A stretch of 64,000 nt of DNA from Raillietiella orientalis (lineage: Eukaryota): contig JAYWIR010000037.1 in the NCBI GenBank assembly GCA_036172245.1, positions 372,001-436,000 of the forward strand, in the 5' to 3' direction. Each line of letters starts with the position of its first letter. The stretch's first letter is position 1. Below, one piece after another: positions 1 through 64,000 of the stretch. A model generated the notes under the pieces. It was not told the DNA's origin. It did not search any database and was given only the letters and a program-made list of their open reading frames with translations. The translations under genes and the position numbers were made by a program.

Positions 1-3000
1 GTTATCAGTACCCTTTTCTATGAGCGCAGTTGTATCGTCTTGCAGAAAATGCATGTAATTGCCAAAAGAGTCAACATAAGTCTGCACATCAGGAATAGTT
101 ATGTGTTCCGTGTTTACAACAGGATTCTTACGTATCATCAAACCTTTCCATTTGACGGGAACTTCAGTCTGAAAATCCAAAATCACTTATGCATCATTGC
201 AACCATTTAAGTGATCAGTGGCAATACATGTCTGTATAATGTACAAAGCATTAAAATCATTATTGCGTGAGCGCATGTAAATCTAAATTGCCCCCATATA
301 ACTTGCAAAATAGCACTGATAATGCGGCCATGCTATGAGTTGTGTGCATAGTTTGATTGACCTCTTGGAAGGAAGGCAAATAAAGCAAGTCAACATGAGC
401 ACACAATTTGTTGCTAAGTCCAGATTCTGAGGCAATTTGTGAAGTTTACAAAAAAAAAAAAAAATTGTCCTCCAAATCCCAAAGCCTATAGTGGACTGCA
501 TTTTCGAATTTAAAAGTGTGAAAGCTTAGTGAGTACTGTATTCGTCAATAATCCGTTTGTACCAGATGCAAAAGAATGTACGTGATGCGTGTGTACGGTG
601 GGGTATTCAAATGAGCTTATTGCAATTTGTGTTCCTTCAGAAGGAGAAATAGGATGCCGAGGAGGCGAACACTTGAGCACGCGTGTCAAAAAAAAAACAC
701 AAATGTGATGCAACACTTAAAACACGCTGATCACCAGGACCTTTTTGCCAAACCCAACGGGACGATATCCGCGTGTCCGTGTAAAGTGGAACGGTGGAGC
801 GAGCGAATTTTCGGCAGTGCTGTCGCAATACCACGCACAGGTTCAGGGAAACACGGATCCCGGGAAGCTCAGTTGGGCATTCGCGGGCCATTTGGTAGTA
901 ACGAGATGGGATATCTTTCACTGCGTACATGCAAATGTAGAAAACTTGTAGAGCACCCCAACTTTTTTCTCTCGGCTAACGCGCCAAGAATGTGGCGCCC
1001 CCCCCCCCCCCTCACACACACACACCATAGAATGTGAACGGGCAGTTCGTCCCACTGCTGCTGCCACAAGTAGATAGGAAACAGAATCGTAGATTGGCAC
1101 TTCCGTAACGTAAGAACGTTCACCGAAGCATTCCCAGCAGAGTCGTATCGACATGCAGTGATTGTACGTCGAATGACGTGATTTTGCAAAATGTCCTTAA
1201 GAGAATGTCCCGCCCTCGTCATGCAGAAAAGTGGGGATCGCTGAGAGACGCGGTTGCGCGTGCGCGCGCATTGACATCGGCTTTTCAGAAGGCTTTCCCC
1301 CCACCCCCCCCCACAAAATACGTAACGACTTATTATTTTTGCAGAAAATTCTCCGACTGATTTTCACGCGGGACGAATTGCTTCCAGTTGCACGTTTAAG
1401 TGATTTAGCAATTTTTTTGAGGCCAAGATCAAGTATGGTGTTCATTCTTTACGAACAGAAGGCCAAAGGCCTTAAGAATTTTCGGTTTCCTAAATTGTAT
1501 GATTTCAGAATTTAGGAATGTGCTGCCAAAAAGTTCCACGCGGGCATTTTGAACATTTGCCTCAAAATAGATTGCTAAATAACCTGAGTAGGAAGAAGTC
1601 GATTAAGGGGGGGGGGGGGGGAGGATGCGGATGTTTGGTGTTCCCGTTTTCTTTTTATAAGCATGCAATGAGCACATTCGCGAACTGCAAACGCAAGCAG
1701 GTCAGTCGTCCTCTTTGCATCTGATTCAAGCATATTGCATTTTGAGCGCAGATTCATTTAAAGAAACACGTCATTCTCTACGGCTATATTCCTAAATTAC
1801 ATTGCCATCACCTCAATCGATTCTTCTCTTTCCTGGGAATCCGTCTCACCACCTGTGGAGGTTTCCAACGCTTCGTGTAATCCGATTTGTTCTACATGAC
1901 TGGGGAAAACGTAACGACCAGGTCCAGATGGCTTTAAAAACAACCAAACCACATAATTAGTGTTAAAAAGTGCATTTCTTTGTTCAATATAAAACCTTGA
2001 ATAGCGTATTCAGAATTCATATCAGAAAGAAATTCTTTTCGATCTCAACTGTACAGGAACGAGTTTGTGGAAAAATTTCACAGGTTCATAATTAAAAGTA
2101 CTACGTTAACACGACATCTTTTATATATATATATATATATATATTTCCGACCAAGAGTTCATATTAGGATGAATTAAGTGTGAAGACGACGGAAGGTGCA
2201 TTGCGATGGAACGCATTCCAAAAACCTAATGCTGCCGAAAACTTTTATTATGCCGGCCTTACAGGAAAACATCGAAATTTTTGATTGAAGTGTCACCCCC
2301 AAATGTTTCAACAGATTTAAATGTCTTATTTAAGTACATTATGGCGCTGATCGAATAACGTGCTGTAAGCGAAACGCTGTCTCGTTGCATGGAACACACT
2401 CTTCGACGAAACGGAACACGTCGCGCACTGGGAGAACTCATGTGAAAACACATATCATGCACACGAGAGCTGTGAAGCAACGGTGAGCTCAAACACCGTG
2501 TCGGTCACTTGTATCCGTTTCTCTTCACACCGTTTTCTACCTGTGGTGTGTGATGCATGGGTTAAGAAATGCTGCGATCGGAAAATGCAGATGAATTTCG
2601 AGTCGGAATCTGTAAATACATCGGCCTAATCTACTTGTTGGCTATCGTTCTTTTCACCTTCCCAGGGGACTGGCTTCCTCAGAAGCTTCAGTTTTACTTG
2701 TTGCTTCTGGAAATAGCTCACTTTTGCGAACGGAAGAGCCAGCACAGTTGCCTGGCCATTTTCGATCTGGCTTATCGTTCCGAGATGTCCATTTTGCAGT
2801 TCAGGGCAGTGATGCCATCCAAACCTTGTGCACTGCTGCCTCAGAGCTGTGATGGTTGAAGGGTCTCTCTGTACAGCAGAATATGAAGTGGTTGGCAGCC
2901 GCGGACTCACTCCGCTCGATAAAGACATCTTCTTCAAGCCCTTTTTTCAAGCCTTTTCTTCCCTGGCTGTGTTGTGCTTCTGCTGTCGTTCAGAATCGGA

Positions 3001-6000
3001 GTTTCGGAATTCCTTGCACGCTCCATATTCACATTCGCCATGCCCAATCTTCTGAAACAGAATCAAGCACCCATGCTGATTCGCGTGTCTTCACAAGGTG
3101 GTGTGTCTCACTTGGGATGTTTTCCTTTTCTTTTTCGATGTGTTCTTTGCTTTCAATGCTGTTAGCACTTTCATTTCTGGCTGCTGCCGTTAGTAAAAGT
3201 CTTAGGACCTTCCAAGAGACACGATCCTAATCGGTGTCACGAATTTGGGACAGTATGCAAATATGCTGTTGTCGAGGTTGATAGAATGCTAACCGAAAGA
3301 TGGTAGCATGCATCAGGACAACCCAAGACTTTGTACACGTCCTTCTAAAACCAAAGATGAGTAAACCGCCTGCATCAAGGATCAAATTGTCACAAGCTAA
3401 AGGAATTGCTAAAAGTACGCTGTTTGGAAAACCCAGGACACATTGAATTCGTGAGTGCATGTGATATGAAGCGAAACCAAGACTTTTTATGAAACGAAAG
3501 TGTGCCAAAATTTTCCATAGAATACGGAAGATGTGACTGCCACAAGCTTTTCTAAATTTCACGGTGGATCGGAGATGGGCAAATACAGGATAGTATCAGA
3601 TTTCACATTTCATAACTTCAACACCCTTTTGCTCCTCCTTTCCACTTCAGGAATATTTTCTCGTATATCTATGTGGAACCAAATAGCATGAACTTAGTTC
3701 TTTGCGAAGTCTCTTAGATTCGGAAATAAGGACTTGCGCAGTAATTAGGAATGCTCTTCACCTGGATAAGCTTCCGTTTCAGTGGATGATCATTTCTTAA
3801 AGTAGTTTGTCTTCACCTCGAGACTGGAAGGGTCTTTTCGATGTCATGCCAAAAAAATGTGAAACAGCAAGCCGGTATTCGAAATACACTCACAGATCAG
3901 AGTATTCACTTTGTCTGAGGGGGATGTTCAGTGGATGTTCTCTTCCTTTTCTATCCGTGAACATATGCGCTCGCCCTTCCCGTAGGTCCTCCACCATATG
4001 ATGGAACACCACAAAGGTAACAGACAGTTATTCGTCATTTTGGGAATACCAAAGAGGAGTGGAATTTTCTCCCGGTAGCAAGCTTTGCAAACCCCGAAAA
4101 CTCCTGGTTTACGTTGCACTCCAAACAACTGCAAACAACGGCCGCCATGGTTCCGACTTTTTGTCGGTCGAAATCGGACACAACTAGATGCTTACTCCGT
4201 AGTTTGAGATTCGCTCCGCAAATATATTTCCGAGTCGTTACTCCTCATGCTTCAGACTTCCTCAGACCTCATCCACATGAGATATTCCGTCCACTGTGAG
4301 AGTATCTCGCCCATCCTTGCTCTGGAGACATCAGTAATCACCCGCGTGCATTCTCGGATTGCCTTTCTGTTCCCTCTTCAGATTGCTTTGCGATCGTAAA
4401 GTTTTCTAATGAGCTGATTCCGGCTTGCGCGACCACTTACCGATTTCCTTGTGGGAACACCAAAAATGCCTCTTCTGTCTGTCCGAAGAAAATTCCAGAT
4501 CCTCATTTACTGCGGAGGATTATTTTTTTCCTTTTCTCGGTTTCCGACGTGCATCTCATTTACGCTGTGCTTTGCTTCGGAAGCATCGATTTCGTCCGCG
4601 ATCTCCGTCTTTTCACGAACCGTAAAACACACCCTCTCACCCGTCCTGAGTCACTTGGCCGGACTTGCAAGAAAAGTCTCGCCTACCTGCCTCTGGACTT
4701 TTTTCCAAGACTTTGCTTGCCACACGTGAGTGTGACCGAGTCACGAGTGTTTCCAGTTACGGATGTCGTAAGTCCCGGTCTTAAGTGTCTCGAGTTATGG
4801 ATGATGATCTTACAGTCTGCATTGCAGCAAAGCAGATTACTTATTCCTACATTTCCAAACTAAGATGAAAAATTTTGGAACGGGGAAAACACCCTGGATG
4901 CGTACATCCAGGATACTTCCTATGCAACAACGGGAAAAAAGATGGGGAGGGGGAAATAAGAAGGATGTGCCAGGGTGTAACACAAACGTTGACGGTTGTG
5001 AGTTCGTAGGGCACTTCCCTCTAAAATTTCGAATTCGAGAGATGGACATTGAAAGCTGCTTGCTGCTACATACTCCCTAAAGTTCCCATAAGACCAGCGC
5101 GGGGCCTGGATACTACAGCACTCTGACGAATCTCTCAGCGTGATGCAGCCATCAATTCTTCACTTTGATCTTAGCCAAAAAAACGGGCCGAGAAACTGAC
5201 GAATACGTCAGAATGGCGCAAACTGGATCAAGCACTACAAATTTGAACTGGTCAGTGAAATGTCAGAGTTCATCAGCGCTATCACGATTATTGAGTGCAC
5301 GAGTTGTAGCTGTATGGAATTGTTTGGTGTTTCAATAAAATTAGAAATGTTTGTTTGCGAAACGAATGTTCATGTGTTCTCTCTGATTCAGTGACAGCTA
5401 CTAGAGAGGAAGGAAGCGTTCAAAATGCATGCATCACTTACAAAATCGTTCTTCCAGTTTCCACAATAAATGCAGGAAGAGAGGAACAGGATTCCAGGAC
5501 CCTCGCGCTTGCCATCCATCCAATACCCCTTGTGTGTGAATGTGGAGGAGACGTATGTTCCTTTTCCGTGCTTGACGTTAGCGATCCACTGTCCTTTATA
5601 AACATCGCCATTACGATAACGATATATGCCGAGTCCCTCGCGGTTCCCGTTTCTCCAGTCACCTAGGATACTGGCATCAGCACACAAAGGTGTAAATCGC
5701 CATGGATTTGAGGAGTTAGCCGTGTGTCAGCTGGTGAAACGGGCTGCCACGGTGGCTGGCAGCAGGGATTCTCTAAGAAAAGGACACATCCGTTGGAATG
5801 TGTGCCTCAAGTCATCTGTGGTCATTCAGGAAACGGCACTTCACTCCTTCGTGTGAAACGCGTTCATCTACGGAACTTTTTGGACATGCCGGACCTGTTA
5901 GCAAAAAATACAAGAACCCTGTCACGGGCTTATCTTTCTTATTAATTAAATCGTTCCTGTTCCTGGAAAGGGATTCCGAATTCGCTCGAAGTTTACGTCT

Positions 6001-8796
6001 CTTGTCATGGGTGAGGGTCATTACGATTGCAATTACTCATTCATTATGAGTTCCCGCTCAACACTTTCCTCTCGCCGTGCATCGTTAGTGCATTGCAAGC
6101 TTACTGTATCCGCATTGAACCACTTTTCATTCTCATAAATCTCGTGGCTCGACTGGGAAACTGAGCTTACGTGCGAAAATGCTTCCATGACCACTTCACT
6201 TGACATGATATGAAGATGGCTTCTTGAGGTTTGGATTTAAGAAAGGTTGCTTCAGCGTTCGGTGCCTTTACAGCAAAACCCCATTCTTGACGGCGCGCGA
6301 CCTTTGCCCCGCAGCTTTCGAGTACATGCATGCGGATCGGTCTTCATCGGAACGCATGCCTTCCGAGTAGCCTGCATTACTACAAGTGTGTGAAAAAAGG
6401 GACATCCGCAAGTTGTACACCCAAACACCATGACCGTAGCCTTTACACAGACTTGGGGGGACACGCTGTTGTGTACGTGCACGAGAAAAAGTCACGGCAT
6501 CCGGGAGGAAAACGATGGAAAGTGGCCGTTTGGAATGGTTGCAAGCGGGAGTGAGAAGGCATCTATGCACATGGACTTGTGCTGAAAGGAGCAGGGGGTA
6601 CAATGCAACTTCTGCAGGCATGCGATCGATGCATCTGAGCTTCTCCTCGTGTTTTATGAAATCGAATCAGAAAACTTATCCTTCAGAAGGAGAGATTTTG
6701 CTCACATTTTCCTACAGACGCCTGGCAAGAATCTTTCCTTTGGAACCTTCGGATTGACAAGTTTTCACGCAGCCTGAGAAGTCCAAAATTATCGCTCCGA
6801 ATTGGGTTTGGAGATTCAGAAGAATAAGATTTCGAACGGAGTGTTTCACAGTTCTCCGATGGACGCTTTCTCATTAGACTTATTCCGTGCTTCTTACGGT
6901 TTTTCGCTGCTGGCTATCCAAAACTGCTCTTCAGGCAAGCTGCTCTGCTTCGTCCAATCTTGCATACAGTCTTTCATCCAAAGGGCTTGCCAATCCTGAG
7001 AACTTATTTCCTTTATCCTGGATGGATACTTCGTTTCTTAAAATCCCATTACTGGGATTCATTGTAGTTTCATCATTCCTTGCTTTTCCAGTACTCAATG
7101 TTCTACATGACCCATTTCATGGCCCACACACGAGGCCTATGATTTCCAAAGTGCTTCTTCATTTAATGCACACTTTGCTGTCTGACGGTGACCATGATGC
7201 ACGCGTTCTCCTACTCCCTTTCCTCCATTACAATGATGAGGTGCTTGGATCAGTGGGGGGGGTTCCATTCTTTAAGAAGAAAAAGTTGTAGGAATTGCAA
7301 TTAAGGATCGGCATTCAGTTGTGTCCAACAAAAATGAGGAAAAAAAGAAAAGAAAAACTGTTGTATTGAAAGAGTTACATTCGCTAAAGTTCAAAACTGG
7401 GCCGAACATCAAAGGTTGAGTTTTTCACCACTTTCCTCAGACCAAAAAATCTGTCGTGAGGTCCTTGAATTTTTCCTACTACTTCCTGACTGCTTTCCTC
7501 CTTCTAAAGCCATTTCACTGTACCTGCTATGTCGCTGCTCCTTTTCTTGGTAAGGTGGGGGCTTTTGATGAGGGGAAACTTTCCTTCGTGAGTACTTGTA
7601 AGTGAGTGTCAACTATGAAATTGCACTTTCTGATCCTTACGGTCTTTAACAGCCAGAAACTGACGAGAGTATCGAGTCCTGGAGTACCTTCCGTACTTCG
7701 CATTTTTTCCTCCTTCTTTTGATACCCCGTCTAACACCTTGAAATTTCATACCAGCAGCTATGAGACACTCGGAACACAATCTTATACCGATGCATTTGA
7801 AGTTGTGATGAAAGTCACCACTGATTTCGTTTCACCACCCCGAAAAGAGCAACTCAACGAGGAGGTTTTTTTTTTTGAACCCTCCCCTCCCCGTCTTTCC
7901 TTTCGGTCAGCATTTGAGTGGATGTCTTCTGTTTCTCGATAATGAAATCACGAAACGGAGTCCTGGTCGATTGAAGTTGCTGCTTCCAGATCTCGCTTTG
8001 TGTATGCTGTGTTGCAATGAAAGACAATCCTAGATTTGTCGCTCGTTGAAAGTGACACCCGAGTACCGTCATTTCAACCATCACGTCAAGGATTAGAAAG
8101 ACATAAGAAAGACCTGTGCACTGAGAACAAGGTTACTCTCCTTTACTTGGTCTGGAATGCAATTTGACTGCTGTAAATGCATTCAGTGTCTGTATGCATT
8201 CAGAGAAGAGGCAAAAGTCCCCCCCCCCCCACCGCCATCAGAGAGAGAGAGAGAAAGAAAGGATAACGAAGCAGAGTGATGAATCCAAGATTCGGGATTT
8301 GCAATTCGAAAGCTGAGTGCCAAAAACACACATGCAGACAAGTCATAGCTTTCGAGTGAGGGAAAGAATAGAAAAAGGATTCAGTGCTTGGTAATTCGTT
8401 ATGCCTTGAGCACCAGATTTCTCACCATCACTTGATTTCCATCTTACTAAATTGTGCATCATCGCTAGATATCATATTGCATATATATGAAGACTTGGGC
8501 TCCAGATATTTTTGATTCCCACAGAGATTAGATTAGAACACTTTTAATGCACCGTAAGCACTAAAAAGGTAACCTTTGTAGCTTGTGCCATCAGGGTACA
8601 CCATTTCTCCTGGTCCATGCTTTGTTCCATCAGTCCATATTCCTTTATACTGAGCCTTCGATTTCATGTATCTATAAACTCCATATCCGTTTCTTTTATT
8701 ACTTTTATACCAGCCCTCGAAAATATCTCCATTAGGTAAGATTGCTCTTCCTTTCCCATGTCTTTGTCCGAGTTCATTTCTTTCTCCTTCATAAAT
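1..8796 (-). CDS. RSPH1: Radial spoke head protein 1 homolog (MORN-repeat protein), partial: first exon not located, 3' end runs off the window
   Basis: Phase-consistent GT-AG exons 8796-8574 ([30 protein letters not shown]...YPDGTSYK), 5662-5442 ([26 protein letters not shown]...GNWKNDF), 1931-1812 ([17 protein letters not shown]...EESIE) and 168-1 ([16 protein letters not shown]...). Tandem MORN repeats followed by PxGPGxYVF, an acidic stretch and VPxKWK match the remembered RSPH1 layout. Confidence 0.88.
700..1222 (-). mobile_element. Decayed Tc1/mariner transposase fragment in an RSPH1 intron
   Basis: Frameshifted minus-strand peptides [30 protein letters not shown] and [13 protein letters not shown] resemble, in order, the VNxxxY...LLP, FQQDGAPAH and WPxNSPDLNP motifs. 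Confidence 0.45.
2120..2144. repeat. (TA)n microsatellite
   Basis: Run of tatatata... read directly. Confidence 0.9.
3650..4480 (-). mobile_element. Highly decayed Tc1-like transposase remnant
   Basis: Ordered weak motifs [18 protein letters not shown] (GRPR/HTH-like), ISTDKK (FSDESK-like) and YGGG (KHGGGS-like), with many stops and frameshifts. Confidence 0.3.
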
Positions 8797-8954
8797 CTTA
8801 AATATAATTAGCAGAAAATTAACCCTCACTTTGTAAGTATCACTTTATTCAGTGAAGCAGCATACACACACGCACGCACACACAAAGAGGCAGAGGCAGA
8901 TGGACCAAAAATGAACATAACGGGAAAATCAATTCATTTTTTTTTTTTTTTTTT

Positions 8955-9560
8955 TATCGGTGATGCCACCACATTCTGCCAAACTCCTCCATCGCACGTT
9001 ATGTTCCAGGTCATCCTTCGCAGAGATGCCTAACGGCGCTACAAAGTCTACTTTGCGGGTTTCAGAGTAAAGGGGAAATTCGGGCACGGGCATTTAGCAG
9101 GAAGAGCGAAGTGGCAAGAACTCCTCTGCGTAGAAAAGAGTACAGTCAAAGATGACACCCACACGTTTCCAGCACCTTTTTATCTGGTGAGCTCGTTTGG
9201 TCAGGTCTTGCCGACGTGGTGGAAGGTGTGAGGAAAGCCATGCGACACAGCGTCCAGGGATTTCCTCAAGAAGGTTTGCAGGCAGCGAAACCTTTTCGAA
9301 TGGCACGGGATCCGATGGTCGGTGTGTTCCCATAAAAGAGCGGATGCGTGCGTGTCAAGAAGCAAATGCCCGGTTGAATATGGAAAAGGTGAAGATTCGC
9401 TGCGAGCAGACACTTCCTTACGTCGAAAATCGTTACGCTTCCCTTGGAATTCCAGGAGGTTCCCTCTCGCAAGTAGGAAACCTCCCGCTTGCAATGTGTT
9501 CGTTGGAGTGTGCGTGTAACCTTCAGGAATCATCGTGCACATTCGGACGCAGATAGAGAA
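8955..9560 (-). mobile_element. Decayed PIF/Harbinger (ISL2EU-like, DDE_Tnp_4) transposase remnant
   Basis: Ordered motifs VAWLS...RVGVIFDCTLFYAE (WP...IIDCTExxIE-like), YSETRK..LGIS (YSxYK..LxGISPxG-like) and CGGITDK (GGRxSD-like). Confidence 0.55.
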
Positions 9561-12500
9561 AAATGCTCCGTGTATGAAGAAGCTGTATGTGATTTCTAAT
9601 TCTGTAATTCCATGAAGTCATTTGATCGCGATTTGAGATACGAGTGAAAACTTTATTCATTGCGCCTCCCCCCCCCCAAAAAAAAAAAAATAAAAATAAA
9701 AATAAAAATAAAATAAAAATAATAATAAACAAAAAAACTGGGGAATGAGAATTGTTACATCTGGTTCGAATCTCTTGTGGTTTTTTGGGGGGGAAAACCA
9801 CGGGTACAACCAAACGTTCTCATAATTTCTTAACTTCATTCCTATTATTTCCGAGAACAATTACACACACTGGCACGATTCGTTGATTTATTCGTTGCAA
9901 GGCGGGATAGTTCGACGGATCAATATTTTTAGGGAATACCAAAATATAAATCAAATAGACACATAAAAGTTTTTGGATGCCCACACAATAGCGGTCAACG
10001 TCTAAAGATTCAGAGTTCTGCATCCTACATGTAGTGCACCCGAATGCGTGATTTGCTACGTGTATTATATTACATGTATGTGCAAACACGTAATTTGCTA
10101 CGTATATTATTTCGATTTCATTTCCGTTTTCACTCGGCTCCTACCCGTAAATACGAATCGGTTACGGAGTTCCTTTAGAATAATCGTAAAGGCGTAGTGA
10201 CATACTCTGTGTTTATTGCTTCTTAGTATATACACTGTGTGTAATGTATCTCTTTTGACATCGAGTCTGCATGTCATCCCAAAGGCAAGAACGCACGGGC
10301 ACAAAGTAACATGTCTTATGGTTCTTTTGTTCCTGTTGAAAGACCCTCTCCATTAGAGTGGCTGACTGCTACGTACTCGGAAAATCAGTGCTCATACCTG
10401 TAATTGATGTGTACTGTTTTGGAAATACAACCAGAGAAAGATGTACTGGTACAAACATGAGTGTTCTTATTTTCACAGAAATTCTCCGTTGTGACTTGGA
10501 AACCCAGCAAGAGACGTGGTTGCTGGTTGCACGTGGAGCTAGGTCTCCAACTGTACTTTGATAGGAAAAGCAAACCTATTGAATCCACTAATAATCAGCT
10601 CATACGCATTAGGAAGGAAAAAAAAAAAAATTGCTTTAAATCGCACCTACAAGCAAATCATTCAGCTCTTAATTGTTGAGGTTTGCTTTTCGAGCATCTG
10701 TTTCATCTTTTGAGCTATAGGTAGAATTTGGTGTTAAGAATAAAAAAATTAATAACAGAGAAAACCTAAACCAGGATTTGCAAAAACATTACGTGAACTC
10801 GAATCAATTGGGATTTCGATTGTCAAAGATTGTCACAATTGAGTTATGCGAAAAATCAAAGAGCATTAGGATGTACACAGAATAATCAAATTTCGATGAA
10901 AAACAAGCTTAATACAGACCCCTAAATATGGTTTTCTATTGTATTCGTCTTCTAGCGACTCGCTGTCCATCAAAACTGTTACGGTAAGCTTACGATACAG
11001 ATCGCACCAGAGTAAAGCGGAAGATCAGCTGATAATTTTCGATGCAGAATATCCAAATGCAACACTACTAAATAGTAACGAGATGGCTTAATGGATATTG
11101 AGAGAGAAAAAAAAAAAAAAGATTGTATTGCTGGTACCATAAGGCAAAAGTAGCATGCTTTTCTTTGTTCGTTAGTGAACAAATCAAGCAAATGAATGCT
11201 GAATGATAAGACTTCTTTACCGGAAACGGATAAACTAATTTCAAAATGTATTCAACTTTTTCTTTGTTGGAGTCTCCTAAGCATCTGATTATTTTTTATT
11301 GGATCGAACGAGCAAGATGTACATAAGCTATAGAACTACGGGTTCTTGCTATCATATTTTAAAAATCCGAAAATCAATTCAGAAATTCAGCTATATACGG
11401 GTGATTTCGGAAGCATTCAAATAATCTAAGGTAAAAAATTATAAATCCAATGTATTGTAATCATGTTCTCTTCAACAGTATATGAGCAGATTCGAATATG
11501 AGCAGAATAGCAGTCTGAATCATGAGATAATCATACTCAAAACGCCGATTAGTAATGCAAGAAATGATTTTTCTTCCTCATAAATGGGATCAAAGCATAT
11601 AATTTCAATTTATTTCCGGTGCGATGATGGGAAGATAAATTAAAACTTTTATTCTCTTCAGGATATCAGGAAAAATTAGAACCCCATTTAGGCACAAAAT
11701 TTCTTTCTCAGCATTATTTTTAAGAACCGACATGTGGGGTAAACATATGGTATTTTGAAAATATCCAAGAAGCGTCACTGTCCGTTTCTAGTTTCAAATG
11801 TGGATATATTCTTCATGCTAACACATTATAGAATAAGTCCTTATCCATCTTTCAAATACCACAACGGATCTTATAATTTCGAGAGCCTTTCGTCAGCAAA
11901 GAAATTTTGAAAGCTTGCTCTTTGTGGTTATCATATTCGGAACCAACGGTTTCCTTTAGGACTGTTATTCATTTGTCTAGCCACAGCTCTTACAGAGTTC
12001 TGGAGATTACCAAGTAAATTTACAATGTGTTCATTTTACAAATTCAGGCTTGATGAAGAAATAAAATGCTGATTATCATATAGAACCTATATTCCTATCC
12101 AGACAATAACATTTGGAAAAAGAGTAGCAGTTGTGAATGATTAATTGAATTTAAATTTCTCACAGCTACTTATTTAGAGAATCTGACATTTGAGATTGGT
12201 AAACTGACATTGAACAAAGACCGTAAAGTTAGGTACGAAACCATCTGTCCAAATTTCACGGCTAAAAATCACATGATACCGCTGTTGTCACGACGAGCAG
12301 CATCTTATCTTATAATGTCACTTCGTTACTCATAGTCATTATGTGCTTAAAGGTATAATGTCTCAGTGTGCACAACGTTAATACTTTAAATGCTGTTTTT
12401 CGATAAAAGTGATGTCTACGCACTTTGCTGTATATTTGTTCGTGAAAATCGTCATTGTTTTACACAACCTATCAGAGAATAAAATAAATGACAGAATACA

Positions 12501-13921
12501 TTTATGATCAAACTTTGTAGATGAAGTTGCCAACGGAAATTTTGTGTAGGGAACCATTTCTGATAATTATTTCTTCTGTCAGTTTGAGGAAAGGATTCCG
12601 TGTTGCTGAAAAAAGCAGTTTAGAATTGTTTGACTTAATTTATAGCATTCTTATTACCTAAGTGCTACAGAAAATAACTGGAAGTATAAAACTGAAGATT
12701 GTACTATAACCGTTGAGATTTTCGATGCGAAGAATTAAAAGAAAAAATTAAAACAGGATTCATCTGGGTTTTTTCGGAGTTCATGGGTATTAATATTTCA
12801 GTTGTAAATCATGTGCTTTCTTTCTTTAGTGCTTTTTTTGAAATCCATTATTAAACACTTATTTAATGTTTTTTAAAAATCCAATCAAAATACATTCGCC
12901 TGTGTTTTCGATTTGGAAGATATTTCTGCAAGCATATATATGGAGGCTTATGATATAGTTTCCTTTTTTTTTTTCTTTTTTTTTTCACATTTTCTGAATT
13001 TATTCTATATTTTGAATGGCATTCAACAAAACTCTTTCGTGTAGCATTTATCAGCATTTTATTAAGAAATGATTAAGGAGTTATTTGTTATGCTTTTATT
13101 CAATTTCTAAAGAGCTGTATTTGTTTTTGGATAAATTGCAATATTACTTTGTAGAATAAGGGCGTGTTCGTGTTATTTGCACTGCGATTACATGTATAGC
13201 ATAAGGAAGCTATGTTAAGTGTTCCTGCGTTCAGTCTTTGTAGGGTTTAAGGTAGATTAAATTCTCTTTTTATTTTTGAAATGCTAGTGATGCGATTCTA
13301 AGCATCCATCGGTGATTTCTTTTAGTTTTTACTTTCTGCTGTTTGTATGTAATTCATTTTGTGAGCTCTCCATTCGCCTACATGCGTAATTTTGCTTCTG
13401 GACATTTTGAAACTTCAACCTTCCGAGATTTTCCAGGAAACAACTAAAAGTGGTGTTCCCTCGAGCCATTATTTCACTTTAGTAATGCAGGAGACTAAGG
13501 TTTTGCTTCTGAACTAATGCAGTAAGGGGTTAAATTTGCTGTAATTTGTATGTTGATGCATGTGCGTTTTTAATTCTATTAATGAAATCGGTCAAATTAT
13601 TCTCATAATTTTGACAAATCTAGCACGATTGTCGTGCCCATGTCATACGATGTAGCATGAAGTCGTACATTTCATGTTATATCGTCAATTATACTTGCAA
13701 TAATTATGGGATAGTTGTGTTTGTATAATCGTCTCAAAAAAGTATTTTCGAAGCATTTTCATCTCAACAAGAATTTTAAGTATGCTAGCTCTCTTATAAT
13801 TGTTGTTTACTTTCAGAAAGAATTTGTGTTTTCGTACTAGTGTAAATGGAGATATTTCAATTTTTTTATTAAGTGTTTGGAATGTTGTAATGTTTTAAAA
13901 GAGGTGATGTAGCCAAAGAAT

Positions 13922-16442
13922 ATGCCCATTTCAAAAAGAGTTGTTGAACCGATTTATGTCTCAAGAAGTGTCATACCTAAGGAACTAAAGTTTGAGAATG
14001 AATTACAAGCAGTTAACAATGGAACCCTTTCAAATGTTATACGCCAACTAGCAAGTCTTAGCAAACATTCAGAAGATTTGTTTTCAGAACTTACTCATGA
14101 AGCAGAAAAGAATTATCAGAGAATTATACTTCTGCAAGAGAGAATAGACAGGGTTTCCAGGAAAGTAACCAAGTTAAACAGTACATATGAAGAAGGTAAG
14201 TAGTTCCATGTTTTTATTGTTGATGTGAAGTTAAATGCTCGAGTTTAGAGTTCAGTGTACTTTCAACATACAAGGTGTTAAATATGTTAAATGGAGAGAA
14301 AAAGGTAAAGCAAAAAGGTGCAGTTAGTTTCATGTGCAAGCTATAAAACAGAAAATCAATGAGTTGAAGTTTTTTGTATAATGTAAACCTAAGATAAAAT
14401 ATAATGGTTTACCTTCTGTAGAGAATCTCTCATCTATTTCTGGTTGTTAAGTGTTTTTAATCCTTATCGAGATCATGTTTATTTTACATGTAAGTTGTTT
14501 TTGGCAAGCACCATGATTGTTGGGAGCAATTTTTTAATATTGTGCAAAGAATTGTGACCAGAAGTTATTCCATGGTCTTTTGATTGCAATCAATTCTAAC
14601 ATTTGCAGTTTCTCATAAAGACATCTTGAAGAAGAAACCATTCAAAAGCAGTGATACATTTGATCAGCAAGTAATTAGCAGGTTAACCATGCCTACTGCA
14701 ATGGCTGAACAGTACCTTCTTTGTGATAAACCACCTTCATTAGATTTACTCAATCGTTACAGGTAAAGCATTGGGTTATATGAGCTTTTACCATTGCTAG
14801 CCATTTACCTTTTACCATTTCAGAGATGATGGGAAGGATGGACTTAAATTTTACACAGATCCTAACTATTTTTTTGATCGTTGGAGACAGCAAATGGATC
14901 GAGAAAAACATCTACATGATATCAATAAGAAGGTGAGTAAAAGTGTATGTATGTAATAAGAGACCATGATGGCTAGTCTTGTCTTATTTGTTATGTATTC
15001 CCCTATAGCATTTCTGTGTGGGCGAGACAGGGGAGTTGGAGGCAAGTTTGGTGTGTCTTTAGTTTTCTGCATGTTTTCTGCTGATGCAGGGCTCAATTGT
15101 TTGTTTATTCTTAATCTGCGATTTTTGAGTAATCCCTACTCAGTTTTGTCTATATTTCTATTTGCTTCGATATTTAGTATCAGACTTCTTGCCATTGGAT
15201 TATTACGTTATGCTTTGTAGGTAAACAAACCTCGGCCTGAGGGAACTGGGATGCATAAAAAGAAAATTCATGCACAGCATGAAAAACAAGGAAGAATGGC
15301 ATCCCCAGAGGAATACATGTGTGGACAGCCTACTTTTCCACACTCTTATGTGGATTTGTACCAGCAGGCCAGTTACATCTTTATGTATTTTTGAAAATCC
15401 AACAATGATTCCACAGGATAGGAATGTTCCTTTTGAAACTGATAACATGGACATGAAAAGTCACTATTCTCATAATGGCATTAGTGTCAATTCATCTCAC
15501 AGGACTCTTTCTTACAGAGCTGCATACAGTGAATATAATGAACAAACTATTCATCATTCTGAAGGAATTAATCATGTGAATTCCTTACATTCTCCTAGTC
15601 GGACACTATCCCGTGTCACTCACCGCCCCTCACAGCCTCCTCCTGCTCCTCCTCTTGCAAGTTTAGGATACTCTGCAAGTAACATATCTGCCTGTAGTTC
15701 TCCAGCTTCCTCTACAGGAAGCCATACTCCAACTCGAGTAGCTTGGACAAGCAGTCTTGGTCGTGATAGCCTCCCACCTCCACCACCCCCTCCCATTGAC
15801 AGTCCCCTCATCAATGGACTGAGTGATCAGTTAGTAATAGAAACTTCTCTGACTAGGTAGGTGTTGTTGTTGTTTTCATCCTTTGAAATTATTTATTACA
15901 GCCAATATGGAAATGACCATGTGAATTCAGTTGCTGGAGAGCAGGATATTAATGATCTGCCTCCTCCACCACCAACTCCTATTGTTTTCAAAGAGGAGAG
16001 TGTGAAATTGAATACACAGAACTTGGAAAATGTTCCACCTCCTCCACCTCTACCTCTTCCTTCTTTAATTAAAGAAAAAAATTCACCTCGAAGCCAAGGT
16101 CTTGATTATGGAATTAGTGAGTTTTTTGATCACAGTTACAGTCAATAATAAAATTGCTCCCCAGAACAAGCCAATCTTGAACAGGTTCCCAAAGATTTGA
16201 AAAAGCCACTGAAAAATATGGATCAGTTAGATGCACGTAGTGATCTTTTGAAAGCCATTCGAGATGGAATAAAATTACGGAAAGTAGAAAATACCAAAGC
16301 CAAAGAAGTACAATGCAAGCAGCCTCTTCAGGATGTGGCTTCCATTTTGGCAAGACGAGTGGCTATGGAGTTTTCTGATTCTGAATCAGATTCAGAAAGT
16401 GAGGAAGAAAATGAAGGATGGGATGAAGAGTTCAGTACATGA
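13922..16442 (+). CDS. SCAR: Wiskott-Aldrich syndrome protein family member (WAVE/SCAR), ~530 aa
   Basis: Exons 13922-14195, 14609-14762, 14824-14932, 15221-15318, 15365-15829, 15902-16116, 16165-16442. WAVE homology domain [10 protein letters not shown]...[29 protein letters not shown]...[16 protein letters not shown], polyproline tracts, WH2 [19 protein letters not shown], central DVASILARR and acidic tail with W. Confidence 0.96.
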
Positions 16443-16786
16443 ATGACAATTGTCTCACTCACAAGAAGCATTTTTGTTTCTCAAGTGTCAAAAAATATTG
16501 ATATTCCCAAACAAATAAATTATTTTGTTTATGACTAGAAAAAACTCAAATATTTCATTTAGACAAATTCAATAACTTAGTGGTGGCAGGGTGCATTATC
16601 CCTAAATGGTGTCATTACCACCATTATTTCATGATTTTAGCTGCGAATTTAAGTTCCAAAGCAACTTATTAAAATTCCTTTTGTTTTCTTAATGCTAATA
16701 TTTTTGCACATTGAAGTTTTACAGCATGAGAATCAAATGATCCTTGGGTTCAAAAATATATATTTTTGAACTGTTGATTGGAAGCC

Positions 16787-17366
16787 ATGGATGTGGAATC
16801 AGCTGAATGCAATACATCTACTAATGTAAATTTCTGTTAGTGATATATAGCAAACATTATTTGAATTCCAGTTTCCTACAACTCTGCCCCCTGAACTCCT
16901 GCAAAATGTACAGAATAAGCTTGCATCTCTAAAGCAGCCCCCAAAATCGAAAAAGTCGTTTATGAAATACGACAAAAAAGCAGGTTAGAATGCATAATGG
17001 TACTTATTATGAATAATGACGAGTTACCCTACAGGTTCTAGAAAACGAAAAAATTCTGTAAACACGAAGCAAGTTGAATGCAGTTTTGACTACATTCCAT
17101 TTCAATGGTAAGATATAAGACATTGTTGTCATGTGATTCGTGTAAATGATTCAGCAACACCAAAATGCCTTTCCGTGTTCGTTCCCTAAAACAGCCTGGC
17201 CCTGTATCTTCTAATGCTTTACAGTTTAAATCAACACTCTGGTTTGGGCCAAGAATTTCCAGAGAACCAGGTGAAAAATAAAAAATCTTAATATTTCACC
17301 CAAATTTCTTTCTTTGCAGTTGGCATGCTACAATCACAAAGAGAAAAACTGCAACAAATTTCATAA
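16787..17366 (+). CDS. Small basic 128-aa protein, putative NOL7/Utp16-like nucleolar protein
   Basis: Strong Kozak GCCATGG. Five phase-consistent exons 16787-16825, 16872-16983, 17035-17107, 17155-17270, 17320-17366 (387 nt). Protein MDVESAECNTSTNFPTTLPPELLQNVQNKLASLKQPPKSKK...FRVRSLKQPGPVSSNALQFKSTLWFGPRISREPVGMLQSQREKLQQIS. LPxELL and AxxFxxxxxFGxRIxR resemble remembered NOL7 (NUC129) motifs. The gene is well supported; the family call is tentative. Confidence 0.7.
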
Positions 17367-17391
17367 ATCATCATGTGTCATCTTGTTGTTT

Positions 17392-19275
17392 TTATTTGTC
17401 TGGGCAGTCAACTTGTTGAGAAGGATGAGCTTGTTTAAAAACAGGCAAAGCTTCCAGAGTTTTTTGCAGTCTCTCAATAATTGGGAAAGGTTTAAGGCTT
17501 ACATTGAATCTAACATAAAAGGTTACTAAAAAGTTTTTTTTATGGATTTACAAACCTGTGTGCATTGTATGCTTGTGGCACTAGACAACAGTCAGCAAGG
17601 GTTAATTGGTCCCCAACAGAATACTGGCCAGCACAATTTGCTAAAAGCTTTTCAAGTGCTTCATAACATTGAGAGTATTAATCGTACTGTGAGCACTGTT
17701 GGTACTACCTTCAAAACCCTTATGGATCCATTTTTGTGCCCAAGGTGCTCTTTTATCTTCATCCAAGGACATTAAAACTTCCATATTTTGTAATGGCTGT
17801 ATACCAGAAGCAATTAATTCACATATTTCTCGTACCTATAACTATGCTTATTATTGTCAATTGAGACTGAATTTAACCTTTGCTCTCTCATAAACATCAT
17901 TTGGAAGTAATGCAGGAAAAGGCCACTTTTCTTCTATAAACTCCAAAATGCTAATCTGAAACCATAAGGGTTTTGAAGTATATTTTGTGTCAACATACTG
18001 ATTGAGTGAGGATTTTATCATCCACTGCTAATGCAGGCACTTGTTTCCTAGGATTAATAGCCTGATATTCAGAAGTATTCTAGAATAACAAGGTTCATTG
18101 AATCATCAGTTTACTAAAAATGTTTCAATACTTGCTGTCCTCCATCTTTGATTAAGTTGATGACGGTTGTTTCAAACTGAACTCCCTTCAAACCTAATGC
18201 TTAAAAAGTAGATAGAGTGAAAATTTTAATGAAACTGATGAGCTTGGTTGGACCTCCAAATAAAAGGGGACAACAAAACAAGTCTAAACATAAGCAATAA
18301 AAGTATGCGCAGTCTAAACAGGTAAGTGCACACATATTTAGTAATATGAACTAGAAAATTTGAATTAGAAAATCATGATTTCAATTCCATTTTTTAAATA
18401 ATCTTTTTACATTATGCTATGCCTCTATCATAAAAAAAAACGGCACACAGAATCTTTGATTATTGTGAACTGCAAATATTTACCTAATCTCACTCTCCAT
18501 GCACATGAGCTTCGATAGTATGAATATAAGACCACCTAAAAGTACAACATGAATAGTATGTGTCTGTATAAAAAACATCATCTATTCACACACTACTCCA
18601 GAAAGCTATAAATGTTGCAGTATGATTTCTGCTACATAAGTTAAGAGATTCTGTCGTGCAAGTTAGCTTTCAGTAACAAATTTCCATAAATAAAAATGGA
18701 GATCTGTTCTGGCCGATTGATGTTAATATGAAAGTCATTCCAATTATTAACTCCAATCGTACAACGTCCATCTGCTGGAAGCTGCCATAATAGTTCTTGT
18801 GATTTCTGCTGATAAAAAACATTCTCCGATGCGTACGTAAGCAATTTTTTTGCATTCAAGCATTATAAAAAAAATATGCAAACAATTTTGTATATTTAGT
18901 TATGACCTTTTGGACGATGTTATGATATAACTGATATAAACCTCGCATTCACACATGGAAACTACGATGGCTAATCAAAATAAAAATGCGGTAATACATT
19001 TCTGGACTACTTTCAAAATTTATTACTGCACAGTTATCTTACATAAACCATACAATTTTTTTTTTTTTTACTTTCTGAGAATTCAAAAGCCAACAGTATC
19101 AATGTGATTTTAAATACTACAATGACATATAAGTACAGAAGTGAGCAGAATCTATCTTTCAACACAAACAACGTATTAAATCCTAGTAATGGAGTGATCT
19201 GTTTTAAGGGAGAATTAAGACGAAAAAAAACGAAAATTATCCTCAAATGAGGAGCCTTACTTTAGAGGATGACAT
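17392..19275 (-). CDS. GSTZ1: Glutathione S-transferase zeta / maleylacetoacetate isomerase, 213 aa
   Basis: Eight exons 19275-19261, 18535-18484, 18199-18132, 18079-17999, 17955-17878, 17835-17709, 17658-17556, 17509-17392 (642 nt). Diagnostic LYSYYRSSCAWRVRLAL, NPRKQVPAL, LTQS, IASGIQPLQN, VGDQLTLADCCLVPQ and AHPSQQVDCP. Confidence 0.97.
18612..18815 (-). repeat. Dispersed repeat copy 1 (MULE-transposase-like remnant) in GSTZ1 intron 1
   Basis: Shares blocks such as atgatttctgct, gtaacaaatttcca, tggagatctgttct and ctgccataatagtt with 24598-24775 in the same orientation. Minus-strand GVNNWNDFHININRP..LWKFV weakly resembles MULE TNNxxExWH...HPxxWxF. Confidence 0.6.
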
Positions 19276-19442
19276 GGTTCCGAATCACGAGCACGGCAGA
19301 ATGACGCACTTGCTAGGTTTTTCGGAAACCTGCAAACTTGACCCTTGGCTATGTATTTGCTGGTCAAGCGGAACATCCGGTATGAGGATGTTCTAAATTC
19401 TTTTAAGCTTCAGAGGAATTACTTGCTATAAATTGATTAATA
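19276..19442. promoter_or_regulatory. Putative bidirectional promoter shared by GSTZ1 and POMT2
   Basis: 167 bp between divergent ATGs. CpG-containing relative to the CpG-poor gene bodies, with two adjacent inverted repeats (cttgacc..ggtcaag 19337-19368; gaacatcc..ggatgttc 19371-19393). Confidence 0.75.
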
Positions 19443-22400
19443 ATGTGTACGAAGCGGTGCAGTTCAAAGGAAAGCAATGTGCTGCCGGAGTTACAGTAAG
19501 CGTTTTTTGCATACTAATTTTGTGGGATGTAGGCCACAAGAATTTGAGGAATTTAAGGGCAGTTAGCATAGATGCTTCCCCATAAGTTATTTTCGGTCTG
19601 ACTTTATTGCTACACTAATCAGTTTTGATACAAGATTGTGAAAGTTTGCATTTATTCATTACATTTTTGATATTGAATTGCTGATCTTTATGAAATTAGA
19701 ACCCCAGAAAATTATTCAACATGGTGGCTTTTATTTTTGGTATTTTGGATTTTGGGAGCAGTTTCAAGGTATTATAAACTGGATCAACCAGCTCATGTGT
19801 GGTAAGAATTTGTGTTTTTCTATCATGAAAATGAAATTGGAAACTTGCAAATGATTTTTTAACAGCTGTGAGGCAATTGCTTGACTTGTAAGAAGCATTT
19901 ATACAGAGGAAAAACAGCAAAGAAAGAATTGCCCTCACATGTTTAACTTGGTGTGTAAAATCTGTTTAAAAACTCTATGGTTCAAGGTATAGGGTGGGTT
20001 TTGACATATATTTTTTGTTTACAGTTGGGATGAAACACACTTTGGAAAAATGGCCAGTTGGTACATAAACCACACATTTTTCTTTGATGTACATCCTCCT
20101 TTAGGAAAGGTTAGCTAATCGCAAGTTTAAAAATTCATTTGATCATTATTAATTTTATGAATGTGAATGATTAGCTATCTTAAGCACTTTCTTTGTAGAT
20201 GTTAATTGCTCTGTCAGGAAAATTATGTGGTTATAATGGTAGTTTCCCATTCACCAAACCTGGAGAAAAATATGAGGACACGAATTTTTTGGGAATGCGC
20301 CTGGTAAGGTTTTCATAGATATGTGTAGAGGTCATTTTATGTGTACTTTCAGTTTTGTGCTACATGTGGAGTTTGCCTAGTTCCTTTTTGCTACATGATT
20401 GTGTGGGAACTCACAAAATCTCTTACAGCTGCTTCACTTAGTGCATTGCTGGTGGTTTGTGGTAGGCTACAATGAAGAAGATGTAATACTTTTTTATTTG
20501 TAGAAATAGGAACTATCACCCTGTCTCAATATATACTTTTGGATCCAATTCTTCTGTTTTTCATTTTTGCATCTGCAACGTGTGCTTTCAAAGTAAGATC
20601 GCATTTTTGCAGGTAAATCTATAAGTACATAATTGGATGATCGTATTGCTGTGAAGATCTTTTAGTTTTATTTGGTGGTTATGGTTAATGCTTGAAGGTG
20701 TGTGCTTAGCAGGTGCTATAGGAGTAAAATTTGTTGGCATTTTCATTGTTTGCTATGGTGGTGTAATAGCCCTTATTGATTTATGGGATATCTGGGGAGA
20801 TGTGTCTCATCCATTGGTAAGTTTATATAAGCAGGTTCTATTGCCAATGCTCTGGAAGACATATTTTGCCAAGCACTTTGGGGCACGTGTGGTGTGTTTG
20901 TTGATCCTGCCAGTTTTGCTCTATTTGCTTGCTTTTGCCATACATTTGGCTATACTAAACCAGTCGTAAGTATTTTGCCTATGACTACCAAAAGATCATT
21001 TGTTTTTAGTGGAAATGGTGATGGGCATTTCAGTTCTGCTTTTCAAGCTAGACTAGAAAATAATTTTCTTCATGGTGCCAGTATGCCATATGGTAAATAA
21101 AGGTGATCCTGACACGAATAATGAAAAACTGTATTAGAAGTTGCATATGGCTCAGTAATTACTTTAAAGAATTGGCGTTCAGGTGGAGGATACTTGCATT
21201 CTCATCTTCATTTGTATCCATCAAACGTAGGTGCACGCCAACAGCAGATTACAGCATATTTTCATAAAGATGAAAACAACAGGTTTCTATTGAAAGTAAG
21301 TTTGTTGAATCTTAAATTCTTCAGTGTTTAAATATGATGTTAGCCATACAATCGGGATGTGCATCCTGATGATCCAGTTACTCTGATCCATAATGGAGAT
21401 TTAGTGAGATTGGAACATGTCCCAACCAGGCGCAATTTACATTCACATAGGGAAAAGGCTCCTATGACCAAACGTCATTATCAAGTTACTGGATACGGGG
21501 AGGTGAGATTTAATGGGAAACATTTCGGAAGTGTTGTTAAAGAATGGTACTGGAGATGCTAATGATGTTTGGAAAGTGGACATTGTTGGAGGCAAAGAAG
21601 GTCAAGTACTGACTACTATGACTAGTCAGTTGCGTTTAATACATTACTTGTTGGGATGTGCTCTTTATTCTCATAATCAACAGCTCCCTAAATGGTGAGC
21701 TGATTTGAGAGAAAATCTCATTTTCACATCTCATGTAGGGGCTGGGAACAATTAGAAGTGACTTGCAATCCTAACATTCATGGTGCCAACACTATCTGGA
21801 ATATTGAAGAAAACCATTTCTCAAAGTGTAAGTAGTTGCTTTTGAGATATGCTGTTATTTCTTAGACAGTGCCTAATGTCAGCTTGCGAGAACATGCTTC
21901 TGGATTTCTAGATGCATTTCTTGAATCTCACATTGTAATGATACAGAGCAATGCAGGCCTCAAACCTAAAGAAGGAGAACTAACTTCTAGACCATGGCAC
22001 TGGCCACTGGATTTGAAGGTATTGCATCTGATACTACCAATTTATTATCTGCTTCCAGGGGCAGTTTTTCTCTTTGTCACCTTTTCTCGTTTACATGCTT
22101 GGCAATCCTATCATCTTCTGGGGTAACCTGCTGTGTTTGGTTCTTTTCTGTGGAACTTATCTCTGCTTGGCAGTGCGACTTCAGCGTTATTCTACCACTT
22201 CACTAGCTGCTATTGTTACAGGTAAGGCATCAGTGTGCTTTCTTATCACATTATTTTTTTAGAAAGTAGCCACCAGATTTTGAGAGGAGGTGGCTGGATT
22301 TTTCTGGGATGGTTATTTCATTATTTGCCTTTTTGGTTTATGACAAGAATTCTTTATTTTCACCATTACTTCCCAGCAGCTATCTTCAGTTGTATGCTGA

Positions 22401-22676
22401 CTGGGATCCTGTTAGATTACTTTCTAAAAATATTAACTGTTCACTTGCCAGATTTCTTTGCCACATATGTTTATCATTGTATCTTGGGAGCCATCATTTA
22501 TACTGTTATTTACAGGTTTGTTTGTTTTATAAATTATTCTGTTAACATAACAAGTGTAAAATTATTTTAGTTTTTATTTGTTTTCTCCATTAACTTATGG
22601 CATCACAAGTCCTAATACCACTGATCCAAATAGTCCTTTACATCACATCAAATGGTGGGATACATGGGAATTTTGA
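19443..22676 (+). CDS. POMT2: Protein O-mannosyltransferase 2 (twisted ortholog), ~17 exons
   Basis: Spliced motifs [68 protein letters not shown] domains (GGYLHSH, RRNLHSH), [26 protein letters not shown] and C-terminal KWWDTWEF*. The first exon 19443-19495 is less certain. Confidence 0.96.
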
Positions 22677-24597
22677 ACGGAAAAATAAGCCACTGTGAGA
22701 AAGTGCAGTTTTAAAGGAACCAGTTGTTTTCCTAATTAGTTATTTTATTACAACCACAGTGGTGTAATGTAATTAAATGGGATTCTCAGGTCATTCCTAT
22801 ACTCAAGGTGAACATGGACATATGGACATATGTGTATTGTGAATACATGAAATGTAATTTATATCCTTTTGATAGAAAGTTTTGACATTTATAATTAATG
22901 GAATAAAACAGTACTCGCATTTGACTTGCAGTTGATTAAATCATGAAGTTTAGAAATTCCATTCTTTCAATGGAGTTCTTAGGAAGAGCAAGTTATAAAA
23001 TTGTTTATGGCAACATTTGTCACTTCACAGATTATTTAATTTCTTTTCTTTTGATTTTAGTGGTAAAATGCTCATCATGCTTAACAGTCTGAATTGGTCA
23101 TAGAAAATAAATTTTGTGTGATATTGTCACAAACCTTTATGCAAATTATCATACTTACTGTTTATAACACGTCGTGTTTGATGGACATATTGAATGCTGT
23201 GTGCTTGATTCTGCCTTTAATTGTATATGTGGATTCTTTTTAAGAATTTCGAACATAGACTGATGTATTTTCTGTAATTTTAATGCATCAAGATTTAACT
23301 AAGATCCATTACAAGAATACAATAGAAATAAGATTTTGCCATTTGTTATTCCTACAGTTGTTATTTTATTAATGATTTAGTCTTTTACCAAGGATTGAGT
23401 AGCTTATTGAGATTAGCATATATTGAAGATTTGAACATGTGGCATTGCAAATTAAGGTAATGAGATCTGTAACTGGATGGAAGTTTGGCATTCCTAATGG
23501 GAAAATGCATTGGAAATATGAAAGGCTGAAAGTGGATATGAGGACTGTGATAAAGCTGAATATTTCTTGTGGTCAAGAAATAATATTGGTTGACAGCTGA
23601 ACTATAGGGAGTGTGAAATTCAAGGAGATTGGATTAAAGGGATTGCTTTCACAGTAGTGGTAGTCCTAGGGCTATTTATTCTTGCAGAAACATGTGATAA
23701 GAAAGAGAGGGAACTAAATGAAAGGTGCTTCTTCATGGTACAAATTTGCATCTCACTAAGTTCATTAAATATTATGTTGTAATAGACCATTTTAATAGAA
23801 TTCAGAGTAAGTGGACCCAAGGTAATTGGTTATTTTTAATTCTGTTTTTGTTATTCAGTTTAAGTGCTCTGCGAAGTGAATTTATATTTAAAGAACATTT
23901 TTTTTTTTGCTCAATCGCAGCTGTTAGATTTCCCTTATTCTTTAACAGAAAAATTCATGGGATTATAATAATCTGACATAATCCTTCATTTTAAAAAGAT
24001 TCTTTGATTAGCAGTGTGAGAAAAATGTTTTCCAGTGAAATGAATCCTTTATTCTTAATTAAAAAATGAAATTTTTTTTTCTTTGTGATACTTTTTCTGA
24101 AAGTTGCTCGTGCATGGTTTCTTTTCACTCAGTTTGAACAAGCAAAAAAGGAACTTTAAGTAGATAAAAGGCAAAATGCGATTTGATTCGTAGTCATAAA
24201 ACTTGTATTCAGAAAATGGAAAAGAAAAGCAATGAAGACCAGGTAAGATTCCTTTATTTTTTCATTAATCTTCTCAGAAGTAATTCATGTTTCTTTAGAT
24301 GAAAAGGAACAAGGAGTAATTCATATTTCTTTAGATGATCAAGAGCATACTGTTGCAAATCTAACATTGTTAGTATTGATAATCTCTAGGTTACCAATAA
24401 GTAAATGTTCCCTGGATTTATCAGTCTGCAGATTGAGATTACGTTGTCATTCTGGTACTTGTTAACTTATTTGAAGAGGTGCCAATGAAGTATTCAAATC
24501 TCAGTTACTTAATTTATTGAAACAATATTTTAAATGTAAAGCATAACAGGTTGACAATTTTTTGCATTGTTCTAAATAGAAACGTGAAAGTATCTAT

Positions 24598-24775
24598 ACT
24601 TGTTGTAGCATGATTTCTGCTGTGCAATTTCGATTTCTGTAACAAATTTCCACACCTCAGCTGGAGATCTGTTCTAGTGGATTGATATCAACATGGGTCA
24701 TTCTGATTATTAGTTCCAATCATATGCATACTTTTACTGGAATCTGCCATAATAGTTTTTTTTGTGATTACCAGT
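24598..24775 (-). repeat. Dispersed repeat copy 2 (related to 18612-18815)
   Basis: Direct sequence similarity to the GSTZ1 intron 1 element. Confidence 0.6.
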
Positions 24776-26073
24776 GCCTATCGTATATGGTAATTATCAA
24801 ATGAATTACTCATTTACAAATTCATTTGTGACATTGTTTAATGAGTTTTCCTGAAAGTGCTGTTATGTAAATTAGGTGTATCACACATCCATGTGTCAGT
24901 CATGTTTCTCTCCTACTTCACTTCACTGGATAATTAATTGGAAATTTCCAAAATTGTTTTTGCCTAACTTTGTTTCTTGATTTTTTCCATTTTTCAATTT
25001 ATGTGTATTTATGTTCCCATTTAGTTGTTCATTTGTATTTCATGTTTTCCTAAATTCAAGTTTACCTTGTCAATCATATTCACATGTCTGTACCATGAGC
25101 ACACCAAATTTGATTTGAAAAGTGTTTTTCAGCCATTTCGAGTTCAGAGCTTCCTACCATGCATTTTTTATTTTTTTTCCCAAAGAGCTCTTTACTTTCT
25201 TTATGTCTAAGAGGATTTTTATGTTGCTTATAATTAATTTTTAAATTCATTTCCAATTAAATGTATCAAGACCTTTTTCATGTAAGTAAACATACATATT
25301 TTACTCCCATGAAGCTATAAGTTATTGAAGATCAATGCTGTAAATAATCAGACTCTTGTATGTGACAAATTGTTTGTAGGAAGTTTTTTTTTTTTAATGA
25401 TGATCATTGTTTCATATCTGTTAAGCAGGTAATTGGTTGCTTTATGCTATTAGTCTCATAGCTTTGATTAACTTGAAAAATACTTCGAATTTTCATCTCT
25501 GTTTTGCTACGATCCATTTTTTTTTTTTCCTACCAAGAGTTCTGCTCATCCATTTTTGTTTTACAATTTGATCCTCACTTAAAACTAACAACACAAGCTT
25601 TCTCACATGCTCCTTAAATAATCTAATAAATGTAATAACTTTTTTTAGATGATTACTATTAGTTCTTTGTCACCAGTTTATTGTTAAGTGAGGTTAGGTA
25701 ATGCCTAATAATGTGACGTCTCGTTTACGTGACAGCTGCAACAAAACGGTTTTAGAAGATTAGGGAGTGTATTATTTTTCTGTGTAAAATATATCTGTTA
25801 ACATCAGTTTCATAAATTGATCTATTATCTGATCGTTACTAATTCGATTTATCGTAAATAACTAAATCAGTTTAAAATACAAAAAGTCCAAGCACATTCA
25901 GGTTTGCCACAGTCGCATTTTTTGTATGTTTTTGACAAATGTTTTGAATAGTAAGCTAATTATCTATATAGTGGCTTTCTGGAAATGAATTCTCTCCTTA
26001 GGTACAGTTTCATTAAACAAAGAATACTGAATGGATAATTCTTGTTTTTTAATTTAGAAATTAGTTGTGTGTC

Positions 26074-29000
26074 ATGTCTGCCAGATCTAAATCAAAGAAA
26101 GGAGAAATTAATTCCAAAGTTAATGCAAAGTTACAACAGAATGAAACCAGAAACCGTAAGTATGGCATTTATATGTAAGACATTGTTTATTTTGGCAATA
26201 GCTTACGTTCAAAACTTTTCATTTCAAGTTTCTCAAAATCTTCCTTGCGTCAGCAATAAGTAAAAAAAAAAAATGCAAAACTTTTACAGAATAAAATTTC
26301 TGTCCATGTTACTTGTTCCGTTATCCATTTTCACTGCCTCATAACGTCTTATGTATTTTACGTTTGCGTTCTTTGATTTTGAAGTTGAAGAATGTTGGAA
26401 TAGATCTCTTTATAATCACCCGTAAGGAGCATCAGTACTACCAGTATTGGTATTAGGACTTTAGGGAATTATTATTGTTGCTGCAATATACTTATGGCAA
26501 ACGCTGATATTTTTCTTGTTTGTTTTCATGTTTGTTAGCAAAATGTGTTGCAAAAAAAAAAGTGAAACAAATACAATAATTGCAGAAAGGACTTTGCCTC
26601 CGATTCCTTTGCAAGTTTCCGAACTTTCACCAAAATCAGCTACGAGCGAATCTCTTCGTGGTAAAACAGCAACCGAGGAATCGGACAGAAAAGATGTAGT
26701 AGTTACTGAACGTATTCCTGGAAAATATTCTAAAAGAACTGTAATCTGCAACTGGGACAAGTATCATTTGCCACCAAATGAGGAGAATGATGATGATGAC
26801 GTTACTGATAGAAGTCGAGGAGCTGATTTTAGCCAGTTGATCCATTCTACAGGTACATTTGCAATTTTCTTCCATGACGAGCATTTGTGCAGAAAATTGT
26901 TTGAAGTTTTTGTGAACTATTTGCATTATTTTTGTCCAGAATCAAAGTTTTAAAAATAAGCCGCCCTTCCAAAGCAATTTTTTTTAAAAAAAAAATCAAT
27001 GTTGTTACAGTCTTCGAATATACCCACTCATTTCTTATACTGTATTGTCTTGTGTATCGTGAGCTATTGTAGGGGATATTACCACTTTCACAGCAGTTTC
27101 CAAAACCATTGTTGATCCTCATAGTGACAGTTCTCGTCTGGACCTCACTCGTTTAAAAGAATTTTCGACCTATTGGTTGACCTTCCTATACAAGTAGTTC
27201 TGCAGTGCTGTAGTAAACGCGCATTTCAGCTAGCCAGAAATCGTGTACAGTGACTTCTATGTACACATCATAAATTACTGTTGTTCTTTTTTTGTTTTTG
27301 TTTTTTTCATTTCGTTTCATGCGAAGGAATTGCCATGCTGTACTATTTAACACCATTCCTTCGACTTCTGTGGTGCGTTTGCTTTGTGAAATCCGAGTTT
27401 TTCTTGGAGTGGTAAGAAAGTTCGTGTTATTTTTCTGGATCTGTTCGAGATTTGGAATAATTTTGGATGCTTTTGGAGATGATTTCTTCGGCTATACCCA
27501 TCAGCTACTACCGATGCCAACCACTAGCATTAGCGCTGAGATGTTGTTGGTCGAATGTGGATGCTTAAAGAATATGCGGTATTTTTACAGTGTTAAAGTA
27601 GGCATACCCATTCTTCGTAAGAATTCGGGGTATTCGTTCTTTTTATCTTAATCCTTTTCATCAGTTGTTTGCAACCTTCCTGCAAAAATTGAATTTCTTT
27701 GTAAGTCAGGCGCCAGATGATGTAGTGAACGTCTGGACCGACAACTTCTTTAGTAGATGACGGAGAGACTCTTGGAAGGGTTGCTCCATAGGATCGAAAA
27801 TCTGAAAATTGGGTGGAGCTGCGTTGAGAGAAATTTCGGCAGAGCTGTCAGTGGGTCCATTTGCAGGTCCTGAGAGTCTGTTGGTAAAGAAAACAACATT
27901 TGGCATTCTGAGCGAGCACTGCGTGCCTCTTTGGTAGACTTTCTGCATCTGGGAATAGGAGTGAGTCTATTCGCGTTTTTCAAATTGATGCGAGTAGCCG
28001 AAGCTTCAAAAACGAAGACCTCAGTTGAGGAAAAGCTGAAGACTTGTTGAAAACCAACTTGGTTTCGTAGGTTTGCAAAGCCCACGGAGGTACTTTAGGG
28101 AAAGTACATTATCATTCGCTGTAACTCTCTCCTTACGATGATGAGGTTGTGAGGTTGTTTTAGGAGTGTGTTGATGTCTGTCGAAAAACTAGCCATGCAA
28201 ACTTGTCTGTGTTGCTTATATTCACTGGCGTTCGTTACTCGTTTCAACGAATACCTTCGCAGAATTGATTCAGAGTGTGAGCACATTCCCTGATATAGGT
28301 TCGATGCATGTTTGGAATGGATCAGGGTCAAGTTTGACGAGTTTTTCAGAGCTTTCGTCACAGAAGGTCGAAGCTAACATGTGGTCATTCCGTCAGTAGG
28401 GTGCTCTCACATGGTTCACAAGTTGTTACAGATTGTTCCAAAAACACGAGTGCTCCTGAGGGACGTAAGACCCTTTCGCTAACGCCTTTTCCGCGTAGTG
28501 CCGTGCAGACTTTGTAGGCGTTTGACTTTTTGGATGTTTCGGACACGCTGGACGGTTCAGTGCGGCACGATGTCCAGCAAGGACTTCAGTTTTGTGCATT
28601 TTCGACGAAATGCGTGCACGTTTTGATCACGGGTTCCAGCGTCACATCAACTGTGCCCATTTCATTCAGATGGAATCAGTTAGGTGTTTGAAAGTTCGTC
28701 TCCTTCAGTTCAAGCCGTTAGTCGTCGGATCGAACGAATCGAAAGCATTCTCGTTATTCTTCGGTGCACTTCGACGTCATTCCGTGTGTTTGGAATTTTC
28801 TGCAACCTTTCGCGACCGGTTTTTCAAAATCCAGGTGCATGAATATGATTTCTCAAAATGTTCCTCCCTGTCTTTTTCTGTGTATTCTTTGCATCTGTTT
28901 TCATATGCACGAAACAGTGTTATTTGAAGGTCGATGCGTGTGCGTAGGTACGTACGGGAACTTGTTCCAGTTCAGCCAAGAGAAAGATTGGGAGAAGATT

Positions 29001-29537
29001 GATTTCCAGGAAACGTTTGATCTCGTACGCCTGGATCTTCAAGAGTTGTCACTCGCTGTACGTTGTGTCCCCGTTCCGGACAGGCTCATGCTAGATAAGG
29101 AGCTTTTCAAGGTAAGCGTCCCCTTCTATAGGTGTGCGCATGTGTGCGGTTTCAAGACCCTTGTGTCAGCCAAATGTGTCTTTCAGGCAGAAGAACTTGA
29201 TGAATTTCAAAGAGTAGCCGAACAGAATCTCAAACATTACTACACGTTATTCGATTTAGCTAAAAGCTTGCCGGAAGTAGAAATCACCAGCGTTCGTGCT
29301 ATCGGCGTGTCTTCACACGAGGGGAATGTGTCTTCGTCGGCTACGGAGACAACCACGAGCGCTGATAGAAGAAGTCTGTGCCTTGACAAAGAGAGAACTG
29401 AGAAAGAACTTGACGTCTTGAGGGCAATCGAGAGTGCGATGGTCAAGGATGATTCTGCTTCAACTCCTGATGTTTTTGGAAGCCATAAAGATGATAGTGA
29501 CTTGGAAAACGATTTCGAAGAACTGCTTAAACTTTGA
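26074..29537 (+). CDS. AVEN: Cell death regulator Aven-like protein, ~287 aa
   Basis: Exons 26074-26155, 26586-26852, 28948-29111, 29187-29537 are phase-consistent. Conserved Aven-type blocks KYSKRTVICNWDKY, RGADFSQLIHS, FQFSQEKDWE, LDLQELSLAVRCVPVPDRL and C-terminal DLENDFEELL. The first exon is inferred from phase. Confidence 0.82.
27650..28600 (-). mobile_element. Decayed pogo/Tigger-like (DDE_1) transposase remnant in AVEN intron 2
   Basis: PVNISNTDK (NIYNxDETG-like) followed by APPNFQIFDPMEQPFQESLR (LPPNxTHxLQPLDxxxFxPLK-like), with many stops. Confidence 0.4.
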
Positions 29538-30339
29538 ATTTCAAAGATGCATAACCAGATGGCTCTTCATGATGGCTGTGGGAGTCCACGTGTTCATAGG
29601 AAAAAATAAACAGAAAAAGGAAAGCATCTCATCCCATTATAGGAAAACGATGTAATGGAAGGAAATTCTCCAAGCGTTTCGATATTTGCGAGAAAAAAAT
29701 TGTCCCTCGTCAAAAGTTATGACGTCTTTTAAAAGAAAAACTTGGAATTTTTTCTTATCCGAGCTGGCGTTATGGACTTTATGAAGAGCCGCTAGAATGA
29801 CGGTACCGAGCGATGGGTCTCACGACTGCAACTTTGAGAATTCATCTACGCGTGCCGTGCCTTGCACGAGCAGTGCACTCCACTTTCATGTTTTCTTCGC
29901 TTTGGCTCTCTCCTCTTATTCGGTCACTGAAAAATTTCATGAAAAGTTTTCGAGTTCCGACTGCTTCCCTCGCATGGGAAAGTAAAACAACAACAAAAAA
30001 AAATCGTCCAACTCTCGGCCAGTACTGTGATGGTGTCGGGAAAGCGGCAAATGATCCGTTATGGCGCCCTTTTTCTTTATTGGTTTGCCTTCAAAAGTAG
30101 CTTAACACCTCTTTTCTTCTTCAGAAAGGTGGTCTTGCGATTTGTCCAGAACACAACCTCCAGTTCGATTTCCTGCTTCTTCTTGGTACTGCTTCCGGTT
30201 GAATAACCTCTGTGCTCGAAATGGTGGAATGGCACCACTTGTCGTTGTGCAGTTTTAGTGCTTTTAGCATCCATAATGCAAACAGCGAGAACGAGGGTTC
30301 AGCTCATAAGAATCAAGGAAACCAAGTGAATTGCAGATG

Positions 30340-31050
30340 TTATAGGTGCTTGGTGTTGCGACCACAAAGCAACAAGCAGGTGCACATGAGTAAAATAAAG
30401 TGCCCCGAATCCAGTTTTAGTTGTTCTTTCCTCTTTTTGTTTCCCGCGAACTGTTTTCGTGTAGAGTTGGTCAGAAGCGGAAGGCGCTTTCTGTCTTTGA
30501 TTTTCGAGCAAAACCTATTAACGGAACGTGGGGCGATAGAAGCTATGGAAGCAAGACTGTCAGTTTGAAAGAAAGGCAGCACATCCACGAAAAAATGCTT
30601 TGTTTACTGCATCTAAGGCTGTAACGAGCTCGCCAGGATGATGGAGGGGATAAATCGCCACGTGGTGAGACTCGCTGAACATGTTTTGATTGACGCGTGT
30701 AAAACCAAGCGTAGGTGCAAGTTGCATCATGTCACTTTGGAAAGCGCCGGAGGCCAGAAAAGGTGTCTGTGGGTTCGTTATGGGTACGGCATGCGTGCTG
30801 ATGTATGTTTGCATTTATCGATATGCGCCCATCAAATCGCTCACACCTTTCGCGATGCATGGTAGGGTTCAGGACATCTGCAAAGTACATCAAGATACTT
30901 GTAGTCAAAGGTCAGGCCTTGACTTTCAGATTATTTTACTTCCTAAACGTCTTATACCAAAAGGAATTCACACAAATCAAAAACTGCATTCGAGTCACAT
31001 GCTGCAAATGTTACATAGTCCCTGGTGAATCTGTGCAATGCCTGGAATCA
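30340..31050 (-). mobile_element. Second decayed pogo/Tigger-like transposase remnant
   Basis: Ordered FLICVNS, FLASGAFQSD and HHVAIYPLHHPGELVTALDAVNKAFF, resembling CxNAxG, LxxDGHxSH and LPPHTSHxLQPLDxxxF. Confidence 0.38.
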
Positions 31051-32071
31051 CCATCGATATTCAAAGGAGGCTGGTTTTGGTATTCAGAACTGCGTCAGCA
31101 GTAGTATCTTGGTAATATGCAATCAAATTAATGACTGCTGTACGAAAAAACATTTGTAATTAAGTAACTGTATGTAGCATGCCATCATTACCATCAAAGA
31201 GATGGCAACTGTCTTCCTTGCTCTCATCCTCCTATCAATAAGTTCTCTAAAATACATACCGCAAAGAAGTTCCTAAAACCTGTTTATTCCCGTAACATTA
31301 TGTCATGTCTCACGTGTCTCAAAACAAGCAAACTTTAAGGATGCAAAGTTCCAAAGTCATTTCATAGATACACATACCTGCACCTTAAACTTTTAAGAAA
31401 GAATTATTAAATAAGCAGTATGAAGTGCAACTATCTATGTGTGCATCTTAGAAAGGCTTTCCATCTTTTGTTTTCACTGAAAGAAAGTGCAATGAATCAA
31501 CTTGATTTTATGAACACAACAAAGCATGTTCATGTGCAAAGTCCAATCCTTAGCCTAAGTTCAAAGTAAGCTTATCAGATGTGATGTGCCAGAACAGTGG
31601 AATGAGTTTTGACAGTTTAGTACAACAGACTGGAAGAACACACATTGTAGCTGTTAAATTTGTTTGAAATTTAGCATTTCGTTTGGTATTTTAATTACGC
31701 CATATTATTTAAAGCCAAAGAGAAATGCCTGTGTCAGGTGCTGGTCAAAGTTGTGTAAGGTAAAGGGATAAACATGTAAGTGCTGTATTGGTATTTGCAT
31801 TACAAATCTAAAAGACATTCTTTAGGTCTATGAGGCATCACTTTCTCCCCATCTTTTTTGGCATTCTTAACATGACATCCTATAACAGTTAAATTTACAT
31901 AACAAAAACTATTATATTTAGCAAAACAAAGAACAAAGGGGTTTTGTTGTGTATGTATCCAGTAACTCGGACATTCTTACTGCATGATTGAGGAATGATG
32001 TTTCATTTTTCTACTTATGAACATAAAGTCATTTCAACATACTCTAAAGACTCTTAAATGATCATCCATGC

Positions 32072-34105
32072 TCACTTCATCGTAGGCATAGCAGTTGCTG
32101 ACTTTGATACTGTAATGCTGTCTTGACGCCACAAAGAGGTTACAGTTTTCAGTTGGGTAAAAAAATTGATTCCCTAAACCCAATGATTAAGATCAACTGT
32201 AGTAAGCTACTTACTCCTTTCCCATAAAAATTGAGGTCTCCATAAAATGAACGTCTTGATCCAGTAAAAGAGAACATGGGTAAAGGCACTGGGATTGGGA
32301 CATTGACTCCAACCTAACAAAAGTTAGTTCTGTTAGCTGAGTTCTGAATCAGGCTTGCTTACTTGTCCAACATCTACTCCATGTATGAATTTGTGTGCTG
32401 CCACTCCACTGTTTGTAAAAATGGCTGTCCCATTTCCATAAGGATTATTATTTATCATCTCAATTGCATCATCTAAGGTTTCTGCAGTTAAAAGGAGAAG
32501 CACAGGTCCAAAGATTTCTGTCTTATAGCACTCCATGTTTGTCTGAATTATCTACTGGAACACCATGAAGAATGAATAAACTAACCTTGACATCTGTAAG
32601 GATTGTCGGTCCAACAAAATATCCTTCCTCATAACCAGGAACCTGTACATTCCGGCCATCTAATAAGCACTGAGCTCCCTGTTGCACAGCTGATTCAATG
32701 AGACTGCATACTTTTTTCTTAGCCTCAGCACTGATTAATGGTCCCAAGTCAGCTTGTTCATCACAACCTACATACCCATTCACTAGAAGATACAAGTACA
32801 TCTTCTTCATACCTGGTCTCACTTTTAGTGATTTTGCCTTATCTACCAATTCAGGAATCCAGGCTTGGCTGTCACCCACAAATATGGCTGTGGACAAAGC
32901 CATGCATCTTTGACCAGCTGCCCCAAATCCAGCTCCGACCAGCTGGCTCAGTGTTTGTTCCCGGTTGGCATCGGGCAAGATAACACCATGGTTCTTGGCA
33001 CCCATATTGCATTGAACTCGTTTGCCACTACGGCATGCTCGATCATAGATGTAGGCTCCCTTGAAGCACAAATTCCTCCATGTGAAATTACAAATCCGCG
33101 GAAAAAAAAAAAAAAAGCATCTTACTGCTGAATCAGAACCAACAAAAGACACAGCTTCTATATCAGGATGATCACACAAGAATGTCACAGCTTCCTGCTG
33201 CCCATGGATCACATTCACTACACCATCTGGACACCCAGCATCTTGAAACAATTTGATCAGTAACATGGTTGCACCAGGATCCCTCTCAGATGGCTTCAAA
33301 ACAAATGTATTTCCACATACAGTAGCCACTGGAAACATCTAAACTGATAAATGAGCTAGCCTGTTATTTTCTAAGATACCCAAAGAGGAATCATGGCAGG
33401 GAAGTTGAAAGGTGTGATTCCAGCACACACACCTAAGGGTACCCTGTAACTAACAATGTCCATATCCTTACTGATACCAGATAAACTTTCTCCCAGTTGC
33501 AAAGATGTAACGCTACAGCAATGCTCAACGACCTCTGTCACACATAAATCGGAAATAATTTCTAAACACATTAACAATATTTACGTAATCCCCTATGAAC
33601 ATCTCCTTCTGCATCCATCAATGTTTTTCCTTGTTCTAACGTTATCAGTTCTGCAATTTCTTCCTGCAGGATAAAGATATTCTCAGATAGGCATATCAAC
33701 TTCATGATCAAATGAACATCTAAAACCTTTGATCATACCATGTGTTGTTTTATGAGTTGTTGGTACTTGAAGAGAATCTGTTGCCTCGTGAGAATCGAAG
33801 TTTTTGACCATAATGGAAATGCTTGCTTTGCAGCAGCAACCGCCAATTTCATTTCATCCGGCGTGGAATTTGGCACCCTGCTGATAATCTATGTGACCCA
33901 GTTAGTATTCATTGCAAGTTTACTGAAATGAATCTCAACGTACTTCATTTGTTGCCGGGTTACGTAAATGAATCCAGTTTCCCGTTTTTGATTCCAGAAA
34001 TTCTCCATTTATGAATAATTTTGTATCAGGGATATTTTTCGTTGTGTAATGCTTAAATAAAGTACCAGTTCGAAATAGCAGGCTCTTCTCAATGCCACGA
34101 AACAT
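32072..34105 (-). CDS. ALDH6A1: Methylmalonate-semialdehyde dehydrogenase (acylating), mitochondrial, 522 aa
   Basis: Ten exons 34105-33944, 33888-33739, 33663-33585, 33534-33380, 33338-33126, 33059-32813, 32767-32586, 32542-32363, 32313-32215, 32173-32072 (1569 nt). Motifs [48 protein letters not shown] (catalytic Cys), [19 protein letters not shown], plus a basic transit-like N-terminus. Confidence 0.98.
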
Positions 34106-37100
34106 TGCGTGTTCTGAAACTGTGCATAACACTCTCCCCTTTCACGTGTACTTGCCAAGGTGCTCCAGTCAAAGAATGCTACCACGGGAAAAACTCGGCT
34201 GCAATCAAGTTCTCTAATCTTTCGATAACCTCCGGATGCAATCGCTATGATACGAGATTCATTAACACCATTATGCAGCGTTGGATACTCGTGTTCGAAA
34301 ACGAAAAGGTGCAAACTGTGGTCATTGACTACCCATTGACCACCAAGAGAAAGTGGGTCTTAAGAGACTTCCAGTAGGCTTTCTGCGAGGTTTACCAAAC
34401 ACAAAATTTCCGACACGTCGGACGGGGACGAATGTGAAAATTTCCAAACTTTTCGAAACTATTAAATTCTATTTTCCTCGGGAAACGCAAGAAAGCGTTC
34501 AACGAATTTCAAAATTTGCGAATCCATGGGTTTGACTGCGTTGAGTTCCTTACGGAGAAGACACCATGGGTATCACACGAAAAGGAGCTTTAAAGCAGCT
34601 GTTTTGTTGAAGCATTTACAAAATCGTGATTTACAAAGCTTCAAAGGAGTATCGATTTGCAACCTTCCTCAAATATCTGAAGCCTTTCCGAGGAACGGAC
34701 GAAGTGGAGAAGCACGTAAGGCATAGTCATCTGTATCTGAAATGACTTCTTCTTCGTAGCTAAGTAGCCAGGAGAATGTATCTGTTCTGAGTCAAGATAG
34801 GTCCATGTGGTGAAAGGACGGAGGAGGCTCCATGCTTTGAGAGTCTGATCTTCTCTACGTTTTCCGTGTTATTATCGAGAAATACATGTCCACTTACGAA
34901 TGCAAATTATCATTCGGCATACATTGTAAATCTAGTATCTTTGTTCACGTAATCGCGTACCATCTGTAATAAAGAGATTTTCTCAGTCTCTTAAAATAAA
35001 TGAACAGAACACGGAACAGACGTTTAGCAACTCTAATAGATGTCCGCACGCTGTCCGAAATCATCCTGAAAACGCCAAAAATGCCTACAGAATGACTGCT
35101 AGCACGAGGCATTTTCCGCGCAGAAAAAAGAAACAAGGAATCATTTGAACTGGCTTTCAGAAATTCGAACCCTCTGAGAAAAATTTTAAAGAGAAATATC
35201 TGCGATTGGTTTCCTGTGCTCTCCAAAAGCATTTTGAGCAGAAGCGAACATCAAGCGATTTCTTATTTTTTTTTTTACAACACGGAACATGACTTGGAGA
35301 ACGTTGGCATCAAAACCAAGGCGACGAAGATGTGATCCAAAGTGCTCCATGCCCATCTTTCCATATTCTGAAAAAACGAAATGCTGAATTAACTATTTCT
35401 CCCGAGTTTTTGGACACATCTGTAGTTGCTACATATCATCTGTATGCTGGACAACCAAGCAAAGCGACCCCCCCCCCATCTCCCCAACCCTTCTACTAAT
35501 TTGCAGTTTTGCTTTCAGAGCTCATAATTCCCGCTGTCACCCCTTTCCTCATGAGGACTTGTAGTGAAATTGCTGCACGTAATAGATAGCGCTGTTATCT
35601 CAAAGGTGCAATGCTTTGGATTTCCTGAGCAAGCAATTAAGCAGGCGGAATACCTTTCGAGAGAAAAACTATCAGACCGGTATCCAGATCACAAGCATTC
35701 AGCTTTCTGTTTTCATCAGATGTTCATGCTTTCCAGATTTTTTGATAATACGAAAAGTACTGGCATTCATCTGTGTAGCAATGGAAGGTGTTCCATAAAA
35801 ATCAAAATACACTTTATTCAAGCATATAAATATTTGCTTGTGTAGTAATCTCCTAGATCGTATCGGAAATTGAACCAAGGAGACTATATTCCAGTTGCCG
35901 GATAAGTAATTTGGATTCTGGAAGAAATCAAAGTTATCACTTAAAGGGGTTTCTAGTTACCTGAAAAAACATTCCCAATTTTCGATTTTATACGCGTAAG
36001 TGGAAAACTCAATACAAGACTTTCTCAAAGAATGTAGAGTCTTATGAGAATAGAAACAGAAAAGGTGCGCCACATGACACGCTTCCAATTTTACCACAGA
36101 CACGCAAGTAAATCGAATGCATATCATGAAAGGTAATCTGCACATAGCATTCACAAATTGATCTTTTTACAATTATACTTACGATTAAAGGGGGCAGCCT
36201 GATGTTTGCATGTTCTCACATGTCTTCATTTTCTCTTCAAGATGGAAGACAGCAAATTACTGTAGACCCCCTTTTTTCTCTCTCTCTCTCAAACCTTAGG
36301 CTTTCGAGAAGCAGAGCAAAATTCCGAGAAAACAAAATTATGAACCATCTTTTCATCTATCTAAAAGATCATTCTACTTAGTCATGAGGTGTTTCGAAAT
36401 GCCATTTTCTGCATCTGAATACTGTACACTATTTGAATTTCAGGGGTTTGGTATTTGGAGGGTAATCGACATCCAAGCAGCTAAAGGACTTCAATTAATA
36501 AGCGCTTACTTTTATTGACTTTTCAGCAGTGCTTGTATTCCTATGTTGTTGCAATCTTTACCATCACTGCAGGTTTGTTTTCAAAACAAAGGCCGCAGTG
36601 CTTTGTCATATTTCTTATAGCTACATCCCAAGTTGTGCTTCTTCTGTCCAGAGCCCAAGAGACAGGAATGCATCAAAAGAAGCTGTCAACGATAAAATTG
36701 TCGTGGGAATGGTTTGGTTGCTTTGGCGACATTACTTAGCAACGGTAAGTAAGTAATTAATACGGATATTGCTCTCATCTCTTAATGCCCTTCGTAGACA
36801 GCTCACATTCTCATCACATTTTCCTCGTCTCTTTTTCACTAGGACATCTGCCGCTGCGTTCTCTCCTTGGAGTCATGAATCGAATTCCTTCGCTGGACCA
36901 AAGCTGGTGCGCGGGCGGAATGGCATTTGATAAATGTTGAGGTGACGCGATCGTTGTCAACAACAAGCACCTCGCCAGTGCAATTAGGAAGGCAATTTTC
37001 GGAGGATGCTTTGTCCTACTTGCTTGTGGAAAGTGACCCCCAGTGATGTCGGAATCTCCGCCAGAGCAATGAAGCTTTGTGTAGATCCTAGCAACCGGGT

Positions 37101-40100
37101 GCTTTCATTCAAAGGAGCCATATGCCCGATGGCGTGCTACGAGACGGACTTCCAGACTGACCGCAATCGAAAGGCAATTCGCTTTCCGGAAGCAGCACGC
37201 GAACGCCGAAGGTCGAATGGAAGGCAATTCCTCCAGTTTCCGTAGAACCCCCATGGTCGCCTGGAGGAATGGAGAGGTTCAGGCTTCCCCCCCCCCCCCC
37301 GTAGCGCTGAGACACTTGCTTTTTCGATTCTCGCGTTCCACTCCGCTGGTCCCGTTGTTGGGTGGGGAATGTTGGCCGTGGCCTTCCTTCCTCCTGCAGT
37401 GTAGGTCAGCAATTCCCTTGTTCCTTCTAGAAGTGCATCTTGGGACTTTACCGTCGTCATTTTGCCCCGCGTCGCTAGCATAGCAGCAAATAGAACAAGG
37501 TGAAGATATAATGATAAAAAAAAAAAAAACCTTCAGCCTCCGAGGAGCTGGCTGGAGCTCTGCGACCAGAAAAAAGAGAAAGCCTCAAAGAAATTCTTTT
37601 TGCCCCAGGGAGTTTCCTGTGGCTGGCTGGAGCATCATCCCGCGCACTTCTGCTCAGGATGACCTCAAGGCTCTGCTGTCGATGCATACGAATACCAACG
37701 TCCTTCTTCAGGTGGGGGACTCGGTGCGCTCGCGTCCCCCCTAGGGTCATAGGTGCGTAGAGAGGTCATCTGAGCTCAGCCGGGCTCCGGAGCATTCCCG
37801 TATCTTTTCCCTCTCACCCCTTCTTTGGTCCGCTTCATCCCTGGTTCGCACGCGGGAGGTGCAGGCACGTGAGCTTCCGGAGGCTATCAGGAAAGACCCA
37901 GTGTGCCGGCACCCCCCCGTCTCCGGCGAGCCACGCAACCTTCTTGCGTGTGTTATCCCCTCGGCACCACTTCTCTTCCGCTCTTCATTGACTCTGCGGC
38001 CAGCTGCCACGTGAACAAGGATTCTCCCTCTCTCTTCGGCGCTCATCCCGCATCCTTCCACTCACCCCCCAAATCCCCTGAATGCTGCGCGAGTCCGTTC
38101 CGTCGCCGGGAGACGGGCAGGTGTTTCCACCTGGGGGAGGGAGATCCTGAATGCAACTATGTAAGTGAGTGTGTGCGCCGTCGCTTCCCCCTCCCTCTGA
38201 TGCATGCCCTGTTGCCCAGGAAAAAGGGGCAGTGGCAGGTCACCCTCCTCGGGTCGCATCCCAGCAAGCAGATGGAGACACGGGCTGGAGGGGGAGGGAA
38301 AGGAGAGGACGGCGTAGGGAAAGGAGGGCGGTGCTTCCTGCGGAAAGCTGCAAGGGGGTGGTGGGGTGAAGTGGTCCTGCACAGTCTGCCGGCAGAGTCC
38401 GCGACAGCCCCGGCTCGCTGTCGAGGAAGGGATTCCCTGCATCCAGGCGCAGGTCCGCGAAAGTCGCCGCTGGCACCACAGCAACCTCCCGTTTCCCTCT
38501 GCTCAACCCTTCGGTTCTTTCCGACAGTCTCCTTCGAGGGACGCCCTCGGGGAAAGAGAATTACCGTCTCGCTGCTCCCTGGAGTCGAGGTGATCTCTGG
38601 AGCATACCAGAAACGCTCCCTCGGCGGCGCGAGCTCCCCCTGCTGCTGGATGGGACCTCTCTTCTGGTTCCCTCGGGATGGTCCTGCGGGTCACCCATTA
38701 AACTTCCGGGATTTTCCCGGAGCCTCAGGGCAGCCTCCGTAATGTTCCCGGGGGCCCCTCGTCCGCCTCCCACCTCTCCCTCCGCACCTCCCCCGCGGCA
38801 GGGAGCGGATGAGTTCCCCGCTGCCCTTCCTTGCGGGTTTCCCCTTCTTCCGCATCCCGGACGGGCAAAGTAGGCTGGCGCAAAGGTGGCCTTAGAAAAA
38901 AAAAGCACCGGGGATGGAGGGAGAGCCTCGGTCGGGAGACTGGGATGCTACCTCGGAGCGCGTACTGAGAGGAGGAGGAGGAGGGGGGAGAGGGTGCCAG
39001 TTGGGCGCCTCCTCCTTAGACTTTGGAGGGGGGCGGTCCCGCCGGAGGTGGATCTCTTATCGCTCCCTCCCCATTCCCTACCGCGCGTGCTCCCAGGAGG
39101 AATCCTGGCCAGCCTCTCTCGCAGGATCTGTTTCCTGGAGTACTCTCGCGGTTTCCGTAAGAACGGTGATCCCTGGGAGACCCCCTATTTCGGCGATCCC
39201 CCCTCCTCCAGTTCCTTCCGGGAGGGGATTCCTCAGTGCTTCTCGCAAAAAGGGACCGGGAGGGGGAGAAGAAGAGGTTTCCGGCCACCTACGGCTGAGG
39301 GATAGGGGAAGACCCAGGCGTTTGGGATGGAGTGCGACCCCAGGGGTACAGGTACGAGGTTGCCGGGAAAGGCACCGGGCGGACGAACCTGTTTTCGGGA
39401 GGTGGAGAGGCGGGAGGGGTCTCCTCCCCCCCCCCTCCTTAGACCTCCGCGCTTGCCCTGCATCGTCTCACCTTTCTTGTGGGATGGAGAAGATGGCGAC
39501 GAACCTGAGCTGAGCCAGTTTTTTTTTCCCTTCCTGCCCCGCGGGAGCCTCGGGGGCCGGAAGGCGGCGCGTCACTGCTCGCCGTGCGTGCGCCGAGCCC
39601 CCTGCGGTCGCCGGCCGCGGCCACCGCAGTCAGCGACCGGGACGTGCCCCGGTTGCCAAGAGGAGGTTGCCCGTGGCAACGCGACGCTCGGACGAAATGC
39701 CAGCGCAGCCGCTGCTCTTTCCCCTCCTGCTCCCCAGGCCGTTCTTTCCGGAAGAGCAGGAGCGGCGAGGGACAGGAGGGCAGGGAGGGTGGTAGGGCTG
39801 CTGCCCCATAAGAAAGCGGGATTCGAGACGTGTCGGAGGAGGCGCAGCAGCCAGAGCGCGGGAATTCCTGGAGACGCGATCGAAGGGGGAGTGCGGAGGG
39901 GACCGGTTGGGATGGCGTGGGATTCGCACGAGTATGCGCGGAGACGGCCAGGGGAGATCCGGCGCGCGCAGCAGGAGAGGTGGGAAGGCACAGGGTTGGT
40001 CTCCAAGTCTACGGTGGTGAGGAGACGCGCTCGAGGCAGGACGGAAGCTTCCGTCGCTAGGTCGGCTCATTCTTGCCCCCCGAGAGCCGACGCGAGGCTC

Positions 40101-40480
40101 AGCGACAGTCTCGCTCCCGTACCCACGGAAACGAATTCCCGATGTCCTCTCTGCCACCTGGCAGGTATTTTAGGCGGCCGGACGTTCCCCTCCGGTGTCC
40201 TCAGAGGCACACCGGCCGGGGCAAGCGACAAAGGAGCAAGCGCGTGCACCCCCTCGCATCCCGGAATCATCCTTCCTGCCCCGCCTCTCCTCCTCCCAGC
40301 AAGGTCGCGACGCGTTCTCTCGTCCGCTGGCGACGACGAAGCGCGGACGTCCCGGCGACCCCGAGGGGCCGGCGCGCGGTGAAAGGAAAAAGGGGAATTC
40401 CGGGTTTCACCTTCGTGCTCGCTGTGGAGACAAGAGGGCAGGGGAGGGGGAGAGTGAGAAAAACGTGAGAGGAGGAAGGG

Positions 40481-40483
<3 letters not shown>

Positions 40484-40555
<72 letters not shown>
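40484..40555. repeat. (GA)n microsatellite, ~36 units, just past the putative ABCG poly(A) signal
   Basis: Perfect GA run. Minus-strand AATAAA at 40598-40603. Confidence 0.97.
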
Positions 40556-40559
<4 letters not shown>

Positions 40560-40678
40560 CAAAGAAGAAGAAGAAGAAAAACACCCTTCAGCAAGTTTTT
40601 ATTTCTTGCGTCGTCATCGTCGTCGTTACAGGCTCCGCGTGGGGCCTGAATAACGTTCGGAAGGTGGGCGGAGGCCCG

Positions 40679-43585
40679 TCAGCTCTGTTGCCTCAGCTTC
40701 CACCGCAGCACGAAGTAGCCGAGGACCCTGAGGGCGAGGAACATGACCACGAGGGCTAGGAGGTCGACATAGAAGGTCGCGTCGACGATGTCCAGCTCGC
40801 TGAGGAAGTCTTCCGGGTTGGTGAAGAGGCAGAAGATGTTGTGGCAGTCGAGATGCGGCCGGTCGTAGCCGTAGATGGCCAACATAGTGCCCTCGTAGGC
40901 GTACCGGACGTAGGACACGTAGGTGAACCATCTCATGAACGGGGGGATCGTGTCGAAGGTCACGAAGAACCCGGAGAACAGGAGCAGGGGGATGGAGATG
41001 ATGGGACCGAGGAAGATGGCGATCTCGCTGGAGGACGCGGACCCGATGACCAGGCCGACGCTCTGGGAGACCAGCGACGTCATCACGCACATGGACAGGA
41101 CCATGAAGAAGCGGACGGCATCTAAGGGCTGCTGGGTCATGAAGTACACGACCACCAGGTAGAGTATGGGGAAGGCCACTTGGAAAGGCAGGTCGGCGAC
41201 CGTCTTCGCCAGGTAGTACGACTTCAGGGAGTACCAGTGGTTCAGGTGTTCCCTCCGGAAGACCGTCCTCTCGAACGGAACTGGAAGGGAAAGACGGAAA
41301 GCTGGAGGAAAGGCGGGTCCCGAAGGCGGAGCGACTTACAAGTGAGGATCGTGGGCAGCATAGCGGTGAACAGGAGGAACAGCAGGCTGAAGAACAGGAA
41401 GCCGGCGTTGCTGACGACCTTGGAGGCGTCGTTGCCGATCTGCCAGTACAGCAGGCCGATGAGGAGGCTGACGAACACGTGGGAGACCAGCCGAAGGCCG
41501 GTGAGCATCTGCCGGGAGCACGGAGGGGGGGAGGGAGAGGGGTTCCGCCCTCTGGAGGGGAGGAGGCGGTCGGGGACTGCCTACCCTGTCTCTCAGGATG
41601 GACAAGAAGTTCCGCAAGAAGAGCACGCGGAACTGCGTCCAGAAGCCAGCGGCGAAGTCCCCCTCGTTTGCGGCGGCGTCCTCCTCGGCGTCCTCGGTCA
41701 GCAGGAAGCAGGTGGACATAGCGTTCTCGTCCCGGTGGGAGTAGCGGACCAGGCCGTTGGCAGCGGCAGCGGCGGACAGGGGCTTGCGGTCCTCCAGGAA
41801 AGCGCGGCTCCCGTTGGAGACCGACTCCACCAGTCTTGCGGAGTGGTCACCGTGCTCGCCCACGGCCACCTCCATCACTGTGGGGAAAGTGGTGGCATTC
41901 CCGGATGGTCTCGGGAGGGAGGGAAGGGAGAGTCTGCGGACTCACCGTAATCCGCGGGGTTGTGGTACTCCGGGCAGACGAGCTGGTGCCTCTGTAGGAA
42001 CGGGATGAGGGATCCGGGCTGCCCGCTGTACAGGCAGCGCCCCTGCGCCAGAATGTACAGCCAGTCGAACTTCTCGAAGATGCGGGCGCTGGGCTGGTGG
42101 ATGGTGCAGATGATGGTGCGGCCCCCAGAGGCGAGGAGCTTGAGCAGGGTGATGACCTGGTAGCACGAGTTGCTGTCCAGGCCGCTGCGGGGGAGGGGGT
42201 CCTTTCGGAAGGGTCGGAGAGAGGGGCGGGGGCGAGCAGAGAGGAGGAGGAGGAAGAGGGTGTGCGACCGCGCAGCGCGCGAGCAGCGGCGGCGGCGACG
42301 TCGGCGGGCGTGAGGGAGCGAACGGGCGGCGGACTGACCTGGTGGGTTCGTCGAAGAACATGACCGGCGGGTTGTTGATCAGCTCCAGGGCGATGGACAC
42401 GCGCTTCTTCTGGCCCCCGGACAGCTTCGAGATCCTCTGCGGGCAGCACTCGCGTAGCCCCAGGATGCCGAGGATGTCCGCCACCTGCAGCACGGACGGG
42501 GGAGGAGCAGAGAGAGAGGAAGACAGAAAAAAAAAGACGCTCCAGATTCATCCTTTCCAGAAGGGGGAGGGAGGCAATCGCGCGCGCCCTTACGACATCC
42601 TTCTTGCACTCCTGGCAGGATCTGGCTCCGAGCTTCAGGTTCGCAGCGACCATCATCAGCTCCTGGACGCTGAGGTGGGAGGACAGGCAATCCTCCTGCA
42701 TGATGTAGCAGGAGCGCTTCCGGAAGTCCCTGCGCACCCGGGACTTCCCGTTGACGAGGATCTCTCCGCGGACGCCGGAGTTTCTGGAAGGGAAGAAGGG
42801 GAGGAAGGAGGAAGAGAGGGGGGAGGCAAATGCTCACTTGTATCCCGCTAGGACATTCAGCAGAGTGCTCTTTCCCGCCCCGGAGGGCCCAAGGATGGCG
42901 GTCAGCTGGCCAGACAACACCTGGCCGTGGATATCCTTAAGGATCGTCTTCTCCTCTGGGAGGAGGATGAGCGTCCGTAGGGGAGGAAAGAGAATGGGCC
43001 GACCAGAGACTTACCTTTCTTCCCGGTCTTGACAGAATAGGACAAGCGAGAGAAGTGGATGTCGCACGTGGAGCGCCTGGGCACGTTCCAGATCTGGGAG
43101 CTGCCGCCCATCTGGGAGTGCCTCTGGCACTGCCTATGGGGGGGAGTCTTATCGGAGGAGCAGCTCCTGGAAGGAGAGAAGGGAAAAGGAGGGAGAGAAC
43201 GAAGGACGGAGGGCACGACGGGAGGGAAGGAGATCGGTCTCGCGGGTGGCAGACGGAAAGCGGGGCAGCTTCCCCTCCTCTTCCCCCCCCCCCCAATAAC
43301 GCGCGCTTCCGCAGATTCCCAATGCCTCTATCCTCTGCTGCTGCTCCCGGGAAGGTGCGGGTGGGTTGGGAGGCGGAGGGCGCTTCCGGGATCTTACCTG
43401 GAATTCCCGTTGCTGACCACGTCGGGCGTCCCCGGGCTCAGGACGGCGACGACCTTGTGGGAGCCGGGAGGGGCCTCGGGCTCGGGGTGCGGTGGCCCCA
43501 CGTGGATGGACAATAGCTGCACGGGCTTCTGGATGGCGAGCGCATCCTTCCCTCCCTGCTTCCACGATCCCGAAAGGCCGAACAT
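40679..43585 (-). CDS. ABC transporter subfamily G half-transporter (ABCG1/ABCG4/white-like), ~698 aa
   Basis: Exons 43585-43398, 43166-43015, 42955-42838, 42783-42594, 42484-42339, 42184-41946, 41877-41585, 41508-41340, 41280-40679. Walker A GPSGAGKS, signature [15 protein letters not shown], Walker B FFDEPTSGLDS, H-loop CTIHQPS, HNPADY and TM domain ...[10 protein letters not shown]...LFSGFF. The start codon is uncertain. Confidence 0.95.
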
Positions 43586-46249
43586 CCCCTCGGCTCCTGT
43601 CTGTGGGCTGTTGTGGGTCCACCTACTCTTGGCGGCGGAGCGGGACGCTGTGCTTCCACGACGACAACGCCTCCCCGCACGGGATGTCGAACGACTGCAC
43701 CACCGCCGCCGCCGCAGCCGCCGCCGCTGCTTGCGGGAATCGGAACCGCGCGAAAGGGAAAGACGGGGGTGCGAGCGAGGGGGAAAGGGGGGGAGGGGGA
43801 AGGGGGAAAGGGGGGGGAGGGGGAATCCTCGGAACGAAAGGGTCGGAAAGTTCCCCTCAGGGCACAGCACGTGAATGACCTTGACCTTCTGCTGATACAC
43901 TGTCACTAGCGCGGCAGTGTCAGTTCGGCAACTCACCTGCCTTTCCTTTGCGCCGAGCCAGTTCTCGCAAGGGGGGTGGGGGTGGGCGGCGGGGCACCCT
44001 ACTGTCCTTGCTGGGGGGCGCGCAAACCAACGGCAAAGGGCAGTCAGTGGCAGCAATAAACAACGGGGGCGGCCGTCTCAGCGCGCACGACAGGCGTGCG
44101 CAGGCGCGCCTACGCCACTTGCCAAGGAGCGAGCGCCAAGACCTGCGGTTAGTGCCGACGCGCAGGCGCGTGGGGAACGAAGGGTGAGCTTCCCGCCGCC
44201 GCCGCCGCCGCCGCCGCCGCTGCCTCCTGTGGAAGTGCAGGAGGATGGGGGACGGAGCGGGGGATGGGGGGTGCGTCCACCCGTTCCCGTCGCAGGCGCC
44301 GTCTTTGAGCCGGGGAGGCGGGCGGCAGGAGCGGCAGAGGGAGAGGTGGAAGGGAAAGGCGCGCGCGCACCCCTCCGGCCTCCCCCGCCCCGGGCGCCCA
44401 GCCCCGCTTCCTCCCCCGAACAAAAGAAGGGCGGAGCTCGTTGGTTGCCCTCGCCCGCCTCCGCCTCCTTGCAGGTCAGCAGACTTTTACCCTAGCGAAA
44501 TGGGGCCCGCCGAGCTGACTTTCCCGGGAGAAAGTTCCCCCTGTCGTCCCGCTAGGCCCCATTTCACCTCTGGGATGCCTGAGCAGGGGGCTTTGGCGGC
44601 CCGGATTCCCCCTGCTCCGAGCACGCACCTATACCCACGCGCCTCCCTCCTTCCCATCGGCATGCAGCTCCTCGCTCCTCCGGGACGTCACTCGTGGAGC
44701 TCCCTTCTGTGGAGCGCACGTGCGCTATGCCCTACTCCCGAAGAGTCCTCTATGCTCCCGGAAGCGGCCGGCGGTGTCCCCAGAAGCTCTTCGAACGTCC
44801 GAGTCATGAGCGGAGGGGGGGGTTCGTGCAAGTCTCGCCGCCCGGGAGACGAGACGGTCCTCCGCATCTGCGGCGTTGCTAGGGAACGAAGCCTGCAGGA
44901 TCGGGCAGAGAGGTGAGGGAGGAAGGTAACGTGGCAGAGGGACGGGAGACTTTTCGAGGGCAGTCGGACGGGGGACTAGGTGGTCAGCGACTTTTTCTGA
45001 GACTCCTGGACGTCCCTGATTGAAGACAAAGGCATCGATACTGGCGGGAACCAAGACCTCCGGGGTGCGAGCGACGAGGAGGCAGGGAGGACAGGGGGTT
45101 CTGCCCTTGGGCTAATCGAGCGAAGGCCCCGCGTGGGCAAGTCCTCACAGTCTCGACGAAGCTCACGGGGCCCGCGTAGCAAAGTGTCCCGCTCTCTGGC
45201 GCCTAGAGGCATTCCCCAGTCCATCTTCGCCCCACCCGCCCCTTCCTTTTCTCCGAGATTCATCGACCGGCGAGCGTCACTCTGGGGGGAGGAGGAAGGT
45301 GGGAGGGAATTCTTTGTGAGAGAGCCCACTCTGCCATCTCGCGGAAGGCTCACAAACCACAGAGATGGAGAGTCTTTCGTTACGACTCCAGGGAATAACT
45401 TCCAGACTTCCAGACTGATCCCGTTCCCGAAGATCCTGGGATGATACATCCTCGAGATTGATCTCCTGTTCGCTCACCCGACCTCAACTAGCCTGAAGGC
45501 TGTCTCTCAGCAGGAGGACTCTTCTAGGCGACAGGTTAATTCTGCTACTGCTATTCGTCTGCGTCGGACTCCTGTCCCCGTTGTCATGGCCGGTTTGTCT
45601 CGTGCTCTTGGTCCCTCCAGGAAATGAATGTGCAAGGCAGAGGGGGAAAAAGGGAGGTTACTCTGCAAGTGGCGCGCAACAACTCTCCTTCTCGCCCTTC
45701 GGGAACTTTCGGAACCTTTCTTCGGTCCCCTCAGCTATCCCGCTTGGAGTCACCTAGATCCCTTCTTAATGACGCTGTCCCCCTCATCCTATTGGATCTT
45801 GGAGGAAAAAAGAAAAAGAAAAGAACAAGGAGGACAGAAGGAGCGCTTTCTCCGGAAGGGCGAACCACCGATAAAACCCGCTTTCTGTTCCCTTCCCTTC
45901 CGTTTCGTGATGCTGGGTTCTCAGACCTGCTTGAAGGGAACGATGATACGCAAGTCGCATCGTTTCCCCTTTCGCAAACCCGTAGGGGTGTCCTCGAAGG
46001 GAGCCTACAGAAGAAATGGAGAGGGGGGAGGGAACAAGGGACTACCGAAAGCGCGTCCCAAACTTCACGCCATCTCTTGCACCACATGAGATAAAAACTC
46101 GAAACGCGCCCAACCCTTCCCTTCCACTCCATTCCCGCTTTACTGCAGTCCAAGCGTAAGCACACCCGGCCCATGTTGCTATGTAAACTCCGAAAAATCT
46201 TTTAAAGGAATCAAATATAATTCGAATTCCGTTGATGGGGACGTCTAAA

Positions 46250-49200
46250 CGGGTCTATGGACGAATGATGATTCCACCGCGCCTACGCAAGGCTGACGAA
46301 CAGAACCGATGGCCTCATGTCCGCCATAGAGCTCAGCGGGCGACTGGAAGAATGCGGACCCGATATGGCCGAGATCGTCGTCTCCTGAGGACCTTGCACT
46401 TGGAGATCGTTCCCAGAAGCAAACAGTTCTGGGACAAGGAACTTGCTAAGGTGATACCTCTGTTCATCAGCGTCCCGTGGGATAAGGAAGTCTGGATCCA
46501 CAAAAACAGGAAGAAGGCTTCGAATGATTGCAATCGACTGTCGAATAGCGTGGTCATCCATGCGCGGCGAGTCCTCGTACACAAAAGGTATAACAAGGGG
46601 GGGGAGGTATAACCCAAAGGACTCGCGAGCTTTGGCAAGACCAAGGCGCGCAGTGGTCCAGGGTGAACCCTCAGACAAACAACCTCAAGATGACAGGACA
46701 AGTAACCCAACGGAATCAACGAAAAGGATGAGAAGCAGGCTAGCGAATGCCGCCCTCGACCAACAGGCGATCGGGACGGTCCTGTGGAGAACCTCCTTGC
46801 CGCCGCACATTCAGGGTTGCCTCCTGGTGTTCTACCACGGAGGCATCCTGTGCGGCACAAGACTCCAGCACTGAACCGCGAACCTCGCCGACGGCCAGTG
46901 CCCTGCGTGCGGGTCGATCAAGGATGAGCGCCACGTCCCCACCTGCCTCACCCTTGTCCAGGATTGGAGAGTGGTGAGGCGAGCAATCGGGATGTTCTGT
47001 TCAAAGGAGAAGACGGCGTACCCCGCCACAACCTCACCATGCGGGTGGTCGTTGCGTTCTTCCCGAGGAGCATCCCCATCGGTAGGACGAAACTGACGTG
47101 GACACCATCCGAGCAACGCCCGGAACATCTTACAAGGACTGTCGAAAGGAGGAATCACCGTTCGCTCATGCGGGAGCGTACCTTCCCGGACTCCTGCACT
47201 GCCTAAGAATAGTAAACTGCGAGATCAGGACGGACAGAATGGCCTCACCCACGCGGCCCCAGTGACTAGCAAGCGACCCAGCGGTCGCGGAAGTGATGGT
47301 GCGCGATGTGTATGATTCTGAAACACATTCACCCCACCGCGAGTCGGACTAGGGAAAGGACGAATTGTAGGGTCCGCTTCCTAACGGAAGCCAGGAACAA
47401 CCCAAAGTTGGCAAAAGCAGCACCTACCGCGGTGGAGTATTGTAAACAGGAAAATCCCGCCTGTCACTTCGGAGGGAAGAGGAAGGACCGCTGAGGAGGG
47501 GGGAGCAAAACATGGCGGCGGACGAGTGGACGACATGGAAGGGTCGCGGCAAGCAAGGCACCCCGCGTCCCTGATAACCGGAGAGTCCGTAGCAATCACG
47601 GCTCATGGTACAATTTCCGGAATCGGAGTACCTGTGAAGGCGGCCCCACGAAGGACCTTGGTACGGAAGCGACTTTCGTCACCTTCCCCATCTTGGATGC
47701 CCTCAACAGGAACGCGGCGGGGTGACATCCGCCTAGCGATTTACCGGAAAAGAATCGACTTTCACCGGATCCAAGAGATCGTCCCGTCCGATGTGGGCAG
47801 ATCTTCCGCCTACACCGACTGCCCAGCCGCCATCGACGACCTCGTCGACAATGGGTTCGTGTGGAAAAGCGGCAGAAACCTTCATGGAGTTCCCGAACGC
47901 GCAACGATGACGGCGCACCTTTCCGGCATATAGAGGTGCGCACAGACAGGAGCACTACAGAGACAGCACGCTAGCCAATTGGGCGGGGTCGTCCTCCTCC
48001 AGGAGAAGGCACATCGGAAGGGCTGCTTTGGCGGCACCAGGCCCTCTGAAACTGCGCATACAAAATGGTACCGGGATGCCCTTCCCCTGGTGCACCTCGA
48101 CGGGCATTCCGAAAAGAATCTCAAGTCGCCCGCCTACAAGGAGCAGCCCGACTTCTGCCGTCTCACATGGCGTTCGGGCACCGGACCGCAACGGACTCCA
48201 GCAGGAAGCTTGGCTCAATCACCCCGGTGACGGTGGAGTGCGTCCAAGCCGGAGCGCCGACACTCCTGCAGGGCCGCGAGCCACAAGCGTGGGGGCTCCG
48301 ACGAGTCCAAGGAAAAGCTGAAGTCCCTCCCTGACCCACGAACAGGCTCCCGGATACCCCACCGCCTATCGAACCAGATGACCGTCCCCACTCCCCCGCT
48401 CCAGTTCCGATCGCGGTTCCTAGGTGAAGGTCTTTCCCGAATAAGAAGGCCAGGAACAAAGTCCTGGACGCTTACTGCCCCCGAGGTCCGGGAAAACACC
48501 TCCAAGGAAGCGGACACCATGGAGACCGCAGTGGACTTCACCTCACTGCAGCAAGCCTCTTGGCACAGCCACCCCACCTCCTCGCTGGGGTCGTGCCTTC
48601 CGGCGTGGCTCCCCTGGCCATCCTCAGGAGTCCGCGCGGACACATTCCAAATCCGCTGTGAGGAGAGCAAAGGCTCTGGGGAGTTGTCTCACGGGTTGCG
48701 CTTTCCGCTCTTGGCCTGTCTTCGACGGGAAGACCCTACGGCCGCTTCCCGGAAAATTCCGGCGTTGAGGGGGGGGGGGAGGAGATCTTCTCGCCCCGAT
48801 TCTTGGACGGCCGGAGCACCCCTCCACAGAGCAATACCTGTCATTCTCCGGGACGGGAAGGTCGCAGTAGTCCCGAGACCTCAGGAAGGAGCGGACGCCA
48901 TTCCCCTTCTCTGCTCCCAGGCCACCGCAGGTTGCAATCCCCTCGGTGGTAGATCCGCGTGGAGATTGCTGTATCCGTGCTCCGAAGGCTTCCAGCTCCT
49001 TGCCCCGAGGCGATATCTGCGGACCAGGTACGCCATGGTCTGGAGCCGCGTCCGGTAGTGTCAACAACCTACGACTGCCTCCCCAGCCGGCTAGGATCGC
49101 GACGTCGGAGATGGCGCTCTCAGTCCGCCGGGCTTTCGCCGAATGGGGTCCGTCGCCACTTTCCGCCCGGGGCGAAGGATCATTCGTCGCTCTTTCTCCT

Positions 49201-49500
49201 TCGGGAACCTTAGGGTCTGCCACTTCCGACGATCTGCAAGGCTGCTGCGCCAGAGAGAACGCCGCCGCGCACAAGGTCGAATTTCCGCCATTTTCAAAGG
49301 ACTCGATCGCCACTTGCAAGAGGTGCGCGCCTTCATCCGCGGGCCTTCCTCGCAGCACGGCCGTTCGTTTCCTTCCCCAAACTACGTCCGCCTGCCCAGT
49401 GAATTCGTCAGCTGCCTCCCCCCAGTACTGCAGCCCTGCAGCTCCCGCTCTTTGTTTGCAAATCTTCGCTTTCATTCCCGCTCCCTCTCCCTTCCGATGG
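46250..49500 (-). mobile_element. Degenerate Ty3/Gypsy LTR retrotransposon internal region (gag-RT-RNaseH-integrase)
   Basis: Minus-strand fragments in Gypsy order: gag-like (~49450-48900), FSECPSRCT..PPKQPFR (~48100), RT-like SAPV...FPHEPIVDEVVD (~47900), FRALLGW (RSFLG-like, ~47120) and integrase-like GTLMNRG..S / RSRPY (SDxG / TxPYHP-like, ~46500-46350). Many frameshifts; no LTR pair identified. Confidence 0.65.
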
Positions 49501-52500
49501 CGACGTCGAAAAAAACGAAAGGAAAAACTGACGTTCTGTGAGAAGTCAAACCTCCCCATTTATTGGAACCGGTTCCAAGCTCCTTGGAACCGTAAAGTGT
49601 GGGTGCTCGAATTTGGCGATTGACTTCAGAGTGATTAGGTGATAAGGTGCTGCTCTCCGAGTGTACGGATGTTGGCATGCCACACTGAATTCCTCGCAGA
49701 TTCAGGGTGACCACAGGTTATTTTGGGTGTGAACCGACGATGTGTCTCCATTGCCGACAAAATTCCAAACGGCGAAATGCCTACAGGAAAGATGGCGGGA
49801 AGGGGGGGGGGAGGGGAAAGAAACGTTCAGGGAGAGGAAACTTTAGAACCACGATTTATAGGGCGGATTACTCCTCCTTCAGGATTTTCAGCTTCCGAAT
49901 TTCAGCTCTGTCCCGGATCTGACGTCCGTAGTGCTACCTTGTCGTTGAAAAATACCAGGCTGGACAAATCCGCCAAAATAAACTCATCCGTGCAAATTTG
50001 TCATAACGGAGAGGAAACCGTGGAATGCATCTTGGAGTCGTAGTCTCTTCAGCCCTGTATACGGCATGATTACTTGGAGGAGTCGGGAACATTCCTAGTT
50101 ACATGGTTGTTTATACCTGGGACGAAAATAACGGAAAAATATTTACAGTGCAAACTTGCATTGCCTTTGGCTATCTAATGATAGCATTTCGTTCCGAATC
50201 ATTCTGGGGCACGTTCTCTCCTCAGCACACCGAGTGCACGTTTTCCCATCAGCCTTCGAAACGCGGTGTTTGTCGTGCGGACACCTCCAAGAGTTTCCCT
50301 TGAAAATCATCAGATTTTTTTTTTCTCCTCCTCCTTCGAAGATTCCCTGTCAGATTTCTACATGCGCCTGCGGGCATCGAAATATCTCTCTTCTCGCATG
50401 ATGCCGCATCCGCATATCAAGGAATCACCATGTCATTTGCCACGTAGACCTCTCGTTCCCCGAAGATCATCCTCTCCTTTCTATAGCTACGCCCTTTGGC
50501 ATGTGCTTACTCAACGCCACGGTGCTCTCGTCATTCCACCGTTTCCATGTCGCGTGTCTTCTTCATCACACACAAATTTTCCACGTCTTCATCTTGCGGT
50601 CTGACGACGGTGGTGCCGAGGCAAAAGGTTGCCATTTACCGTGCTTTCCGGATCAAGGAAGGAGGACACACGGACGGCAATGCCTTTTCACTTCCCGACC
50701 GGCGCCACCACCCTCTCTGCTGCGAGAAAAACCCAGAAGAAGATCCGAGAGTAGAGAGTCCCCATTAATGAAGGAAAAAACTGAACGACCATTATTTTTC
50801 CTTTCGGAAGCGACGTGCGTGAGAGCGGCTCGCAAACACACGCGGGCTGCCATGTTTGGCTCGGCTCGCAGCGCCATCGTTGGTCGCGGACGCTAACTTC
50901 TACGCCCTGGACTCGCCTCCCGGAGGCGCAAGAAATGCCCTCCTTCCCCGCTGCTTGCCGTTGGATCCCTTTGACATTTGCCACCAAACTGTCGATTAGC
51001 GCTGCTGTTCGCCGGGATCGCGAAAAGGCAAATTTGCAGATCCACTTGGAAATCCTTCTTCCACGTCTTATTCGTGAGCTGGACAGGAACGGAGCGGAAG
51101 GAAGTGACTCTCTCACACTGAGATGCCAGTTCGAAAGAAGAATCCGGAAGGAAGAGGCGGGAGCTGTCCGTTTACGACTGGCACGTGCAGCTGGACGTTG
51201 CGCAAAACGCGGGAGACGCTGCCCCGCGTAGCTGCGCAGCGTCTCCCAATTTTTTTTTTCCTCTTCCAGATGGCGTAGACGGCTCTGCTCCCTTGGAATG
51301 CAGGCGCGTTTGATTCCCGACTCCCTATTCCCATTCCCTTGAATTTTTCGATTCCTCAGGAAGATCGCCTCTTTGGGCGCGTAAGATTCAAGCTGCGCAA
51401 CGCATCGTCCGCAGGTCTGCTGCCCTCGTGCCCGCCCTGCCTGCCCTCCTCTTCGTTCCACGACCGTGCTTCTTGCAAGCGGACCGTGCAAGCGAAGCGT
51501 TCACGTGCGCTTCTTTCCCGTCGTACTGAGAGTGCTCTTCCTTAGTGATGATGCGTGCTGCATTTTTTCCTCTTCAAGGAGCCGCCACGGAAGTTACTTA
51601 TACGTTTCGTCCTCTCATCGGCTTCCCGTGGCTTACTTCCGCGTGAGCTACGATGTCCTTGTTTTCCCGATCGGCCACGATTGCCCATTTCTCCTGGTGA
51701 GGATCAGGACTCCAGCGGTTCCCACGGCCTTCCGATCACCCTTTCCGGGTTCCAGGCGCTGGAAGAGAGAAACTCACCATCTCCAGCATGCCCGGCGGAC
51801 TAAGGCAGACCCGAAATTTTTCGGTGTCTGCTCCTCCAAGTGCGGAGGAAAAATTTCTCGCTCGTTGGGCCCCATGACCTCATCGGGAGCATCTTTTTCT
51901 CAAGATGATTGGCATGCCATGCGCATCTTTGATGAGCGGTGAATCGCAGCATCCGACGAAACGGTTGGGAAGAGGAGGACGAGGAGGAGGAGGTGGGGGG
52001 CAGGAGATATCAGTGCATTCATTTTGCCGGACGCTCTTTGGATTGCAGAAGCTTCCTCTCTGGTGCGAGACGGAAGGCAGCAGTAAAGACTGTTTTTGCG
52101 GCTGATGGGATGAATCTATTTGCTTGAAGATCTAAATAAATAAAAGGCTCCTGGAAGCTGGAGGGAAACGACCATATCCGGATCAAAGGGAAGGAGATCA
52201 ATGGTTGTCTTGCTTCCTGAGAGCTTCATCCACGTTCGAGTGAGGGAGTCACTGCTGCATGGGTCTGGAAAACCTACCCGGGAGCAAAGGGAGTGTCCAC
52301 GGAAAAATAAAATAAAATACAAAACAAGAACAAAAAAAGGTCTGCAAAATTTCCAGAGGAAGGTTCCTCCCAAGATCCACTGACAGTCTGTCCCGCCTGT
52401 CTTCCTCTTCTCTGAAAACACGAGAGTACGTATTTTCAGAGCAGCTAGCTCAAGGGTTCTCGACAAGATCGGAATTCCTTGAGCTGGGAGAGAACAGGAG

Positions 52501-55500
52501 TTACAGGAAAACACGATAGCACCAGAAGTCCGGGAATTACGACGTCCTGAAAATCCTACTTGCTGGCCATTAGCGAGCGCGCCATCTCTTAACTCGGAGA
52601 GGGCTGGGCTTTCACCAATCGTAAAGTGCTTTCTGCGTCCGAGCTTTTTTTCTTTTTTTTTTTCTTCCACGTCTGCAGTCTTTCTTCTCTCTCTCTCTCT
52701 CTGTACATTTTTGCAAAGCACATTCAAGGTCACCTGAACTCCAGTCAGGATTTCACGAACCTCGCAGATGCCAACGGATGCAGAAGAAAAGTGTGTTTGA
52801 GGGAGAGGACATGCAGTGCTGTTTGATGCAAGAATTCGTTGCGTGGAAGGGGGGGGGGGGGAGAAGGGAGGGGAGGAAGAAAAAGACAGTAACCGATAGG
52901 CTCATTCTAATAGAAGGATCTGTGGGAAGGCAAGAGTTCGAAAGAATAGCAGAGCTGAGAGGGTGTGACGTCCGAAGTATCCGTTTGGATCGGGATGTCT
53001 TCCTTCCCTTCTTCTTCTACCACCTGCATGGAGATAATCGTCCAAGAGCTGATTTGGAGCAAATTTTAGGATTCTTTTCTTGGGGAGGAGGGAGGGGGGG
53101 AGATGGAAGGTATCCAGGATTCCTCCAGCTGCACCAGCATCGACTGAGCCTGAGACGTGCAGGTCTTTGCGGAGCCTGGAACCACCTGACCGGGTTAAGG
53201 GAGCTGTATGGTCATTTCTCACGATTGGAGGAATCCAGGGTGGAGTCTCTGACGAGTCCGATCATGCGCCTGCTGCAATACCACCAACAGTTGCAACCGG
53301 AACCGCAAGCCACTCTGTTTTCTTTTCTTTTCTTCTTTCCTTTAAAGAGTCGTGCTGTTTTTGATGCTTTTTCCGTTTCCAATTTGATTTCATCCTGGAG
53401 ACGCGACGGACGAGAGGGATTCGATGGCGCATTCAGTGAGCGGCAAATGGTTCCTTGCCGATCCTTCTTCTCCCGGCTGCAGTCCAAACTGCACTAGCAC
53501 CGATTAAGCCTGAGGCTTTGGACGAGGACCGCTCATCGAGCTAGCACCTTTCGTGAGGTGATCCTCATCCCTTCCTTTCTAGACTGTTCCCGGAGACCAC
53601 TCGCTCCCTCGGCAGTTCCCTTCTTTCCCCAAGGAATGGTTCCTCCTGACGCTATCCTGCTCCGATTCGCGCAGCAGCGCGAAGCGGGCGAGATACTCCT
53701 TGACGCGTCAGTTTATGCTTTCCTCCAGTGGAGGACGCGTCATCATCTTTGGGAAAGGGAAAAAAGGAAAAACAATAATTTCTCCGCGAGGATCGGTCCC
53801 TCTCGGATCGGTCCACGGAAACCCTGGATCGCTTTTTAACGAAGCCGCACGCGCGCAGGAAGGCACGGCAGCGGCGTCGGCGGAGGTACTGCCGAGTCAG
53901 CACCGGCGCTCCGTCGAAACGGAACTATGGTTTCAGACATCCCACTTGTTGCTGCTGCACCTCCGCTGATCTTGGCGCCGTGGCAATGCGCAGCAGCCGT
54001 AATGAAACATTGATTTTTTTTTTTTTTTCTTTCTTTTTTCCCCCGCTTTCTTTTCCTCTCTCTCTTTTGCTTTTTTTTTTTTTTTTTTGCCAGTGTCAGT
54101 GACTGGCGTTTACGTCCATTCACTCTCGAAACGACCCGCCGTTCTTCTTCTGGAGCGAGCACGAACGCTCGAACAAGTCCCGCGAGGGGTAGGCAAGTTG
54201 AGCGCTTTAAAAAATCCACGGTGGTGTTCCCACGTCTGGAGACTCCGCGGGATGCAAACGATCGGCGAAACGGAGGAGGCGTGATCATTCAACAGCAATA
54301 ACTTGGCTGCAGCAGCAGCAGCATCTCACGCTTCCTCAACTTGTTTCTGCAGCAGTGGATTTTTCTCGGGAAAATGAAACTGGAGCGGGGTTGGGGAGAT
54401 CCCCGATCGCATCCGATGTGGAGATTGACTGATCTTTCGAGTGCCGCATCCTGTCCGCCGCCTGACGCTTCCGATGTTCTCGAGCGCATGCGCAACAGCA
54501 ACAGAGTGGAGCTGCGGTGATCCTCGAGCCATCCGCGGACGACGACACCCTGTGGTGCCGACTCTGCTCAGCAGAAGGCACCGAACTCACTGTGGCTTCA
54601 CTCGGGAGGCGTGGCGAGCACGCCAAGTGCCTCTCGCTGATGGCGAGGGCCTTAACGCCAATTCGTTGTGGCGGCGCTCCTCCGTTCGGCACCACTTCGA
54701 GCACGGTGGGGTAGCGCGCGTCTGTTTCCTCTGTTTCTGAGCGCCGATGTGACCACGGTGCGGTTCCTTCCTGTGCCAGAGGGCTTTCCCAATTATCCCC
54801 TCCGGGGAATGGAAGTCGATGCGGTTTCGAACCACGCTGCATTCTCTCGGGTGGCAGCGAAGCACGCTGGCGCTTACCATTTGCAGAGCTGCTTTTGCTG
54901 TCTTTGTGTTTCCTTAATGGACGCGTGGAAGATTGAGGTGCCCGCGGACATCAGCCTTCAAGTGGTCATCGTCACTCTCGAAAGGTGACGTGCGGTGCTT
55001 GTTGGGTCAGCAAAATTCATTAGTTTGTGACTATAGTCGCCCTTCCATGCCACTTGACGGGACGCTAAGGTTCATCTATCGGGAAAGAGTCGTAGAAGAT
55101 GGAGTGCGAGTGACTGGACCGCAAGCGAGATCAAACGAGGCAGCCGAGTTATGGTGTCATTCTTTGGAAAAAAAAAAAAAAAAAAAAATGCGCCGCTGTA
55201 CGCAGTAATGATTCGATTGCATATCAGCTGAGAATTGCTACGCCAACACGAAGAGGAAGAACTGAGCAGACGTTCATGGACTGGGATCCTCTCTTGCAAG
55301 AAGCTTACTAACGGATGATCCTTCTTTGCAGATCCGTTGCCTATACGAAGAGACAGCGATCCTCGTCTAAGATACGAGGATGTGTGGCGCAATTAAAGGC
55401 GCTCCTCTGCACTGGACTAATTGCACGAAACTGCTGGGAAAAGGATTTGATTGAAAGGGTCAGCTATCATGGGCACTACAGTGATTTGTCACACCTGATT

Positions 55501-55588
55501 TTATTTTGCGAAGCAAAGGGACACTGAATGCCGATTCTTTTTTTTAAAATCAGTTCACTTAGAACGAGAACGGGATTTTTTCCTTTTT

Positions 55589-55621
<33 letters not shown>

Positions 55622-55899
55622 GACGTCAGCAGTGCAGCGAAGGAGTAGAAAACAAGCGAACAACAACGACAACAACAACAAAAAAAAAAAAAAAAATCCG
55701 AGGATCGCGACGTGCAGTTCATTCCTTCGTCGCAGTTGCGAGGAACCGAACAGCCAGAATATTCTTCGTGAGATTAGCACCCACTTTTCCGTTAAGTTAT
55801 CTGATGGCAAACGAGCCCGTGCATGACGGCGGAAAAGGTATCATCTTGCGAGTCATTAGCATTACCACTTTCATCTGCAACGTCTTCGGATGGTTCCGG

Positions 55900-56560
55900 A
55901 TTAGCGTTCGTATCAGCCCCATCATTCTCATCGGCGCAAACGGCAAAAAAAGAAGAAGAAGAAGAAGAAGAAAAAGTCTGAAGCTGTTCTCGCGAAAGCT
56001 TCCGTATATGTTTCTGAATGAGGTTCGCCTTCGACGGATTCACAGCCATCGACCGTTTCTTCTGCGTGGAAGCCCAAATCCGACTTCTGGTAGCAATCTG
56101 CCCATGCAGCTTGCGTCGACCTATTTTAGGCCTTCTCCGCATGTGCGAGTGGAAAGTCCGAAAAGACCGTCTTCCTTCCCCTCTTCGCGGCCGCGTCCAC
56201 GGCAACCGTCTCGCCACGGACAACAGCTGGAACGCGGTCTCCCCGCGCCGTTGAGGGATGCTGCTGAAGAGTGTAGTAGGGCCGGGCACCATCCGTTTGG
56301 CCAGTGCCGGGCTAGAAAACGAAAACACGTGGGAAAACGGTTGGCTTCCGAGCAGCGCTGACCCTTCGGAGAGCTCTTCAGACACGCGGCGAGCGGCATC
56401 CGTGCTCCGTGTACCACACTTTGGTTAGTTACGGGTACGCTTTACTCCAACCGGTCCCTCCCTGTTCCAGAGGCCTGTTTCAGCAGGCGTCGAACTCAGC
56501 GAAAAGTCTGTTCGCGCGTTGTCGGAGCATTTTGTGGATGCCCTATGTCTTTCCCTTGCG
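55900..56560 (+). mobile_element. Decayed IS630-Tc1-mariner transposase remnant
   Basis: Ordered YMFLNEVR..H (YLDETW-like), PNPTSG..RPIL (PxGKGxRLI-like), LLKSVVGPGTIRLA (LLPxLxPxSVIVxDN-like) and GYALLQPVPP (GHxVLRLPPY-like). Confidence 0.38.
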
Positions 56561-58299
56561 AGAGCTTCCTGCGCCGACCCACTGCTCAGCAAAGGATAAC
56601 TCTATTTTTCGAAGCTTTGGTTCTCAGCGTATCGTCGACGTCACTGAAGCTTCCAGGCAAGGAGGAACAAAACATCTTCGTCCTCCTCGCGTGGAAAAAT
56701 CTTTTGAAATAGGAACTTCAGCAAGGCCAGCACGTTTCCTATCTCTAGGCTGCTGGCAAAATTTGATCGAGTTTACAAGCTCCCATCTCTTCACCGATCA
56801 TCATCGTGTTGTCGACTGTAAACGAGGGATGCAGAAACCCACAGCAATTTGTTCAGTTTTTTTTTTTTTTTTGTGTGTGTGTGTGTGTGTGCGCGTGTGT
56901 GTGTTTTTTTTCCCCTGGTGGCGCAGGACCACGGACTGGAATGTGACTGTCACGTGCTCTTGGAAAAGCGGCACAACTTTTTGGTTTACTTCCTCTTTCG
57001 TTTTTGATCAGGGTCGACGTCGCTTTGCCATTCTTCAAGAGTTGTTTCCTTATTTTTTTTCTTGAGAAAACACCATGAAAAGTTGTGTAACTGCACAACG
57101 ATTTTTTTCTTTTTTTTTTTTTTTTGTATCAAGTGCTTCTCCTTCTCGGGTTGCTGCTGTCCAGATAGGAACATTGTATAAAAACTCTTTACCCTCCTCC
57201 CTTCTCAGGTTAACGGTTCAACCATTTCAGGGACAAACGAGGGAAAAAAAAAGTTTTTTTTCGATCCGTGAGTCCTATGAGTCTAAAAATAATTTGCATG
57301 CAGTTTGTAGGATTCTTTTGTCCATTCTTACACATAGGGTTCCCACGTCCAAATGGTCCACAGAAACGAATTCCTTCATCCTTCCAATCTTAAGCTACCC
57401 AGTGCGAGAAGAAGAAGGGGAAAAAAAGAGGCCCACGTGCCATTCATGTGAGAGTGGTACGGCACAGAGATACCCTGGAATCACCTACGCTACGAATTCA
57501 TAGCAAGCAGCTCGCCTGTGTTTCGCTTAATGCGATTAACCGAAGGATGCAGTCAGCCAGCGCGCGCGGACGGATCAGAGAGTCACTTGGCTGATTTGCC
57601 ACTCTTTCTAAAAGCGACCGAACCAAAGCTACAGGGAACCGATAGGCAATCAAGTGGAGTGGCTACTTGTTTGTCCGGAAAGTAAGAAAAAAAAAAAAAA
57701 AAAAGGAACAGAAGGGGAAGAGGAACAGGTCCTCGGATGTTCTTCCAGAGAGCACGTATTCGCAACGAGAGTGATGCGACGGGGAAGCGGGCTTCGGGTG
57801 TCTGCGACCTTCCATTTTCCTCGCGAAGAACTTTTGGCCTTTGGGTTCATCGGATGATTTCTCGGAGGTGAGCAAGCAAGCAGCCTCGCTTGCTATTCCG
57901 AAACGATTTGAATTATACAGACTGAAGGCAAGGGAGCGTGCGTACGAATGCCGTTCAGACGACCTCGAGCACCTGACCTTTATCTACTCGTTTCCCTTTT
58001 CGATCAGGAGTCGATCAAGGGTTGACGTGTCGCTGTTCCTCAAGAGCAACTTCCTTACATTGTCTGATAAAAAAATATGTGTGAGCAAACTTTTTACCTT
58101 GGGTGAGCCAAAAGGAACTACGAAACCGATACAGAAGAGAGAGAATTTCTCGACAGAAGCAGGGCAGACTACGAAAGGAGATTGCCTAGCAATGCACCGT
58201 CCGGCAGGGTTGATTTGCCTCGCATCAGCACAGCATCAGATGTCGCACTCGAGAGAGCGCGCGCGCGCGGAGTGTGTGCTTCCCGGACGTATTGAACCG

Positions 58300-58900
58300 T
58301 GGTGAAAATTCCGCAGTGGCTGGACAGAACGAAAAGGTCACACGCCTGCAGGTTAGACGACACGGACGAAGGGAACGAACTCGCTGAGGTGAGGCCGCGA
58401 TTCGTTTATCCGGGAGGATTGCAAGGTTCGGATGAGGATGCCGGTTATGCGATTCGCATCATCAAACTCCGAGGAACAGCAGTCGAGAATCGCGCCTCCA
58501 CATCCGACTGGCAGAAACACGGAAGCATTCGGGTGCTGGTGGTATTTTCACAGAACTTTCGAAGAGACGAACGGATCGAAGGGGTCTGCCCTTGATCTGC
58601 CCACCACGGGTTGCTAACGACGGTGTTACTGCTGGCGACGAAGTGTACACGCTGCTGCCGGATATCGCAAAATACGTAACTCGAAGATCCTTCACAGAAG
58701 AAACATCGACACCGTTTTCCACTACACCAGCGGCGATCTGGCGCAAAAACACCCGGCTCGAGCCGCGCGCCACTGACGTGGGAATTCGGGAGCGCGCTAA
58801 ACGTATTCGCAACGAGAGCGATGCACAGACTCTCCAGAGGAAAACAGAAAGGCGATGTGCTCGTTCGTTCAGGAGTCGCAGTTTCACTTCGTGGAGCTGC
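58300..58900 (+). mobile_element. Possible MULE transposase remnant
   Basis: IIKLRGTAVENRA then EAFGCWWYFHRTF weakly recall DFExAxxNA / GCxFH. Weak support. Confidence 0.25.
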
Positions 58901-60545
58901 TTTTTGCACGTGCGATCCTCACTCTCACACACGCCGATTGTACTCGGCGGACTTCATATAACTTGGTGGTGAAGTCAAGGGAACAAAAGCTGCGGAGCTA
59001 AAGCGAAGACTGTTAGCATTTACCAAAGTGCTTGGTGAGGAGACCACCTGAGAGAGAGAAAGAGGTCATCGACTCTGGACCACGGTACCAAAGGCAGAGG
59101 GAATCGTTCCTGGTCGTACACTGAAAGAGCAGTTCCAAGTTCATACCCAATATGCGCACGTTTCTTTCCATTCCTATCCCGGGGAACCTTCGTCAGCGTT
59201 CCACCTTCACCGTGAGGAGACCGATGGGCTCTACCAGAGACTGACGATTTCACAGAGAAGGTAAGCTCAAACGCAAGAGAAAAAAAAAAAAAGAAAAAGG
59301 CATGGCATAGGATCCAAGAAGAAGGGAAACTATCGCTTCAGCGCTCACACTGAGAGGTGAGAGGAAGAAGCTCGAACCCCCCCCCCCCCCCACACACACA
59401 CACACACACACAAAATAAACAAAACAAAACTGAAGATCTGCCTCAGGTCTCATGAGAGCGGTCATTGATTAATGGGAAACACCAGAACGAGATCAGCTCG
59501 TATGCCGACCTCCGAAACATAATTGCGTCCTTCGCTGCGCGCAGCCAGGTGGATGGATGCTCAAGAAAGAAGCCGGTGGGGATAGCAGCCAACGTGAGGG
59601 ACTGCTGCTGCCGGGACCCGCGGAACCGCGCACAAACGAAGGCAACCGACATCGTCGAGAAGAAAGCGAAATGCGCAACAGCAGCAGTTTTACTCTGAAG
59701 TGCGGCAACGGAGCGACGCCTCGGCCGCTCGCAGCAGCGTGCAATGGAAAATGGAGGGTGCGAAGAAGGGCACATTCTGCAAGAAGGCCCGCCTGCAACT
59801 GGCGACGGAGGCCACACAGACGTCGGCCACCAGTGGCACCAAAGGGGGGGGGGGGGAGGGAGGGAGCGCCCGCTGATTTCGCTGCCGAGGGAAAGCTCGA
59901 AAGCAAGTTGAAAGAAACCCCAGCCGAGAGACAGGGAAAAAGGTCCCAGAAAGGCCGCGAGGCTTGGAGCACTTCTACACGTAAGGGGAAAAAAAAAAAA
60001 AGGTTTCTTGCGTTCCTGTCCGTGCTCAATCGCACAGTCCTTTGAATTGGTGGGCAACTCTGCCAGCAGAGCAACCGGGAAAAAGGGGTTCACCAGAAAG
60101 AAGATGCTGCACGTGTCTGAGCATAGTACATTTATTGCGATGATCTTACAATGGCGAGTGTACAACACGCACGAGAACACGTAGCGATTAAAGCATCTGC
60201 GAACACATGACTTCCAATGAGATCTGGGCGCGATTCAAGTAATACTGCTGAATGAATGACACATCCGTACTTCAAACCGTACATCAACTGCTGATAAGCG
60301 TACTGAGAAATATGACTTGATTCTTCGTGGACGAGATAGGAAACGGTCGAGAAGTATTCACAAGGGAGGCGGGGGGGGGGACGAGGAGGAGGAAAATGCA
60401 AAGCGGAGAGAGGGAAGGAGAAGGGGAAGTCCAACCGGCGATCATTACGAGAATATAAAAAAATATCACATACTTTACGAAGTGAACACCGATAACAACC
60501 GCTCTGGATGAGGAGAGGGGGGGGGGGGGGGAGGGAGGGAGGGAA

Positions 60546-63500
60546 TCAACACAGGGTTTCCAGGGGTCTGCGGATGGGTTGCAGTTGCGCTTGCCGCTTC
60601 ACGAATGCTTGATATTCCATTCGCATGGTATGCAGCCTGGCTTCCATGGAGGAGAGGGCTACGTGATCCGGGAGTTTGGTGATGGAATAGGGAGGTGGCA
60701 GCTCGTTCCTGGGTTCGCCAGCCCGATCCTTCGCCAGCTTGAGATGGATGGGGAAAGGCAAGTGGGCAGCGTCGAACTCGTAGTGAGTGTCCACACTCGC
60801 GTCGAGCGTGGTGATCAAGGGGCTGCACTCCGAGTGCAAGGAAGCTCGTCCTCCGGGAGAATCAAAACCATGATCGGAAACGGAAACGATGGGATAGGGA
60901 GCCCATCGGCAGTCCTTCCTGGGAGACAGTCTCTGCAGCCTCTGTAGCCGGGACTCGACGCACAGCTCTCCGGGAGCGAAGGAACTGTGGGTGGGTTGCG
61001 AAGAAGTGTTTCGGCTGGCTATTCCGCTGGAAGCACTTTCTTGGGTGACGTCGACGGGAGGGACCATGCGGGCACTGCCCCTGCCGCTGGAGACGCTGGC
61101 TAGGCTCGCGCGATCGTCTGCGCGACACTCGTCATGCGCAGGGAGCAGAGCTCCGCTGCGGACGCGACCGATGGCGACCTGCAGTCGCTCACGGGTGTAG
61201 GAAGCATCCGGGTTCCACCGAGAAGAAACGCACGGGACGTTGCAGATGACCGGCACGTTAACGTAATGAGGGTAGCAGTCGTCGCGCGCGTATATGTATT
61301 CGTTGGAGAGCACCTGGGGAGGGGAGCTGGTGGCAACGGGAGGAGGCGCGTTTCTCAGAAGCAATCCTCCTTTGTCGGAAGACAACACCGTGCTGGGGAA
61401 CGACCGTTCCCCCGAGCTGGGCTGCTGGAGAGAGCTCAGGTCGCTTGGAAGGACGGCAGCGGCGCTCGGAGGCGGCACAGCAGAACACGGAGAGCTAGTG
61501 CGGAAACGTCTTTTGGGGGAGGCTTCCTCTTCGTCTGGGTCAGGAGACCGAAAGTCCAGGCGCTGCTGATACCGCTTCCACCTCGCGGTTGCGAAGCCAC
61601 CCTCGTCGCTGACGTTGCTGCTGGAGTCGCCCGATAAGAAGCGTCCGTCCTGAGATCGAAAGATCAGGCGCACCCCGGGGCCGGTGGTTCGCAGGGCTTT
61701 CGGCATGCGATCCAGGATCCACAACCCGTCCACGCTCTCGCGGGATTCCCAAGCGGCACTGTTCACCGGCAGGAGCGCGTGCAATCTCTTTCTCAAGGAA
61801 AGCAGCTTGCGCCGCAGTCTCACAAATGATATTCGGTTCGACTGTTTTCTGCAACAGAAAAGCCATGTGGCAGAGATGCGCAGCGCAAGGAGTAAGCCGC
61901 GGGGCAAACATCACCTTTCCTCCTGCGGAGATCAAGGCAGGCAGCATTAAGAGAAGGGAGGGGAGAGAGAAAAACACAATGAGTGCCAGTGGTCGCGAAA
62001 CGTTCTATCGCGATTCGCAGAGAATGTGACTGACTTACTTGGGCAGAGACAGCGGGTCGGGGGCGTGGGCGTGTCCTCCGTTGCGGGTCTCCGTCACCCG
62101 GCAAGCCACCATGTTGTACGCTGGTGGGAGAGAGAGAGAGAGAGAGGGGGGGGGGGAGGGGGAATAAACAAGCAAACCGTGGCAGGTGAGGGTCAGGGAG
62201 CCCTACGGGGGACGCACCCAACCCTATGGGGGACGGGACCCTGGAACGTACCTTTCTCGTGCCTGCGGCGCTTCCGCTTGTTGCAGATCTTCACTGCACA
62301 GACGGACAGTATGATAGCCACGAAGAAGAAGAGGATTCCGCCCACCACGCCTGCGATGACTGCCTTGTGCTTCAAGCGCACTGGAGGAGAGAGAAAGAAA
62401 TGCAGATCTCGAGGTCGCCTTGGTGGGGGGGGGGGAGGAGGAGGTAAAGAAAATGGGGGAGGGGGGATGCGTACCTGGGACAGTGAACTTGACGGGGCTG
62501 CTGCTCTCGTAGTTGGTGAGGCTGTGGGCATTGACGCGGAACTCGTACGACCGCTCACCCACTAGGCCCGCCATGTTGCGCTCTGGAAAGACGAGCGTGC
62601 GTCGCCACCGTCGTCCCGGCAGACTTCCCCGGGCTCTCCCGGGGACGCTTCCCTTCCCCTTCCCCTACCGATGAATTCCGTGCGCCCTTCTATCTTCGTG
62701 GGGTTCAGCCTCTTCCAGGTGGTGTCGGCCAGAAGCTTGTAGTCGATGGTGTAATACCCGATGGCTATCCCGTTGTCGATGGGGGGCAGCCAGAAGAACC
62801 TGATGCCAGTTGACACCTCGCTGATATTGAGGTCCCTCGGAGGGTTGGGTCGCGGACCTGCGGAAGGGAGAGAATCCTCCTGACTGGCGAAGGACGTGCA
62901 AGGTTTCGGGGAGAGGGTCGACAGGTAGGATGACTGCAAGCCAAGCGCCAATACCTGTAGGTCTACGAACGATTGGGAAGTAGGTGCGGCCGTAGCCGTC
63001 CCTCGGGAGCACAAACATGCTATAGTCTACCACTGAAATACGACAACAACACATGAGCAGGAGGGGCACAGGACACATGCGCACTGTTCCCTTTCCCCTT
63101 AACCCCCCCCCCCCCCCCCCGCTCTCCCGAAAAGCGACAACATGAAAAAAGGGGGGAGGGAGCATGCAGGCACCGCATTCAAGACGTACGAGACGGGCAG
63201 GCAACTGGGGTCCAGGCGGAAGGGGATCTTCCGGGTCTAGGCCACACCACAAAGTCTTACCCGCTTTCAAAATCATCTGCCTTCCCGTGGATTCGGAAGG
63301 GTTCTCCGCCCTGCCTGGTTTTATACCTTGGGGCGAGGGCGAAACGGGCGAAGGAACGACCGTGGCGCCCCCGCTTCCCACAGCTGAAGTGAAAAGGGAG
63401 AGGGAGAAATGCAGAGGAAGGTGTACGGGGTGTTCTTCCGGGCGCAACACTTACTTTTGGTGGTGGCCTTTACGAGTGCACTAACCATACTGTCCCCCAG

Positions 63501-63956
63501 GCGGTTCTTGCTCGTGATCTCGAACTCGTAGGACGTGTTGGGCAGCAGGTTGTAGATGGTGATGGACGTTTTTCCGGGAGCCACCTTCTGGGAAGCCCTT
63601 TCCCGGGGCTCGCCGGCCTCGTTGTACCTGCCCAGGCCCCGTTCACCGATCCAGGAGAGAGACCGGGCTCTCAGTGTCCCTCACCAGATGACGTACTCCT
63701 GCTTGTAGTCCTCTCCTCCGCTGTACCCGGGGAACCACTGGAGAGACACCGCGTACTCGCTGGCATTGACGCTTATGTTGTGCGGGGGCTGCGGCCTGCT
63801 CCCTTCGACGAGCAGCTGCGTGGCGGAGACGATGGTGGCGATCTCGTTGGTTGCGATGCACTCGTAGTAGGCAAAGTCTTCTTCCCTCAGGTTCCGGATG
63901 GTAAGGTTCCCCTGGTTTAGTTCCGTCCGCGTCTTTGGCAGCGGCTTGCCGTCGTG
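60546..63956 (-). CDS. tutl: Turtle (IGSF9-family) Ig/FN3 cell-adhesion receptor, 3' part; 5' end lies outside the window
   Basis: Exons 63956-63685, 63627-63455, 63032-62955, 62857-62669, 62582-62475, 62380-62252, 62120-62039, 61848-60546 are all phase-consistent. They encode the last Ig domain (GNLTIRNL..YYECIATN), two FN3 domains (WFPGYSGG..KQEY; PNPPRDL), TM AGVVGGILFFFVAIILSVCAVKICNKRKRR, YNMVACR and a long cytoplasmic tail ending ETLC. Confidence 0.9.
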
Positions 63957-64000
63957 CTGCGGAGGGAAGGCGCTCCCGCCGCTGCGGAGCGGATGCCAGC

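Follow-up and report, generated by a model that had tools for sequence, protein, structure and literature searches.

In a 64,000-nucleotide stretch of DNA from Raillietiella orientalis (hereafter the window), predicted GSTZ1 and POMT2 genes lie head to head, as do their human counterparts. This raises the question if the arrangement was passed down from a common ancestor of protostomes and deuterostomes or arose independently, and why two functionally unrelated genes would stay joined. An earlier note on this DNA had read the two start codons as diverging 167 bp apart and had proposed an ancestral pair, the bidirectional promoter of which couples tyrosine catabolism and detoxification with O-mannosylation. 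Its coordinates and orientation are confirmed by our gene models (Table 1): the ATG of GSTZ1 lies at 19275 on the minus strand and that of POMT2 at 19443 on the plus strand. All 23 introns of the gene pair are of the GT-AG type, seven of them in GSTZ1, with an open reading frame throughout its spliced model, and 16 in POMT2, where 13 measure 40-55 nt.

Table 1. Gene models and shared region of the GSTZ1-POMT2 locus (positions in the window)
Feature	Position	Strand	Remarks
GSTZ1 (zeta-class GST / maleylacetoacetate isomerase) gene	17392..19275	minus	8 exons, 213 aa
GSTZ1 exons	19275-19261, 18535-18484, 18199-18132, 18079-17999, 17955-17878, 17835-17709, 17658-17556, 17509-17392	minus	last exon including stop
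Shared region, presumed bidirectional promoter	19276..19442	none	167 bp between ATGs
POMT2 (protein O-mannosyl-transferase 2) gene	19443..22676	plus	17 exons, 710 aa
POMT2 exons 1-9	19443-19495, 19700-19801, 20025-20109, 20199-20303, 20353-20461, 20504-20612, 20666-20816, 20859-20965, 21010-21092	plus	
POMT2 exons 10-17	21138-21295, 21344-21502, 21543-21694, 21739-21827, 21870-22018, 22059-22221, 22263-22515, 22571-22676	plus	

The first exon of GSTZ1 comprises five codons only (MSSSK). A scan of positions 18536-19442 for ATG mini-exons with a strong phase-0 donor gave two candidates, this exon and a three-codon exon at 19051-19043. We favour the former because its "SK" aligns with the N-terminus of a springtail maleylacetoacetate isomerase (MAAI); the alternative start would extend the gap to 391 bp and leave the head-to-head orientation unchanged. 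The predicted product is 44% identical to springtail MAAI (P0186) across 207 aa. Exon 2 encodes YRSSCAWRVRL, including Ser-Ser-Cys, which we take to be the N-terminal active-site motif of zeta GSTs, as in human GSTZ1; the counterparts in two springtail loci (L035 and L036, see below) read FRSSCSWRVRI and FRSSASWRVRI, respectively. The TIGR01262 (maiA) profile was matched collinearly by all six exons scanned (profile positions 18-38, 40-66, 68-92, 93-140, 142-173 and 176-210), the rough bit sum over these singly scanned exons being 147.5 versus a cut-off of 171, with exon 2 (17 aa) too short. Exon 6 (42 aa) had five matches in the PDB, all of them MAAI or zeta-class GST: mouse 2cz2 (E 1.6e-08), human 8e8p and 1fw1, 4igj, and Arabidopsis 1e6b. 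As judged from its sequence, the GST gene of the window is of the zeta class and an orthologue of human GSTZ1.

For the divergent neighbour, residue 1 of the model aligns with residue 1 of arthropod POMT2s of near-equal length (710 versus 709 aa). Its exon pieces matched, in gene order, the Pfam families PF02366 PMT (E 1.7e-16), PF02815 MIR (E 1.5e-06) and PF16192 PMT_4TMC (E 3.3e-20 and 1.7e-07), and the catalytic DE motif of loop 1 is intact (WDETHFGK). Among 181 columns invariant across 20 POMT2s, 173 are kept, and neither the D nor the E column is among the eight changed. Identity to the best 60 POMT2 matches amounts to 53-58% over nearly the full length. In two trees of 41 and 46 rows, built without POMT1 sequences, the window protein falls within the metazoan POMT2 clade (SH-aLRT 100) and is sister to the arthropods (SH-aLRT 93 and 97).

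According to the earlier note, a PMT gene grouping with POMT1, or absence of the pairing from all intermediate lineages, would speak against an ancestral pair. POMT1 is described as belonging to the PMT4 subfamily (PMC4489896), which makes the yeast proteins a useful reference: one named POMT2 scored 450.6 bits with Pmt2, 370.9 with Pmt1 and 320.6 with Pmt4. Exon 7-8 of the window gene likewise scored higher with Pmt2 (45.4 bits) than with Pmt4 (24.4 bits), whereas a second exon did not discriminate (29.8 versus 28.8 bits). POMT1 sequences came up in none of our searches; no row so named occurred among 120 matches listed, nor in the 20 clusters looked up. Single-exon protein searches gave one match each when word-indexed, and mostly fragments in an exhaustive search with one exon. 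Five loci (L050-L054, ~31-35% identical to POMT2) had been considered as stand-ins for POMT1 and were dropped; L051 scores 89.8 bits with yeast Pmt2 versus 44.8 with Pmt4. POMT1 is excluded because the window protein nests among bilaterian POMT2s in the trees without POMT1 rows, because of the names of its matches, and because yeast Pmt2 outscores Pmt4 on one of the two exons. Together with the level of identity, this indicates a gene of POMT2 type, and we assign it as a POMT2 orthologue of the PMT2 subfamily of GT39, not POMT1.

The 167 bp between the two start codons form a local peak of GC and CpG content (GC 0.42, CpG observed/expected 0.96, 7 CpG). They contain three CGGAA/TTCCG words, which are ETS-core-like, compared to 1.86 per kb across positions 1-37000 of the window; this excess is weak evidence because the motif was one of five tried. 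The bidirectional promoter of the earlier note is a presumption to which the geometry of the two starts points, and we keep it as such.

Does the pair occur elsewhere in the Ecdysozoa? A metagenome scan gave 80 POMT2-type loci, 25 of them informative, with over 2 kb of sequence preceding the N-terminal exons. A zeta GST lies directly upstream of POMT2, on the opposite strand, in two of the 25 (L035 and L036), both from springtails, in a clade with the springtail Orchesella (SH-aLRT 100). In L035, the start codon of GSTZ1 lies at 2296 and POMT2 begins no later than 3079, leaving a gap of at most ~0.8 kb; in L036, the GSTZ1 ATG lies at 4828/4840 and POMT2 coding sequence is visible from ~5900 onwards, with a gap of at most ~1.0 kb. 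The pair was absent in the other 23 informative loci. Among these, at least ten arthropod-type loci carry other genes upstream of POMT2, namely Peptidase_M28, zuotin, Sec1, exostosin, SDE2, NDUFB7, GT25 (twice) and FANCM (twice), and in an eleventh locus, L044, the upstream ORF is DPM3-like, with a score under the cut-off of Pfam. Part of the remaining negative loci, e.g. large-intron termite loci, are uninformative. In L039, the best matches of which include a springtail POMT2, we found no GSTZ1; GT25 occupies the upstream position there, as it does in L049. An AU test did not reject the window and Collembola as a single clade (p 0.294), so the ecdysozoan evidence could represent one retention only.

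Conservation appears to be confined to the junction. The other neighbours tested from the window (WASH, MORN, ALDH6A1 and five unnamed ORFs) were matched in none of the 80 loci, and the flanks of L036 are different (Snf7, NUP214-like); we therefore regard GSTZ1-POMT2 itself as the only part kept. An unnamed 271-aa ORF (28722-29537) gave no usable match in the ESM Atlas. ALDH6A1, which lies ~10 kb from the pair in the window, is also a human 14q24.3 gene, as are POMT2 and GSTZ1. A globin gene (NGB) was not detected 3' of POMT2 among 129 ORFs of at least 35 aa between 22.7 and 32.5 kb (Pfam, E <= 0.01), nor among 17 longer ORFs scanned there. This is one difference from the human locus; another is that the human GSTZ1 and POMT2 genes are large, whereas those of the window are compact (1.9-3.2 kb each, introns of 40-55 nt). 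Alike are the orthologues themselves, their 5'-5' orientation and the closeness of their starts.

The human head-to-head pair named in the earlier note is documented, and this part of the comparison, together with the mouse, chicken and amphioxus data, comes from published work. The supplement of PMC3815023 gives POMT2-GSTZ1 as a divergent pair with a distance of 5 bp between transcription start sites (compared to 167 bp between ATGs in the window), and that of PMC2871058 gives it as divergent, with an intergenic distance below zero and conservation only in human, mouse and chicken among the genomes surveyed. According to 3C data in PMC5224503, both human promoter regions give a single interaction peak. 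In amphioxus, POMT2 and GSTZ1 are described as close together on one scaffold, a statement on linkage and not on orientation (PMC3087553). With two springtail loci head to head and linkage in amphioxus, the pairing is not limited to the window and vertebrates, and the ancestral reading of the earlier note withstands both of the objections that it had itself named.

POMT2 has been treated as a deep anchor of microsynteny with NGB, which served to trace neuroglobin orthologues and is reported for vertebrates, amphioxus, sea urchin and Trichoplax (Ebner et al. 2010, PMC3087553; Droege et al. 2012, PMC3485006). In these papers, the globin neighbour is the topic, no protostome case is given and the GSTZ1-POMT2 promoter is not discussed; Droege et al. 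report that they saw no conserved co-localisation among the protostomes in their study (PMC3485006). Our searches of the literature naming both POMT2 and GSTZ1 gave no protostome case, and we found no publications on the two as a bidirectional pair or on POMT2 with microsynteny as such. By gene symbol, the pair was not found in the supplements of PMC5429095 (12 of 16 files), PMC8851819 and PMC11175523, where gene identifiers may replace symbols. While the human pair was already catalogued, the head-to-head arrangement in the lineage of the window and in springtails appears to be new.

Pairs of this kind form a described class. Irimia et al. 2012 reported 795 groups of conserved ancestral microsyntenic pairs (CAMPs), among which 5'-5' orientation and very short intergenic regions are stated to be over-represented (PMC3514665). 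The GSTZ1-POMT2 pair resembles the 5'-5' CAMPs as these sources present them, consisting of unrelated genes that are divergent and adjacent across phyla with a short region in between (PMC3514665, PMC2871058). That such CAMPs are retained has been put down to promoters that are shared or entangled (PMC3514665; Davila Lopez et al. 2010, PMC2871058). HSPE1-HSPD1, one example of them, differs from our pair: its genes are functionally related and kept together in nearly all species studied, whereas GSTZ1 and POMT2 are functionally unrelated and separated in most arthropod loci examined.

We consider it most likely that the head-to-head arrangement stems from the bilaterian ancestor, ancestry rather than convergence being what we infer from the recurrence of the pair. 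According to our proposal, the GSTZ1 and POMT2 orthologues would be transcribed divergently out of the 167-bp region, in an arrangement that dates back to the last ancestor shared by protostomes and deuterostomes and has been lost repeatedly, most sampled arthropod lineages included. Two core promoters would be packed into, or would overlap within, one very short nucleosome-free region, and nearly any breakpoint between the genes would harm one or both of these housekeeping promoters, which could account for the persistence. Such an entangled shared promoter probably holds the pair together; here, we infer both that the promoter is shared and why the pair was retained. Taken as a whole, with ancestry, repeated loss and retention by packed or overlapping core promoters, we hold this explanation to be reasonably probable.

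An ancestral pair might also have been kept passively, with independent promoters standing back to back, a sub-kilobase gap that presents a tiny target for breakpoints, and neither shared regulation nor selection on linkage. The compact genome of the window, with introns of 40-55 nt, fits in with this, as short gaps may be common there, but the gap in springtails extends up to ~0.8-1.0 kb while all other neighbours were reshuffled. Most of the arthropod-type loci examined have lost the linkage, which is therefore dispensable, and we detected no motif conserved among the three intergenic regions (window, L035 and L036), which have no k-mer of at least 9 nt in common. On the other hand, preservation of this one junction in chordates and ecdysozoans exceeds the usual remainder of neutral decay, and conserved pairs as a class are reported to show co-expression and conservation of orientation (PMC3514665). 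Passive retention therefore seems to us unlikely, if worth keeping in mind.

Convergence, i.e. independent origin of the head-to-head pair in chordates and in one ecdysozoan lineage, is considerably less plausible. The distribution is indeed patchy in view of the 23 negative loci, the earlier survey lists the pair for amniotes only (PMC2871058), and with many gene pairs examined, it is a priori conceivable that one of them coincides with a known human pair. However, the same single-copy orthologues are found 5'-5' in the window, in two springtail loci and in human, mouse and chicken, with linkage in amphioxus; assuming ~10^4 genes, one particular 5' neighbour would be acquired with a chance of ~10^-4 per independent event; and the proximity of ALDH6A1 fits an orthologous chromosome region. 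Still less credible, and very improbable in our view, is the functional coupling put forward in the earlier note, according to which the linkage serves co-regulation of tyrosine catabolism or detoxification with protein O-mannosylation: conserved adjacency alone speaks for it, whereas the literature examined yielded no biochemical link, the GO-based functional-similarity score of the human pair is 0.34 on the scale of the paper itself (PMC2871058 supplement), most conserved divergent human pairs are given there as not functionally related (8.5%; PMC2871058), and the two genes are no longer paired in many lineages that retain both, including most arthropod-type loci examined, which speaks against a functional link that could not be dispensed with.

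Returning to the entangled promoter, a more far-reaching version would regard the junction as a regulatory unit that predates the Bilateria and is maintained by selection, in which one promoter, e.g. with ETS-type sites, co-drives both genes within a remnant of ancestral linkage that includes ALDH6A1. We put this forward as a tentative and rather unlikely extension. If true, GSTZ1-POMT2 would be among the few functionally unrelated pairs with a promoter architecture directly comparable between humans and ecdysozoans.

The general view of conserved 5'-5' pairs as a described class is not changed by these findings. They add a further anchor by which the region equivalent to human 14q24.3 (POMT2, GSTZ1, ALDH6A1) can be recognised in invertebrates. 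If the arrangement is ancestral, the locus would provide a compact test case, with an entire shared region of 167 bp, suited to the question why functionally unrelated genes stay joined for over half a billion years, be it by promoter entanglement or by co-regulation.

A divergent pair of a GSTZ1 (maleylacetoacetate isomerase, MAAI) and a POMT2 gene, claimed by the earlier note, could be confirmed in the window, the sequence of which is eukaryotic. Translation of three frames per strand and inspection of each exon junction gave clean models for both genes, with the two ATGs 167 bp apart. GSTZ exon 1 comprises five codons only. A scan of 18536-19442 for an ATG with a strong phase-0 donor yielded one other candidate mini-exon (19051-19043); the exon at 19275 was chosen since its 'SK' can be aligned with the N-terminus of a springtail homologue. 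The head-to-head layout without intervening gene holds under either start. Introns are extremely short in both genes (40-55 nt in 18 of 23). In POMT2, 13 of 16 fall into this range and introns 1-3 measure 204, 223 and 89 nt; those of GSTZ are, in order, 725, 284, 52, 43, 42, 50 and 46 nt long. In two springtail loci from our metagenome survey (L035 and L036), the same genes have fewer introns of about 70-120 nt each.

Genes of the window, and POMT2 loci of the metagenome survey with the gene found upstream
Feature	Position	Strand	Details
POMT2 (PMT gene), window	19443-22676	+	17 exons, 710 aa, 16/16 introns GT-AG
GSTZ gene, window	19275 down to 17392	-	8 exons, 213 aa, 7/7 introns GT-AG
MORN-repeat protein gene, window	5388-8844	-	neighbour of the pair
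WASH-type gene, window	13913-16442	+	WAHD domain below cut-off; WH2 motif
ALDH6A1-type exons, window	32333-33338	-	about 10 kb from the pair
L035, GSTZ	ATG 2296	-	pair present
L035, POMT2	coding by 3079	+
L036, GSTZ	ATG 4828 or 4840		pair present
L036, POMT2	first recognisable exon near 5900		ATG in unplaced upstream exon
L044 (insect-like), DPM3-like ORF	3895-4140	-	~1 kb upstream of POMT2
L015, L022, L030, L040 (mite-like)			Peptidase_M28, zuotin, Sec1, NDUFB7, respectively
L031, L033 (pancrustacean clade)			exostosin; SDE2/WTAP/PIG-S
L049 and L039			GT25
L059 and L060			FANCM

The GSTZ assignment is based on the NCBIfam equivalog for maleylacetoacetate isomerase (TIGR01262), which was matched by all six scanned exons, collinearly along the profile; exon 2 (17 aa) is too short to scan, and the exon-by-exon scores add up to roughly 147.5 bits, the whole-protein cut-off being 171. 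One exon piece matched GST C-terminal Pfam families, and in the PDB exon 6 found zeta-class structures only (mouse 2cz2, human 1fw1/8e8p, 4igj, Arabidopsis 1e6b). The spliced product contains the SSC motif and shares 44% identity with a springtail MAAI.

The PMT gene is a POMT2 rather than a POMT1. Its exon pieces matched Pfam PMT, MIR and PMT_4TMC, arranged along the gene as expected. All four named POMT proteins among the ten best relatives looked up (exhaustive search; full-length or partial) are POMT2s (Elysia, Salarias, Bactrocera, Clavelina), and none of the 120 matches listed for Elysia POMT2 is named POMT1. To the best 60 of these at least 120 POMT2 relatives, the window protein is 53-58% identical over near full length, several alignments spanning residue 1 to the last residue. 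Of the 181 columns invariant among 20 POMT2s it retains 173, the DE motif included. Phylogenies of 41 rows (LG+C20) and 46 rows (LG+G4) nest the window gene in the metazoan POMT2 clade (SH-aLRT 100 in both), as sister to the sampled arthropods (support 93 and 97). POMT1 belongs to the PMT4 and POMT2 to the PMT2 subfamily (PMC4489896). A named POMT2 scored highest with yeast Pmt2 (450.6 bits), followed by Pmt1 (370.9) and Pmt4 (320.6). Of two window exons compared with PDB entries, one strongly favoured Pmt2 over Pmt4 (45.4 vs 24.4 bits) and the other did not discriminate (29.8 vs 28.8). Since the window gene nests among bilaterian POMT2s, POMT1 identity is excluded indirectly.

The human head-to-head arrangement is documented: a supplement catalogues POMT2-GSTZ1 as divergently paired, the two TSSs lying 5 bp apart (PMC3815023). 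POMT2/MAAI is also among 924 human divergent pairs <1 kb apart that recur in another species, with chicken, human and mouse as the only species in the supplementary entry and a GO similarity of 0.34 (PMC2871058). In amphioxus, POMT2 and GSTZ1 orthologues lie near a neuroglobin-like gene on one scaffold, with neither text nor legend stating their orientation (PMC3087553). POMT2 adjoins globins in Trichoplax and sea urchin, whereas that study did not find this co-localisation in the protostomes examined (PMC3485006). Our literature search found no paper combining POMT2, GSTZ1 and 'bidirectional', or POMT2 and 'microsynteny'. The pair may already be among the 795 conserved microsyntenic groups of 17 metazoans, in which 5'-5' orientation and intergenic distances below 1 kb are over-represented (PMC3514665).

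Scanning JGI metagenome contigs with an alignment of 20 POMT2s gave 214 matching stretches, 145 of them encoding relatives, from which 80 loci were retained; 25 of these are informative (first POMT2 segment within residue 60, >2 kb upstream, at least 40% identity). With window GSTZ and springtail MAAI as tblastn queries, a zeta GST was found in two of the 80 loci, L035 and L036, and a relaxed threshold added none. Both cluster with the springtail Orchesella (SH-aLRT 100), to which one is 76% and the other about 52-56% identical, so the two loci are distinct. A different gene lies directly upstream of POMT2 in ten negative loci. An eleventh, L044, carries a DPM3-like ORF (PF08285, E 2.9e-5, 24.6 bits, just under the 25-bit cut-off). 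DPM3 is subunit 3 of dolichol-phosphate-mannose synthase; if real, a donor-synthesis subunit would adjoin the enzyme using that donor. GSTZ was not found within the 4-7 kb of sequence upstream of POMT2 in the five termite loci, which is weak evidence because introns are long. L060-L062 and L072/L074/L075 may resample the same DNA, since their figures match across analyses.

The other tested neighbours of the window pair had no match among the 80 loci. In L036 the flanking genes are Snf7 and NUP214-like; judged by the loci compared, the GSTZ-POMT2 junction alone is conserved, not the surrounding genes. The WASH-type gene of the window ends about 0.9 kb from the GSTZ 3' end. The ALDH6A1-type exons have mitochondrial methylmalonate-semialdehyde dehydrogenase as top PDB matches (E 7e-87) and also matched Pfam Aldedh. 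Human ALDH6A1 is placed at 14q24.3, the band of POMT2 and GSTZ1 (PMC9842923); three 14q24.3 orthologues thus lie within 16 kb, in keeping with conservation of an ancestral linkage group. NGB-POMT2 linkage is reported for vertebrates, amphioxus, sea urchin and Trichoplax (PMC3087553, PMC3485006), and a search for globin-like ORFs 3' of POMT2 (22700-32500) was negative. Between 26.4 and 31.1 kb there are several long ORFs, the longest of 271 aa, without a Pfam match or ESM Atlas lead. Composition shifts abruptly from 30-45% GC in 1-37 kb to 50-65% in 38000-64000, where poly-G, GA and poly-T runs occur and neither Pfam (0 of 39 long ORFs) nor Rfam gave matches; this part could be an assembly join of unlike DNA or a very different genome compartment.

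The divergent orthologue pair is thus found in the window, two springtails and amniotes, with linkage in amphioxus. Repeated chance juxtaposition of GSTZ1 and POMT2 explains far less well why the same orthologues recur in the same divergent orientation in these ecdysozoan and amniote genomes. Descent of the pair from the common ancestor of bilaterians, followed by many losses, is by far the better explanation on the evidence from ecdysozoans and chordates, and the proposal of an ancestral protostome-deuterostome pair is supported. A clade of the window and Collembola was not rejected by the AU test (p 0.294), so the ecdysozoan cases may represent a single retention rather than two.

As to mechanism, the most economical reading is that a single short region houses two closely packed housekeeping promoters, in which case breaks between the genes would be deleterious. 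GC and CpG content peak locally in the 167-bp region. It contains three CGGAA/TTCCG words against a background of 1.86 per kb, weak evidence given that five motifs in all were tried; no motif common to this region and the springtail intergenic regions was found. The suggested coupling of tyrosine catabolism with O-mannosylation gained no support and is hard to reconcile with a linkage so often lost. GSTZ1-POMT2, with a phylogenetic reach now widened, belongs to a well-described class of conserved pairs.
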